This document shows positions 1-64,000 of a stretch of 64,000 nucleotides of DNA, piece by piece (the first letter of the stretch is position 1; each line of letters starts with the position of its first letter). Source of the stretch: Candidatus Babeliales bacterium (GTDB lineage: Bacteria; Babelota; Babeliae; Babelales; JANWKD01). The position numbers and the translations under genes are program-made. The notes beneath the pieces are model-generated. The model was not told the origin of the DNA. It did not search any database and saw nothing but the letters and a program-made list of their open reading frames with translations. The stretch is from NCBI GenBank assembly GCA_963722255.1, contig CAVRJO010000001.1:608001-672000 (forward strand), read 5' to 3'.

Positions 1-131
1 TCGATGTAATTACTATTGAAGATAACTATGGCTACCCTGAAATAAGAACACTCATGCGTGAAAAAGGATTTGTCCTTATCACCTACCTAAGCCAAGACCT
101 TCTTTATAGAAATAAAAAATATTGCTCATAA
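1..131 (+). CDS. 3' end of a gene running in from the window edge; probable FkbM-family methyltransferase
   Basis: Open frame from nt 3 reads DVITIEDNYGYPEIRTLMREKGFVLITYLSQDLLYRNKKYCS*, resembling FkbM C-termini. Confidence 0.5.
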   Translation, partial: DVITIEDNYGYPEIRTLMREKGFVLITYLSQDLLYRNKKYCS

Positions 132-181
132 ATAATAAAAATTGAATGGTGTAAACATATCTTTTTTTACACCATCTTTTT

Positions 182-700
182 TTAAATGACTGCCATAATT
201 TCTCGTGCAAATTCTCTTGCATGGCTAGGGCCTTCTGCTGTCACAATACGCCCATCGGTAACCACTCCGGATTCATCATCATAGATAACTGCATGTTTAT
301 CAAAAATTTCTTTTAATGCTTTATCTCCATCCCAACCTGTTGCTGTTTTAGCAGCCAATGCACCCGCTTTAGCCAATATACGGCTTGCACTGCAAATGCC
401 GGCAATAAGTTTTTCTGCCATCACTGCTTTTTGGATAACGCGATAGCTCGCATCATTATCTAAAAGTTCCAATGCCCCGGGGCCGCCGACAAATACAATG
501 CCATCACACGTCAATGGATCAAAGTGTGATAATGCCAGATCAACCTTTGTTGTTGTGCCATCTTCTGCCACTGCTGTTCCCGGTTTATCACTCACCGTCA
601 CCACCGCATAGCCGGCCTCTTCAAGCATCTTTTTTGGAATACCATATTCAACGGGCTGATAGTTCTTGTGTGCAATAACTAACGCAATTTTTTTTACCAT
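182..700 (-). CDS. DJ-1/PfpI family protein
   Basis: FVGGPGA and AGIC nucleophile-elbow motifs; VTDGRIVTAEGP. Confidence 0.9.
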   Translation of the reverse strand: MVKKIALVIAHKNYQPVEYGIPKKMLEEAGYAVVTVSDKPGTAVAEDGTTTKVDLALSHFDPLTCDGIVFVGGPGALELLDNDASYRVIQKAVMAEKLIAGICSASRILAKAGALAAKTATGWDGDKALKEIFDKHAVIYDDESGVVTDGRIVTAEGPSHAREFAREIMAVI

Positions 701-730
701 TATTCACTCCTTTGTATCTATTCTATTGAT

Positions 731-783
731 TGGATCATCACGACCCATGCTCCGCCAATGCTGCGCAGAGGATCTCATGATGA
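731..783. repeat. Degenerate REP-like palindromic element
   Basis: TGGATCATCACG...CTCATGATGAC ends resemble the CTGGATCCCACG...CTCTGGATGAC arms at 36.7, 38.2 and 51.0 kb. Confidence 0.35.
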
Positions 784-889
784 CCACATGTTAACATATG
801 GTCATTTACAAAGATTAATAACTATCTTAAGCTTTTTGCAACTAATCACAGTAAATCATTACCTAAATTATATGTAGGATGTAAAACGC

Positions 890-1216
890 ATGATAAAAAA
901 CATGTATAAATATTTTTTTCTTACAGCATCTCTGCTCTTTTTTACACCAAAGACAATGGCCAATGCTGAAGAAGAGCCCGTAGTAACTGAAACTATGATT
1001 ATAGAAGATGAAGATTCTGATTCGGTTTTTTATGATCATCTTGATTATTTAGCTGATCATCAACCGGAAACAGTAGAGCAGCAATCACCTATGCTTCAAT
1101 GGCTCAAAAACAAATTTGGTCCTCTTTATATAGCTCTTCTTTTTCAGTTAGGCCGGACACAAGATTATTTCGCTAAAAAATGGCAAGCTCTTAAACGCTC
1201 TTTACCACTCTACTAA
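890..1216 (+). CDS. Hypothetical protein with signal peptide and acidic region
   Basis: 108 aa ORF, hydrophobic N-terminus, 2 nt upstream of rsmE. Confidence 0.7.
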   Translation: MIKNMYKYFFLTASLLFFTPKTMANAEEEPVVTETMIIEDEDSDSVFYDHLDYLADHQPETVEQQSPMLQWLKNKFGPLYIALLFQLGRTQDYFAKKWQALKRSLPLY

Positions 1217-1218
1217 CC

Positions 1219-1980
1219 ATGAAGCATGAACTTACGAGCCATATTTTCGCACTACATATTCAACCAGTTCCTGAATCTACTCCGGGTGGAACAATTACCA
1301 TTTCAAATAAGGATTTCTACTTTCGTATAGTTACGGTTCTTAGGTTAAATGCGGGAGCACCCCTTATTCTTTTTGACCACAATCATCACCTAACGTGCAC
1401 GATTGATGAGATTACAAAAAAAGATATTCGATTGACCGTTAACAAAAGAGATGAAAATGATCGTTATTCTCCTGAAATTACCTGCATTGTTCCCCTTTTA
1501 AAACGTGAAGCTTTAGAGACTCTTATTGATTCTTTAACACAACTTGGTGCAACAACAATTCAGATGACGACAACCCAAAAATCGCATCGCACAAAATTGG
1601 ACCAAAAAGAGTTTGATCGTCTTGAAAGAATCATGATCGCTGCCGCAGAACAGTCAAAAAACTATAACTATCCCCTATTGAAAAAAGTTGAATCTTTAAT
1701 GAATATACCATTTGATACAGCAAAAACTCCTACCCTGTTTCTGGACCCTGAAGGAGACAACTGTTTTGCTCTAGTAAGCAAACTCAAATCAGCGCCACCA
1801 CAATCTATTACTCTTATTATTGGCCCTGAAGGAGATTTAACCCCGCAAGAAAAAGCATTTTTAGTACAAAAAAAAGTTATGTTCATGGCCCTTACACCAA
1901 CAATCTTACGAGCAGAACAGGCTGCTGCAGTTGCTTTAGGAATTATGCGTTCAACGTTCAACAAGAAAAACAATAATTGA
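1219..1980 (+). CDS. rsmE: 16S rRNA (uracil1498-N3)-methyltransferase
   Basis: AAAEQS, LIIGPEGDL and ILRAEQAA SPOUT motifs. Confidence 0.92.
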   Translation: MKHELTSHIFALHIQPVPESTPGGTITISNKDFYFRIVTVLRLNAGAPLILFDHNHHLTCTIDEITKKDIRLTVNKRDENDRYSPEITCIVPLLKREALETLIDSLTQLGATTIQMTTTQKSHRTKLDQKEFDRLERIMIAAAEQSKNYNYPLLKKVESLMNIPFDTAKTPTLFLDPEGDNCFALVSKLKSAPPQSITLIIGPEGDLTPQEKAFLVQKKVMFMALTPTILRAEQAAAVALGIMRSTFNKKNNN

Positions 1981-2041
1981 CAACTGTCACATTTAATAGA
2001 ATAATTAATAGGTATTTCATTAATAACTGAAAGGATCTTCT

Positions 2042-2434
2042 GTGATTACAAAAATAACGCATATTACCTTATTTGTTGACAACCAAGACGATGCACTTCA
2101 TTTTTATACAAATATTTTAGGATTCAAACTTCATACTGACGCAGTTATGGAAAATGGTTTTAGATGGCTCACTCTTTGCCTTAAAAATCAACCTGACGTT
2201 GAACTTGCTCTAATACCCGCAACGACTCCGGAAGAAAAGGCTCTTGTTGGTAAACAAGGCGGTTCCCATCCTCTTTTATGTCTTCAAACAGATGATTGCA
2301 AAAAAGATTATGATTTGCTTAAAGCAAACGGCGTTGTATTCACGCAAGAACCTAAAGAAGAGCCTTGGGGCGTTTCTGCATTATGCAAAGATCTTTATGG
2401 CAATATGTTATATATTAACCAACCGATTCATTAA
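2042..2434 (+). CDS. VOC/glyoxalase family protein
   Basis: HITLFVDNQDDALHFY, EEPWG and DLYGN motifs. Confidence 0.9.
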   Translation: MITKITHITLFVDNQDDALHFYTNILGFKLHTDAVMENGFRWLTLCLKNQPDVELALIPATTPEEKALVGKQGGSHPLLCLQTDDCKKDYDLLKANGVVFTQEPKEEPWGVSALCKDLYGNMLYINQPIH

Positions 2435-2436
2435 TA

Positions 2437-3426
2437 TTACTGCGATTGTAATTCAAGAAGGGTATTAGATTCACCTTCGATTAATCTAATACCCACCTGA
2501 GAAAAGCTACTATCTTTATACAACAACTTTTGTGGCAATGGTTTAATCTCTAGAGTATATTTTTTATCAAGTGTAAGCAGTATCGGCTCCTTTGCAATTC
2601 TTAATAATTTTCCTTTTTTTTGAGTTAGTTCATAGCGCAAACGGCCATATTTTTGCAAAAGCCGCTTGTTACTTTCTCCATGCCATGTTACTAAATAAAG
2701 TGATGCAACGTGCATCAGACGACAGATCTGAGCTGCATAATCGAGCGTTAAAATAGTAGGTCTTGTTAAAATCAAACTATCTATTTTCATAGATCCAAAA
2801 TTTTCTACAATCTCTTTTATTAACGTATATTCGACCCAATTAGAATTTACTCGTTTACCAATAACGCCCGGATCAATGACCGTAAGCGTTGATCGAGTTT
2901 TTATGAGTGTCACAAAACCACCATTGCATGGTATCTGCTTAATGATTAAAGGCTCTTTACAATCCCATTTGAGCACACTACATATCAAACTTATCAACAC
3001 TATAAAGCATCCGGTTCTTATGAGCGGATTAGAAAGTTTTTTGCAATGAAGAATGAAAAAAGAAGAGAGAAAAATGGTACACAATATCCAAAAAGAAGGC
3101 TTGGCAAAACCAACAAGCCAATGCGAGCTGCCGCATGCAATACACCAGGACCATAGCTGAGTACAACACTCCAACCCATACACCAAATAGCCATTTGGGA
3201 GATGGCAAAGTTCAAAAAAAAAGAGCAAAGAAGAAAGAAGCAAAAACAACGTTAAAAATGGAGAAAAAATCAGATTGCCTACAAGTGACATAATCGAAAT
3301 TGGCAAACCCCATGCAATTAAAATCGGTAATGAAACTAATGCCATAAACAACTGCAATTGAACAAAGAAAATTAGTTTTGATAACAGATTTGTATATAAT
3401 CGTTTCAAATATAAATAAGTTTGCAT
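2437..3426 (-). CDS. ComEC/Rec2-like membrane protein (competence-domain helices plus degenerate MBL-like domain)
   Basis: LVSLPILIAWGLPISIMSLVGNLIFSP resembles the ComEC membrane segment; VIDPG and IDSLILTRP resemble MBL motifs without the metal ligands. Confidence 0.6.
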   Translation of the reverse strand: MQTYLYLKRLYTNLLSKLIFFVQLQLFMALVSLPILIAWGLPISIMSLVGNLIFSPFLTLFLLLSSLLFFFELCHLPNGYLVYGLECCTQLWSWCIACGSSHWLVGFAKPSFWILCTIFLSSFFILHCKKLSNPLIRTGCFIVLISLICSVLKWDCKEPLIIKQIPCNGGFVTLIKTRSTLTVIDPGVIGKRVNSNWVEYTLIKEIVENFGSMKIDSLILTRPTILTLDYAAQICRLMHVASLYLVTWHGESNKRLLQKYGRLRYELTQKKGKLLRIAKEPILLTLDKKYTLEIKPLPQKLLYKDSSFSQVGIRLIEGESNTLLELQSQ

Positions 3427-3622
3427 GAATGATTCGAGGAATAAAAGATTATTTTTTCTTTTTATAATACTCAAATTATAACTATTTGGCGAATTATATT
3501 TTTATTTGTGTTTCTTATTGTGTTTTTGGCTTAATAAAAATATTTTATTAAAGGTATATTGAGTGTCCAATATACCTTAGTAAAAAAACTTTGTGGCAAA
3601 CAAAATACCTAAGAAAAATAAT

Positions 3623-4486
3623 TTATGCCTGGCCGGCACGAGGCTGTTCATGAATATCTCTATTTAAAAGGGTCACCTCAATCGATGGATTAAAGCGCAA
3701 TGATGCTGCACTCAAATTTGATGATGTTCTAATTAATTTTGCACATTTCGATAAGAGCATACAATCCAGAACTGCATCCTCTCCTTTTTTATAATTATAC
3801 GCGCCTCTGTGAGACGTATAATGCACAGGATATCCATTTGCTGAACGTATCGCATCAACTGCTAAAATTTTTCCGGGAAAATTTTTACGCATTTCTTCAA
3901 GAAATTTTTCTTCATCAGTTGCAACAAATATTTTTATATTTTTGTCTTTTTCTTCTTCAGCTTTGAGAAGCTTGATAAGCACGTCATAGCCAACCTTCGG
4001 AGCTTCTATTATTTTATCTGTTCCTCGGTAATGAACTCCTATAACGCGATGACCTTTAAAATGATCACTAACAAATTGATCAATCTTTTTTTGTAGATGT
4101 GGTTTTATTTTTACATACTTTTTAATGAGTTCCTGTCCTCTTTCAACAGACATCTGATGAGCTGCAATAATAGAAAATCCGGAATGTTTATCGTCATGAA
4201 ATATTTTAATATTCTTCTTATCAACATTAAATTCAATAGGTTCAAAATAGTAGTTCCACCAATTGTAACCATGCTTAGCATCGTAATATAAACCTTTTGT
4301 TTCAAAATCGACAACAAGGCCCGTACAGTCTTCGGTGGACTTATCATAAAAATCCAAAGCACCCAATACAGTAAAAAATTCACTAAAAAAACCGGGATTA
4401 TAATGTGTTGCTGTAAGCTTATATGTTATCGGATATATTGCATGAGTCATAATAAGAAAATAAAAAATAATAGTATTAATCTTCAT
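3623..4486 (-). CDS. NodZ-like (GT23/O-FucT fold) fucosyltransferase with signal peptide
   Basis: VIGVHYRGTDK, IFVATDE, LLSKC...SSNLS motifs. Confidence 0.8.
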   Translation of the reverse strand: MKINTIIFYFLIMTHAIYPITYKLTATHYNPGFFSEFFTVLGALDFYDKSTEDCTGLVVDFETKGLYYDAKHGYNWWNYYFEPIEFNVDKKNIKIFHDDKHSGFSIIAAHQMSVERGQELIKKYVKIKPHLQKKIDQFVSDHFKGHRVIGVHYRGTDKIIEAPKVGYDVLIKLLKAEEEKDKNIKIFVATDEEKFLEEMRKNFPGKILAVDAIRSANGYPVHYTSHRGAYNYKKGEDAVLDCMLLSKCAKLIRTSSNLSAASLRFNPSIEVTLLNRDIHEQPRAGQA

Positions 4487-4549
4487 AAAGAATTAACTTT
4501 CAATAAAACTGTTAGTATAGCTCCAAAAATATGGCTCGTTCACTCTAAC

Positions 4550-5425
4550 TCATCGTTTATTAAAAACACAATGCTCCAAATCCATTTCATGAATTCCTCT
4601 ACTTAAAAGAATAACATCCATAAATGGATTAAATCTCGCTGATGCTGAACTCAAATTTGATGAAGTTTTATAGAGTTTTGAACATTTTGATAATAAAATA
4701 CAATCCATAACAGCGTCTTCTCCTTTTTTATAATTATAAGCCCCATTATGCGATGTATAATGAACAGGATATCCACCTTGAGAGCGAAGTACAGAAGCTG
4801 CAATGATCTTTCCCGGAAAATTTTTATACATCTCTTTAAGAAACTTTTCCTCATCTGTTGCAACAAAAATTTTTAGATTTGGATCTTGAGCACACTCATT
4901 TTTCATAAGTTTAATCATTACTTTATAGGGCACAAGTGGCGATTCTGTTGATTTATCAGTCCCTCGATAATGAACCCCGATCACATGATGACCCTCAAAA
5001 TGCTCTTTTACAAATTCATCTATCTTTTTTTGTAGATGTGGTTTTAACTTTATATATTTTTGAATAAGTTCATATCCTCGCTCACGTGACATTTGATAGC
5101 CTGCAGTTACAGAAAAAAAGGAATGTTTATTTTTTGGAAATATTTCTCGTGGAGGGTTGTCTACACCAAGATTTATAGGCTCAAAATAATATTCCCACCA
5201 ATTAGGACCATACTTGACATCGTAATATAATCCTTGTTTGCCAAAATCGACAATAAGACCATCACAATTATCTATCCCCTTTTCATAAAAGTCTAATGCC
5301 CCAACAACGCTAAAAAATATACTAAAAAATCCGGGGTTTTGTGGCGTCGCTCCAAGATAATATGTTATTGGATAGAGGGTATGACACATAATAAAAAAAT
5401 AAAAAATAATAATGTTTTTCTTCAT
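4550..5425 (-). CDS. NodZ-like fucosyltransferase; tandem paralog of 3623..4486
   Basis: Same motifs; long identical stretches with its neighbour. Confidence 0.8.
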   Translation of the reverse strand: MKKNIIIFYFFIMCHTLYPITYYLGATPQNPGFFSIFFSVVGALDFYEKGIDNCDGLIVDFGKQGLYYDVKYGPNWWEYYFEPINLGVDNPPREIFPKNKHSFFSVTAGYQMSRERGYELIQKYIKLKPHLQKKIDEFVKEHFEGHHVIGVHYRGTDKSTESPLVPYKVMIKLMKNECAQDPNLKIFVATDEEKFLKEMYKNFPGKIIAASVLRSQGGYPVHYTSHNGAYNYKKGEDAVMDCILLSKCSKLYKTSSNLSSASARFNPFMDVILLSRGIHEMDLEHCVFNKR

Positions 5426-5630
5426 AAAAATTTCTCCAACTCGTTATAAATTCCAAAAACTGCTTTGGCTCCTTCTATTCATGTAAAAATTTCAACTCTA
5501 TCTTGAGAAGATTAATCGTAAAAAATAATATTTGTCAAACTTACTCGCATGGAAATTATTACTAAAGTTGCAAAAGCCTACAATTTGATTAAATTCTACT
5601 CATAATTGTTACCCAAGTCGGAGTTAGTAG

Positions 5631-6635
5631 ATGAAAAAAAAAATCTCAATAATCATACCAATTTACAATGAAGAAGCCATATTAAACCTCCTGTATAATA
5701 AAATCAATACGGTAATTGAACAGATAAATAGCAAATATGTTTATGAAATTATTTTCATCAATGATGGTAGCCGTGATAGCTCATGGCAGATTATTAGCAA
5801 TTTCGCGGCCTCAGATTCTCATATTAAAGCAATCAATTTTAGCAGAAACTTTGGGCAACAAATGGCTTTGACTGCAGGGTATGATTATGCTTCAGGAGAT
5901 GCCATCATTACGCTTGATGCTGACTTGCAAGATCCTCCACATCTTATAGTTGAAATGATAGAAGCTTGGGAAAAAGGATCTAAAATTGTGTATGCAAAAA
6001 GAATCGAAAGGAATGATTCTTTCCTTAAAAATGTAACTGCAAAGCTCTATTGCAGATTTTTGGATTATATGTCGGATATTAAAATTCCTTACGACGTTGG
6101 TGATTTTCGTTTAATTGATAAAGTAGTTTTACAAGCACTGCGTTCTTGTCGAGAAAAATCGAGATTTTTACGAGGAATGGTCGCATGGACAGGATTTACT
6201 TATACATTCGTAAATTTTACAAGACCTGAACGCAATACGGGCAAAAGCGCTTACACATGGGCAAAACTATTTAAAATTGCTGTTGATGGATTAACCGGCT
6301 TTTCATTATTTCCCCTTAAGCTTGCAGCATTTGTTGGAATATTTGTTACTATAACGGGAATGCTCATGTTCAGCTATATCACGCTGGATGCATTATTTTT
6401 CGATGGTGTTTATCCTTTGTTCAAATGGCTTGTTACCATAATATATATTTTTATGGGAGTACAGTTTGGGCTTTTGTGGCTCATTGGAGAATATATTGGA
6501 AGAATTCATGATCAGCTTAAAAATAGACCTTTGTATATTATTGAAGAAACGATTGATCATGATTTGTATTCCATGCAAAAATCTGAATATATGAAGCCTC
6601 AATCAAATAAACCTGTTAACACATTATATTTTTAA
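5631..6635 (+). CDS. GT2 polyprenol-phosphate glycosyltransferase (GtrB/ArnC-like)
   Basis: IIIPIYNEE, NDGSRD, SRNFGQ, DADLQDPP, GDFRLID; two C-terminal TM helices; RPLYII. Confidence 0.92.
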   Translation: MKKKISIIIPIYNEEAILNLLYNKINTVIEQINSKYVYEIIFINDGSRDSSWQIISNFAASDSHIKAINFSRNFGQQMALTAGYDYASGDAIITLDADLQDPPHLIVEMIEAWEKGSKIVYAKRIERNDSFLKNVTAKLYCRFLDYMSDIKIPYDVGDFRLIDKVVLQALRSCREKSRFLRGMVAWTGFTYTFVNFTRPERNTGKSAYTWAKLFKIAVDGLTGFSLFPLKLAAFVGIFVTITGMLMFSYITLDALFFDGVYPLFKWLVTIIYIFMGVQFGLLWLIGEYIGRIHDQLKNRPLYIIEETIDHDLYSMQKSEYMKPQSNKPVNTLYF

Positions 6636-6686
6636 TACCTTTACAAAAAACTTTTGCATACTATTGTGCTAAAAAAAGGAGAATGA

Positions 6687-7382
6687 ATGAAAGCAGAATT
6701 TGATCTATACATAAAAGGGTACCGCGATGAAATCGATAAAAATCTTATAAGATTTTCCGGAGAATCAAGTAACTTTTTTGCAGATTATAAAGCATTAAAA
6801 TTAAAAGAATGGCTTCCTGAATATGGTAACAAGTCTCCCTTAATTGCTGATTTTGGCTGTGGTGACGGGTTAATGGCTTCCTATATTGCTAACTATTTTC
6901 CCCAAGCTAAAATCCATGGTATAGATCCATCTCCCGAGAGCATTAAAGTAGCCCAACAAAAATATCCACATTTTCATTTTACCATTAATTCTGATCAAAA
7001 ATCAGATCTCGATTTTGATGATAATTATTTTGATATTATCTATTCAGCGGGAACATTTCATCATATACCATTCAAATATCATGAAGGATATATACAAGAG
7101 ATTCATAGAATTTTAAAACCAAATGGAATCTTTATTCTTTACGAACTTAATCCTTTAAATCCATTAACATCATTAATATTTAGATTAAGTCCAATAGAAG
7201 TAAATGCCAAAATGCTTAATCCATGGTATGCATATCGGCTTCTTAAAAATTATGGAAAATTAACAAGAAAATTTAACTTCTTCTTTCCAAAATTTTTATC
7301 ATTCCTACGCCCAATAGAAAAATATATGACCAAGATACCATGTGGCGGATTATACGCCATTATGGTAAGGAAATCAAAATAG
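6687..7382 (+). CDS. Class I SAM-dependent methyltransferase
   Basis: DFGCGDG motif I; FHHI...RILKPNG. Confidence 0.9.
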   Translation: MKAEFDLYIKGYRDEIDKNLIRFSGESSNFFADYKALKLKEWLPEYGNKSPLIADFGCGDGLMASYIANYFPQAKIHGIDPSPESIKVAQQKYPHFHFTINSDQKSDLDFDDNYFDIIYSAGTFHHIPFKYHEGYIQEIHRILKPNGIFILYELNPLNPLTSLIFRLSPIEVNAKMLNPWYAYRLLKNYGKLTRKFNFFFPKFLSFLRPIEKYMTKIPCGGLYAIMVRKSK

Positions 7383-8535
7383 TGAGTAGTTAATAATGAT
7401 TATGATGGGTTGCAGATTGCAAAATCTTTATTATGTTCTTGAAGGATTTTTAAAAACAAATATCCCTCTTATAGGATGGAATGGTAGTTCATTAATCCCA
7501 TTCCTTGGTGCTGATGATATTGGTATCTATGTTATAATTCCCCAACTTGTCCGATTCTTTACTATAAATTTGGATCAAGCAATTAATCTCTTCTTTTATA
7601 CGCTTCTAGTCAGCAGTTTTTTATTAAGCTTATCTGGATTTTTTTTGTTATATAAAACATTTGTAACTCGTTGTATTGCAACAGGCTGGCTATTTTTTTT
7701 AGCATACTTCATTATGCGCTACAAAATTGGTGATGTATATCTTGCATATTGCATTGCGCATTTAGCAATTATTCCCTTATTTTTATATTTTATTACGTTT
7801 AAAAATTCGTCCTCACGAGCATTTTCATTCTATCTAATATTTGCAGGTATGCATTGTGGCATCTTACATTATATTCGTTCATTTTCAAGTCTTGGTGTGG
7901 TTATTTTTATGCTTTTTATACTTATCGCAGAAAAAAACTACCTCCTTAAAAAAAAGCTACTCTTATTAAGCTGCTTAGGCATTGGTATACTCTGTCCTTT
8001 TTTATATTTTAAAAATATTATTACAACCTATGAACAGTATGCCAGCAAAAATTTTACTTCATTCACTGAATTTCCAACAGTCCATCCCTTTTGGCACAAT
8101 ATATATTTGGGATTTGGTTTTTTAAATTTTGAAAATATTACCAAAATACAAATGAATGATGAATATGCTTGCTTAAAGGTCCAAGAAACTCATCCTGGCC
8201 TTACATTGGTAGATACTACACCCTACGAAGCGGTATTAAAAAATGAAGTAATTTCTTTATGTACAAAACGACCAATGTATGTTCTATTTACCGTTTTTGC
8301 AAAGCTTGGCATCCTCTTTTTATATCTTCTTATTTTTGCAAATCTTGGTATATTAGTGTTTTTCTAAGGCCTAAAAACTGGCTTCTTGAATTGGCATTTT
8401 TCATAGCAGGAATAGCAAATATGATTGTTCCAATAATTTCCGCTCCTTATTATTGGTATTCATTGGGGTTCATAACCATAGCATCTTTATATGGTATCGT
8501 AAGTTGCAATGAGGCAATAAGAAATTTAATATTTC

Positions 8536-10409
8536 GTCGGGTAAAGGCGGTGATTAACTCCCGTCCTCCCACACCACCGTACAAACCGTTCGGTATACGG
8601 CGGTTCATTAAGCGTGCGCAATTCCATTATATCTTTCAACCAAGACTTACAAGCCCTTGTTCTTCCAAGAACTTATTGCCAAACGCCGTATTCATCTGTT
8701 GTGTTTTTGCGAGTCTCCAGTATTTCTTCCCTGAGCTGCTATATTTGCAGCCCATTTTTCGGACACCCCGTTGCAATCAGGTTGCGTCTCATTGTTTTAC
8801 TGGTTCTTCCATTGTTTCAGTAGGCACATCCTCATTCTTCTACGTATCCATCCATCAAATTCTTCGAATATACTTGGTGTTTGGATGATCCCGAAGTAGC
8901 CACACCAACCATTCAGAAATTCATTTAGTTTTCTTATACGTTCTTTAATTGATATTCCCCAACTGCGTTACGTAAGTTGCGAATTTTCTCTTTAAACGTT
9001 TAATACTTCTTCGGCGCTATTCGCACCCGAACTTCCTTATCGACGGTGAATGAGAATCCAAGGAACTTTCGTTGCCATGGTTGTCTACCGCGCTTTTGGT
9101 TGCGTTTACTTTTAGTTTGAGTTGTTTTTCTACGAATCTTCGTTACATTTGCATACACTCGTTCACCTGCACGTTTGCTTTTGACGTATATATTACAATC
9201 ATCAGCATAACGTACAAACGATGTCCTCTTTCTGTAAGTTCTATGTCGAGTTCATTAAGCATGATGTTTGCCAGAAGTGGACTTATTGGGCCCCCTTGCG
9301 GTGTTCCTTCTTCTGATGCAACACAGACAGCCGTTTAGCATTACTCCTGCTTCAAGATATCGCGACAATTGCTTATTATGCGTTTTCTTCGTTATCTTCT
9401 GCTATTTTCCCATCAGTATATCGTGGTTAACTCGATCGAAGAACTTCTCAAGTCAATGTCCACTACAATTCTTTTCCTTTTTTTATGTAGCTTTGCGCTT
9501 TTCACAGCTTGCCTTGCACTTTTGCCTGGGCGAAATCCATAACTGTAGTCTGAAAATGTTGGTTCGAAGATTGGTGTTAGGACTTGTTGAATTGCCTGTT
9601 GGATAAAGCGATCGAGTACAGTTGGAATCCCTAATAGCCTCACTCCACCGTCTGGTTTCGGGATTTCGACTCGACGTACTGGAGCTGGTTTATAGGTTCC
9701 TTTAAGAAGCTGTTCTTTGATCGATTGCCAGTTTTGTTTAAGATATGGGCGCAATTCTTGACTCCCATACCATCTATTCCTGGCGCACCATTGTTGCTCC
9801 ACGCGTTTTAATGCTTTCTTCACATTCTCGTACTCAACCACTTTTTCCATCAGGTTGATTATAATGATTTGCGAGATATCTTTATTGGTTTGTGTCATGA
9901 GTATCTCTGCGCTTCATGAGGCCCTGGTGAATTCACCACGTTTTCCTCTGATGGTTCTCTTTTTTTTGGATTTTCTGCATTCATTGCATTCTCGTATGTA
10001 CTTACCAATTCATACTTTATCATTAATGTTCGGGCCTTCCCAAGTTTTTTTTTCCGGTACTATGCCCTCTGCTGACTTCTGTCCACTCAATCCTCTTTTT
10101 TTTTCGCGGAGGGTTGCCAACTTAGTCGGCTTGTTCACAGATCTCCCCGGGTAATTGCGCGACCTTTCATCTCCATCTACCTGCTCTATATACTCTCGAT
10201 GGCTTTGGCAACATGGATTTTGTCTTGTGTGGCAGACTCATCCAGCTATCGCTAGCCTCTATAGAGCTTCGTGTTCCTCAGGCCGGAAATTTGCCGCCGG
10301 CTTCCTTCAGATTCCACCTCGCGATGGACACCCTTGCCTTAAGCTAATGACTACGTTGCCTTCGCCATTCGGGACTTTCACCTATAGGTCGCGCCCATGC
10401 CGGGCGCAC
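8536..10409 (-). mobile_element. Group II intron, class IIC
   Basis: Minus strand starts GTGCGCCCGGCATGGGCG; domain V GAACCGCCGTATACCGAACGGTTTGTACGGTGGTG with CGC triad; ends CCGAC; ~1.87 kb; inserted just downstream of a hairpin plus T-tract. Confidence 0.93.
8608..9850 (-). pseudogene. ltrA: Intron-encoded reverse transcriptase/maturase without En domain; multiple frameshifts as assembled
   Basis: VRRVEIPKPDGGVRLLGIPTVLDRFIQQA, YSYGFRPGKS, RYADD near 9195-9210. Confidence 0.85.
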
Positions 10410-10466
10410 CAAAAAAATCTGCTTGTAAAACACAAGCAATTCAATTTTCATAAAAAAAGGAAAATA

Positions 10467-12222
10467 ATGAAGCTGTCGAAATTAATTTTTGTAACAATGT
10501 CCGCAGGTTTTTCATTTATATTATTTCCAAAGCTACATGATATTACAATAGACCTCTTCTGAAACTATAAATTTTGTGGTAAACTTATAATTGATTTGAA
10601 AAGAAAGGGTAAGCGATTATGAAGTATGAAAATTTAAAAATTTATCAGAAGAACACTTTAGAAGAGTGACTGGTGTAAAACGAAAAACATTTGAAAAATT
10701 GGTATATATTTTAAAAGAAGCTCAAAAAAAAAAAAAGTCAAAGGGTGGACGTCCAAATAAACTCAGTATTGAAAAAATGCTTTTGATGACTCTTGAATAT
10801 ATAAGGGAATATCGAACGTATCTTCATATTGCGACAAGTTATGGCATTGCTGAAAGCAATACATTTGAAACAATACGATGGGTTGAAAATACACTTATTA
10901 AAAGTAAAGAATTTAGATTGCCAGGGAGAAAGGCTTTACTGAAAAGTGAAAATGAGTTTGAAATTATTTTAATAGATGCAACTGAAAGTCCTATTGAACG
11001 TCCAAAAAAAAACAGCGGTAATTTTATTCTGGAAAAAAAAAACGTCATACGAAAAAAACGCAGGTAGTGGTAGATAAAAAAACAAAAGAGATTGTTTGTA
11101 TAGATTATACAAATGGTAAACGGCATGATTTTAATCTTTTTAAAAATTCAAAAGTACATTTCGAAAAATCTACTGAAGTACTTACAGATACAGGTTTTTT
11201 GGGTCTATAAAAAATTCATAACAATACAGAGATGCCAAAGAAGAAAAGTAAAAAAAATCCTTTGACATGAGAAGAAAAAGAAAGAAATAGAGAATTATCA
11301 AGTGAGAGAGTATTAAATGAGCATGTAATTGGAATGGTAAAACGATTTAAAATATTTGATAATAAATATCGAAATAGAAGAAAAAGATTTGGGATGCGTT
11401 TTAATCTGATTGCGGGTATTTATAATTTTGAGTTGGTAAAATGAGTTTCAGAAGAGGTCTAATATATTCCTCTGATTATTCTAATGTTGGATTCGGCTAT
11501 AATGATAGCAATATGAAAACTAATGGAGAATATACTGTCATTAAAGAATTAATTATGCCGAATGATATTCTTTTTGATATTGGCGCCAATCGAGGTGAAT
11601 CGGAGTTTGGCAGTATATATCAACAGTACCAACTATTAACCAAATCTATGCATTTGAACCAATTCCAACGATTTTTAATATATTGCAAGAGAACATATCA
11701 AATAATCCAGTAAATGCCTATCAATTAGCTATGAGCGATGTTACTGGTGTACGAGAGTTTTTATATTATCCACAAAATGAAAATGTATCTGAATTGAGTG
11801 GTTTCTATTTACGCCCTATTCTCTATGACTTATTAGGTATAACACCAGAACCCATTAACGTTAATTGCTCTACATTAGACACATTTTGTTTTGAAAAAAA
11901 CATACACCATATCGATTTTTTAAAAATTGATACAGAAGGATCAGAACTAGCAGTTTTAAGCGGCGCACAAAAGCTTTTAAAAGCTCAGCAGATTAAACAG
12001 ATTCAATTTGAATATGGTGGTACTTATACTGATGCAAAAATAACTCTTAAGCAGGTAATGACCTTGTTAACTCATTATAAATATGTTCTCTTTAGAGTTT
12101 TCGATAGTGGACTTATCCATATAACAAATTGGAATGATACTTTAGAGAATTATGCGTATTCTAATTACATAGCTATACAAAAAGAACACGCATATCCTTT
12201 TACCTTGATTGAGAATCTATAA
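10467..12222 (+). pseudogene. FkbM-family methyltransferase with signal peptide, interrupted by an IS and frameshifted near 11600
   Basis: Removing 10551..11459 and one TA gives in-frame ...LHDITI-IYSSDYS...FDIGANRGE; later IYAFEP and IDFLKIDTEGSE. Confidence 0.8.
10551..11459 (+). mobile_element. IS5-family (ISL2/IS702-like) element with inactivated transposase
   Basis: Terminal IR GACCTCTTCTGAAACT/AGTTTCAGAAGAGGTC with TA duplication; IDATESPIERPKK; A9 slippery site; in-frame stops at 11019, 11208 and 11268. Confidence 0.9.
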
Positions 12223-13145
12223 GAGCCTGTCTGAAAATTAAATTTTTCTGAAAACGATGACTAGACAAGCAAATTGAACTAGCCCAAGAAAGTTTTTAGA
12301 TAGCTTGTCATAACGAATGAAAACGCGTCTGAATCGATTCATCCAAGAAAATGTTCTTTCAACAACCCACCGTATTGGATCTTTATTTGTTGTAACTCGA
12401 GGTTTATTTTTGGGTTTTTTTAATGGCATTACCGGCGTAAAGTTTCGTTTAATAGCTTCTTCCTTATTTTTTTTAGATACGAAGCCCTTGTCAGTGCGAA
12501 GATAATGATTTCTTGATTGTGGGATTTGATACTGTAAATTATCAATAAGAGGAACAAATAATTGCGTGTCATGTCGATTTCCACCCGCAACGGTAGCGCT
12601 AAGAGGAAGTCCCAATTCTTCAACAACAAGATTTAATTTGGAGCCCAATTTTCTTCTATCAACAGGGCTAATTCCCGTTTTGTCTCCTCCAAGAGGCGCT
12701 TTTTTATGGCATGAATCTATAGATTGATTTTCAAGACGAAGTCCTTTTGTTCGATCATAGTGCATTAAAATTGATTTCCAAATTTTTTGAAAAGCATTTG
12801 CTTTAACTAGTTCTCTAAATCTGTGATAAACGGTTTTTGCTGGACCAAAGCATTTGGGCAGCGCATCCCACTGACATCCTGTCTTGAGTAAATAATATAT
12901 TCCTGCTATTAATGGATCATTATCTGAACGTGGTCGACCTATTTTACTTGGTGGCATATAGACTGCAATAAAATTATGAAATTCTTGTAAAAGTTCTTTA
13001 GATATGACATATTTTGATGGTATAATTTCTTCGTAATTTAAATGCTTCATATGAAAAAATCCTTCTTTGTTTGTGTAGTAACAACAAGAGGGATTTTATT
13101 TTTTTTATTTATTTTTTCAACTGCCTTGAGTTTTCAGACAGGCTC
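12223..13145 (-). mobile_element. IS5-family element, copy 1
   Basis: IR GAGCCTGTCTGAAAA/TTTTCAGACAGGCTC; TAA target duplication, which is the stop codon of the FkbM gene. Confidence 0.93.
12238..13050 (-). CDS. IS5-family DDE transposase
   Basis: TGCQWDALP, IDS, DKG and RWVVERTFSWMNRFRR motifs. Confidence 0.93.
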   Translation of the reverse strand: MKHLNYEEIIPSKYVISKELLQEFHNFIAVYMPPSKIGRPRSDNDPLIAGIYYLLKTGCQWDALPKCFGPAKTVYHRFRELVKANAFQKIWKSILMHYDRTKGLRLENQSIDSCHKKAPLGGDKTGISPVDRRKLGSKLNLVVEELGLPLSATVAGGNRHDTQLFVPLIDNLQYQIPQSRNHYLRTDKGFVSKKNKEEAIKRNFTPVMPLKKPKNKPRVTTNKDPIRWVVERTFSWMNRFRRVFIRYDKLSKNFLGLVQFACLVIVFRKI

Positions 13146-13213
13146 TAAAGCTGCTTATGAAAAATAACTATTACTGCAGTTGAACTTTCGCGTAGTAATT
13201 TATCAAATTTTTC

Positions 13214-14089
13214 TTACAAAGAAGCTTGAAAGTCTTTGATGAGATCAACCCAATAATCCATATATAATTTATCGAAATTATATGTTTTATCCTTCATTTC
13301 TTCATAGCATTTCATCAAATATGCTGGAGTAACATCTTCCCACTCATTAACAATAATTACCGGTAAATCTTCATACAAAGGATCTAATGTTGAGGTTTTA
13401 ACAACAGGTATTGAACCAACGAGCAAGGTCTCCCAAGTTCTATGACAATCAAGTCCTCCACCAAATGGACTTAGAATAAAAGCAAACTCTTGAATCTCAA
13501 ATAAAAAATCTCTTATCGGTTTTAATGAAGCAAGTTCAACAAAGGGCTTATTTTTAAAGATTGCATAGACATTATTTCTTCCCGGTGTCGTCAATGCAAT
13601 ATTAACATACAATGTATCAAAATTTTTCTTTACCGGATGCATTTCCATATAATCAAGTATTTCATCAAACATTTTGGGATCTCCTTTGGGCCATTTTGGA
13701 TAATTTGGAAGACCAATTGGAATTACCGTAAACTTAGGATGAGGATTAATATTACAATTTTGACCAAACCACATCAAAATCATTGGATCTTCAAGAAAAC
13801 GGCTATAATTACCAGGCGCAGAATAATCACCATTATGCGTTATCAATATGAAGGGATTTTTAAATCGATTGAAAACATTACTAAAAAAATAATCAAGATA
13901 ACATATATCACAATAAACTATACTCTTTGCTGGAACACGCGAAGGATCAAAGGGACAATAGTAGTTGTCAATTTTATATGTTGCCAAATCTCTAAATTTA
14001 TTTCCTGAAATGTAATGTCTTTCTTTACTTTCAAGTTTCATTGAATTTACAATAAAAACTAGTATCAATAAGTGCTTTAGATACTTCAT
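13214..14089 (-). CDS. Exostosin/GT47-like glycosyltransferase with signal peptide
   Basis: FILSPFGGGLDCHRTWETLLVGSIPVV resembles the exostosin C-terminal motif. Confidence 0.65.
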   Translation of the reverse strand: MKYLKHLLILVFIVNSMKLESKERHYISGNKFRDLATYKIDNYYCPFDPSRVPAKSIVYCDICYLDYFFSNVFNRFKNPFILITHNGDYSAPGNYSRFLEDPMILMWFGQNCNINPHPKFTVIPIGLPNYPKWPKGDPKMFDEILDYMEMHPVKKNFDTLYVNIALTTPGRNNVYAIFKNKPFVELASLKPIRDFLFEIQEFAFILSPFGGGLDCHRTWETLLVGSIPVVKTSTLDPLYEDLPVIIVNEWEDVTPAYLMKCYEEMKDKTYNFDKLYMDYWVDLIKDFQASL

Positions 14090-14229
14090 ACTATTCCTTT
14101 CTTAACAATAGATTGAACCATTCTTTTGATATTTTATCCTTTTTTTTAAACTTGACAAATAAATAAGTTTATTATTCGCTATCAAAGATTTAACCCTTAA
14201 ATAGATCAATATATGAGAGGTTCTTCCCT

Positions 14230-15711
14230 ATGAAGTTAATTTCACTCTATTCATTGCTAGTGCTTTCAAACCTATATATTAGTATTCAGTCAAATCAAAA
14301 TTTACCTGAAAAAAAAATTGTTATTGTTATACCTTCCTATAACAATCCACTCAAATTTACACGTGAATGTTTAGAATCTGTTCTTATGCAAAAATATTCA
14401 AATTATGAAATACTATTTTCGGATGATTGCTCGCCCCAACCAAATATTGAACAAATTCATAAACAACTTATTGCAGAACTTGATATGCATAAGAGAATAA
14501 CGTATAGACGAAATAAGCAACGATTGGGTCCACTTGGCAATAGATGGAATGCAATTCATAGTATCAATCAAGATAATATCGAAGATAATAGAAATATAAT
14601 TGTGGCAAATTTGGATGGAGACGATATATTTCTTCGTTCTGATGCACTTACAATAATTAATGAAATGCACGAATATGCATGGACTACGTGGGGAAGCTTC
14701 AGTATTTTACCGTCAAAAAATATTTATAGCGCATGCCAACCCGTTCCTGCACATGTTATCGCTCAAAACAACTGGCGTTCATGTCCCATTAGTTTAAGCC
14801 ATGTACAAACCTATCGGCTCAGTTTACTCAAAGATCTGCCATTATATACCTACCTTTATCATGGTAATTTTTATCCTGCAGCAACTGATCTTCAGTCTAT
14901 ATGGGGAGCATGTGAAAAGTCAGGCATTCATACTGCATTTAATCCCATACCTGTCTATGGATACCGCTTACACCCACAAAATGAAATGAACCGTGAAGAA
15001 GGCCGCAAAGGAGCCGATTGCCTTGCTCATGCTAAAGCACAAACCCCATTTCAACCATTACAAGCACTTCCTTTTCAACGACCTTTAGATTCATATCATG
15101 CTGATTTGATTATATTCTCTGAAAATGATCCGTTAACACTTTCTGAGATTTTACAAGCAGTAAAAAAAAATATACCCGATCTGCAAACGACTTTTGTACT
15201 CTACAAAAAAAATGAACAATTTAGTCACACCTATGATTGTCTAAGGTCAAATTATCCTGATATTCGTTTTATTGAATTTTCGCTTAATTCAGATGAAAAT
15301 TTAAAAAATTTATTATTAGATTGTTTAAAGGCTTCGACAAGTGACTATGTTCTATTCTTACGAAATGAAATCCCTAAAACTTTTCTACCAATTAAAAATT
15401 GTATCCGAGCTTTACTAAAAACACATGGCTATATGTTTTATACTTGTTCAGAAAATTTACCCAGCGATAACCTCATCGATATCGATGATACCATGGTTGC
15501 TTGGAGCTTCGATGCCCTCAATAACAGAGCAAAAAATTGGCATCTGAATAAATTTTTCAATCTAACTTTATTTGCAAAAAAACAAATCATAGAATCTTTG
15601 TTTTCAGTGAAGCATAGTACCATCAACACTATTGAATCTCAATGGAATAATTATGTAAACACACAACAAAATACGATTGGCTTAGGATTTTCACCATGCA
15701 TTATAGAATAA
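14230..15711 (+). CDS. GT2 glycosyltransferase with signal peptide and a second, degenerate GT-A-like domain
   Basis: IVIPSYNN, DDCS, LDGDD; C-terminal half aligns by eye with 16940..18001. Confidence 0.8.
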   Translation: MKLISLYSLLVLSNLYISIQSNQNLPEKKIVIVIPSYNNPLKFTRECLESVLMQKYSNYEILFSDDCSPQPNIEQIHKQLIAELDMHKRITYRRNKQRLGPLGNRWNAIHSINQDNIEDNRNIIVANLDGDDIFLRSDALTIINEMHEYAWTTWGSFSILPSKNIYSACQPVPAHVIAQNNWRSCPISLSHVQTYRLSLLKDLPLYTYLYHGNFYPAATDLQSIWGACEKSGIHTAFNPIPVYGYRLHPQNEMNREEGRKGADCLAHAKAQTPFQPLQALPFQRPLDSYHADLIIFSENDPLTLSEILQAVKKNIPDLQTTFVLYKKNEQFSHTYDCLRSNYPDIRFIEFSLNSDENLKNLLLDCLKASTSDYVLFLRNEIPKTFLPIKNCIRALLKTHGYMFYTCSENLPSDNLIDIDDTMVAWSFDALNNRAKNWHLNKFFNLTLFAKKQIIESLFSVKHSTINTIESQWNNYVNTQQNTIGLGFSPCIIE

Positions 15712-15726
15712 AAATAAAGGGGAAAA

Positions 15727-16917
15727 ATGAATATTATGGCGGATCGCCTTCGTTATCTACAACAAATTATTGATGGTTTCTTACAAACAAAAACACCTTT
15801 ACTATTATTTGATGGCAAAAGTTTGTTTCCTTTTTTTACTTTTGATGACATTGGTATATATGTTTTTATTCCCCAATTAGTAAGATTTTTTGGCATAACT
15901 TTAGATCAAGCAATTAATATTTTTTTCTATGGCTTTTTAACCAGTTCATTCTTACTTGGCCTCATTGGATTTTTATTGCTCTATAAATCTGCCATAACCA
16001 AATTTATTGCAACGACTGGATTACTCTTACTATTCTACTTTGTTATTAAATTCGAAATAACTGATGTCTACCTTGCTTATTTAGCTTCAGCTGTATCTAT
16101 CATTCCTTTATCATTGTATTTTACAATGAATAATACAAAATCAATTTTATTCTATTTTTTCACGATTTTTTCGGGTCTAATAGTTGGAACGTCCCACTAT
16201 ATACGAGCATATTCAGGCCTTGCTCCGTTAATCTTCCTTATTATTCTATTGATTTTCAATAGTACAATAAACGGTATGAAGAAATTTTTGTTACTTATTT
16301 GTATTGTTCTAGGAATGACAGGCCCTTATTATTATTTCAATCAAATTATCCATCAGAACAAACAATTTGCAGAACAGCATTTCCCTGATTCAAATCAAAT
16401 AATTCATCAACATGTCTTTTGGCATCCTATTTATTTAGGATTTGGTTTTTTAAACTGCATGAATGAAGACAATATTCAATACAAGGATAGCTTCGGTCTT
16501 GAAAAAGCAAAAAAACATAATCCTGCTATTTCTTTTGAAAAAACTAAAGAGTATGAAGAAATTATAAAAAATGAAACATTCTTACTTTGGAAAAAACAGC
16601 CTTGGTTTGTTTTATTTACTATTTTTGCAAAAATCGGAGTATTATTGTTTTTTTTCCTGCTTTTTTCAAACTTTGGATCAATTGCTGCATTCTGTTTTCC
16701 TAAACCATGGTATATCGAAGTTGCATTTCTAGCCAGCTTTGGCATTAACGCACTATTTCCCCTACTAGCTGTACCTTATATTGCATATTCTATAGGATTT
16801 ATCGCCGTTGCAACTTTATATGGAATCGTAAGTATTAATCATGCAATTAGTTTCATTAACTTTAAAAAAATTATAGAGAATAGCAGAAGATTAATAAGCA
16901 ATATTGGAATACAATAA
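15727..16917 (+). CDS. Multi-pass membrane protein, putative GT-C-type glycosyltransferase
   Basis: About 10 hydrophobic segments, DD motif before the first helices, glycan-island context; paralog of 7396. Confidence 0.6.
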   Translation: MNIMADRLRYLQQIIDGFLQTKTPLLLFDGKSLFPFFTFDDIGIYVFIPQLVRFFGITLDQAINIFFYGFLTSSFLLGLIGFLLLYKSAITKFIATTGLLLLFYFVIKFEITDVYLAYLASAVSIIPLSLYFTMNNTKSILFYFFTIFSGLIVGTSHYIRAYSGLAPLIFLIILLIFNSTINGMKKFLLLICIVLGMTGPYYYFNQIIHQNKQFAEQHFPDSNQIIHQHVFWHPIYLGFGFLNCMNEDNIQYKDSFGLEKAKKHNPAISFEKTKEYEEIIKNETFLLWKKQPWFVLFTIFAKIGVLLFFFLLFSNFGSIAAFCFPKPWYIEVAFLASFGINALFPLLAVPYIAYSIGFIAVATLYGIVSINHAISFINFKKIIENSRRLISNIGIQ

Positions 16918-16939
16918 AATAATCAAAAAAGGAAACAGA

Positions 16940-18001
16940 ATGGGTTTAAAACAAATCTTTAATATTTTGTTTATAATAATAATTTTCATTAGCCCTTGCA
17001 TTACCTTACCTACTATTTTAGAGCATACTGATTATAAACAAAAAAATATTGTCATCTTTCCTTCATCTGATGAACACTTAGAAACTACTCATCAGCAATT
17101 TGTTGACTTTAATCGAAAAACGAATTTAATTATTTTTTCATACAAGCGCCCTATGCAATTATATGCACTTCTTGAATCCCTCCAAGAATATGTTACCGGG
17201 TTAAATCAAATTATGGTGCTTTATCGAGCCGATGACGAACGTTATGAACAAGCATATAACTCAGTTAGAGCTGATTTTGAAAACATACTATTTGTTCAAC
17301 AATCAAAATATAACCCACATTCTGATTTTAAACCCTTATGTATGGATTTATTAAATTCTTATGAAAGTGACTACATTATGTTTGCAACAGATGATAATCT
17401 TGTTAAAGATTATGTATCCATAACGGATTGCATTCAAGCCTTAGAACAAACTAAAATTTATTTTAATCCTCAAGAAAAATCTATCGAAGGGCTGGAACAA
17501 ATTCATGCTTATGGTTTTTATTTACGCCTTGGCAAAAACTTACATCATTGTTATCCTATGAATTCTCAACAAGCAATCCCCTTTTTAACCACTTTAAATA
17601 AATCTATATTTGCCTGGCAAATTATAGAATCTGAAGGCTCACTAACCTATGATTGGAGCTATCCCAATACGGTTGATATGACCATTTATCCTAAGCAACA
17701 GATCATAAATACTCTGCAAACTATAGAGTTCACTAATCCAAATACTCTTGAAGGAAATTGGGCCCGGTTGGCTAACCACAATTCATCAAAAATCGGACTC
17801 TGCTTTGAAAGGTCTAAAATTGTAAATATTCCGATGAATAGAGTCCAAGATGTCTCGCCAATAAATAGAAATATGGATCAAGATCCTCAAGAACTCCTAG
17901 AACTTTTTGAACAAGGATTTAAAATAGATCGTAGCCCTCTTCATCAATGGCAAAACAGCTCTGCACACGCTGAATGTCAGTTTGTGTTTAAGCAACGTTA
18001 A
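16940..18001 (+). CDS. Putative GT-A fold glycosyltransferase with signal peptide
   Basis: IIFSYKRPMQLYALLESL, FATDD, NPNTLEG; RBS AAGGA before ATG 16940. Confidence 0.6.
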   Translation: MGLKQIFNILFIIIIFISPCITLPTILEHTDYKQKNIVIFPSSDEHLETTHQQFVDFNRKTNLIIFSYKRPMQLYALLESLQEYVTGLNQIMVLYRADDERYEQAYNSVRADFENILFVQQSKYNPHSDFKPLCMDLLNSYESDYIMFATDDNLVKDYVSITDCIQALEQTKIYFNPQEKSIEGLEQIHAYGFYLRLGKNLHHCYPMNSQQAIPFLTTLNKSIFAWQIIESEGSLTYDWSYPNTVDMTIYPKQQIINTLQTIEFTNPNTLEGNWARLANHNSSKIGLCFERSKIVNIPMNRVQDVSPINRNMDQDPQELLELFEQGFKIDRSPLHQWQNSSAHAECQFVFKQR

Positions 18002-18061
18002 AAACGCAAAAAGCTTCACATAAAAAATTGGAAGCTCCTTTTAAAGTTATCTAAATTTTTT

Positions 18062-18763
18062 TTAGTTTTGAACTAACTCTTTTCTTACAAAAAGTACATC
18101 ACCAAAAGTACTATGATGCATAATTTTTTTAACAACTACAAAACCTTGTTCTTCCATCCAGGCTTTAAATTCATCAAACAATGGAGCATCCTTATAAAGA
18201 TTTGTATAGCTTACTTCGGTATAAACAACTTTCACCGTCCTAAAAATCTTTGGTGAAGCTTTTAATACCATTGGCTCAACGCCTTGTAGATCAAACCACA
18301 AAAGATCTATATGATCGATGCCCATTTCTTCAGCCCATCTATCTAATGTTGTTGTTTCGACCATTATATTATTTTGAAACGTTATATGTGGAAAATAAGT
18401 AAGATGTTCAACGGGCTGCAATAAAGAACTTGACTGATCTCCTCCATAGCTAATAAACATAGAAACCTCACCAACTTCATCACTCAGCGCCTTTTGCATA
18501 CATATAACATTTTTACAACTTTGAGTATTTGCAATCAACCGTTTAAATATGTGAGGAACAGGTTCAAATGCATAAATCATACCTTCAGGCCACAAGCGGC
18601 TCATTTCTTGCGTATCAGTCCCATCAAATGCACCGGCATCAACCACTATGGGATTTTTTGGTAAAAATTTTGCAATTGAATTTTTTGATAGATTTTCTGC
18701 CTGAATAGTAATAGTTCTAAAACTAACAAAGACTAAAATCGTATATAACGTTTGCTTATTCAT
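18062..18763 (-). CDS. FkbM-family methyltransferase with signal peptide
   Basis: VDAGAFDG, YAFEPVP, IDLLWFDLQG, YTEVS. Confidence 0.9.
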   Translation of the reverse strand: MNKQTLYTILVFVSFRTITIQAENLSKNSIAKFLPKNPIVVDAGAFDGTDTQEMSRLWPEGMIYAFEPVPHIFKRLIANTQSCKNVICMQKALSDEVGEVSMFISYGGDQSSSLLQPVEHLTYFPHITFQNNIMVETTTLDRWAEEMGIDHIDLLWFDLQGVEPMVLKASPKIFRTVKVVYTEVSYTNLYKDAPLFDEFKAWMEEQGFVVVKKIMHHSTFGDVLFVRKELVQN

Positions 18764-19303
18764 CTAAAAACTCTTTTTGTTTGATTTTTTATTATTTCAC
18801 TACTACAAATATTTTTAATTAAGAATATAATCACTCCTTTCGAATATCTTTAATCATCTCTCGAGAGATTAGTAGTAAATAATAGTATATGTCAAATTAT
18901 TAGCGAGGATAAAATTTTCATACCATTTGATTTTATAAATTTTTACGCATAATTTTTTATAGTTATAAAAAATGAAGAGATATAGTGGAATGATTTTGGG
19001 TGAACTTGAGAAAAGAATATTTACATTAACTTCACCAGAAATAATTCAAAGTCTGTTCAAAGCCTATAATTATAAATACGAAAAGCGTTATGCAGAAGCA
19101 GCAGAGCAGTTTTATAATGCACTTAAATTAGGGTGAACATCTTCTAAAATTCATCGATATGCCGAAGAAATGTATACATTATCAAAAAAAATAAGAAACG
19201 TTACACGCACACCAAATAATTGTATTCAGAATATATTTTTTATAGTATTTTACACTTAAATAATTCGACAAACAATTGCTGAAACAATAATAAATCAATA
19301 AAG

Positions 19304-20239
19304 ATGAATAATAAAAAGAAAATATCAATCATTGTTCCTGTATATAATGAAGAAAAAAACATACCGCTCCTTTATGCAACAGTTCTAAAAACTATTGCAC
19401 AAATCACAGAATATGAATATGAATTTATTTTCATCAACGATGGCAGTAAAGATAATTCATGGACAATTATTAAAAACCTTCCAATCTCAGTCGCTTCAAT
19501 AAAAGCTCTTAATTTCAGTAAAAATTTTGGACATCAAATCGCCTTAAGTGCAGGATATAATCATGCAACTGGTGATGCAATAATATCTATGGATGCTGAT
19601 CTGCAGCACCCTCCTGAAACTATTCCATCTATGATCAAAGCCTGGCAAAAAGGATTTGACATTGTATATGTAAAAAATGTAACACGCAACGATAGTTTTT
19701 TAAAAAAAATTTGTGCTTTAGGCTATTATAGATTTTTAGGCTTACTTTCTGAAATTAAAATTCCTCGTAATGTTGCCGACTTCCGACTTATTGATAAAAA
19801 AGTTCTTGCAATTATTAATCAATCTGAAGAAAAGGCACCCTATTTAAGAGGCATGGTTGCATGGACCGGGTTTAAACATACTTTTATAGAATCTACTTTT
19901 GCAAAGCGTCATTCAGGAATTCCGGGATATACGTGGAGCAAAATGTTTAAACTTGCTCTTGATGGAATAGTTAGTTTTTCTTCATCACCATTTCAATTGC
20001 TAGGATTAATAAGCTTATTCATAACAATCTCCGGATCATCCTTATTAGTTTACTTAATAGTAAACAGTCTCATTTTTTATAAAAATTATTCCGCACTTAC
20101 GTGGATCCTTACAATACTATATTTTTCTATGGGGATTCAATTGATAGTTATATCATCTATTGGTGAAAAAATTGTAATGATGTACAACCAAACTAAAAAT
20201 AGACCTTTGTATATTATTGCTGACAAAATAAACTGCTAA
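19304..20239 (+). CDS. GT2 polyprenol-phosphate glycosyltransferase; paralog of 5631..6635
   Basis: IVPVYNEE, NDGSKD, DADLQHPP, ADFRLID, RPLYII. Confidence 0.92.
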   Translation: MNNKKKISIIVPVYNEEKNIPLLYATVLKTIAQITEYEYEFIFINDGSKDNSWTIIKNLPISVASIKALNFSKNFGHQIALSAGYNHATGDAIISMDADLQHPPETIPSMIKAWQKGFDIVYVKNVTRNDSFLKKICALGYYRFLGLLSEIKIPRNVADFRLIDKKVLAIINQSEEKAPYLRGMVAWTGFKHTFIESTFAKRHSGIPGYTWSKMFKLALDGIVSFSSSPFQLLGLISLFITISGSSLLVYLIVNSLIFYKNYSALTWILTILYFSMGIQLIVISSIGEKIVMMYNQTKNRPLYIIADKINC

Positions 20240-20240
20240 A

Positions 20241-20948
20241 CTATTTAAAAATCCAATTAGGTCTTAAAACAGATCGCGCATCATACAAATAACGAAGAAA
20301 GAATGGCTGATTGATTCGACTAATTTTTCTATCCTTTGGCTTTGCCATCAGTGCAATTTTTTTCTTGAGTCGATCAAATTTTTCATCATATAATTTGACC
20401 ACATCATATCGATCGTCTATAAGCACATTCTCTTCATTGCGCGTTGTACCGCTAATGGTAGCATTAGCAGAACCACTCCAAATTATCTTTTTATTACATA
20501 AGTTTTGTCCAAAAACCCAAAATTTATTGTGCATTATAGAATAATACTTTTCACCATAGACATAGACGGGAATATCATAGCTTCTAAGTTCAGTAATTTT
20601 TTCATGTTTACTTGCTAAACAACTTTTATCGGTAATAATCTCTATTTTAACACCGCGACGATGTGCATCGATTAATGCATCAAAAAGGTCTGGATCAGTT
20701 AATTGGTACACCGCAGCTTTTATATACCAACGCTCGCTATATATAAGCCCTAACAAAACTTTTTTTACCGGATCATCAGGAACAAATAATACTCCTTCAA
20801 CTTTATTTCCCGGTTTAACCAAACGTTGTTTGGCATATTTTTTACAATCAAGTTGATCATAATTGGTTTTTGTGGAAACTAAAAAAAAGTAACTGCCTAG
20901 TAAGAGTACTGAAAGCAGCGTTGTGACTAAAGTTGAATTTTCAAACAT
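20241..20948 (-). CDS. Phospholipase D/Nuc-family protein, single domain, with N-terminal anchor
   Basis: MHNKFWVF...SGSANAT...NEEN; ALIDAHRRGVKIEII. Confidence 0.85.
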   Translation of the reverse strand: MFENSTLVTTLLSVLLLGSYFFLVSTKTNYDQLDCKKYAKQRLVKPGNKVEGVLFVPDDPVKKVLLGLIYSERWYIKAAVYQLTDPDLFDALIDAHRRGVKIEIITDKSCLASKHEKITELRSYDIPVYVYGEKYYSIMHNKFWVFGQNLCNKKIIWSGSANATISGTTRNEENVLIDDRYDVVKLYDEKFDRLKKKIALMAKPKDRKISRINQPFFLRYLYDARSVLRPNWIFK

Positions 20949-21184
20949 ACTATCTCATTTAATAAAGGAATAAACGTAAAACTCTCAATACTGTCCTGTA
21001 GCCCGCAATAGCGGCTAGAACAATACATAGAAACAGTAGTACATAACAAAGGTATAGTCAAATAAGAAAGAGCAAGCCATATATTTAATCTTGTACAAAT
21101 CTCACAATGAACAAATGAAAAATTCTTGTAATGCGATAATTATTGATATAGTTTTAAAGATGAAATAAAAGATAATGATTTAGG

Positions 21185-22015
21185 ATGCACGTTATGAAGT
21201 TTTTCAAAAGTTTTAGTTTTGTCATAATTCTTGCGGCTTATTGTTCTTTTCTTAAAGGACATTTTGATGACATCCTCTTAATTATAAACTACAATCATGC
21301 CCATTATGAATCAATTCCCTTATTAAAAAAAATATATGGTACCTATTTTAAAAATATAGTCTTTTATGGACCAACCAGACATGATGTAATTGAATTACCT
21401 CATTTTAAAGGCTTTTTCAGTTATCTTTGCATTTCAGATGCTATGAAAAGCCATCCAAATTTTAGTGGTTATTTATTTTTACATGATGATTGCATACTAA
21501 ATCCTACACTTATTAAAGATCTAGATCTGAAAAAAATTTGGTTTCCATCACTATTTTATTTTAAAAGTGACAAAGGAAATCCTATCAATATAACGCAGGG
21601 AATCTCAGCTACAACATGGTGGTATTGGAATTCCCAATGGGGATTTAACCCTACTGTCAAAGCATTTAATGAAATGTCAGAATATAATAAAAATATTTTG
21701 GAAACAAATTGGGAAAAATCTAATGTTGTAGTTGCATTTACTGATATTGCTTACATCCCTTCTGCATATCACGGTCAATTTATTGAACTTGCAGAAATAT
21801 TTGGAAAACATAAAGTATTTTTAGAAATTGCACTTCCAACCATATTATTTTCCTTGTCTTTAAAAAAAGATTGGGAATGGTTGCCAGGAAAAAGCAATTA
21901 TTTAAATCCCATAAAGCTTTTTGATAAAAATGCAATTTTTAATCATCCACTAAAACTTTCTATAAAAGAACATCAACAGTTCATTAATCAATTTTTTAAT
22001 AAACTATTAGATTAA
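21185..22015 (+). CDS. STELLO/DUF288 C-terminal-domain-like putative glycosyltransferase, paralog 1
   Basis: ILLIINYNH...IVFYGP...GFFSYLC...GYLFLHDD...FLEIALPT...HPLKLS. Confidence 0.65.
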   Translation: MHVMKFFKSFSFVIILAAYCSFLKGHFDDILLIINYNHAHYESIPLLKKIYGTYFKNIVFYGPTRHDVIELPHFKGFFSYLCISDAMKSHPNFSGYLFLHDDCILNPTLIKDLDLKKIWFPSLFYFKSDKGNPINITQGISATTWWYWNSQWGFNPTVKAFNEMSEYNKNILETNWEKSNVVVAFTDIAYIPSAYHGQFIELAEIFGKHKVFLEIALPTILFSLSLKKDWEWLPGKSNYLNPIKLFDKNAIFNHPLKLSIKEHQQFINQFFNKLLD

Positions 22016-22068
22016 AAATTATAATTTTTATTTTCTATAACATTTTTCATTGCGATAAAGGAATTACA

Positions 22069-23154
22069 ATGTTTTTTGTATGTCGTTTATTTACTATACT
22101 GAGCTTTACCTTTATCATAAATTTAGCTCAGTGTTCACAATTTCATGACAAATGGATTGTTGTAACCACCATTCAATATCCAACGTTAGCTCTAAAAAAA
22201 CTTGCATCATTATCAGATTGGAAACTGGTTGTCATAGGGGATAAAAAAACACCAAGAGATTGGTATTTAGACAACTGTATATTTTTAGATGTTGAAGCTC
22301 AGGAACATTTGCCTTATAAAATTATTTCGCTCTTACCTTGGAATCATTACTGTAGAAAAAATATCGGCTATCTTTATGCAATAGAACATGGTGCTTCAAT
22401 AATCTATGAAACAGATGATGATAATATATTGTTTAATGATATTGTATATCTTCCAGAGAAAACTGCTCTAGAACAACTTCTTACTCAACAAAGCACTACT
22501 AATGTTTATGCACTTTTTGGACAACCTACTGTTTGGCCGCGAGGATATCCATTAAGCAAAGTAACTACACCCAACAACTATCATCTTATAACACAAGAAG
22601 TTATGATACCAATTCAACAAGGGCTTGTTAACGGTGATCCAGATGTTGATGCACTATTTAGACTTACTCATGCACATGAAACCACCTTTGATAATCGAAA
22701 GCCAATTTGCTTACAATCGGGAACGATGTGTCCATTTAATACACAAAATACCCTTTTTTATCGTAGCGCATTTTGGGGTTTGCTCATACCAATTACCACA
22801 CCATTCCGTGTATGTGATATTTGGCGGGGCTATTGGGTTCAACGTTTACTTTGGGATATGAATGCAGCACTCTGTTTTATATCACCAACAGCGGTGCAAT
22901 ATCGCAACCAACATGACCTACTCCAAGACTTTGCTGGAGAACTTGATCTTTATTTAAAAACAGAAAAATTAATTGCATCACTTAATGAATGGCATTCTAA
23001 TGCCCAGTTTTTTGATCAACGCATGAAGGAACTTATGCATTTTCTGATTGAACGAGATTTCTTCAAAGCAGTCGAAATCGAGTTTGTTGAAGCCTGGATT
23101 GAAGACTTACAGCGACTTAATTATAGAATGCCGAATTTAGAAAATATCTTTTAA
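22069..23154 (+). CDS. STELLO/DUF288-family glycosyltransferase (N-terminal domain only)
   Basis: KWIVVTTI, VVIGDKKTP, RKNIGYLYAIEHGA, ETDDDN, DPDVDA, PFNTQNTLF, FRVCDIWRGYW. Confidence 0.85.
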   Translation: MFFVCRLFTILSFTFIINLAQCSQFHDKWIVVTTIQYPTLALKKLASLSDWKLVVIGDKKTPRDWYLDNCIFLDVEAQEHLPYKIISLLPWNHYCRKNIGYLYAIEHGASIIYETDDDNILFNDIVYLPEKTALEQLLTQQSTTNVYALFGQPTVWPRGYPLSKVTTPNNYHLITQEVMIPIQQGLVNGDPDVDALFRLTHAHETTFDNRKPICLQSGTMCPFNTQNTLFYRSAFWGLLIPITTPFRVCDIWRGYWVQRLLWDMNAALCFISPTAVQYRNQHDLLQDFAGELDLYLKTEKLIASLNEWHSNAQFFDQRMKELMHFLIERDFFKAVEIEFVEAWIEDLQRLNYRMPNLENIF

Positions 23155-23182
23155 TCTGTCATTTAACAAAGGATATAAAAAA

Positions 23183-24016
23183 ATGCTATTTGTTAGATAT
23201 TTTAGTTTAACCGTAATTTTAGTTAGTAACTTTTATGCTCTCAAGGCAAATCTTGATAACGTTCTTCTTATCATTAACTATAATCATGCACATTATGAAT
23301 CAATTCCTTTATTAAAAAAAATATATACACCTTATCTTAAAAATATTGTTTTTTATGGACCTACGGCAAATCCAGAAGTAGTTGAATTACCTCACCACAG
23401 AGGATTCTTTAGCTATCTTTGCATTGCAGATGCTATGGAGAAAAATCCTCATTATGCTGGATACCTTTTTTTAATGGATGACTGCATTCTTCATCCTTGG
23501 CATATTAAAGAATTAGATGTAACAAAAATTTGGTATCCTTCAATGATGTTTCATCTCAAAGAAAAGGGAAATCCAATAAATATCATGCTAGGAAACTCGG
23601 CAACATCATGGTATTGGTGGTCAACTCAATGGGGATTAAAGCCTACAATTAAAGCCTTTAGCGAAATTCCTCAATTTTATAAAAACATTCTAAAAGAAAA
23701 TTGGGGGAATTCTACTGTCGTTGCAGCATTTTCAGATATAGTGTACATACCCTTAGAATATAAAAACAATTTTATTGAACTTGCCAAAATTTTTGGAAGA
23801 AATCAGGTCTTTTTGGAAATTGCTCTACCAACAATTATGAATTGTATATCTTTAAAAAGTGAATGGATTTGGTTACCAGGACAAGGTACTTATGGACGAC
23901 CATTAATCGATTATAATAAAGATGCAATTTTTAACCATCCCATAAAGCTCTCATTCAATGCGCATAGGATCTTTATCGATCAATTTTTTACTCAAAAAAT
24001 GAATGAGCTTAAATGA
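23183..24016 (+). CDS. STELLO/DUF288 C-terminal-domain-like protein, paralog 2
   Basis: Same motifs as 21185..22015. Confidence 0.65.
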   Translation: MLFVRYFSLTVILVSNFYALKANLDNVLLIINYNHAHYESIPLLKKIYTPYLKNIVFYGPTANPEVVELPHHRGFFSYLCIADAMEKNPHYAGYLFLMDDCILHPWHIKELDVTKIWYPSMMFHLKEKGNPINIMLGNSATSWYWWSTQWGLKPTIKAFSEIPQFYKNILKENWGNSTVVAAFSDIVYIPLEYKNNFIELAKIFGRNQVFLEIALPTIMNCISLKSEWIWLPGQGTYGRPLIDYNKDAIFNHPIKLSFNAHRIFIDQFFTQKMNELK

Positions 24017-24063
24017 TATAAGAATTTCAATATCAACTTTCAGCAAAGATGCAATGGTTATTA

Positions 24064-24919
24064 GGTTCTGTGAACCAAATTTTACCTAAGCCAAATTAAG
24101 GTCCCTACAAAATATAAAAAAGATAAATAAGATTGAGAAGATTTATCGAATCGCGAAAAAATCCTACGAAAATGTTTAATTTTTCCGAAAAAACATTCGA
24201 TGGAATGTCGCTCTTTGTAAAGATGAACATCATAGTCACGAGGCTGCTTACGATTTCTACGAGGAGGAATTTCTGGCTTACATCGTTGATCTTTTATGCT
24301 TTCAATGAAATGATCAGCATCATAAGCAGTATCTCCAATGATAGAAGCATCTACAATACCAGTGCTCAGATTTTTTGCTTGAGTAATATCATGTCGTTGA
24401 CCGGGTGTTAAAACAAATTTTAGTGGATTTCCCAATGCATCAACCAAAGCGTGTATTTTTGTTGAGAAGCCGCCCTTGCTACGTCCTAACGCCTCTTGTT
24501 CTTGAGTATCTTTACCATATCCAGCTGCACATGCATGTGCTCTAATAACTGTAGAGTCTATCATTGCCCATTCCATATCAGGATCTTCTTGAAAACTTTC
24601 AAATAGTTTTTTCCAAATATTACGTTTATTCCACTGCTTAAATCGCTTGTGAACAGCTCGCCAACTACCATAATAAATTGGCAATAATCTCCATTGGCAA
24701 CCGCTTCTGCATATGTAATATATTGCCTCTATAAATTTACGTAATTTTTCAATAGACTTCTTGTGAATCCCTTTGATGCTCATTAAAACATTCAATATTT
24801 TTTCAAAATCTGTATCATTAATTAGGTAATGCATTACAAGCTTCCTTTTGTTTTTTTAGTTGATTAACAAAGGAAGCTTATCTTTTTTTAAGCATTTTTT
24901 AAATTTGGTTCACAGAACC
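24064..24919 (-). mobile_element. IS5-family element, second type, intergenic
   Basis: Perfect 19-bp IR GGTTCTGTGAACCAAATTT; TA duplication. Confidence 0.93.
24082..24834 (-). CDS. IS5-family DDE transposase
   Basis: SGCQWRLLP, IDST, GRSKGGFSTKIH, DTAYD, ERHSIECFFGKIKHFRR. Confidence 0.93.
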   Translation of the reverse strand: MHYLINDTDFEKILNVLMSIKGIHKKSIEKLRKFIEAIYYICRSGCQWRLLPIYYGSWRAVHKRFKQWNKRNIWKKLFESFQEDPDMEWAMIDSTVIRAHACAAGYGKDTQEQEALGRSKGGFSTKIHALVDALGNPLKFVLTPGQRHDITQAKNLSTGIVDASIIGDTAYDADHFIESIKDQRCKPEIPPRRNRKQPRDYDVHLYKERHSIECFFGKIKHFRRIFSRFDKSSQSYLSFLYFVGTLIWLR

Positions 24920-24961
24920 TAAGAACAACCGCAGGTTTTTATTGAATTAAAAAGAGATATT

Positions 24962-26707
24962 ATGAAAAGAAAAAATATACTACATGCATCGTTTTTTTTA
25001 ATGAGTTTTGGGATCTTTAACTTTATTCAAACCAATCAATTTGCTTTAATTTCTATTCCAAAATGCGGAACTTATCTTTTATTAAAAACCTTGAGATCAA
25101 TAACCGGAAATACCAAACCTCAAATTGAACCTAAGGGATGGACTTTAATTACTGATGCTGTCATGAATACCTTCTTTAAAAATCAACTATTTTTAGTAGC
25201 TCATGCATTTTATGTTGATGAAAATATTAAAAAACTTAATAATAAAAATATTAAAACTTTTTTTATATATCGAGACCCTCGTGATCAAATTGTATCAACT
25301 GCTTTTTTTATAAAAAAACCAAAGACTTCTTGGAAGTTACATTCTAAATGGGATTTAGATCAACTTATAGATGAACTCATAACTAAGAGCCTGTCTGAAA
25401 ACTAAATTTTTCTGAAAACGATGACTAGACAAGCAAATTGAACTAGCCCAAGAAAGTTTTTAGATAGCTTGTCATAACGAATGAAAACGCGTCTGAATCG
25501 ATTCATCCAAGAAAATGTTCTTTCAACAACCCACCGTATTGGATCTTTATTTGTTGTAACTCGAGGTTTATTTTTGGGTTTTTTTAATGGCATTACCGGC
25601 GTAAAGTTTCGTTTAATAGCTTCTTCCTTATTTTTTTTAGATACGAAGCCCTTGTCAGTGCGAAGATAATGATTTCTTGATTGTGGGATTTGATACTGTA
25701 AATTATCAATAAGAGGAACAAATAATTGCGTGTCATGTCGATTTCCACCCGCAACGGTAGCGCTAAGAGGAAGTCCCAATTCTTCAACAACAAGATTTAA
25801 TTTGGAGCCCAATTTTCTTCTATCAACAGGGCTAATTCCCGTTTTGTCTCCTCCAAGAGGCGCTTTTTTATGGCATGAATCTATAGATTGATTTTCAAGA
25901 CGAAGTCCTTTTGTTCGATCATAGTGCATTAAAATTGATTTCCAAATTTTTTGAAAAGCATTTGCTTTAACTAGTTCTCTAAATCTGTGATAAACGGTTT
26001 TTGCTGGACCAAAGCATTTGGGCAGCGCATCCCACTGACATCCTGTCTTGAGTAAATAATATATTCCTGCTATTAATGGATCATTATCTGAACGTGGTCG
26101 ACCTATTTTACTTGGTGGCATATAGACTGCAATAAAATTATGAAATTCTTGTAAAAGTTCTTTAGATATGACATATTTTGATGGTATAATTTCTTCGTAA
26201 TTTAAATGCTTCATATGAAAAAATCCTTCTTTGTTTGTGTAGTAACAACAAGAGGGATTTTATTTTTTTTTATTTATTTTTTCAACTGCCTTGAGTTTTC
26301 AGACAGGCTCTAATTGTGGATCAATTTGGAGTGCAGTATATAACGGTAAAGAAATATGGGAAAAAACACCTGATATTTCATCATTTTATAATCTTTTTTT
26401 ACCATGGCAATTGGTACCGAATATTTATACAACTACCTTTGAAAAATTAGTTGGCCCTCAAGGTGGAGGAACATTAGAAGAACAACTAAATGAAATTATT
26501 GCAATAGCTAATCATATGGGCACAAAAATGGACCAAACGCAAGCTTTAGAAATAAGTAATAACTTATTTGGAGAAAGTATAACATTTCGTGAAGGTAAAA
26601 TAGGTTCATGGAAAAAATATTTCTTAGAACGTCATAAAGATGCTTTCAAAAAAGTTGCCGGGCAGCTTCTTATTGATTTAGGCTACGAAAAAAATTTGAA
26701 TTGGTAA
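24962..26707 (+). pseudogene. PAPS-dependent sulfotransferase split by IS5 copy 2
   Basis: SIPKCGT (5'-PSB), YRDPRDQIVS (3'-PB), FREGKIGSWK; removing the IS and one TAA restores ...ELIT-NCGSIW in frame. Confidence 0.88.
25387..26310 (-). mobile_element. IS5-family element, copy 2, near-identical to 12223..13145
   Basis: Same IRs, TAA duplication, identical 270-aa transposase at 25402..26214. Confidence 0.93.
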
Positions 26708-26833
26708 TTTCTGAAAACTCAATTCTGATTTTTTTTAGAATTATCGCTCAATATTTTATAAAAATATTTCTAGCCTTTTTATAACAGTCATGTTAAAAAT
26801 TCACAGTGAGATATAAAAAATAAAAAGGATATC

Positions 26834-27640
26834 ATGAAATTTTTTAAATATTTAAGTGGACTTATAGTAATTATTGTTAGTATTTGCAATGCACATTATG
26901 ATGATATTTTGCTTATTATTAACTATAATCATGCCCATTATGAGTCAATTCCCTTATTAAAAAAAATATACAAACCATATTTTAAGAATATTGTATTTTA
27001 TGGACCTACCGCAAATCCAGAAATAATTGAATTGCCTCATTATAAAGGCTATTTTAGTTATCTATGCATTTCAGATGCTATGGAAAAATATCCAAATTAT
27101 TCTGGATATCTTTTTTTAATGGATGATTGCATTCTCAATCCTCGTCTGATTGAAGAATTTGATGCTACAAAAATTTATTATGCATATTGCGTTGAACATC
27201 AAAAAACATTTCCAATAGATTTAAAAACTGGCCCTTCTTTCTATTGGAGCTGGTGGACAACCCAATGGGGCTCAACAGCATTGAAAGCCGCTCTTAATGA
27301 ATTGCCAATGCATTATAAAAATATACTCGAAGAAAATTGTGGTAAAAATGCCATTGTTGGAGCTTTTTCAGATTGTGCATATATTCCTTCATCTTATAAA
27401 AATCAATTTGTAGAACTTGCTAAAATTTTTGGTAAACATCAAGTTTTTCTAGAAATTGCATTGCCAACCATTCTTTGTTCATTGTCATTAAAAAATGAAT
27501 GGATGTGGTTACCTGGAAGAAGTATCTACACAGATCCGTTAAAACTTTTTGATAGAAATGCAATCTTTAATCATCCAATAAAACTTTCTATTAAACAAAA
27601 CCGAGATTTTATTGAAAAATTTTTTAGTCAAAATTTTTAA
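26834..27640 (+). CDS. STELLO/DUF288 C-terminal-domain-like protein, paralog 3
   Basis: Same motifs as 21185 and 23183. Confidence 0.65.
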   Translation: MKFFKYLSGLIVIIVSICNAHYDDILLIINYNHAHYESIPLLKKIYKPYFKNIVFYGPTANPEIIELPHYKGYFSYLCISDAMEKYPNYSGYLFLMDDCILNPRLIEEFDATKIYYAYCVEHQKTFPIDLKTGPSFYWSWWTTQWGSTALKAALNELPMHYKNILEENCGKNAIVGAFSDCAYIPSSYKNQFVELAKIFGKHQVFLEIALPTILCSLSLKNEWMWLPGRSIYTDPLKLFDRNAIFNHPIKLSIKQNRDFIEKFFSQNF

Positions 27641-30400
27641 TCAAAATTTCCATCGCATTTCGACTTCACCGCCAAAATCAGCTCGTTCATCACGGATGCC
27701 ACGAAAGGTAATATCATCTGAGAAAAAATATTCCACTTCAAACTTGATATCTTCAGATAAACTAAAGTTTTTTTGAATCATAGCGCGCAATTGATCATTA
27801 ACATCAATTTCAATCGAGCCTCTGAAACCCCCTCTACCGGATTGATCTGAAAATCCCGGTATAAATCTAATATGCTTTAATGGTTCCAAAAGACTTTTAA
27901 AATACCCTTCCAATTTTAAGGCAGATTGCTCCGGTCCAAAAATAACATTTTGCAGCTTTTGCATAATTAACGCCGGCATCGCTAAACTCAATGAACCCTC
28001 TTCGGTACCGGCTAAAAGCAATGTTATTATCTGCTCTTCTGAAAGAGGCGGCGTCGACTCAAAACTAATATTGGGATGCTGCAAAGAACCATTACATCGC
28101 AAGAGCACATGATATTTTCTAATTTTACCTTTTGCAATAAGTTCAACAGTAGGATCATACAGTTGATGGGGTAAAAAATAGAGCATTCCATGGGTAATGC
28201 TTAATGGACGATAGGGAAAAGCTAATGTACCATTGACCAGATTAAGCGATCCTGAAAGTTCAGGATTTTGCAATGAGCCATGGAGTGCAGCATCAATTTG
28301 AACCTGCATCTCTAAAAATGATGTTTTAACTTCAACAGGTTTTTTTGTTTCAACAGTGAGGTCAATAAGCAAATCTTTATTTTCAGAAGAAAAAATTCCA
28401 TTAAAAAATGGTAATCCCACGCTTTGGCTTCCCCCAAATTGAGAAAATATATTTTTTTTACAATAACTGCGATCAATAATAAGATTCCCCTGCAATTCCA
28501 ATTCCTGATCACGCAATGATCTAAAAAGGAGAAAACCTGAAACGACAGCAAAGACATCCTTCTGCACCGTTAAAAAAGCCTTTTTTAACAAAATAGGCAG
28601 ATAGGCAGATTGTAGCACTCCTCGTTCATCAAAACGCATCACTGCACGCTTACACTCTAAATTTCCCTTATCAAGTTCAATGACGCCTTCGGTTATGGTT
28701 GCGGTTCTGGTGACATAATCAAAAGCAACTGCAGCACGAATATCACGAACAATAGTATAGGTACAAGGTACTCGTATATTACCTTCTTTTAAAATCAAGT
28801 TTGTTTTAATCGTTGTACCATCTCGCTCTGCAGTTATTTCAAAAACACCTTGCCCGGGAAGTTTATAATGAAAAAGAGTGGCCCCTAAATCTTTTAACAA
28901 CGCTACATCCACTATACCTTGCATAGCTTCATTGTTATAGGTAATATCTAATAATGGTTTTTCTTTATTTTCATAAATAGAACAATGCGATAAAGCAAGA
29001 GAAGGTTTCAACAAAAGATCTATATCAAATTTTTTTGTTGCGCAATTTCCACGTAAGGCCATAGAAGAATCAGTACAGTTTAGTTCTCCTTCTAATAACC
29101 AGGGATCATGCACATGTGCATGAGTGCAATTACAATGATATGAACCAGTAACTAATGAGTCTTTGAGTGCTACATGCAATGAACCATTATGCAAAATTAA
29201 ACCAAATGGAGACCACAGCGGCATTATGGTATTTGTTTCTATGGTAGCAGTTCCTTGACCCAACATTTCATCATAATAAAGATCGGCATGCAAATCTTCC
29301 TGCAAACTATGAGCATTACAATGCTGAGCCCTACAGCGCAATACCTTATCAACATACGTTGCAAAGAGCTGCACATCTCCAAAACTTTTTTCACCGCATC
29401 GTATATCTTTGCAGAAAATCTCTCCTTCTAAATCAACCGTTTTAGCTATATCTATATGCATTTGGCAATGTCCATTTCCTTCCAATTCAACATTGTGCAA
29501 CAAAGGGACTAGTTGGCTAAAATAGTTCAAGGGAATCGTACAACTTAGATCACCGGAAATGCCTTCTGCTTTTTTAACCCAATTATATAATGAAAATGCA
29601 TAGGTAGCATCTGAGGTATGCAAAAAAAATTGTCCATGCTCTTTGTGCCATTGTCCATCAATATGACACATGTTTTTTCCACCCGGTAAATGAGATAAGT
29701 GTAATGTTCCTTCCATTACGGCATCTAGTATCGGCTGCTTAGAATTAACAAGCGAAATATGCATCGATCCATTAAAAGCATCAAACATCTTATGTTGATT
29801 CAAAAACAAAGTGCCCTTCTCAACTGCTAAATGAACATAGAGAGTATTTTGGATATTACCATAACTTCCATTAAAATTTGTTGAATATTCCAGTTTTCTT
29901 TCAGCATCAATAAGGCGAAAAAAACCTTTAGTAATGGTTAACGCCTTCAGTGTCGCCGGAAATCCTTCTGCTCCGGCAATAAAACTTTGTAAGTGGTCAA
30001 TTATGAGGATATGAGAATCTACAAGATGAGAATGCGATGATAATCTATTCAAACTTACCGATACATCAAATTTGCCGCGCAAAATATATGATAACCATGA
30101 AAATTGAATGCTAAATTGCTCTGACTTCCAGGACCATGCATTATCATTCTCTAAAGAAGTTACCGTAACGTTTTCCAGATCAATTTCACCGGTTACAATA
30201 TTTACGTGTTTTACAGAACCATTTAAACGACTTTTAAAAGCATGCAAAAATATCTGTTTTACCTGTGTTTCAACAACTTTTTTAAATGAAGAATCATAGG
30301 GTAACAAAAAAAGGATCGTAAGAACTCCAATTACGAATGCTACACTAACTGCAGCAAGAAACCTAATGCATACCCCAAATTTCATGATACCAAAGTCCAA
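27641..30400 (-). CDS. tamB: TamB-like translocation/assembly module protein (DUF490)
   Basis: N-terminal anchor, beta-rich body, GSLQNPELSG and FESTPPLSEEQIITLLL, C-terminal EMRWKF. Confidence 0.75.
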   Translation of the reverse strand: MDFGIMKFGVCIRFLAAVSVAFVIGVLTILFLLPYDSSFKKVVETQVKQIFLHAFKSRLNGSVKHVNIVTGEIDLENVTVTSLENDNAWSWKSEQFSIQFSWLSYILRGKFDVSVSLNRLSSHSHLVDSHILIIDHLQSFIAGAEGFPATLKALTITKGFFRLIDAERKLEYSTNFNGSYGNIQNTLYVHLAVEKGTLFLNQHKMFDAFNGSMHISLVNSKQPILDAVMEGTLHLSHLPGGKNMCHIDGQWHKEHGQFFLHTSDATYAFSLYNWVKKAEGISGDLSCTIPLNYFSQLVPLLHNVELEGNGHCQMHIDIAKTVDLEGEIFCKDIRCGEKSFGDVQLFATYVDKVLRCRAQHCNAHSLQEDLHADLYYDEMLGQGTATIETNTIMPLWSPFGLILHNGSLHVALKDSLVTGSYHCNCTHAHVHDPWLLEGELNCTDSSMALRGNCATKKFDIDLLLKPSLALSHCSIYENKEKPLLDITYNNEAMQGIVDVALLKDLGATLFHYKLPGQGVFEITAERDGTTIKTNLILKEGNIRVPCTYTIVRDIRAAVAFDYVTRTATITEGVIELDKGNLECKRAVMRFDERGVLQSAYLPILLKKAFLTVQKDVFAVVSGFLLFRSLRDQELELQGNLIIDRSYCKKNIFSQFGGSQSVGLPFFNGIFSSENKDLLIDLTVETKKPVEVKTSFLEMQVQIDAALHGSLQNPELSGSLNLVNGTLAFPYRPLSITHGMLYFLPHQLYDPTVELIAKGKIRKYHVLLRCNGSLQHPNISFESTPPLSEEQIITLLLAGTEEGSLSLAMPALIMQKLQNVIFGPEQSALKLEGYFKSLLEPLKHIRFIPGFSDQSGRGGFRGSIEIDVNDQLRAMIQKNFSLSEDIKFEVEYFFSDDITFRGIRDERADFGGEVEMRWKF

Positions 30401-30879
30401 CGATCTTGGTATTCATAATGTCGTATAAAGGGCACTTGTCCTGATGGTATTGTCAATGCGCTACAGCGACTATTTTCTGCATCAAGAAAATAGATAGTTC
30501 CTGAACTTATCGTTCCATCAGCATAGAAGGTTATTGTGTTATTCACAAAGGTAATTGCCTTTTCAATTAAACGCGTCGGATTCGAAGGGGGTCCATGGAG
30601 CGTGGGCAGAAAACCAAAATGAAGACCCTGCGTAAGCTTTTGATTTTTATACTTTGTTGCATAACAGCCCTGCGCACAATCAAAGGTTAAGGTAAGATCC
30701 TGATGTGTTGCCATTGCGCAATTGCGAAGATAAAAACATTCAGCTATCAACTTTTGAACTTCAGTTCGTGCTATCTGCCTTTTTAAAAAAATAAACTGAG
30801 GTGTTGCAAGCGTTACAACTATAAGAATAAGCGCAAGCACAAGCGCAACTTCTAATAATAAAAATCCCGCACACTTCAT
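30382..30879 (-). CDS. Prepilin/pseudopilin (GspH/FimT-like)
   Basis: Class III signal G|FLLLE plus hydrophobic helix; ITFYADG. Confidence 0.8.
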   Translation of the reverse strand: MKCAGFLLLEVALVLALILIVVTLATPQFIFLKRQIARTEVQKLIAECFYLRNCAMATHQDLTLTFDCAQGCYATKYKNQKLTQGLHFGFLPTLHGPPSNPTRLIEKAITFVNNTITFYADGTISSGTIYFLDAENSRCSALTIPSGQVPFIRHYEYQDRWTLVS

Positions 30880-30893
30880 AAAAAGTCCATTTT

Positions 30894-32600
30894 TTATTCC
30901 GGTTGATCCTCTTCTGATGTTGCAACACGCAAAACCTCTTCAGGCGTTGTTAACCCTAAAGCAATCTTTGCTATACCATCTTGAATTAACAAGGTCATAC
31001 CATCGGCAACCGCTTGTCGACGTATAACTGATGCATCTGCTTTTTCAATAGTTAATTTAGCAATATCATTGGTCATTTCCATAATTTCAAAAATTGCCAA
31101 TCGTCCTTTATAACCATTAACACAGTCTTCACAGCCAACCGGTTTATAAAAGGTTATGGTGGCAGCTTTTTCCTTACTCAATCCTAATAAACGAATGACC
31201 TCATCATCGGGCGTATAGGGTTGCTTCGATTTAGGGCATAATTTTCTTACAAGCCTTTGCGCTAAAACACTCACGACTGATGATGCAATTAAAAAAGGTT
31301 CAATTCCCATATCAATTAAACGCGTAATACTTGCTGGTGCATTATTAGTATGAATAGTCGTTAACACCAAATGGCCCGTCAGAGCAGCTTGAATTGCAAT
31401 CTGAGCAGTTTCAGCATCACGTGTTTCACCGATCATCACAATGTCAGGATCTTGCCGTAAAATAGACCGCAATGCTGCAGCAAAAGTTAATCCAACTTTT
31501 GCATTAACCTGCACCTGTCCAATGCCAGCCATTTGATACTCAACAGGATCTTCCACCGTAACAACGTTTACATCTGGCTTATTAAGTCGGCTTAAAATAG
31601 AATACAACGTCGATGTTTTACCGGAACCTGTTGGGCCTGAAACCAAAATAATACCATTTGCTCGTGCAGTACTCTTTTTTATAACATCAAAATCACGTTT
31701 ACTAAAGCCCAGTTGTTCTAGTGCTCCAAATGTTTTTGATTTATCAAGTAATCGCATAACAATACGTTCACCAAAACTAACCGGTAGCACTGAGACACGA
31801 ATATCAATCGCTTTATCAGCAACTTTTATCTGAATTCTTCCATCTTGTGGTAATCTTTTTTCTGCAATATTTAAATTTGCCATAATTTTAATACGAGATG
31901 ACAATGCAGATTGAACTCGCTTTGGTGGTGTAAATGCCGGATACATAATACCATCAATGCGGTATCTCACTCGTACTTCTTTTTCATAGGGCTCAATATG
32001 AATATCTGAAGCGCCACGCTTAACTGCTTGCACAAAAATATGATTCACCAATTTAATAATGGGTGCTTCGCCAGCCATGGTAAGAATATCTTTATCTTCA
32101 ATATCCTCAAACTCCATCGCTTCAGGCATACCTTTTTCTTCTTCAAGCTCTTCAATCATTTGCTTGGTGCCTTCAAGCGGATAGTAGCGATTAATTCCAT
32201 CAATGATGACTGATGCGGGGGCTACGGCTTTTTGAACATCTCCACCAAGCAACATAGTCAACTCATCAAGAGGTTGAAAGAGTGTGGGATTTGAGGTAAG
32301 CAATGTTGTAACACCATCTATGACCACCGGCATTATACTATTTTGGCGCAAGAACTTAAGAGGAATTTTGCCAAGCAAGGCAGGGTCCGCCATCTTTTCA
32401 GTAACTTTATCTATATAGGGAAGATTAGTTTGCTCTGCATAGGCACGAGCAATATCTTCTTGAGTAACAAACTGCATCTCAATTAAGCAATCAATAAGAG
32501 ATTGACCCGAAGTTTCTATTTTTGTACTACATTCTTGCAGCTGTTCTTTGCTCATAATGCCTTTATCAAGCAAAATAGACGGTATATCTTTTTTTATCAT
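30894..32600 (-). CDS. gspE: Type II secretion/type IV pilus ATPase (GspE/PilB)
   Basis: ASDIHIEP, RLPQDGR, GPTGSGKT, EDPVE, LRQDPD, TGHLVLTTIH. Confidence 0.9.
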   Translation of the reverse strand: MIKKDIPSILLDKGIMSKEQLQECSTKIETSGQSLIDCLIEMQFVTQEDIARAYAEQTNLPYIDKVTEKMADPALLGKIPLKFLRQNSIMPVVIDGVTTLLTSNPTLFQPLDELTMLLGGDVQKAVAPASVIIDGINRYYPLEGTKQMIEELEEEKGMPEAMEFEDIEDKDILTMAGEAPIIKLVNHIFVQAVKRGASDIHIEPYEKEVRVRYRIDGIMYPAFTPPKRVQSALSSRIKIMANLNIAEKRLPQDGRIQIKVADKAIDIRVSVLPVSFGERIVMRLLDKSKTFGALEQLGFSKRDFDVIKKSTARANGIILVSGPTGSGKTSTLYSILSRLNKPDVNVVTVEDPVEYQMAGIGQVQVNAKVGLTFAAALRSILRQDPDIVMIGETRDAETAQIAIQAALTGHLVLTTIHTNNAPASITRLIDMGIEPFLIASSVVSVLAQRLVRKLCPKSKQPYTPDDEVIRLLGLSKEKAATITFYKPVGCEDCVNGYKGRLAIFEIMEMTNDIAKLTIEKADASVIRRQAVADGMTLLIQDGIAKIALGLTTPEEVLRVATSEEDQPE

Positions 32601-32830
32601 TATCTGCCCCCACCACACATCAATTGAATAACCATTGTAGAAAACTTTCACTCTAAAACAATTTCTTTTAGCATACTACCTTACACAAATAAGATACCAG
32701 ATTTTTTATTTTCTGTGTGAATGATGTGTATAAATAGTTTCAAATATTGGGTAGAAATGACGGCCTTGCCGCTTACCTGAAGGTATGCTAAGATAATAAA
32801 GAGAATTCTCTGTTTATACTTTGAGGAATC

Positions 32831-33715
32831 ATGATATCATTAAAATCTAAAATCAACCATTTTCTAGCACTCCTACTCTTAGTTGCAATCCTGCCTTCAT
32901 GCAAACAAGATCAACCTAAAAAAGCCACTCGCCGTATGCAACAGCGCCAAACAAAAGGTGTTCCGGATAAAAATAAGATTACACAACCGGCTGTTGCTCG
33001 TAAAAACCCTAAAACGCTCTCCATGGCGGAACTCCAAATAGCAAAAGAGTATAGCGAAGCCCTTGATAACAAAGCTCAAACCATCGTTTACCTTGAAAAT
33101 ATGGTAAAGCAATGTTCAGATCCGGCAATGCTTAAAGAAATTTATCTAGAATTAGCAGATTTGTATTTTGAACAAGGTTCTATGGATCTTGCTGCTAAAC
33201 TTTATTCTTCTTATGTTGCACTTTACCCTGGAAGCCCTGAAAGAGCGTATGTACATTACCAAGCAATCTTGTGTAGATTTTATACTACCTTTAGCCATGA
33301 TCGCGATCAGACAAAAACTGAAGAAACTCTACAACTCACACAATTGTATATGGATATGGCAACAAAACAGGGCGAACTCTATAAAGAATATTGTGATGAT
33401 GTGGCTTCAATACAAAAACAATGCTGTAAAAAACTCTATGCTCACGAACTCGATATTTTTAATTTTTACTACAAAAAAGGTAATTATAAAGCTGCACAAG
33501 TTCATCTTGATGAGATCAAAAGAGTATATCTTAGCCTCCTCAATGAAGAGATTGAACCGGACCTTCTTGCCCTAGAATGCAATTTAGCAACACGATTAGG
33601 CGACACAAAAATGGTTGTAACAAAGCAAGCTGAATTACAAGCAAAATATCCTCATTTGTCAACCTTAAAACTTGCAGCAAATAATCCTAAAACAGATCAT
33701 GTTACGCGATTCTAA
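32831..33715 (+). CDS. bamD: BamD-like TPR lipoprotein
   Basis: Lipobox ILPSC; TPR helices with YPGS, DRDQTKT and FYYKKGNYKAA. Confidence 0.7.
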   Translation: MISLKSKINHFLALLLLVAILPSCKQDQPKKATRRMQQRQTKGVPDKNKITQPAVARKNPKTLSMAELQIAKEYSEALDNKAQTIVYLENMVKQCSDPAMLKEIYLELADLYFEQGSMDLAAKLYSSYVALYPGSPERAYVHYQAILCRFYTTFSHDRDQTKTEETLQLTQLYMDMATKQGELYKEYCDDVASIQKQCCKKLYAHELDIFNFYYKKGNYKAAQVHLDEIKRVYLSLLNEEIEPDLLALECNLATRLGDTKMVVTKQAELQAKYPHLSTLKLAANNPKTDHVTRF

Positions 33716-34094
33716 AATAGTGTCAACCAGATCAGTGTTAGGCAATGCGGGAGAGCAAGCCGTAGGAGATCTGTTACAAAAAAACGGATTTACTCTTATA
33801 TGTTATAATTTTCGTTCTCGTGGTGGTGAAGTTGACATTATAGCACGACGCGGTGAGCTTGTTTGTTTTGTTGAAGTAAAAGCACGTACGAAAGATTATT
33901 TTAACAGCTCCAATCTTATTACTCCCTCTAAGCAGAAAAAGATCATTTACACTGCACGATTATTTTGCCTCAAAAAGAAGATTTCCGATGCTATTCTTCG
34001 CTTCGATGTTGCTTTGGTAAGACCTGTTGGTACCACTTTTGATATTACTTATATTCCTAATGCATTTTGCCATGAAAGTATGAACAGCTTATGA
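33699..34094 (+). CDS. yraN: YraN family protein
   Basis: GNAGE, NFRSRGGEVDII, FVEVKAR, RFDV. Confidence 0.92.
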   Translation: MLRDSKIVSTRSVLGNAGEQAVGDLLQKNGFTLICYNFRSRGGEVDIIARRGELVCFVEVKARTKDYFNSSNLITPSKQKKIIYTARLFCLKKKISDAILRFDVALVRPVGTTFDITYIPNAFCHESMNSL

Positions 34095-34726
34095 AAAACG
34101 AACTTATTAAACGATGCATTACCGGTACTATGCTTGGACTTGGATTATGGTATCTATTCTTTTACGCACAACCAATAGTATTTTCTGCGCTATTGCTATT
34201 CATTCTCGTTCTGATTCTTTTTACCGAAATGCCGCGTATTTATAATTACAAAAAACCAATTGCCTGGATTGCCACACTGCTATATCCTATTGCTCCTTTT
34301 CTTATGCTCATAGGATTTAATCAACACAAACACACACGGATGCTTGTTTTTACTATTTTTGTACTCAGCTTTGCCAATGATGTTGGTGCCTATTTTATTG
34401 GAAAACTTTTGGGTAAGCATAAACTCTGCCCTTCATTAAGTCCTAAAAAAACAATTGAAGGTTTTATTGGCGGATGGATTGCCATCCTTATACTCTTTCC
34501 ATTCTTTTTCTCCACCTCAATGCCTTATGCAGTTCTTGGTAGTTTTATCTGCGCAGCTGTCGCCACTCTTGGCGATCTTTTTGAATCCTGGTTAAAGCGT
34601 AGAGCGCGCGTTAAAGATTCTGGGGCTCTACTTCCCGGCCATGGCGGACTACTTGATCGTTTTGATAGTATTTTGGCAGTAACAATCCTTATTTATTTGT
34701 GCAAAAATCTTTTAGCGTTCAGATAG
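34091..34726 (+). CDS. cdsA: Phosphatidate cytidylyltransferase
   Basis: SPKKTIEG, GDLFESWLKR, KDSGALLPGHGGLLDRFDS. Confidence 0.93.
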   Translation: MKNELIKRCITGTMLGLGLWYLFFYAQPIVFSALLLFILVLILFTEMPRIYNYKKPIAWIATLLYPIAPFLMLIGFNQHKHTRMLVFTIFVLSFANDVGAYFIGKLLGKHKLCPSLSPKKTIEGFIGGWIAILILFPFFFSTSMPYAVLGSFICAAVATLGDLFESWLKRRARVKDSGALLPGHGGLLDRFDSILAVTILIYLCKNLLAFR

Positions 34727-35008
34727 TAAAGCGTAAGTAACAGAAATCAGGGTACTTAATTTAGGGTTTCCCGTTGCCGATAGCGTCTTATAAAGGCTTT
34801 CTCGACCCAGACCTGTTTTTATTGCCAATTTAGAGATCCCACCTTGCGCTTCTGCTATATTTTTAAGCGCTAAAAGTAAAAGCTTTTGAGCTTCTTGCTC
34901 ATCACAACTCTTACATTCTTCTAGAACCGCATTAAAGTAAGCTTTTGCTTCTTTAGGTTTTTTTATTGACTGAATTAATAGTTCATTTAAATTTTTACTT
35001 CTTGCCAT
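34712..35008 (-). CDS. Addiction-module antidote protein (HTH antitoxin)
   Basis: AEAQGGISKLAIKTGLGRESLYKTLSATGNPKLSTL. Confidence 0.88.
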   Translation of the reverse strand: MARSKNLNELLIQSIKKPKEAKAYFNAVLEECKSCDEQEAQKLLLLALKNIAEAQGGISKLAIKTGLGRESLYKTLSATGNPKLSTLISVTYALLSER

Positions 35009-35334
35009 AGTTTTTTCCTCTCACTTGATAATCATGTAAATATTCTTGAGCTTTCTCAATATCCCTTTTCTGTGTTCTTTTGGTTCCACTACACAAGAGT
35101 AAAAGAATAGTAGCACCTACTACACTATAATAAATTCGATAACCGGGCCCCGAATCTATCTTTATCTCACTAAATTCCATTTCCAAGTAATTTACAACAG
35201 CTGAAGTTGCCAAGCCCTACTCTTTCAAGCTTAGCAATAATTAAGTATTTAACCGTGCTATCTTGCTTTTCAAGCCATTCATAGAATGGCAAACTTTTAT
35301 TTTTTGTTTCATAAATTTTTATAGTATAACTCAT
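34995..35334 (-). pseudogene. RelE/ParE-type addiction-module toxin with +1 frameshift near 35172
   Basis: MSYTIKIYET...PFYEWL...LGNF, then SEIKIDSGPGYRIYY...LLLCSGTKRTQKRDIEKA. Confidence 0.8.
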
Positions 35335-35482
35335 TATGGCTCCTCACTCACCACCTATTGTATTCTAAAGGATACAATAACGCAATAGTTTTATTATAGG
35401 GGTAAAAAAATCGACAAATATGATATTTTTGATAGAATTATAGAGCAAATCATGATTTTTTATTTAAAATATAAGGAAAAAA

Positions 35483-35584
35483 ATGTTCACAGCTAAAAAA
35501 TTTCTTTTAATATTTTTTGCAACAACATCTTTTTTGCCTTTAAAAGGTATGGACGTATCTGAAAGGATGGTCAAGCCTTCATAA
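35483..35584 (+). CDS. 33-aa ORF that is mostly signal peptide (remnant or small secreted peptide)
   Basis: RBS AAGGA; MFTAKKFLLIFFATTSFLPLKGMDVSERMVKPS*. Confidence 0.35.
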   Translation: MFTAKKFLLIFFATTSFLPLKGMDVSERMVKPS

Positions 35585-35594
35585 AAAGGCAACA

Positions 35595-36176
35595 ATGCTT
35601 AAAAACTTATTTTTAAGAATCTGCTTAACATTCATAATTGCGGTTAATTTTTCTCATTCACAAAGTATGAGTTTGAAAGAGTTGGCTACCAGTGAGCCTG
35701 CAAAAATTTTCTGCGCTACAACAGCACTTTTAGGAAGTTCATTACTTTGTCCTATTATTGCAAAATGTGAAATGAAAAGAATACAATTAGAATTTGAAGA
35801 TAAAACTTACACCCAAATTATACGTACAGAAGCTCCTAACCTATTATCAAGATTTCTTAAAGAAAGCCTTCCAATTAGTTTAGTAACAGCAGGTTATTCT
35901 TATTTTGATTTTTCACCAAAAATTACCCTTTTAAGCTTGATTACATCTGGAATAACTGTAGCCCTATTTTCTATATATGATCACGGAAACTCGTATCAAA
36001 AAGAAGCTCCTGACTATCCTGGTGGACTAGAAGCAAAAGTTAGGATGGTTGGTCACCTAATGAATTTTCCAGATAGACTTCATGAGGCTTTATCAATTAA
36101 CTTGTTTCTTTTTATCCCTTATCATCTATTTTCAAATTTAAAAAATAGAATAATTTTGCGTCTATCTGCTAACTAA
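35595..36176 (+). CDS. Hypothetical membrane protein with signal peptide
   Basis: 193 aa ORF with several hydrophobic segments. Confidence 0.7.
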   Translation: MLKNLFLRICLTFIIAVNFSHSQSMSLKELATSEPAKIFCATTALLGSSLLCPIIAKCEMKRIQLEFEDKTYTQIIRTEAPNLLSRFLKESLPISLVTAGYSYFDFSPKITLLSLITSGITVALFSIYDHGNSYQKEAPDYPGGLEAKVRMVGHLMNFPDRLHEALSINLFLFIPYHLFSNLKNRIILRLSAN

Positions 36177-36315
36177 TTCAAAAAATTATTCTCATTTTTT
36201 ATTCACGTGATCCTTCCCTCTGGCATAATAGAGCCGCCACTAAAGCGATGCCGAAGTAAATAGCTTCGTTGAGCAAGCTCTACCTATTTGGCTTAAAAGG
36301 AATTTAATATTACTT

Positions 36316-36510
36316 ACTGGATTTCCGAGCCGACGCTTATCCAGGCTTTCCTACTTCGCTCTTATGGAGCTTCCGACGTCGCTTTATTACTTTGAGTATG
36401 CAAATCTCTAGTTATACAAGCTATGACAGACATGTCGAAGGACGTGTACGGCTTGGCAATCTATGGCGGACACGCACGCACTTCACTACGAGAAGCTCCT
36501 CTGAATGACA
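36316..36510. repeat. Palindromic-element arm with nested REP-like insertions
   Basis: ACTGGATTTCCG...CTCTGAATGACA ends; the interior resembles the reverse complement of 38009..38040. Confidence 0.45.
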
Positions 36511-36613
36511 ATGGTGTTTATAATATTGTTGTGTGCTTTGTGCTATAGCTACGCAATTGTTATTCATGTTTGATGCTATCGCCACAATAGAAAATGATGC
36601 TATAACCCTCGAT

Positions 36614-36772
36614 TGTCATTCAGAGCTCACGCTATTCGTGAGCGTGGAATCCAGTAATAAAAATTGAAAGTCCAAATAAATCTTTCAAGATTTTAAAACA
36701 TCAAAAAAATTAATTTTTTTTCATAGGATTTTATTATTTAACTGGATCCCACGCCTGCGGCTCTGGATGACA
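36614..36772. repeat. ~160-bp MITE/REP-like palindromic element, copy A
   Basis: TGTCATTCAGAG...GGAATCCAG, AT-rich core, CTGGATCCCACG...CTCTGGATGACA; near-identical to 50921..51077. Confidence 0.85.
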
Positions 36773-36862
36773 GTTTTGCTTTTATTATTTTTTTACAAGG
36801 CATACATTTATATGCTAAAAACAGGATTTAAATGAACCTCACATCTATAAATATCTCCGCGA

Positions 36863-36937
36863 CATGGCGGATTGCTTGATAGTATTTTAGCCGTAACAGT
36901 TTTGGTGTATGTATGCAAAGCATATGTGAAAATCTAA
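36863..36937 (+). pseudogene. Diverged duplicate of the cdsA 3' end
   Basis: Reads HGGLLDSILAVTVLVYVCKAYVKI* versus cdsA HGGLLDRFDSILAVTILIYLCKNLLAFR*. Confidence 0.75.
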
Positions 36938-37166
36938 AAAACAACATTCGCAAACTATGGAAATGTATTTAGCATTCATTGTAAAATAAAAAATATGGTA
37001 TAATAAAGCACTTAAATTCGATATGAAAACTACATTTAAAAATTAATTGCATAGTATTCTTGTAAAAGAAAAATAAACTAATAATGTCATTGGAAGCACA
37101 TGTATCCTGTCCATCAAAGCCTTACGCAAAGTCGAATGACAACCCAGTCATAAAAGAGAACAATCA

Positions 37167-37888
37167 ATGGTTAAAAATAATAATACCCACATAAAATCAA
37201 TATCATCGCAAGAATATACCAAAACCCTAGCTTATCTTAAAAAACAGATTCAAGAATCTCAAATAAAGGCTATGATCTCGGCCAATAAAGAACTCATTAA
37301 GCTCTATTGGACCATTGGGGAAACTATCGCAATAAAACAAGAAAAAGATGGTTGGGGAGCAAATGTTATTGAAAAACTGGCCAAGGACCTTCAAACTGAA
37401 TTCCCCGGTTTAGCAGGTTTTTCCAGATCGAATATCTTTCGAATGCAAGCACTCTTTGCAGCTTATGAAAAAGTCACACAAGCTGTGCGACAAATTTATG
37501 ACCTTCCGATATTTAATATACCTTGGGGACATAATGTAATTCTCATTCAAAAGATAAAGAATACTGAAGAAAGGTTATGGTATGCTCGTAAGATGTTGGC
37601 CAACTTAATTTTTATCTATCTGCAGTAGATGATTTAATTCGGAATCCAGAAAATAAACCAACTATTGGATTATTGTTATGTAAAACAAAGAAAAACTTTA
37701 CTGCTGAATATGCTTTACGAAATATCAGTTCACCAATAGGCATAGCAGAATATCAGACAGAGATAATAAAGAAGTTACCTAAAAATCTTAAGAGTAGTTT
37801 ACCAACAATTGAAGAAATTGAAGCCGAACTGGAAAAAACAGAAGCCATAGCAAAACTTGAGCAAAAATCTACAAAAGCAAAATTATGA
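37167..37888 (+). pseudogene. YhcG/DUF1016 PDDEXK nuclease-like gene with internal deletion and frameshift
   Basis: ANKELIKLYWTIG, GFSRSN and IPWGHN, then a jump to GQLNFYL...PTIGLLLCK...EYALR. Confidence 0.85.
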
Positions 37889-38008
37889 ACTTCTACAGCA
37901 ATGACAATCGTGAATCTATTGCTATTCAAAAGCATTTTTATTATCGAACTCACGTTAATTTATTTCCTTTGAGCCCAACCGTTGAAGGATTCGCAGCACG
38001 TACGTGCG

Positions 38009-38040
38009 CGTGTCCGTCGAAGCCTTGGCGAAGTCGGAAG
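38009..38040. repeat. REP-like GC-rich palindrome
   Basis: CGTGTCCGTCGAAGCCTTGGCGAAGTCGGAAG; degenerate relatives near 37107 and 36350-36450. Confidence 0.55.
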
Positions 38041-38165
38041 AATCCGCCTTTTGGGCGACAGAGTGATACATAAGAGATTCTTCTCTTATGTGCCCTTGTT
38101 AAAGGTATTGGGCAAGCAATACCTTTATAAATAAAAAATTTTAGTAATAATTTTTAACAAAAAAA

Positions 38166-38216
38166 TAGGACTTTTATTTTAATTACTGGATCCCACGCCT
38201 GCGGCTCTGGATGACA
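38166..38216. repeat. Single arm of the MITE/REP-like element
   Basis: TAGGACTTTTATTTTAATTACTGGATCCCACGCCTGCGGCTCTGGATGACA. Confidence 0.8.
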
Positions 38217-38291
38217 ACTTTGCGATTACTATCATTTTTATCATTACAAAAAAGTGGGTATGCCTTAGTAAATATTATTATAAAAAAAATT

Positions 38292-39545
38292 TTATTGTTT
38301 TAAATAATCTGCAACTGCAACTTGATCAACAAGCTCTTCTTGTCCCGTTACCATCTTTTTAACCATAACTTTTCGTTGCGCTTGTTCTTCAGAGCCAATA
38401 ATAAGAACATGCGCAGCTCCCATTTTATTTGCTCGTTTCATCTTATTCTTCATTGAATCATCATCAACAAAAAGATCAACGCATATATCTTGCGCCTGCA
38501 ATTCATCAGCAAGCAATAGGGCAAGCGATTGTTGTTCAGCGCCCATGGGGATGATAACCTGTAATGGCGGTTCTTGCTCTAAAGGCAAACTATTCACCAT
38601 AGGCTCAAGAAGAAGAATTAAACGTTCAATACCACATGAGGCACCAACGGAAGGAACATCAGGTGAAGCACCTAATTGCGATGCAAGGCGATTATAACGT
38701 CCACCACCACAAAAGGCAGCTTGAGCGCCCAGATTAGCACTTGAGAACTCAAAAACTGTTTTATCATAATAATCAAGGCCACGGACTAATAACGGAGAAT
38801 AGCTAAATGAAATAGAAAGCGTGTGTAATGCATCCTGCACCTGGTGCCATTCATGCTCACATGAAGCACAAAGATTATCTGCAATATGAGGAGCTTTACG
38901 ATATTGCTCTTGGCATGTTTCTACCTTACAATCAAAAACTCGCATAAGATTATGTTCTTTGCGTATTAAACAGTTTTGACATAAAGCATCCTGCACTGAA
39001 CTTACATAATCATACAATATGGTTCTAAATCGTGCGCGATCATCAGCACAACCCAAAAAGTTAATCATTAATGCATAGGTGTCAAGATTAAACTTTTCTT
39101 GAAACATTCGATCTAACATTTTAATAAGTTGAACGTCTTGCGCCACACTCGAGGAACCAATAACCTCAAAAGTAGCTTGATGAAATTGTCGGAAACGACC
39201 TTTTTGAGGGCGTTCATAACGAAACATAGGCCCGATGGAAAAAACTTTCCAAGGAGTTACAATTTCTTGAGAATGCTCTAAATATGCCCGCATCATTGCT
39301 GCAGTTGCTTCCGGACGAAGGCAAAGTGAATCAGGTTCAGCTTGATTACCAACCAAAAACATTTCTTTACTCACCACATCAGTTTGCAGTCCCAAAGATC
39401 GTTTAAATAGTTCAGTATGCTCTAAAATGGGTGTCTCAATTTGTTTAAAATGGTAGATGCGCATCTGCTGCTGAATTATATTCGTTATAAAATTAAAAAG
39501 TCGTAAATCCAAAAAATCATGTGTTCCTTTAACGCGAGAAACCAT
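38292..39545 (-). CDS. hisS: Histidine--tRNA ligase
   Basis: LRPEATA, FRYERPQKGRFRQFHQ, LVRGLDYY, GGGRY, GIERL. Confidence 0.97.
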   Translation of the reverse strand: MVSRVKGTHDFLDLRLFNFITNIIQQQMRIYHFKQIETPILEHTELFKRSLGLQTDVVSKEMFLVGNQAEPDSLCLRPEATAAMMRAYLEHSQEIVTPWKVFSIGPMFRYERPQKGRFRQFHQATFEVIGSSSVAQDVQLIKMLDRMFQEKFNLDTYALMINFLGCADDRARFRTILYDYVSSVQDALCQNCLIRKEHNLMRVFDCKVETCQEQYRKAPHIADNLCASCEHEWHQVQDALHTLSISFSYSPLLVRGLDYYDKTVFEFSSANLGAQAAFCGGGRYNRLASQLGASPDVPSVGASCGIERLILLLEPMVNSLPLEQEPPLQVIIPMGAEQQSLALLLADELQAQDICVDLFVDDDSMKNKMKRANKMGAAHVLIIGSEEQAQRKVMVKKMVTGQEELVDQVAVADYLKQ

Positions 39546-39627
39546 ATCCAGAGCCTTTATTATAAGAGTATGAAAGCGCAGACAGTACACCTATAAGTTT
39601 ATCAGATTAAAAAAAAATTATAAATTT

Positions 39628-39798
39628 TTTAAAAAATAGTTGACATTGCTTCGAATAAACTGTTACAACACGTTCAAAGAGGTGTAATAAAATTATAAAA
39701 AAGGAGCGGCCTATGAAATAAATTGGTATCGCACTATACAACCTAAAAAAAAGAAATTTAAAAAATAGTTGACTCTTCATGATTAAAATTGTTAGTAC
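39628..39798 (+). promoter_or_regulatory. Duplicated sigma70-like promoter upstream of the Cys-rich gene
   Basis: TTTAAAAAATAGTTGAC at 39628 and 39757, each followed at the same spacing by TGTTAnnAC. Confidence 0.5.
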
Positions 39799-39861
39799 AT
39801 ATAGTGAGAAAAAAGTAAGTAAGGTAATTTTCTTTTTAACACTTCCAAAAAAGGAGTATTT

Positions 39862-41610
39862 ATGAATAAAAAACTACTAAAAATCTCCCTGCTTTCGCTC
39901 GGAGCATTTTTTGCATCTGCTCAGGCAGCAGACTGCAATACACAATGTGTGACAAGCAACTCATCCTGCGACTCAAACAGCACATCATGTAAAGGTGATG
40001 TGGCAGGATCTTTCTTGTCTGTGCGTCCTAACTTTCAAGTTGGTATGCCTGAAGTAGAATCATTATGGCGCAGAAGAGCTAATAATGGTGAATGTGGCGA
40101 AGGCCGCGAATGTGGAATTGGCGGAGCAATTCAAATTGTTCCTTTTGGCGGACGTTCAACCAAATCCAGCCGTCTTGGAAGCTTCTTCATGTTTGGTGAT
40201 AACTCAAATGCATTAACCGTTGGCTACACCAACCCTCAATCAGCAACAACTGTTAAACAAGTTAACCCTATCAACTTTGGTATCGATTACCATAATGTTG
40301 ATTTGACAGGCAGCTATTCAAGTACCATTACCTTTAATCCACGTCAATCTTTTGCCGGTGTTGGATTTGAATGGAGACAATATCTTGGTTGGTGGAATGA
40401 TTGCGGAAGCAGCTGGTGGTTTGATATTTCTTTCCCATTTGAACACGTTCGCAATAAAATGAATCTTTGTGAAACAACTCCTGTTACTACAGGACCTCTT
40501 GTAACAAGTGCTGCAGCTAATATGATTCAAGCATTTGCCGGAAATGCAGTTTATACAAACGTCACAGGGGTTGGCCGCGGCAACGCAGTATCAATGCAAT
40601 TTGGCCTTATTCCTCTTTCAAGCGATTGTAATGATGATTGTAATAATTCATGTCCAACAACCTCATGCGTAACAACCTGCAGTTCAAACAGAACAACACG
40701 CGATGGTGTTGCTGATGTAACCCTTAGACTTGGTTATGATGCATTATGCACAGAGTGTTGTTATGTTAACGGTTATGTTGGTGTGTTAGCTCCTACCGGT
40801 AACAGACCTCGTGCTCGCGTTATGTTTGAACCTATAGTTGGTCACAACCGTCACGTTGGATTCGTGTTTGGTAGTTTGATGAGCTACGATATTTGGACAG
40901 ATTGCGATCGCGCACTTTCATGGGAAGTAAACTTTGACAGCCTCTACCTGTTTAAAGGTAAAGAAACTCGTTCATTCGATATTAATGGCCATGGACCATG
41001 GAGCCGTTACCTCTTAGTATATGCAAACGCAGCTGATGCAGCCGCTGGTAAAGTTTCTCCTGGTATCAACTTCTTTACTCAAGAAGTTAACGTTACCCCA
41101 CGCTTCTGGACTTCTATCAACTCAGCACTTGTGTATAACCAACGCTGTGGCTTTGCTGCTGAACTTGGTTGGAACTTCTGGGCTAAACAAGCTGAAAAAG
41201 TTAGCTTGAAAAACTCTTCATGCTTTACAGGCGTAACCCTAGTAGGATTAGGAGTAGACAACCAGCAATATGGTTCTATAACTGGCCTTGATAACCAAAC
41301 AAACTTGCTCAACACCATAGGTAATAATAATGCAATTGGACCTTGTGTTGTAGCAACTGTTAATACATTAGTAGCTAACACTTTCCTTGAAGATGTAGCT
41401 ATAGCACCAGCACTAACCGCAGCAAATCTTAATCTTTGTTCAGGAGCAAATCCTGCAGCAATGACCAATATGGTGTATGGTACACTTGGATGGAACTTTG
41501 ACTGGTGTGCTCCAATGTTTGTAGGTGTTGGTGGTTCATATGAATTTACTCCTATAAATACTGCATTGAACCGTTGGACTGTTTGGGGTAAATGGGGCGT
41601 TTCCTTCTAA
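39862..41610 (+). CDS. Cysteine-rich secreted protein, putative outer-membrane beta-barrel
   Basis: Signal peptide ASAQA, alternating aromatic strands, C-terminal WGKWGVSF, about 22 Cys. Confidence 0.65.
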   Translation: MNKKLLKISLLSLGAFFASAQAADCNTQCVTSNSSCDSNSTSCKGDVAGSFLSVRPNFQVGMPEVESLWRRRANNGECGEGRECGIGGAIQIVPFGGRSTKSSRLGSFFMFGDNSNALTVGYTNPQSATTVKQVNPINFGIDYHNVDLTGSYSSTITFNPRQSFAGVGFEWRQYLGWWNDCGSSWWFDISFPFEHVRNKMNLCETTPVTTGPLVTSAAANMIQAFAGNAVYTNVTGVGRGNAVSMQFGLIPLSSDCNDDCNNSCPTTSCVTTCSSNRTTRDGVADVTLRLGYDALCTECCYVNGYVGVLAPTGNRPRARVMFEPIVGHNRHVGFVFGSLMSYDIWTDCDRALSWEVNFDSLYLFKGKETRSFDINGHGPWSRYLLVYANAADAAAGKVSPGINFFTQEVNVTPRFWTSINSALVYNQRCGFAAELGWNFWAKQAEKVSLKNSSCFTGVTLVGLGVDNQQYGSITGLDNQTNLLNTIGNNNAIGPCVVATVNTLVANTFLEDVAIAPALTAANLNLCSGANPAAMTNMVYGTLGWNFDWCAPMFVGVGGSYEFTPINTALNRWTVWGKWGVSF

Positions 41611-41626
41611 TTAGGTAAGGAATTAT

Positions 41627-42019
41627 ATGATTAAAAACATAAAAATATTAGCATTTTTCATACTAAGCATGTTGCCTCTCAACTTGCTCTGTATGAATGA
41701 TGAAGCAAGACTTAAGAAAGAGATCGCTGAATTTACCGCAAGAGCTCAAAGCGCAAGACCAGGATCAAATGCACAAAAAGGCTTTTTGAAAATAGTCGAA
41801 AGCAAAAAAGCTGAACTTGCTAGTTTAACTGGCGGCGGTCGTGAAGAAGAGGAAGAAATAGAGAAAGAGCAGATTGAACCTGCTCGTGGCGAAGAACGCG
41901 GTAGACAAATTGACGCCTTAGTTGATGACGTTGCTCGTTTATTGAGAGAAATAAAAAACTCTTTGCAAGGTACCGAAAACGAAGGGCTACTTGATGATCT
42001 TCGAGGAGCTTTGAGATAA
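41627..42019 (+). CDS. Hypothetical secreted helical/acidic protein
   Basis: RBS AAGGA, signal peptide, followed by a terminator. Confidence 0.7.
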   Translation: MIKNIKILAFFILSMLPLNLLCMNDEARLKKEIAEFTARAQSARPGSNAQKGFLKIVESKKAELASLTGGGREEEEEIEKEQIEPARGEERGRQIDALVDDVARLLREIKNSLQGTENEGLLDDLRGALR

Positions 42020-42044
42020 CACATTTTTTGACTCGAACAATAAT

Positions 42045-42074
42045 AAAGAGGTCCGGAACATTCCGGACCTCTTT
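42045..42074 (+). terminator. Rho-independent terminator
   Basis: AAAGAGGTCCGGAA-CA-TTCCGGACCTCTTT perfect stem. Confidence 0.8.
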
Positions 42075-42144
42075 AGCTTTCCATCAATTTTTTCTATACT
42101 GTAACTCAAATTTTTAATGAAGCATTAATAAAGGAGTTACACAC

Positions 42145-43152
42145 ATGCAAGCACCCACAATTCTCATTACCGGAGGAGCCGGATACATTGGCTCCCACAT
42201 AGCATACCTTTTTGCACAACAAGGCTATAAAGTCATTCTTCTTGATACCTTTATTTATAATCAGCATTGCAATCCTTCTTGGGCCACCATTATTAAAAAG
42301 GATTATGCCGATGCTGAAACATTAACTCATATTTTTACTCACTACAACATTAAAGCAGTTGTACATTGCGCTGCTCTTATTGAAGTCGGTGAATCGGTCA
42401 ATAACCCGGGTGCTTATTATGAAACAAATGTTGCAAAAACTATTATGCTTCTACAAGCAATGGTTAAACATGGCATAAAAAAATGTATCTTTTCATCCAG
42501 TTGCGCAGTTTATGGCATTCCTGAATTTTTACCACTTACTGAAGAGCATCCCAAAAAACCAATCAGCCCTTATGGAACAACAAAACTAATGGTCGAAACT
42601 ATTTTACAGGATTTTCAAAAAGCCTATGGCATTGAGTATGTTTGTTTGCGTTATTTTAATGCTGCCGGAGCATTACCTGAAGAAGGCCTTGGTGAACAAC
42701 ATGTTCCTGAAAGCCATCTTATACCAAGGGCATTGCATGCTGCATTAGAACAAATGCCATTTTTACTCTATGGAAATGATTATGCTACCAAAGACGGTAC
42801 CGCAATTCGAGATTTTGTTCATGTTCTTGATATTGCTCATGCCCACAGACTTGCTTTGGAACATTTAGATAAAGGTAATCCTTCGGATGCATTCAATTTA
42901 GGTACCGGCAAAGGATTTTCAATTAAAGAGATTATAGAAATGGTTGAAAAGGTTTGTCACACTTCGCTTAAAACTATTATTGAAAAACGGCGACAGGGAG
43001 ATCCTGCACTCTTAATAGCCGACCCAATGCGAGCAGAAACAATTTTAGGCTGGAAAACGTTATACAGCAATTTAGAATATATAATACAATCGGCTCATGC
43101 TTTTGCTCTCAGAACTGAAGAACATAAAGGCATACAAGAAAAATTGATTTAA
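42145..43152 (+). CDS. galE: UDP-glucose 4-epimerase
   Basis: TGGAGYIGSH, SSSCAVYG, PYGTTK, LRYFNAAG, DGTAIRDFVHV. Confidence 0.95.
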   Translation: MQAPTILITGGAGYIGSHIAYLFAQQGYKVILLDTFIYNQHCNPSWATIIKKDYADAETLTHIFTHYNIKAVVHCAALIEVGESVNNPGAYYETNVAKTIMLLQAMVKHGIKKCIFSSSCAVYGIPEFLPLTEEHPKKPISPYGTTKLMVETILQDFQKAYGIEYVCLRYFNAAGALPEEGLGEQHVPESHLIPRALHAALEQMPFLLYGNDYATKDGTAIRDFVHVLDIAHAHRLALEHLDKGNPSDAFNLGTGKGFSIKEIIEMVEKVCHTSLKTIIEKRRQGDPALLIADPMRAETILGWKTLYSNLEYIIQSAHAFALRTEEHKGIQEKLI

Positions 43153-43157
43153 AAGAT

Positions 43158-43195
43158 AAGGGCGTAAAAACATCAAATGATATCTTTACGCCTTT
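43158..43195. terminator. Probable bidirectional terminator between convergent genes
   Basis: GGCGTAAA...TTTACGCC stem. Confidence 0.5.
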
Positions 43196-43219
43196 AACTA
43201 ATATATAAATATGACTTAA

Positions 43220-43831
43220 TTATGCTCGTGCAAATAATGAAGTTACATAATTGCAAGCAGGGTATACAAAATTATGTGCATAGAAAGATACCTCTGATTC
43301 ATTTGCAAAAGCTGCTGCAATTACAGGAGCCGCTAAAACGGTACCAACAACTGCTGCTTTTGTTACAAATTTTGCAGTAGCAACTGCTGCTTGTTTTACA
43401 GGATCTAGGGTTGTTGTGCATTGTACTGCTAATCTCTTACCATTAATTTTAGCACGCTCGAAAGCTGCTCCAATTTTGTCAGAATATTTGATTGCAACGG
43501 CAGTTGCACCAAGACCAAGAACAACACCCGCTGTAGCTAAACGATTGTTATTAGCAACGGCAAAAAGATTCTTACCTTGTTCAACAGCAAAATCTTTCAG
43601 AGCTATAGCTGCTCCTTTAGGATCTTGATACAGATTTTTTGCTTGTTCATAAACAAGTTCTTTACCTGCTTGAGCAAACTCTGAACCAGCTGCATAACCA
43701 TTCTTCAAACCATCTGTAATCATTGATACTGTAGCTGAACATGCCTTAGTTACTAAATTTTCTGCATGGACAGTAGAACCAACAGCCAAAACAGCAACCA
43801 ATGCGATTACGTTATATAATTTTGAGTTCAT
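43220..43831 (-). CDS. Hypothetical Ala-rich secreted/membrane protein
   Basis: RBS GGAGGA, signal peptide TVHA, amphipathic helices, two hydrophobic segments. Confidence 0.75.
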   Translation of the reverse strand: MNSKLYNVIALVAVLAVGSTVHAENLVTKACSATVSMITDGLKNGYAAGSEFAQAGKELVYEQAKNLYQDPKGAAIALKDFAVEQGKNLFAVANNNRLATAGVVLGLGATAVAIKYSDKIGAAFERAKINGKRLAVQCTTTLDPVKQAAVATAKFVTKAAVVGTVLAAPVIAAAFANESEVSFYAHNFVYPACNYVTSLFARA

Positions 43832-43923
43832 ATGAACTTCCTCCATTTAATAGATATAGAATACTACTTCTATATCTAAGTTTATATAAAATTATCAAAT
43901 TGTCAATTATTTTTTATTAAATT

Positions 43924-44553
43924 TTACTTTAATGCTGAAAATTTGTTCATTTCTGTCAAAAGACTGAGTAATTCAGCATATTTGATGAGCATTTTCTCAT
44001 AAAGATCTTTGTATTTGGGCTGATCGCTCAAAGAAAGGCAATCATTCATTGTATTCAATAATTCAACGAGTTTTATGCTTATTGCTTGCAAGTGTCTATT
44101 CTCGCCAAATCGTTCAATGCTCAATTCTAGGTTAAACTGCTGCAAAATATCAAAATAGCGTCCTAAGGCTTCTTGATTATTTTCTTCTAAGTGCATATTC
44201 AATAGTGCTTCATAAAGCCGCGTTTGAATATCATGATAGGGAGCTATAAAATGAACGGTTTTTCCTTCGGAAATTGTTTCTGATTCATCATTATTTTGTG
44301 CCGGCTTTACAATACGATAAAGACCATAAACAGCAGCTAAAGCGCAGAATGCAGTAAGTACCGGATGTTTCTTTACAAACTCCTTAACTATTTCTTGGCC
44401 ACTCTGAATAGTCCGCCAAGATGTTTGAGTCACCTGACCCAAAGAGGGAACAGATTGCTTCAATGATTCGCTCCAGGATTGACATGAAGTTAGTGATATC
44501 ATGCTCATTATTACAAAAGATACAGCAGCATAACGAATATATGAATGGTTCAT
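43924..44553 (-). CDS. Hypothetical protein: signal peptide, TM helix, helical domain
   Basis: RBS GGAGGA; HPVLTAFCALAAVYGLY TM segment. Confidence 0.7.
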   Translation of the reverse strand: MNHSYIRYAAVSFVIMSMISLTSCQSWSESLKQSVPSLGQVTQTSWRTIQSGQEIVKEFVKKHPVLTAFCALAAVYGLYRIVKPAQNNDESETISEGKTVHFIAPYHDIQTRLYEALLNMHLEENNQEALGRYFDILQQFNLELSIERFGENRHLQAISIKLVELLNTMNDCLSLSDQPKYKDLYEKMLIKYAELLSLLTEMNKFSALK

Positions 44554-44589
44554 ATGTTCCTCCAAAAATAGTGAAATAACAAAAAATTT

Positions 44590-44799
44590 TTACAGAGAAT
44601 TTCTGCGTATAATAGTATAAATAACGTGATCCGGCTCTTCTTGAGTAGATTGAGACTCATCATCCGAATCAGGTGTGGCACTTTCGTATGCAGTAATAAT
44701 TGGCTCCTCAGCATCTGTCTCTAGATCCATTGAATACAAAGAAGGAATTACTAAAAATACGACATAGAGGCTTAGTTGAAAAGAGAGTTTTGAAATCAC
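44590..44799 (-). CDS. Small acidic secreted protein
   Basis: RBS AGGAGG before GTG; signal peptide then MDLETDAEEP. Confidence 0.55.
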   Translation of the reverse strand: MISKLSFQLSLYVVFLVIPSLYSMDLETDAEEPIITAYESATPDSDDESQSTQEEPDHVIYTIIRRNSL

Positions 44800-44934
44800 A
44801 GAATTAACCTCCTACTTAAATGGTAGTGATACAAATACTTATGTATTCATGAGTATAAACAATGATGCTTTTTTGTCAAAACCCCCTGATTTTAAGAGAA
44901 GAATTGGGAATGAGCAATAATGCCCAAAGATAAA

Positions 44935-44964
44935 AAAATAGGCCCTGCGCACAGAGCCTATTTT
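44935..44964 (-). terminator. Terminator closing the four-gene array
   Basis: AAAATAGGC...GCCTATTTT stem with T-tract on the minus strand. Confidence 0.6.
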
Positions 44965-44972
44965 AAAATAGA

Positions 44973-45584
44973 TTAGTTTTGAATTATAATACCTGCTAAA
45001 ATTTCATTACAAGTACTTCCAACGTTTTCAGAAGCTTGATTGAATTCTTCCCTGCAAATATTTTTACTTTCTGCATTTTCTTTTTCTGCTGAAGCAGCAA
45101 GCAATTCTTTTAAGGCATTGTTATATGCAAGGACCGTTTCTTTTAAATCAGTCATTTGGAATTCATCCAACTGCCGAAGAAGAACGTTATCAATTAATAG
45201 TTCTCTTGCTATATATTTTTGTATATTTGCTGCAATTCCTTTTCTTGCAGTCTCGCGTCCATCATTATCATCATTTAAATCTTGATTTTGCGGCTCTTCT
45301 TGTGGATTTAATTGACCATCTTCTTCATAATCAACATCAAATGTTTGATTATCTGAACCAGCATTCTTTTTAGGCTTATAGTGTGAATACGCTATATAAC
45401 CTACAAAAATCGCAATCGCGCCAACAAGAGCACCCTTAATGCAGTTTTCAACGGTGATATAGTGCTTAAGAGAGTTTGCTGATTCGTTAACAATCTGATT
45501 TAGACTAAAGCCTTGAGCAACGGGCTGAGCAAAAAGCAATGCTGCAACCATGTATACTATACTTACTTGTGTTATTTTTTTCAT
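44973..45584 (-). CDS. Conserved-leader array protein 4
   Basis: MKKITQVSIVYMVAALLFAQPVAQG leader; ITVENCIKG plus TM. Confidence 0.8.
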   Translation of the reverse strand: MKKITQVSIVYMVAALLFAQPVAQGFSLNQIVNESANSLKHYITVENCIKGALVGAIAIFVGYIAYSHYKPKKNAGSDNQTFDVDYEEDGQLNPQEEPQNQDLNDDNDGRETARKGIAANIQKYIARELLIDNVLLRQLDEFQMTDLKETVLAYNNALKELLAASAEKENAESKNICREEFNQASENVGSTCNEILAGIIIQN

Positions 45585-45624
45585 AATTTCTCCATTTATT
45601 AAAAATTGATTACTATTTACACAT

Positions 45625-46215
45625 TTATTCTTGATTTAGATGAGCAATTATTTTGTTACGGCTATTTTTAATACGTAGTTCAGAAGCATCATCAGGAGTC
45701 TTACAATAGCTCTTGAAAGCTTCTTCAAATTCAACCAAATAATTCATAGTTGTTGAACTGTTTTCACAAAGAACTTTATAATTTTGTAAATAATTTAAAT
45801 ACAAATCTTTAAATGATACAATTCTATATAATTCTCTATACATACTCTCAATAAGCTTTATCAGCGTAGCTTTTATTTCATAATGAAGCTTTTGATCTTG
45901 ATTGATTGCAGACTGCGATGGTTCTTCTTTTTCTTCAAAAATGACCTCTTGATTTACCATTTCCTGCTCTGGCATCACTGATCTTTTATTATTCATAATC
46001 GAACTTTTTTTGTAATTCTGCCAAAATATGTATCCTACGAAAGCAACAAGAGCACTTACAACAGCTCCTTTTATGCAATTATCAAAAGTAATAAAAGACT
46101 TTGCAGACTGAAACATAGTGGGAAATTGATTCAAGGTTATGCCTTGAGCCACAGGTTGAGCAAACATTAATGCTGCTACCATATACACTATACTTACTTG
46201 AGTTATCTTTTTCAT
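45625..46215 (-). CDS. Conserved-leader array protein 3
   Basis: Same leader; ITFDNCIKG plus TM. Confidence 0.8.
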   Translation of the reverse strand: MKKITQVSIVYMVAALMFAQPVAQGITLNQFPTMFQSAKSFITFDNCIKGAVVSALVAFVGYIFWQNYKKSSIMNNKRSVMPEQEMVNQEVIFEEKEEPSQSAINQDQKLHYEIKATLIKLIESMYRELYRIVSFKDLYLNYLQNYKVLCENSSTTMNYLVEFEEAFKSYCKTPDDASELRIKNSRNKIIAHLNQE

Positions 46216-46255
46216 AAATTCTCCATTTATTAAAAATTGATTACTATTTGCGCAT

Positions 46256-46828
46256 TTATTCTTGATTTAGATTATCAATTAATTCATTATATTTGTTACT
46301 AAGATATGTTTCGGCATTTCGATCGTTGTTGCAATATCCTTTAAAGGCACTTTGAAATTCACTTAAAAGCGTAAAAATCGTTGATCCTTGCGCACAAAGG
46401 TTCATGCATCCAAAAAGAACATTTAAGTGATCTTCTTGAAGGTGCTTTGACCACTTAATTGCAACTCTATTGGTATAAATACTATCAATAACTTCATTAA
46501 TAGCATTTATTGTTCCTTTAGGAATTTTTTCAGATCTTGTGGATTTTTCAAAAGCAGGACGCAACCAACCATCTGGATGACGATCACCATCCGCGATTTC
46601 ACTGATATTCTTGCCACCTTTATTCAAATTCCAAATAGCATACCCAACAAATGCAGCTAACGCACCAAAAAATGCACCCTTAATGCAATTTTCAACAGTA
46701 ACATATGGTTTAATAGAATCAGCTGATTCTTTAATAATTTGATTAAGACTAAAGCCTTGAGCAACTGGTTGAGCAAAAAGCAATGCTGCAACCATGTATA
46801 GTATACTTACTTGTGTTATTTTTTTCAT
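46256..46828 (-). CDS. Conserved-leader array protein 2
   Basis: Same leader; VTVENCIKG plus TM. Confidence 0.8.
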   Translation of the reverse strand: MKKITQVSILYMVAALLFAQPVAQGFSLNQIIKESADSIKPYVTVENCIKGAFFGALAAFVGYAIWNLNKGGKNISEIADGDRHPDGWLRPAFEKSTRSEKIPKGTINAINEVIDSIYTNRVAIKWSKHLQEDHLNVLFGCMNLCAQGSTIFTLLSEFQSAFKGYCNNDRNAETYLSNKYNELIDNLNQE

Positions 46829-46853
46829 AATTTCTCCATTTATTTAAAAATAA

Positions 46854-47177
46854 TTACTTTTGATTAGGTTGAGATTCATTCTTAGGAATTGGAGACCAAC
46901 TAGAAGGATCTTTAACCCATTTCGGAACTGCCTTAGATATATTATTATCAGACTCATCCGCATACTCTTCTTTGGCCTTCTCTATATTTTTTATTTTCCA
47001 TACGGCATACACAACAGCCACTAAAGCAACTCCTCCGATTGCAGCTTTAATGCAATCTCCGGCTGTAATATTGTATTTAAGTGAGTCATCGGCACAGCTA
47101 AGGTTTGAAAGAATCGGCTGAGCAAAAAGTAGTGCCCCAACCATATATAGTATACTTACTTGTGTCATTTTTCTCAT
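46854..47177 (-). CDS. Conserved-leader array protein 1 (short tail)
   Basis: MRKMTQVSILYMVGALLFAQP; ITAGDCIKA plus TM. Confidence 0.75.
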   Translation of the reverse strand: MRKMTQVSILYMVGALLFAQPILSNLSCADDSLKYNITAGDCIKAAIGGVALVAVVYAVWKIKNIEKAKEEYADESDNNISKAVPKWVKDPSSWSPIPKNESQPNQK

Positions 47178-47258
47178 AAATTCTCCATATATTTAAGAAT
47201 AGTTTACTCCTATAGCTTACCATGTTTACAAAATAATACAAGTAGAATTTATAAAAGA

Positions 47259-47302
47259 TATTTTTCTGCTATAAAATCCCTATAACCCTAATTCCTTTTA
47301 AT
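47259..47302. repeat. 44-bp dispersed repeat; inverted copy at 62175..62218
   Basis: TATTTTTCTGCTATAAAATCCCTATAACCCTAATTCCTTTTAAT, one mismatch to the second copy. Confidence 0.8.
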
Positions 47303-47309
47303 CTCTACG

Positions 47310-47890
47310 GGTACAATTCCCCGCGGCTTGCCGCGTAGTCAGATAAAAAAATGGAATAAATAAAAAGTCCTGATAAATTGGGAGAATGAGTAAATTAAGT
47401 AGGTTTATATGTATCATATAGTTTGTCCAGCAAAATATAGGCGAGCGGTTTTTACAGAGGAAGTAGACAAAGTATTGAGGTTGGTGTGTCTTGAGATAGA
47501 AAAACGTTATCAGATAGAGTTTCTAGAAATAGGAACAGATGGGGATCACGTTCATTTTCTTGTGCAGTCCGTACCGACGTATAGTCCTACGAATATCATT
47601 AGAAAAATAAAAAGTATAACGGCGCGGGAAATTTTCAAACGAGTTCCCGAAGTAAAGAGGCAGCTATGGGGTGGAGAATTTTGGTCTGATGGATATTTCG
47701 TAAACACGGTAAGTAAGCATGGAAGCGAAAAACGAGTGGCAGAATACGTAAAAAACCAGGGAAGGGATTACATGATGTTGCACAAAAAAGACCCTACTCG
47801 TACGCCAAGAGATCTGGGTCAGATGTTCTTCATGTAGATAGAAATCCTTAAAAAAATTCAATACCCCGCTGCTTGCTGCGGGTGAAATTT
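47310..47890 (+). mobile_element. IS200/IS605-family element, tnpA only; ends approximate
   Basis: Subterminal hairpins CCCCGCGGCTTGCCGCG and CCCCGCTGCTTGCTGCGGG flank a Y1 transposase. Confidence 0.8.
47409..47837 (+). CDS. tnpA: IS200-type HUH/Y1 transposase; N-terminus possibly truncated
   Basis: YHIVCPAKYRR, DHVH (HUH), FWSDGYF, EYVKNQ. Confidence 0.9.
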   Translation: MYHIVCPAKYRRAVFTEEVDKVLRLVCLEIEKRYQIEFLEIGTDGDHVHFLVQSVPTYSPTNIIRKIKSITAREIFKRVPEVKRQLWGGEFWSDGYFVNTVSKHGSEKRVAEYVKNQGRDYMMLHKKDPTRTPRDLGQMFFM

Positions 47891-47951
47891 ATTGTTAAAC
47901 TTTCTTTTTAATAAGATTTTATTTATAAAATGCAATGCCTTTACTACAAAT

Positions 47952-47998
47952 TTTTTTAAATTAGGTATTTTTGACATAAAAATACCTAATTTAAAAAA
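47952..47998. terminator. Perfect 21-bp inverted repeat downstream of secA
   Basis: TTTTTTAAATTAGGTATTTTT-GACAT-AAAAATACCTAATTTAAAAAA. Confidence 0.55.
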
Positions 47999-48045
47999 GT
48001 GTATTAAAAATAATTTATAAGGAATGAACAATTTTCAAAAAAGTG

Positions 48046-50586
48046 TTATGTGCCAGCACCATGGCACTTCTTATATTTCTTTCCTGAACCACAAGGACAT
48101 AGATCATTTCTACCAACCTTCTCTTCTCGACGTTCAATAGGCTTATGTCCTTCTTGAGCTTCCATACTTGCTGAAATTAAATTCAACTCATCAAGCTCAC
48201 GTTGACGTTTACGTTCAAGCTCAAGCTGATCAAAGCGTTCAAGCTTTAAGTGGAAGATATGATGTACAATATCCCAACGAACTTGTTGCATCATCTCTTT
48301 AAACATATCAAAAGCTTCACGCTTATATTCAATAAGAGGATTCTTTTGTCCCCAGCTGCGTAAATTGATGCCCTCTTTTAAATGATCAAGGTTAAGCATA
48401 TGCTGCTTCCATGCATTATCAAGAATTTCAAGCATAAGCCATTTTTCAGCTTCTTGAATACGTTCAGCATCTTGGCTAGATCTCAATGTTTCATAACGCT
48501 TTAAAAGATACTCAGAAATCGAATTTTTTAATGCATCACTTGTCGCAGTGTTAAATTTCTGATCTTCAATTTCTTTAGGAGTTACTCCGATCATCGCACT
48601 CAACATGGTGCTAATCTTTTCAATTCCTTCTTGCGTCGGTCTTCCCGGTGCAAACTCATCGACCATATCATTGACTGACTGATTCATTAACTCGCGCACA
48701 AGATCGTAGATCTCTTCTTGCCCTTCAAGAATTGAACGACGATATTTATAGATAACAATTCGTTGCTGATTAAGCACATCATCATATTCTAAAAGATGGC
48801 GACGTGTTTCAAAATTGTGCTTTTCTACTTTTTCTTGTGAACGCTCAATTGTTTTTGAAATAAAGCCTGATTCAATTGATTCATCTTCAGTCATTCCAAC
48901 ATTTTTCATATTTTTATAAATTGATTCACCTGCAAAAATACGAATTAAATCATCTTCCAATGAAATATAAAAACGTGATTCACCGGGATCACCTTGTCGA
49001 CCGGAGCGTCCTCGTAACTGATTATCAATTCGACGACTTTCATGACGCTCAGTACCTAAAATGTATAAACCGCCTACATCGCGCGATTCAGGAGTTAATT
49101 TAATATCGGTACCACGACCTGCCATATTTGTTGCTATAGTAACTTGCCCCGGTTCTCCAGCATGAGCAACAATTTCAGCTTCACGTTGATGCTGTTTTGC
49201 ATTTAACACTTCATGCGGAACACCTTCAGCGCGCAAAACATCACTTAATAGTTCCGATGTTTCAATAGCAATTGTACCAATAAGTACCGGCTGCTTTTTT
49301 TGATAACGCTCTTTTATATCTTTTGCAATTGCTTGATATTTACCCTTTTTGGATAAAAAGATTAAATCAGGTTTATCACCACGTATCATCGGTTGATTGG
49401 TTGGAATCGAAACAACATCAAGTCCATATATTTTGTGAAACTCTTCAGCTTCGGTTAATGCCGTTCCGGTCATACCTGCCAATTTTTTATACAATCTAAA
49501 AAAGTTTTGCAAGGTAATAGAAGCAAGCGTTTGGCTTTCTCGCTCAACTTTAACACCCTCTTTAGCCTCTAGCGCCTGATGCAATCCATCACTGTAGCGA
49601 CGTCCGGGTAAAATACGGCCTGTAAATTCATCAACGATAAGAACTTCTCCATCTTTTACCACATAATCAACATCTATTTTAAAGAGCACATGTGCTCGCA
49701 ACGCCTGATTTACATGATGCAAAAGAGTTAAATGTTCAAGTGCATATAAATTTTCAATAGCAAATGCATGCTCAACCTTGTCAACGCCTGATTCGGTTAA
49801 TTGTACTGAGCGCTGCTTTTCATCAACTTCATAATCTTGCACTTTAACAAGACGTGGAATAACTCTATTTGCTTCAATATAAAGATTACTACTTTTATCA
49901 GCTGCACCGGAAATAATTAAGGGCGTTCGAGCTTCATCAATTAATATCGAGTCAACTTCATCAATAATTGCATAGTTCAAATCTCGTTGCACATAATCTT
50001 CGAGCCTAAATTTCATATTATCTCGTAGATAGTCAAACCCAAGCTCATTATTAGTTGCATAAACAATATCGGCGGCATAGACATTTTTACGCTCAGCATC
50101 ACTCATCTGATTTTGCAGAATGCCAACTTCAAGGCCTAAGCGATTAAAAATCGGCGCCATCCATGCTCCATCACGTCGTGCCAAATAATCATTTACCGTT
50201 ACTAAATGCGCACCCTTGCCTGATAATGCGTTAAGATATAAGGGCAGCGTTGCCGTCAATGTCTTTCCCTCACCAGTTTTCATTTCAGCGATTTTTCCTT
50301 GATGCAATACAATTCCACCAATCAACTGAACATCAAAATGGCGCTGGCCCAATTCTCGTTTACCAACTTCTCGCACTACAGCAAATGCTTCCGGTAATAG
50401 TTCATCAAGCGTCTTACCTTGTTTTATTTGCTCACGAAACTCATTGGTCTTTGCACTCAACTGTTCAATAGTTAATGCTGCTATTGCGGGCTCTAAACTA
50501 TTAATTTTCTCTACAATCGGCCGCAATTTTTTTAGTTGACGCACATTGGCTGTGCCAACTATTTTTGCTAAAATTTGCGCAATCAT
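48046..50586 (-). CDS. secA: Preprotein translocase subunit SecA
   Basis: MKTGEGKT, DEVDSILIDEARTPLIISG, ATNMAGRGTDI, C-terminal SEC-C motif CPCGSGKKYKKCH. Confidence 0.98.
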   Translation of the reverse strand: MIAQILAKIVGTANVRQLKKLRPIVEKINSLEPAIAALTIEQLSAKTNEFREQIKQGKTLDELLPEAFAVVREVGKRELGQRHFDVQLIGGIVLHQGKIAEMKTGEGKTLTATLPLYLNALSGKGAHLVTVNDYLARRDGAWMAPIFNRLGLEVGILQNQMSDAERKNVYAADIVYATNNELGFDYLRDNMKFRLEDYVQRDLNYAIIDEVDSILIDEARTPLIISGAADKSSNLYIEANRVIPRLVKVQDYEVDEKQRSVQLTESGVDKVEHAFAIENLYALEHLTLLHHVNQALRAHVLFKIDVDYVVKDGEVLIVDEFTGRILPGRRYSDGLHQALEAKEGVKVERESQTLASITLQNFFRLYKKLAGMTGTALTEAEEFHKIYGLDVVSIPTNQPMIRGDKPDLIFLSKKGKYQAIAKDIKERYQKKQPVLIGTIAIETSELLSDVLRAEGVPHEVLNAKQHQREAEIVAHAGEPGQVTIATNMAGRGTDIKLTPESRDVGGLYILGTERHESRRIDNQLRGRSGRQGDPGESRFYISLEDDLIRIFAGESIYKNMKNVGMTEDESIESGFISKTIERSQEKVEKHNFETRRHLLEYDDVLNQQRIVIYKYRRSILEGQEEIYDLVRELMNQSVNDMVDEFAPGRPTQEGIEKISTMLSAMIGVTPKEIEDQKFNTATSDALKNSISEYLLKRYETLRSSQDAERIQEAEKWLMLEILDNAWKQHMLNLDHLKEGINLRSWGQKNPLIEYKREAFDMFKEMMQQVRWDIVHHIFHLKLERFDQLELERKRQRELDELNLISASMEAQEGHKPIERREEKVGRNDLCPCGSGKKYKKCHGAGT

Positions 50587-50920
50587 GTTTCTGTCTCCAT
50601 AACTATAACTTTTTATATCTGTTAAAAAATTTTTACTTTGTAGCGATTTTTTTTACACAATTAACGAGTTATACTCTTAATCACTACAAATACTCACCAA
50701 GTCTACCATGATAATCAAAATATCTCAATTTGCCCAAAATTGAGTAGTTAAAAATAATACGTAATGTATCTTAGAAAATTGAACCACTGAAAGCAATGAT
50801 TCACAGATTAGTTTTTGCAGTAGAAATGAATTCAATATAAGAAAAACTTAAAAAACAGAATAACCTTCATTAAGATATGCATATTTTTTGCAATGATAAA
50901 AATAATACTAATCGAAAGAA

Positions 50921-51077
50921 TGTCATCCAGAGAATTTTCACGAAGTGAAATTCGTGGGATCCAGTAATTAAAATTGAAAGTCCTAATAAATCTTTCAAGA
51001 TTTTAAACATCAAAAAAATTAATTTTTTCATAGGTTTTTATTATTTAACTGGATCCCACGCTGCGCTCTGGATGACA
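50921..51077. repeat. ~160-bp MITE/REP-like palindromic element, copy B
   Basis: TGTCATCCAGAG...GGGATCCAG, same AT-rich core as copy A, CTGGATCCCACG...CTCTGGATGACA. Confidence 0.85.
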
Positions 51078-51181
51078 GTTTTGCCTTTATTGTTTTTTTT
51101 AAATTCAAATATGCGCGGTTTAGCGCGGCACGCTATAAAGTAAATTGAGAAAGCTTTTGATTATCACCTAAAAAATAGCTC

Positions 51182-51919
51182 TCAGTGGAGCACAACGACC
51201 GTCACATTTCTGAATGGGCTCATTGACTCTCTACGATATGAACAAAAACGATCATTACATATGGTACATTGATTATAGTCACGATTAATTGATTTTGGCA
51301 AAACTCCCAGCTGCAACAAAATCAATTCATTGTACAACGGCAAATCAAAAAAATAGTCATTATTTCGTTTTTGAATAAATCGATCAAAACCACTAGATCT
51401 TCGCAAAGGTTCAATAAATTCTTCATCGACACGATAACAACAAATGCAAGCGCTGGGGCCAAAAAAAGCAGCAATATCAGAAAAATTTGTGCCAAATGCA
51501 TTTTTCATCGTATCAAAAACTGTTGCTACTATACCCGCGACTGATCCACGCCATCCGGCATGCACTAGAGCAGTTACCTTATTGTTTTTATCATAAAAAA
51601 CAAGAGGCAAACAATCGGCAGTTACAATACCCAATGCACTATAAGCATTTTGTGTAATGAGATAGTCTCCATCAATCGTAAAAGATATAAATCCATTGTT
51701 TGAGTGATTATTCTGAATTATCATTCCTGCAGTTCCATGCACTTGATGCAAAAAAAAGAGCTCAGGAGCTTTTAGTGTTTGTTGAATTTGATTAAAGGGA
51801 AAATGGTGTCCCAATCGAGTGCTTGTATATGAACGATATAATGAAGGATCACACCGTTCTTGAGCATCGCCAAAAAAAATTGAAAAAGAGTTATGACGAT
51901 AAAGTTTCATAGGGAACAC
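51182..51919 (-). CDS. pgeF: YfiH/PgeF (laccase-domain) family protein
   Basis: QVHG, TADCLP, HAGWRG, CT...SYRR. Confidence 0.9.
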   Translation of the reverse strand: MFPMKLYRHNSFSIFFGDAQERCDPSLYRSYTSTRLGHHFPFNQIQQTLKAPELFFLHQVHGTAGMIIQNNHSNNGFISFTIDGDYLITQNAYSALGIVTADCLPLVFYDKNNKVTALVHAGWRGSVAGIVATVFDTMKNAFGTNFSDIAAFFGPSACICCYRVDEEFIEPLRRSSGFDRFIQKRNNDYFFDLPLYNELILLQLGVLPKSINRDYNQCTICNDRFCSYRRESMSPFRNVTVVVLH

Positions 51920-52096
51920 TCTTAACTATGCATTTGCAAACCCTGACAATACAAACAGTTGCATGCTAATATACGTACACAGAGTATACATGATTTACGA
52001 TATAAACAACAAAGATTGTTCCCCCATGATAATCAAAAACGCGTAGAGCCTTTTTTCTACCAAATAATCAATTGAATTGACCTTTTGCAGATTATT

Positions 52097-53770
52097 CTAA
52101 ATTTTAGTAGACGCTCCACGTTCACTAAGAAGCTCCGCTATATGATTATGCAGTCTCATTGTAGCCATTTTATAAGCGGTCTCTCCTTTATTATTTTCTG
52201 CATCGATTGGAGCACCATTATCTAATAATATTTTAATAGTCTCCAAATCTGCACCATGATAAGAAGCAAAATGAAGCGCGGTATTGTTATCAATGGAAAC
52301 TGCATTAACAAAAGCGCCTCGATTTATAAGTTGCTGAACAACAGCTGGTCCCATTTTGTATGAAAACATCAATGGTGTCACGCCTTCTTTATTTTTTACA
52401 TTTACATCAACGGAAGTCTTATATTCAGTACCAAAAGGAAAACCTGATAAGAGTTTTTGCACACAACTTTCACGTCTTTCTAAAAGAAGATGCATCAATA
52501 AATTTACTTCAATTTTATACGGATTATAAAGTGTATCAATCGTATTTCCATTAGGAATAAGAGCCTTAAATAACTCCTCTTTATCTTTATCCAGCGCCTC
52601 CATCATTACATTAAGCCGAATTTTATTATCTAATTGATTGGCAAAACCATTGCATAAAACCGTTCCAACCATTTTTGGATTACCTGTTGCTAATAATGAA
52701 TGAATGGGTGACACAAAGCGGCCCTTTTCAATAAAAAAATAATAACGACTTGCTTTTTTTTCCCTTAATGCTCGCACCAATGATCTACTACCTGTAAGAA
52801 TTGCGTAACAAATTGGCGTCATATGATGCTTATCGTCTTGGTTACAATATTCTGGAGATCCTTTGCGTATAAGAGCATGCGCCGCTTTTGTATAATTTCT
52901 TTGAATCAAAGTGTGTAGAGGTGTTTCTCCTGCAACTGTCTGAGCATCAATATTTGCCTTCAATGCTAAAAGCTTTTTTACATCGCTTTCTGTTTTAGCA
53001 CAATGTAAATGAGTCATACCTGCTTGATTTATAGGTCTATTTACATATAGTTGAAGGGCTATTTTAGTTTTTTCATCAAGACTATGTAAGTAGTTCATAC
53101 TGTCATCAATTTCAGCAAGATTCATGTAGAATTGAAATGTTTTTTCAATAAGTTCATTTGAAGCTGATGGATTCCGACTACTAAATAATCGTGAAAAATG
53201 TGATGCAGTAGACTTCAGTACCCCTTGTTGTGCGCCAAGCTTAATGAGAAGATCTTTAATCTCATTTCTAATTTTTTCATCTTTTATAGTTCCAACAAGA
53301 TCTAAAGCACAAACACCATAATTATTTCTATGATTTACCTTACAAGGTACATTCTTTAACAATCCTAAAACGTTTTTAAGCTGATTCCGTTTTAAATACC
53401 ATAACGTTACTGTATCACCAAATGCATTACAGCAATTTATATTTGCACCAATTGCAAGCAATCGTGCAATTTTTGGCTCTGAAGTAGAACGGTGAAGCAA
53501 TGTTGACCCACATTTATCAACCGGCCTATTAATATGATGAACAATAACTTTATCCAATTCTTCAGGTAAACAATTAAGATCCTTTTGTATTTCAACGGGT
53601 TCCATTTTTAAAAATTTTTTAACAGTAGCTTTTGCACTAAATTCTACCAATGAAGCAGGAGTATAAATTTTTGTCTCATCCTTAGACAGCTCCATACCAA
53701 AAGCAGAAGAATAGATAAAAACCCCTATTAAAAAATTGACAAATATAGATTTTTTGTACTTTTTTATCAT
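52097..53770 (-). CDS. Ankyrin-repeat protein with signal peptide
   Basis: GETPLH, GVTPLM, NTALHFA...LLDNGAPIDAENNKGETA. Confidence 0.9.
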   Translation of the reverse strand: MIKKYKKSIFVNFLIGVFIYSSAFGMELSKDETKIYTPASLVEFSAKATVKKFLKMEPVEIQKDLNCLPEELDKVIVHHINRPVDKCGSTLLHRSTSEPKIARLLAIGANINCCNAFGDTVTLWYLKRNQLKNVLGLLKNVPCKVNHRNNYGVCALDLVGTIKDEKIRNEIKDLLIKLGAQQGVLKSTASHFSRLFSSRNPSASNELIEKTFQFYMNLAEIDDSMNYLHSLDEKTKIALQLYVNRPINQAGMTHLHCAKTESDVKKLLALKANIDAQTVAGETPLHTLIQRNYTKAAHALIRKGSPEYCNQDDKHHMTPICYAILTGSRSLVRALREKKASRYYFFIEKGRFVSPIHSLLATGNPKMVGTVLCNGFANQLDNKIRLNVMMEALDKDKEELFKALIPNGNTIDTLYNPYKIEVNLLMHLLLERRESCVQKLLSGFPFGTEYKTSVDVNVKNKEGVTPLMFSYKMGPAVVQQLINRGAFVNAVSIDNNTALHFASYHGADLETIKILLDNGAPIDAENNKGETAYKMATMRLHNHIAELLSERGASTKI

Positions 53771-53833
53771 AAGACCCACATTTATTTTAAATTTAAAAAT
53801 TTAATATTACCCCTAGTAGTATACACAAACAAT

Positions 53834-53870
53834 AAAAAAAGAACCACCCAAGTTCTACTTTGAGTGGTTC
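53834..53870 (-). terminator. Terminator downstream of ftsZ
   Basis: GAACCAC...GTGGTTC stem with T-tract on the minus strand. Confidence 0.65.
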
Positions 53871-53914
53871 ACATTTTAAACAGATTGACAATAGGAAACT
53901 AATGAAAGAAAAAC

Positions 53915-55117
53915 CTATTCCTCAATAGCCGGTCCCTCTATTTGTCTCATAAATGTAGGTATATCAAGATCATTGCTTGCATTATTAATTTCTGACTTTA
54001 GAGCATATTCTGAAGGCTCACTAGTTTCAATTTTAGCCTTCTGTTGCATAGGTTCTGAAGGCACAACACGAGGAGTAATAGCTTCACGCTCTTTTTTTAT
54101 CTCTTCAACAGCCGGCTGAAATGCAACAGTAGAAGCTTTTTTTTCAACTTCTTGCTCTAAAAACCCGGTTGCAATAACCGTAACAATTATTTCATCTTGG
54201 AGCGATTCATCAACAACAGAACCAACAATAATATTTGCGTGCTCAGCAGCTTCTTGAGTAATAATTTCAGCAGCATCACTTATTTCATACAATGCTAAAT
54301 CATTGCCTCCTGAAATATTGAGAAGAACACTTTGTGCTCCTTTTATGCTCATATTTTCAAGCAAAGGTGATGAGATTGCCTGATGCGCAGCAACTAAGGC
54401 ACGATCAACTCCACGAGCCTTTCCTGTACCCATTACTGCAAGGCCCATATCTTTCATAATGGTGCGAACGTCAGCAAAATCAACATTAATATGACCGGGC
54501 TTTGTAATAATATCAGAAATACCTTTAACGCATTGATTTAGAATGCCATTAATGAGAGCAAATGCATCAATCATCGATACATGCTTGTCAACCACATTTA
54601 ATAATTTTTGATTTGGAATAATGAGCAACGTATCAACTTCTTTTTTAAGAAGCTCAATTGCTTCCTGTGCTACCATAGCGCGTTTTTTTCCTTCAAAGTC
54701 AAACGGCTTAGTAACCACAGCTATAGAAAGAATATTTTTTTCTTTAAGAGCATGAGCAATGACCGGCAAAGCTCCTGAACCAGTACCACCACCTAATCCA
54801 CCGGTCAAGAAAACAATATTTGCATCTTCAAGATGCTCCATAAGGGTTCCCATATCCTCTTCTGCAGCCCGTTTACCTAAATCTGGGTTCGCTCCTGTGC
54901 CTAGCCCTTTTGTTGACTTAACACCTAGTTGAATCTTAATAGGCGCTTTTGATAAAGCAAGTGCTTGTGCATCAGTGTTTGCAACAATAAATTCAATTCC
55001 CTCAAATCGTGCATCAATCATACTATTGAGCGTATTGCCGCCGCCACCACCAATACCAATAACCTTAATACGAGTAAGCGAAGACCCATGATCTTTAATA
55101 GGTTCAAACTCCAACAT
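53915..55117 (-). CDS. ftsZ: Cell division protein FtsZ
   Basis: GIGGGGGN, GGGTGSG tubulin signature, NVDFAD, C-terminal LDIPTFMR. Confidence 0.98.
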   Translation of the reverse strand: MLEFEPIKDHGSSLTRIKVIGIGGGGGNTLNSMIDARFEGIEFIVANTDAQALALSKAPIKIQLGVKSTKGLGTGANPDLGKRAAEEDMGTLMEHLEDANIVFLTGGLGGGTGSGALPVIAHALKEKNILSIAVVTKPFDFEGKKRAMVAQEAIELLKKEVDTLLIIPNQKLLNVVDKHVSMIDAFALINGILNQCVKGISDIITKPGHINVDFADVRTIMKDMGLAVMGTGKARGVDRALVAAHQAISSPLLENMSIKGAQSVLLNISGGNDLALYEISDAAEIITQEAAEHANIIVGSVVDESLQDEIIVTVIATGFLEQEVEKKASTVAFQPAVEEIKKEREAITPRVVPSEPMQQKAKIETSEPSEYALKSEINNASNDLDIPTFMRQIEGPAIEE

Positions 55118-55233
55118 ATTCTTCTCCTTTTTTTACATGTAATAACACATTTATAGTAGGAGTATCATGTTTTTTTAACTAATAATGCAAGAGTATCGCC
55201 CTTTATAAATTCATACGAAGAGTTTTTTAAAAC

Positions 55234-55269
55234 AAAAAAAAACAAGGATTGTTACATCCTTGTTTTTTT
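55234..55269. terminator. Terminator between the inserted ORF and ftsZ
   Basis: AAAAAAACAAGGAT...ATCCTTGTTTTTTT. Confidence 0.7.
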
Positions 55270-55291
55270 GTACTTGTGAAAATTAGAAAGC

Positions 55292-55765
55292 TTATTTTCT
55301 AACGTTTACAATTCTACCCGGTATTCCAGATATTTTGAATTCAGGTATCACGTTTGGATTTTTTTCGAAAGCTTCAAGCTCACCGTCATGTGCATCCATA
55401 ATGCTAACTTTTGCTTTGTAAATATCGTTCCAAAACTTTCTGTGTTCAGCTTTGTGCTTTTTATGTAATGCAATAGCTTCATCTAATTGATACTTAGTAA
55501 TTTTGCCATTACCAATCTCTTTGATAAGATTCGCTTTAAAATCAGCGCATTCATCATGATGACGTTTTTCCAAATTAATAAGTCCGGTTTCTTTGTTCAA
55601 TTTAAAATTAAACCAATCATCACAGTGTCTTTTTTCTAAAATAACAAAATTGCTAAATTCTTGTGCAATAATATCAGAACCAATTCTACGCCCTTCAATA
55701 GGTTCTGCTCCAAAAGCATTTGCTACTGATAAAAGCGCAACAATCATATATAATAAATTCTTCAT
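55292..55765 (-). CDS. Hypothetical secreted helical His-rich protein
   Basis: RBS AAGGAGG, signal peptide ANAFG, repeated LEKRH. Confidence 0.75.
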   Translation of the reverse strand: MKNLLYMIVALLSVANAFGAEPIEGRRIGSDIIAQEFSNFVILEKRHCDDWFNFKLNKETGLINLEKRHHDECADFKANLIKEIGNGKITKYQLDEAIALHKKHKAEHRKFWNDIYKAKVSIMDAHDGELEAFEKNPNVIPEFKISGIPGRIVNVRK

Positions 55766-56042
55766 AAAACCTCCTTTAAGATTAAACTAACAATAAACAA
55801 TTTTATTCCAAGCGCATTTTTTATATTCAAATTTGTTTTTTTTATTAAAAAACAACCAAAAAGTACGTCCTGGACGATATTTTGCTTTTTTTGATGAGGA
55901 AAAATCATTTTTTTAGATTAACCCCCCTTAAAATAGCTATGATAGAGCTCTATATATTCAATGATAGCATCTTTGCACAGGGTAAATCAATGGTTTTTAA
56001 TTTCTATTTTTAACTTTTTTTAAACTTTTATAAGAAAAAAAT

Positions 56043-57272
56043 TTAAAAAAAATCGGTCATCCATGATTTCATACGCCCCATAATGCGCATAACCAAAGGA
56101 CCTGCCAATCGTGTAATAGTAGAATCACGCTTCTTAAGGGCATGTAAAATAAGACCATATCCTGTTGCATAGATTGGATTGTGTAAAATCGGTACACAAT
56201 GCGGCAAAAGATTTGGATTTCCAATTCGAACTGGCATATGAAATATAGACCCTGCAAGCTTTTCCATACCATTAAGCAAGGAACCACCACCGGTAATTAC
56301 CAAACCGGCTGCCATTGATTTTTGCATTGAATGGGTCTCGATATCTTTATTAATAAGAGTAAAAAGCTCATGAGCTCGTGCAAATAAAATTGCAATAATA
56401 TCTTTTTGTGCAACTAATTGTTTATTTATACCATTAATACAAACTATTTCATGATGATCAGCAAAACCGGATAAAGCATCAACAGCTCCAAACTCTTTTT
56501 TAATTCTTTCTGCTTCATTAAGCGTTGTATGTAATCCTATTGCTAAATCATGAGTAAAATGATTCCCTGCTACCGGCAACACCATCGTATGTCGAATAGC
56601 ATTATTATAAAAAATAGCCACATCAGAGGTGCCTCCACCAATATCAATCATCATGACGCCCAATTTTTTCTCATCATACGTCAAGACGGCGTCTGCTGAA
56701 GCTAACTGCTCAAGAACAATATCAGTAACTTTTATGCCAGCCAATTCACAACATTTGATTAAATTATGCACTGATGCAACTGAACCGGTTATAATATGTA
56801 CCTGGGCTTCTAAGCGAACTCCATACATTCCAATGGGATCGGTAATCTTTTCTTGATTATCAATAATAAAATATTGTGGCAAAACATGTAAGACTTGATG
56901 CCCTTCAGGAACTGCAACAGCTCGAGCTGCTGCCACAACTTGTGCAATATCCGATGAACGGATTTCTCCACGTTTCACCGGCACCATCCCTTGAGAAGAC
57001 ATTGATTTAATATGACCACCGGAAATACCAATACATGCTTCTTCAATTTTACATTGAGCCATAAGCTCAGCTTCACGTACTGCAGATTTAATCGATGCAA
57101 CAGTTCGATTAATGTCTACAACTACGCCCTTTGCCAATCCATCAGAGGGTGCTTTACCAATGCCAATAATTTCAAAAGAAGTCCCATTTCCTACTGCAAC
57201 AAGAACACAAATTTTTGTTGTTCCAATATCTATTGCTACTGTTATATGATCTGAAAAAACTGTTTTTTTCAT
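56043..57272 (-). CDS. ftsA: Cell division protein FtsA
   Basis: IDIGTTKI, IDIGGGTSD, AERIKKEFG, VITGGGS. Confidence 0.96.
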   Translation of the reverse strand: MKKTVFSDHITVAIDIGTTKICVLVAVGNGTSFEIIGIGKAPSDGLAKGVVVDINRTVASIKSAVREAELMAQCKIEEACIGISGGHIKSMSSQGMVPVKRGEIRSSDIAQVVAAARAVAVPEGHQVLHVLPQYFIIDNQEKITDPIGMYGVRLEAQVHIITGSVASVHNLIKCCELAGIKVTDIVLEQLASADAVLTYDEKKLGVMMIDIGGGTSDVAIFYNNAIRHTMVLPVAGNHFTHDLAIGLHTTLNEAERIKKEFGAVDALSGFADHHEIVCINGINKQLVAQKDIIAILFARAHELFTLINKDIETHSMQKSMAAGLVITGGGSLLNGMEKLAGSIFHMPVRIGNPNLLPHCVPILHNPIYATGYGLILHALKKRDSTITRLAGPLVMRIMGRMKSWMTDFF

Positions 57273-57991
57273 AGACCCTCCACACCTTTTTGAGCTACTA
57301 CAATCTGATTTTTAAATCGTACATCAATGAGCCAAGATTTTTTTGCATACGATCGTTGACGCGCTATATCACTTTTAACTCTTTCATATTTGGTAAGCAG
57401 CGTATCATCTAAAATAGATTGAGCGTCTGCCCTTACAATGATATTTGGCAACTGCTTATCCTTTAAATAGATACAAGTATGATCAATCCAGCGTATAAAA
57501 AATTGGTCAAAGAGATGATATGATAATTTTTTAAGACAATTTTTGCATTCGTAAGAAAGTTCCACTGTACCCTCTTGGCACATAGTTATTATTGGTAAAT
57601 CACAAAGAGCAAAGGGAGCAAAGGTATCACTATTTTGGATCGAATTATCATTCATAAATAGATACTGATCATTGATAAGCATTAAAGGGCGCACTGCTTT
57701 AAAAGAACAGTGCAAAGATCCGGAAGGAGCATACGTACTCTCAAGGTGCTCAATAATAGGAAATTGCCGCTTAACTTTGACCAATGATAATGCTTGAAAA
57801 GATTTATTGACACTAGATTCTTCAATAAAGTTGACAATCGATTGCGCTATCCCGGGTGCCAACCTGGAATCGCCAACAATCGTGCATTTTTTTATTATAA
57901 AAAGATATGATGGGACTACAAACCATAGAAGCCCTCCTAATAGCAAACAAATAATAGCAACACCCATTTGACTATAGGTACCAACCTTCAT
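57269..57991 (-). CDS. Divergent FtsQ/DivIB-like protein
   Basis: Single N-terminal TM, C-terminal IDVRFKNQIVV, overlaps the ftsA start. Confidence 0.6.
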   Translation of the reverse strand: MKVGTYSQMGVAIICLLLGGLLWFVVPSYLFIIKKCTIVGDSRLAPGIAQSIVNFIEESSVNKSFQALSLVKVKRQFPIIEHLESTYAPSGSLHCSFKAVRPLMLINDQYLFMNDNSIQNSDTFAPFALCDLPIITMCQEGTVELSYECKNCLKKLSYHLFDQFFIRWIDHTCIYLKDKQLPNIIVRADAQSILDDTLLTKYERVKSDIARQRSYAKKSWLIDVRFKNQIVVAQKGVEGL

Positions 57992-58245
57992 ATATCCCCC
58001 TACTTGTCCCTTTAAGATTATGCCTAACAATTTCAGACAATAATCTTTTACTATTTTAATACCTTTTTGCGGTTGCATTAGTCAATAATTTTGTTAAAAA
58101 ATAGATAAAAGCGTTGAAGCACTCGAGCAGATCGTATTCCTTCATCTATTTATTTATTTCTAATAGAAATTATTATTGACAATTTCTTTATTTAGTATAA
58201 ACTATAAATATCTAATAAATATGACTAGTAACCAAGGAGCTTTAC

Positions 58246-60091
58246 ATGAAAATAAGCAATTCTATCAAAAAATTACTCTTATTTGCTATTTTACTTGGAA
58301 TCTTACCCGCACAGGCTGGATGGATGCCTCAATGGCTATCTCAACATTTACCTGAAATGAATATAAAAAATTCAGTTTTAATGGGCCTTAGTGCACTTAC
58401 ACTCACCGGCGCAGGCATAGCAACCTATCTTTGGTACCAAAAATATTATGCACCCAGAAAACAATTTAAAAAATTTGCATCCAGTAGAAGAAACAAAGGC
58501 AAAGAAAAAGAAATATATAATGAGCAGGATAATGACTTGTTTATACAATCTTTTGCTACATGGAAAACACAATGCGATCAATTAGAAGGCTACAAATTTC
58601 CAGAATTTCACCCACAGAAACAGATAATTCAGAAATGAAAGAAGGAGTGGATTCTCAACATTCTTGAAAATTATTGTGATCCGAGAAATATCCAGACAAA
58701 TATATCTGCACAAGATCTTGATAAAGCACTAACTACCTATTTTGAACTTCTTAATAACGATGAACAGAATTTTAAAAATCCAGAACATTGGGTAAATAAT
58801 GACCTACCTAGTGATCTCTTTAATTCACTCCAAGATAATAGTATGCCTACCTTTGATCCTTATGTTCAAAAATTAGTTTTAGATGAAAATTCTATCGTTG
58901 CCTTTCATGGTGATATTCATGGCGACGTTCATTCACTTAATGCATTTATTAATAAACTGCATGACGATGGCTATTTGAAAATTTCAAAATTACTCAACCC
59001 AATTTCTACATGGTATTTCTTGGCGATTATACTGATCGCGGTTGGTACGGGGCTGAAGTTATTTACACGATCCTTCAACTTAAATGCGCAAATCCTTCCC
59101 AAATGATTCTAGTACGCGGAAACCACGAAGATGCGGCACAAAATGATCCTCAAGCAGTATCTCCTGGTAATGCTAACAACTTTTTTGGTCAATTAGCAGT
59201 TAAGTTCCCGGATGATGCACAATATTTATTTGAAAAAATACAAAAAATGTACGAAACATTACCTCTTGCTTTATACCTTGGTTCAGGCGATGAAAACCAT
59301 AAAGATTTTATCATCTGCTGCCATGGTGGAATAGAACTAGGATTTGATCCTCAACAACTTCTCGGTCATCAACAATCAGTTTCATATACAAAACTTGGAG
59401 ATTTAGATAGATGGGCACAATTGCAGAAATATAAAAGACAACAAAAAATATTAGCATTTATTTAAACAAGCAAATAGCAAGATGAAACGATATATGACAC
59501 TCTCGAGAAAATATTAGCGTCAATTGGTAAATTCCGCATGACCCATATTTGAAAAAATTCAACCGGAAAGTATATTACTTATAAGAAAACATCATTTCAA
59601 ACAAGAAACGATGTAAATCTGTTTATTGGCTTCCAATGGAATGATTATGAAGTTGATCAAAACATGAAACTGGCAAAAACATTCCATGGTTTGTTAAAAA
59701 TGGGACAGGTCGTGGTTGGGCATTGGCAAAACATTTAACCATGCGGCTCTCAATTTACAAAGTAATCAACACACATCGTTCATGGTGTCTTTAGAGCACA
59801 TCAACACTCATACATATGCCCAAGACCCAATGATGCAAAGAATCTTTAATGCTGATAGGAAAGATCACATGGTCAATCGCGGCGTCGGCAAACTATGGAC
59901 TGAACAACGAGAACGATGAAGAAGATCCGCAAGCATTATGGGAAAATATTGTATGCACCTTTAACGTATGCCCGAATACGCCTTATAAAAATGCAGGATT
60001 TAATTTTGATACGTACGGTCTTTTACGCGTCGCTAGAGATTATTCAGATTGGCGTTTAGAAGTTATTCGACAAGAAATGTTTACCGAATAA
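58246..60091 (+). pseudogene. PPP-type metallophosphoesterase with signal peptide and TM; several frameshifts as assembled
   Basis: GDIHG, GDYTDRG, RGNHE and HGG appear in successive frames. Confidence 0.75.
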
Positions 60092-60108
60092 TGTGAATAT
60101 ACAGTTAC

Positions 60109-60152
60109 GCAGAGATGTTTTTTAAGTAACTTTAAGAAACATCTCTGCTTTT
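60109..60152. terminator. Hairpin between convergent genes
   Basis: GCAGAGATGTTT...AAACATCTCTGC. Confidence 0.65.
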
Positions 60153-60174
60153 GTTTACACTATTTACACAGGTA

Positions 60175-60711
60175 CTACCGATACTGATGCCAATTGGAAG
60201 AAAGTAGCTCGCAAGCTTCATAAAGAGGCAAACTAAATTGGGTGAGAACAATTTTTTCGTTACTCATTTTTTTAAAAAGTGCAAAAATCGTATTTTTTGT
60301 AGGCGCTGCTTTTAACGTAATGACTACTTTGTCAGGCATTCTAGGGCCTCCTTCAATAGCTTCAATAGTTTCAATCTCATGCCAAGGAATTACGCGATCA
60401 TCTGCTAAAAGCACTCCATCAGGCCTCATGCGCGCAACATAGCCTTTGCGTGCAAGAATGTACCATTCATACAACATTTTTATAAAATAGAAAATCATAC
60501 ATAACTGCAAAAAAAGCCAGTAAAAAGGTACCATAAAACTAGGTTTATATTTGGCTGAGTAGTTCATAACAAGCAATGGCCTTTGCGCATCAAACAGATT
60601 TATACTAAATCGCGTAAAGAGCGAATAGATCAGGATAGTTACAAAAAACAACCAAACAACACACCCGGTTCTTACTTTCCATTTCTTTATTTTAAGCTCA
60701 GTTGCTTGCAT
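60175..60711 (-). CDS. Hypothetical membrane protein (two TM helices plus a PH-like domain)
   Basis: Two hydrophobic segments, then IPWHEIETI. Confidence 0.65.
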   Translation of the reverse strand: MQATELKIKKWKVRTGCVVWLFFVTILIYSLFTRFSINLFDAQRPLLVMNYSAKYKPSFMVPFYWLFLQLCMIFYFIKMLYEWYILARKGYVARMRPDGVLLADDRVIPWHEIETIEAIEGGPRMPDKVVITLKAAPTKNTIFALFKKMSNEKIVLTQFSLPLYEACELLSSNWHQYR

Positions 60712-60725
60712 ATATCCTTCAATGT

Positions 60726-62042
60726 TTATCCAAAATAGTTCTTGATCATACCATATAACTCTATTACCGCATAAGCAGCAAGCGTAATAAATATTGGCTC
60801 AAGCATCATACGATAGCGACCACATCCATCAAATGCTGCTGCCAGCGTAATATAGCCAACATATGATCCCCAAAATAGGATTAAAAAATAGTTGCGCTTA
60901 TAAAGCAACAACAGAAGCGCATAACACAACAAAAAATAAAGAATAAAAAGCCAACACATCTCAAACAATGAAATTATTTGCAAGAATAATTGAGTCTGTT
61001 CCAAATTTAGTATAATTATAAAGACGCTCTAGCAAAGATGATCCTTGCACTGCAAAAAACGATAAACTACCACCAAGCAATGCTCTATTAAACATAACTT
61101 TTAAATGTGTTGAATAAAGCCCAAAAAATATCTTTATCATTCCTTCAATAACTGCGGAAACATACATAAACGGATATTTCTTAAAGCAATCGAAAAATAT
61201 CTGCGCAGAACGGTGTTCACGTTGCTTTTGGTCTTCGCTTGCATCAAGATAGCGCTGAATTTCATTACGTTCATTAGACTCTAAGCGAGGCATAATCCTT
61301 CGAGGAAAAAAATAATCAAATAAGTTACCCGTATGCAAGGTCGTAACCGCAAAATTACCAAACATACAATAGTTGTACATCATATAGCTGCTGAGCGGGA
61401 TGTAAAAAAAAAGCAAAAAAATAAGCACCATGCGCACATGATTTTTTAACGAACGACCATGAGCGCCCCAAACAAAAAAGGGCATAACAAGACCATAAAA
61501 TAATGCGACAGGCTTAACCATCACCGAAGAAACCAATAGCAGCGTTGCCACAATCAAATCTTTCAAATATCCCTTCTGAGAGAATAAAGCCATGGCATAT
61601 AAAAATCCACACAAGCATACTGCTAACAATATTTCTGCTAGAATAAGTTGCGTAAAAACCATAAAACCAATATTGCAATACAAGCGAGCATAAGCGCTAC
61701 AAGAGCAACCGGCAATCCAAATAAAAGAAGTGCAATTTTATAGATTAACCAAAAACAGACAAGGCTCAAAAGCCATTGTACAAAAAATACCCATGCTTGA
61801 TTTGGTGAAATAAACTTATAAACAAGTCCCATTAACCAATAATAACCGGCTGGATGCACGGGCATACCATATTTAGGATGCGCTAAGTGTCCGGTTTTTA
61901 CATACTCTCGGGCAATAAGCTCATACTCTTCCGAGTCAACTTCTTGATGCGCATCAAAATTCGATGCGGTGTAATATAAAAGAGATGAAAATAAAGTAAA
62001 AATCGATAAACTTAGAAATATAAAAAAATTTTTATGTAGCAT
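60726..62042 (-). pseudogene. ArnT/PMT-like (GT-C) glycosyltransferase in three frameshifted pieces
   Basis: DSEEYELIA, HPAGY, LAE...VKP, GRYRM and many TM segments across ORFs 61638..62042, 60961..61683 and 60726..61004. Confidence 0.7.
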
Positions 62043-62174
62043 ACTGCTCCTTTTTTAATGTGCTTCTATAATCTCCTAAAAGATACGTTACCAGATTTTT
62101 TTTGCAATAAAATCTAGGATTTATTTATTAGCAGTATTTTGCGTGCCCAAAATACTGCTAATAAATAAATTATT

Positions 62175-62218
62175 ATTAAAAGGAATTAGGGTTATAGGAA
62201 TTTTATAGCAGAAAAATA
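62175..62218. repeat. Inverted copy of the 44-bp repeat at 47259
   Basis: ATTAAAAGGAATTAGGGTTATAGGAATTTTATAGCAGAAAAATA. Confidence 0.8.
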
Positions 62219-62543
62219 CCTATACGGTATTTTTGCAAATTTTTTAAAATAAGGTATTCTTATTAAAGAATATTATAGAAAACATTCATGTTAATTTCTA
62301 ATATAAAATAAAAACAACGATAGCCTCATAATTCTGCTCATTAAAAGTTGACATTAAATATGTTACAAAATCTTCTTTACATTTATTCATTATTCTACTA
62401 TTTTTATTAAGAAAATATGAGTCTTGTACTGTAGGTCTTGATTCCATAAGCTCATTGTTTATAAGGTATAATACAGATAAAAATGAGTTCTATAATGTGT
62501 AGTAATTTTTATAACTTATTATCATTTTTAAACAGGAGGAACC

Positions 62544-62832
62544 ATGTTTGAAAAAATGAAACCACTCGGTGACAAAGCGTTAGTAAAGCGCATTGAACAT
62601 GAATCAAAAACACCTGGTGGACTTTACATCCCTGATGCAGCAAAAGAAAAAGGGCAAGAAGGCATCGTAATTGCAGTTGGGCCTGGTACGCGTTACATCT
62701 GAAGGAAAAGTTATTCCTATGACCCTTAAAGATGGCGATCGCGTCATTTTTGGTAAGTATTCGGGAACAGAAGTTGATGATAAATATTTAATCATCCGCG
62801 AAAGTGAAATTTTAGGAATCGTTGAACGATAA
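62544..62832 (+). CDS. groES: Co-chaperonin GroES with one extra base near 62688 (probable sequencing error)
   Basis: [20 protein letters not shown]...[12 protein letters not shown]...AVGPG, then [17 protein letters not shown]...[10 protein letters not shown]. Confidence 0.92.

Positions 62833-64000
<1,168 letters not shown>

Follow-up and report, generated by a model that had tools for sequence, protein, structure and literature searches.

The window, that is, the whole stretch of DNA analysed, comprises 64,000 nt of a Candidatus Babeliales bacterium (GCA_963722255.1, contig CAVRJO010000001.1, positions 608,001-672,000, forward strand), and the locus considered here occupies window positions 21,185-27,640. 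Four open reading frames on the plus strand are found there, intact and with the motifs that a sequence-only reading of this DNA had quoted from them: one encodes the N-terminal half (N) of a STELLO-type protein and three encode the C-terminal half (C) (Table 1; genes are called by their first nucleotide). The likelier start of the 21185 gene is the ATG at 21194 (273 aa), where the database protein P0009 also starts and which follows an AGGA at a distance of 8 nt. The three C paralogs are 58-62% identical in pairs (tblastn E 1e-102 to 1e-107), and the whole genome contains exactly three C copies and one N copy. This degree of identity and the separate orthologs of the paralogs rule out an assembly duplication; a single frameshifted gene is likewise ruled out, since each of the four frames has its own start, signal-like leader and stop, and the same pattern recurs in 15 other genomes. 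Only 28 nt separate 22069 from 23183, and these two genes are probably on one transcript; scans for promoters and terminators stayed at the chance level (34 versus 38.0 and 3 versus 2.9, respectively).

Table 1. Features of the STELLO-half locus and its surroundings (window coordinates).
Feature	Position	Strand	Remarks
Glycan island	3623..20948		surrounds the STELLO-half genes
STELLO C-half paralog 1	21185..22015	+	276 aa ORF; signal-like N terminus; GT-A domain
STELLO N half	22069..23154	+	361 aa; GT75 (MtdL/RGP)-like fold; signal-like N terminus
STELLO C-half paralog 2	23183..24016	+	277 aa; ortholog of P0008 (73%)
IS5-family element	24064..24919	-	terminal inverted repeats; transposase 24082-24834; 4 genomic copies
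Sulfotransferase_1 gene	24962..26707	+	signal-like N terminus; broken by IS at 25387-26310
Second IS5-family element	25387..26310	-	transposase 25402-26214; TAA target duplication; 5 genomic copies
STELLO C-half paralog 3	26834..27640	+	268 aa; ortholog of P0005 (75%)

Two IS5-family elements and the interrupted sulfotransferase gene lie between 26834 and the other two paralogs, and the second element is identical at 897 of 924 nt to a copy at about 12223-13146. A Pfam scan of the window, covering mostly the open reading frames within 2.4-30.4 kb, places these genes in a glycan island that contains two NodZ-like fucosyltransferases, an RXYLT1-like protein, a PLD-family protein, FkbM and class I methyltransferases, and GT2 enzymes, of which two are GtrB/PgfS-like and each lie near a polytopic membrane protein. 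All four STELLO-half proteins and a Gmd of this genome (C1:502420-503535) have signal-like leaders according to a crude test, which 426 of 1144 open reading frames pass.

The 22069 product matches the STELLO model PF03385 (cut-off 27.8 bits) with an E-value of 1e-16 and 61.2 bits over profile positions 1-112, which bears out its earlier assignment as a STELLO N domain. The three paralogs match another part of the same model (positions about 195-320) with E-values of 1.6e-3, 8.6e-6 and 1.2e-6 and scores of 17.8 (21185), 25.2 (23183) and 28.0 bits (26834), the last being the sole paralog over the cut-off. A profile of the paralog family finds full-length STELLO-type proteins of N-C order with E-values of 1e-27 to 1e-37, always in their last 250-300 residues, and the top Atlas neighbour of the C half is "STELLO2" (0.97); the proposal that the paralogs represent the STELLO C half thus stands. 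Neither half is represented by a model in NCBIfam. Because PF03385 covers most of C but only the final 112 positions of N, it merges two domains. Homology between N and C is not detectable by hhalign (probability 0.7%), and an origin of the two halves by internal duplication was rejected on this basis.

The N half stands as a sister to the GT75 NDP-pyranose mutases. Its best Foldseek matches are MtdL (E 1e-24, TM 0.79, 24% identity) and rice UAM2 (E 6e-12), the third-ranked match reaching only E 2.5e-5; phmmer relates it to MtdL at E 1e-20, and its Atlas neighbours are UDP-arabinopyranose mutases (0.97-0.98). In Pfam, PF03385 is the only match at E up to 0.1, and the RGP family PF03214 is not matched. 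Residues D116-D118, R158, D192, Q226, R247, D250, R279 and H282 of 22069 match MtdL residues, the first six of these sites corresponding to the MtdL DDD, Arg159 (the proposed nucleophile), Asp195, Gln229, Arg257 and Asp260 (the base). Among the eight sugar-site positions that were mutated in MtdL (PMC9937993), six are identical in 22069, the proposed nucleophile and the base among them, and one is conservatively replaced. R158, D192, Q226, R247 and D250 do not vary among the 120 near homologs compared, and R158 is also present in nearly all viral homologs. The same 120 homologs have a tyrosine (Y94) at the position of MtdL D87 and a glutamine (Q277) at that of the Mn ligand H287. In AtRGP2, a tyrosine at the D87 position, as in the inactive AtRGP5, abolished the furanose product, and AtRGP5 also lacks H287 (PMC9937993). 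The earlier view of 22069 as the partner of three C-domain enzymes was right about the STELLO N domain, but it missed that this domain resembles a GT75 NDP-sugar mutase more than an ordinary transferase. This likeness explains one N for several C proteins without a heterodimer.

Outside such loci, N without C is found in glycan clusters with GT2, GT4, GT11 and NDP-sugar enzymes as neighbors, and it is fused to GT2-like domains, to GDP-sugar dehydratase domains or to another GT-like domain unrelated to C; such fusion partners are what is expected for a donor-supply module. The last of these domains, found in four sequences (L126, L141, L146 and L163), was considered as a diverged C and rejected (probability 1.9%). 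One locus (L139) encodes a true RGP in addition to a member of this N family; therefore, the two are not redundant, a point against the mutase relay discussed below.

The C half is, as judged from the model of 26834 (pLDDT 94.5), an independent GT-A domain with catalytic-looking residues whose nearest relatives belong to the GT31 clan. The top seven VIA matches are all members of this clan, namely CHPF, B3GalT5, B3GalT6, C1GalT1, B3GNT2, Fringe and the galactofuranosyltransferase GfsA (Z 15.5-11.9; rmsd 3.0-4.0, or 7.9 for GfsA, over 190-212 residues), the first being the chondroitin polymerase CHSY3-CHPF, and GT14 follows just behind (Z 11.8). Searching the PDB sequences with the C profile gave no matches at E up to 10, and a viral fold search of the C half gave only generic GT-A matches. 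In 240 stand-alone C domains, D97, D98, D180, E207, H247 and K250 (26834 numbering) are each kept in 231-239, and these six polar residues are nearly invariant in stand-alone, N-C and C-N forms alike. E207 (235/240) opens the helix 206-217 and H247 (238/240) closes the strand 245-247, positions that were compared only by eye with the motif V catalytic base and the metal-binding C-terminal His of GT31. Relative to the DxD of GT31 motif II (as given in PMC11538602), D97 and D98 are kept and position 96 is mostly N, M, Q or H. Because identity to GT31 structures is only 8-13% and the motif is xDD without a full DxD, the shared fold does not tell the donor sugar. The suggestion that the C half is an independent glycosyltransferase is thus upheld as far as a stand-alone GT-A domain with a conserved DD, Asp, Glu and His-x-Lys is concerned, and transfer itself is predicted.

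In a survey of 261 genomes of the class, both halves occur in 16 and are adjacent in all 16; N is always single and C is present in one to three copies, consistent with the earlier idea of one N domain serving several C genes. The gene order is C-N in eight of these genomes, N-C in four and C-N-C in the genome studied here, and the genes lie on opposite strands in three; fusions of N and C are known in both orders. C is found alone in G227, G228 and 121 of 139 representatives, and occurs by itself in bacteria and in one cnidarian; N is found alone in G174 and at many loci, most N loci being without C. In the trees, whose rows are mostly labelled by architecture and source rather than by taxon, the bacterial genes are not nested inside the N-C fusions. 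A quick tree of the N half unites the bacterial two-gene N and the eukaryote-type N (a label that rests on inference for all rows other than Clytia P0060 and the Atlas taxa) in one well-supported clade. The variable loops of the C proteins are 26-60% identical between paralogs and 60-86% between orthologs. Such paralog-specific loops, kept across species, argue against the notion that the three C proteins are interchangeable, which they probably are not.

The reading preferred here, at a probability of roughly 0.45, is that the locus encodes an exported donor-reshaping enzyme, probably a pyranose-furanose mutase, that feeds three acceptor-specific transferases. The GT75-like 22069 protein would reshape a nucleotide sugar to give another form of donor, most likely by a pyranose-to-furanose change via an arginine-sugar intermediate, and each of the three GT-A proteins would pass this donor to its own acceptor in a glycan probably assembled outside the cytoplasm. 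Coupling of N and C by a shared metabolite would allow one N to serve several C proteins and fusion to arise in either order. The donor may be a GDP-sugar of the GDP-fucose type, the proteins may be exported by Sec, and the product may be a cell-surface glycan. In at least six of the 16 genomes, gmd is found no more than 7 kb from N, which it adjoins in G109, and the present genome carries gmd, fcl and manC. On the other hand, gmd is common anyway (144 of 261 genomes) and is not near the STELLO locus here, which counts against this reading. Against the mutase relay itself stand the family-wide replacements of D87 by Tyr and H287 by Gln, both positions differing in the inactive AtRGP5, and the behavior of Arabidopsis STL1, in which the variants R271A (the RGP self-glycosylation Arg) and DD591-592AA still complemented and DD205-206 and DVD297-299 were required (PMC4906169). 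By spacing, DD591-592 is probably the C-half DD, lying 294 residues from the DVD in STL1 versus 277-351 in ten N-C fusions (one poorly aligned), so that STL1 tolerates the loss of the equivalent Arg and probably of the C-half DD.

The same STL1 data favor a tentative alternative, which is on the unlikely side: N would transfer sugars itself, as a glycosyltransferase or by Arg-mediated transglycosylation, and would take turns with C in adding them, as two-domain Golgi polymerases do. Ring contraction could be stopped and transfer spared by the replacements with Tyr and Gln, STL1 needs the DD and DVD of its N half and not R271, the top structural match of the C half is a chondroitin polymerase, and N and C are invariably adjacent. 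However, the invariance of R158 in the near homologs and nearly all viral ones suggests covalent chemistry of the GT75 type, N lacks a C neighbor at most loci and is also known as a fusion with NDP-sugar dehydratases, and N is never duplicated where C is. It is highly improbable that N alone is active and that the C proteins are pseudoenzymes serving as its non-catalytic partners, as is partly true of CHPF. The tolerance of DD591-592AA in Arabidopsis and the absent first Asp of the DxD would agree with this, but the near invariance of the six polar residues across all three architectures and the persistence of C alone in bacteria and a cnidarian would not.

The destination and the origin of the system were also weighed. 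Nucleotide sugars are plentiful in the host cytosol, and the signal-like leaders could direct the proteins into the protist host, where host molecules would be glycosylated instead of a bacterial surface glycan. Chromulinavorax has many secreted proteins, with signals in 44% (PMC6561590). This scenario is nevertheless quite improbable given the surroundings of the locus: the island has GtrB-like GT2 enzymes, polytopic membrane proteins, methyltransferases and sulfotransferases, a gene of the Polysacc_synt flippase family lies nearby in L012, and homologs of phages and giant viruses are situated in surface-glycan clusters. Very doubtful is an origin along the lines proposed at the outset, in which a eukaryotic two-domain STELLO was acquired and split and N must form a heterodimer with one or other of three interchangeable C proteins. 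The adjacency of N and C in 16 of 16 genomes, the clade shared with eukaryote-type N and the life of the class within protists (PMC6561590) are compatible with this origin, but gene order is variable and the paralog-specific loops are kept in orthologs. Because each half occurs alone elsewhere and fusions exist in both orders, splitting of a eukaryotic gene is not established. A recent split is rejected (p-AU 0.02), and only an ancient one, with all bacterial rows nested beside the N-C fusions, stays compatible with the data (p-AU 0.10).

Returning to the relay of a mutase and its transferases, it is also tempting to speculate, although this is unlikely, that STELLO was ancestrally a mutase-furanosyltransferase pair acting on the lumen side, that the eukaryotic N-C protein arose by fusion of a bacterial pair, and that Dependentiae maintain a Golgi-like, host-fed glycosylation line outside the cytoplasm, in which exported Gmd, mutase, transferases, methyltransferases and sulfotransferases would work on host nucleotide sugars. 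If so, cnidarians and other STELLO-bearing eukaryotes would contain unrecognized furanose-containing glycans. STELLO affects the assembly of plant cellulose synthase, and the searchable literature assigns no reaction to it. In the Babeliales genes, STELLO comes apart into two units that differ in fold, and a specific prediction follows for each of them: N would reshape the donor and C would transfer it; the single-domain bacterial proteins (250-340 residues) should be easier assay targets than the plant Golgi proteins. Confirmation of both activities would establish a transferase family, new and close to GT31, together with a new GT75-like branch spanning bacteria, phages, giant viruses and eukaryotes, and the signal-like leaders of Gmd and the transferases suggest that Dependentiae make glycans at an unusual site.

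Among known systems, Arabidopsis STELLO1/2 (At2g41770 and At3g57420; PF03385, formerly DUF288; PMC4906169) have the same two domains, with the DD, Arg and DVD of the N half, and a lumen-like (exported) location is probably common to both. However, the plant protein is a single type II Golgi protein, whereas four separate genes with C in three copies are found here, and the Arg and probable C-half DD that are dispensable in STL1 are strongly conserved in the Babeliales proteins. With the GT75 enzymes (MtdL, Hyg20 and plant RGP/UAM; PMC9937993; PDB 7xpr and 8cid), the N half shares the fold (TM 0.79), the DDD, the nucleophile Arg, the base Asp, a second Arg, a Gln and the loop-A Arg and His, and its Thr13 is as in GDP-using members. 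It differs from them by the changes of D87 to Tyr, H287 to Gln, N42 to Lys and S86 to His, by the absent PF03214 match, by its signal-like leader and by genetic coupling to a GT31-like partner. The GT31 clan (B3GalT5/6, B3GNT2, C1GalT1, Fringe, CHSY/CHPF and GfsA; PMC11538602) provides the closest folds to the C half (Z 11.9-15.5) and shares with it an acidic pair past the fourth strand and, as judged by eye, a conserved acid opening a late helix and a C-terminal His. By contrast, the C half is only 8-13% identical to these proteins, has xDD for DxD, lacks a Pfam GT31 match and, by eye, replaces the motif IV Gly with an Asp and has a residue that is not acidic in front of the putative base. 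The proposed logic, in which one donor-reshaper supplies dedicated transferases, resembles that of mutase-furanosyltransferase pairs such as UGM with GlfT or GfsA and MtdL in A201A biosynthesis, except that here both partners appear to be exported and their activities are predicted from sequence and fold.

The N gene, encoding the GT75-like N-terminal domain of STELLO, and the three genes encoding its C-terminal counterpart are four intact open reading frames on the forward strand. The sequence-only reading, in which an N gene is flanked and followed by three related short genes, thus stands: the three C paralogs show 58-62% pairwise identity, and the motifs quoted for them are common to all three. 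The genome (1.62 Mb, 2 contigs, 34% GC) contains no other copy of either half, and the closest named relatives are Dependentiae/Babeliales. Given gaps of 53 and 28 nt, the first three genes probably lie on one transcript; the third paralog (26834) sits past an insertion sequence (IS) and then past an IS-interrupted sulfotransferase gene. The surrounding glycan island (3.6-27.6 kb) contains NodZ-like, GT2, RXYLT1-like, methyl- and sulfotransferase genes, and a further IS copy implies that IS5 elements have struck it at least three times. The polytopic membrane proteins near its two GtrB/PgfS-like GT2 genes had no match in Pfam or NCBIfam; a similar arrangement of GT2 and membrane protein adjoins N in genome G108. 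Two island products (13214-14089 and 16904-18001) bear signal-like leaders and could be additional transferases not yet recognised as such.

Coordinates of the genes and other features discussed (W, the window; L, extracted loci; C1 and C2, contigs of the window's genome)
Feature	Location	Remark
C paralog	W 21185-22015 (+)
N	W 22069-23154 (+)	361 aa
C paralog	W 23183-24016 (+)
C paralog	W 26834-27640 (+)
IS	W 24064-24919	between 23183 gene and sulfotransferase gene
Second IS	W 25387-26310	inserted in sulfotransferase gene
IS copy	W ~12223-13146	97% identical to IS 25387-26310; at end of FkbM methyltransferase ORF 11683-12222
GtrB/PgfS-like GT2 genes	W 5631-8367 and 15727-20239	polytopic membrane protein near each
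Island proteins	W 7396-8367, 13214-14089, 16904-18001	family matches none or weak
fcl and frameshift-broken gmd, EamA, manC	L179:7678-9879 and 16038-18798	C2 about 537.7-548.8 kb
Second gmd	C1:502420-503535 (L187:8421-9536)	signal-like leader
gmd of genome G109	L183:10604-11731	signal-like leader
Tandem pair of tmRNA genes	C1:795232-797822	tags differ
N with single stop codon inside match	L181:12940-13836 (G108); G004 C95:3725-4774	G108 ORF 299 aa
STELLO N, two GDP-sugar dehydratase domains and further C-terminal region	L158:473-4756	one 1428-aa protein
True RGP (PF03214) and STELLO N gene	L139:3119-7032	within one glycan cluster
C half fused to TylF-like O-methyltransferase	L003:6874-8697

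The proposal that the three paralogs correspond to the C-terminal half of STELLO is borne out by PF03385 and by profile searches that recover proteins containing both halves. PF03385 aligns with the N gene over its positions 1-112 (E 1e-16) and with the paralogs over about 195-320 (E 1.6e-3 to 1.2e-6), showing that the Pfam model straddles two domains. A 57-sequence profile of C picked out 13 long proteins from 7101 candidates, with N before C in six (the N match being weak in two) and C before N in seven. A full HMMER search with the C profile gave 2459 representatives (E up to 0.001). Of its top 150, 139 were new: 121 with C alone (some of which may be gene-model fragments), 7 with two C stretches, 10 N-C and 1 C-N-C. 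One stand-alone C has a named source, Clytia, and the Atlas neighbours of C at 0.96-0.97 form three clusters, one mostly eukaryotic, one viral and one bacterial.

N and C together are a real, conserved two-gene module. A survey of 261 genomes of the class, in which related genomes are not independent and some are incomplete, found C in 18, full N in 17 and an N fragment in one more. Both halves occur in 16 genomes, each of which has matches to N and C no more than about 210 nt apart. The expected combination of one N gene with several C genes is also seen, N being single throughout and C present in one copy (9 genomes), two (3) or three (4). The gene order is C-N in eight, N-C in four, on opposite strands in three and C-N-C in the window's genome; C occurs without N in G227 and G228, and N without C in G174. 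Beyond the class, N is much more frequent, with 7087 matches among 7994 candidates of 198-632 aa. The 55 viral N loci comprise 24 C-N fusions and 31 with no C seen (one with a decayed C), and 79 metagenome loci (80 less L155) comprise 11 with a separate C, three N-C and 65 with no C seen, many of these on short contigs. Neighbours of N in the 28 C-less loci scanned are mostly GT2, GT4, GT11, methyltransferase and NDP-sugar genes, and N is fused to GT2-like domains in L084 and L098. In L126, L141, L146 and L163, N is followed, where the C half would be, by an unannotated DxD-bearing GT-like domain (alignment A5); considered as a C half, this domain proved unrelated to C. The co-occurrence of RGP and STELLO N in L139 suggests that the two use different substrates.

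The initial view of the module was that of a split eukaryotic gene. All three N trees (99, 68 and 61 rows picked from 132 representatives) unite bacterial two-gene N with eukaryote-type N in a single clade (SH-aLRT 100). Both of the trees drawn nest the eukaryote-type rows within a bacterial grade, with viral C-N fusions in another position. AU tests on N, with groups defined after the first tree was inspected and labelled mostly by architecture rather than taxon, gave p 0.107 for monophyly of the bacterial rows, 0.65 for that of the eukaryote-type rows, 0.103 for all bacterial rows with a seven-row N-C clade, and 0.02 for grouping that clade with the window's N and two neighbours. The C tree, of 116 rows, sets 68 bacterial-type rows in a group separate from both the N-C fusions and the Clytia group (support 89, unstarred). 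On these results, recent splitting of an animal-type gene is rejected, and the simplest reading of the trees and tests would be two independent fusions of N and C.

The suggestion that the three C enzymes are interchangeable probably does not hold. The 23183 product has an ortholog in database protein P0008 (73%) and the 26834 product in P0005 (75%), the longest contig being 24,294 nt for each and probably the same one. The N-terminal core of C is equally similar between paralogs (71-81%) and orthologs (74-78%), whereas the insert 113-145 and the loop 229-243 are 26-60% identical between paralogs versus 60-86% between orthologs; gene conversion of the 5′ part could add to this pattern. In GT-A enzymes such variable regions usually bind the acceptor, which makes it likely that the paralogs differ in acceptor or linkage. 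The C half fused to a methyltransferase in L003 suggests that the sugar moved by C gets methylated.

A basic-then-hydrophobic leader is present on all four proteins and most soluble island enzymes, by a crude test that 426 of the genome's 1144 ORFs pass; for Chromulinavorax, PMC6561590 reports signals on 44%. The second contig carries manC, fcl and a gmd whose frameshift is either real or an assembly error. Directly beside manC and a Dol-P-Man-synthase-like GT2 is an EamA transporter that may carry nucleotide sugars. GDP-mannose 4,6-dehydratase is normally cytoplasmic. A signal-like leader occurs on Gmd in the window's genome and in G109, with others in L195-L214. Among the 31 Gmd ORFs of the 30 best-scoring loci, sampled across the class, 15 carry one, and some genomes have both leader-bearing and leaderless forms. 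Of the 261 genomes, 144 have gmd; so do 14 of the 16 with both N and C, and in at least six the gene is no more than 7 kb from N. These leaders and this distribution suggest GDP-sugar chemistry outside the cytoplasm, supplied by export or the host cytosol.

Within the open-access literature on STELLO/DUF288, GT75, GT31 and Dependentiae, the C half is nowhere presented as a domain with transferase function, nor is a bacterial two-gene STELLO described; subscription papers and figure-only alignments may hold more. PMC9874913 and PMC4520260 contain nothing of relevance, and plant DUF288 expression constructs are listed in PMC5466300. Through the two-gene module, a plant and animal enzyme family with no assigned reaction becomes open to direct assay. 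Both folds belong to known kinds, and the structural claims are strong. The chemistry is predicted: N would reshape a nucleotide-sugar donor and the C proteins would transfer the product, a reading to which we commit at a probability of about 0.45, the main rival being that N is itself a transferase. In complementation of Arabidopsis STL1, DD205-206 and DVD297-299 were required and R271 and DD591-592 dispensable (PMC4906169). The DVD-to-DD spacing of 294 in STL1 lies within the 277-351 of ten N-C fusions, so that DD591-592 is probably the C-half DD; since this pair and R271 are dispensable, the plant phenotype therefore does not depend on the donor-to-transfer relay. Plant STL may differ at two further catalytic positions, in which case it would be a partly inactive form.

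The C half had been proposed as an independent glycosyltransferase, and its model (pLDDT 94.5) does have a GT-A fold with near-invariant residues, catalysis being predicted. The top structural match is CHSY3-CHPF (Z 15.5, rmsd 3.0, 194 aligned), followed by B3GalT5, B3GalT6, C1GalT1, B3GNT2, Fringe and the galactofuranosyltransferase GfsA (Z 13.4-11.9) and then by GT14 enzymes (Z 11.8-11.3). D97, D98, D180, E207, H247 and K250 are conserved in 231-239 of 240 stand-alone C domains, 14-16 of 16 N-C fusions and 32-33 of 33 C-N fusions, sets that include near-duplicates. A mapping by eye onto GT31 motifs (PMC11538602) would make D98 and H247 the metal ligands and E207 the base. The C half is not assigned to GT31, because it lacks the first Asp of the DxD and is only 8-13% identical to GT31 structures.

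The N half is, by its model (pLDDT 96.2), a sister of the GT75 mutases. Foldseek placed MtdL first (E 1e-24, TM 0.79) and rice UAM2 second (E 6e-12), the next match reaching only E 2.5e-5; sequence searches (E 1e-20 single sequence, 9e-31 profile) and Atlas neighbours agree, and PMC4906169 had earlier pointed out that STELLO contains a GT75-related region. With residue roles and mutants taken from PMC9937993, N keeps MtdL D109-111 (D116-118 in N), D195 (D192), Q229 (Q226), R257 (R247), R289 (R279) and H292 (H282), together with the proposed nucleophile R159 (R158) and proposed base D260 (D250); S228 is matched by T225. This covalent machinery is conserved through bacteria, phages and giant viruses. 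By contrast, MtdL D87 is replaced by Y94 and the Mn ligand H287 by Q277, both present in 120 of 120 near homologs. The residue evidence on mutase activity cuts both ways, the covalent machinery speaking for it and the D87 and H287 changes against. Tyr at position 87 abolished the mutase activity of AtRGP2, and inactive AtRGP5 has Tyr there and also lacks H287 (PMC9937993). The position is family-specific, MtdL being inactivated by D87S and AtRGP2 by S91D (PMC9937993), so that the Tyr in N may signal a different sugar rather than inactivity.
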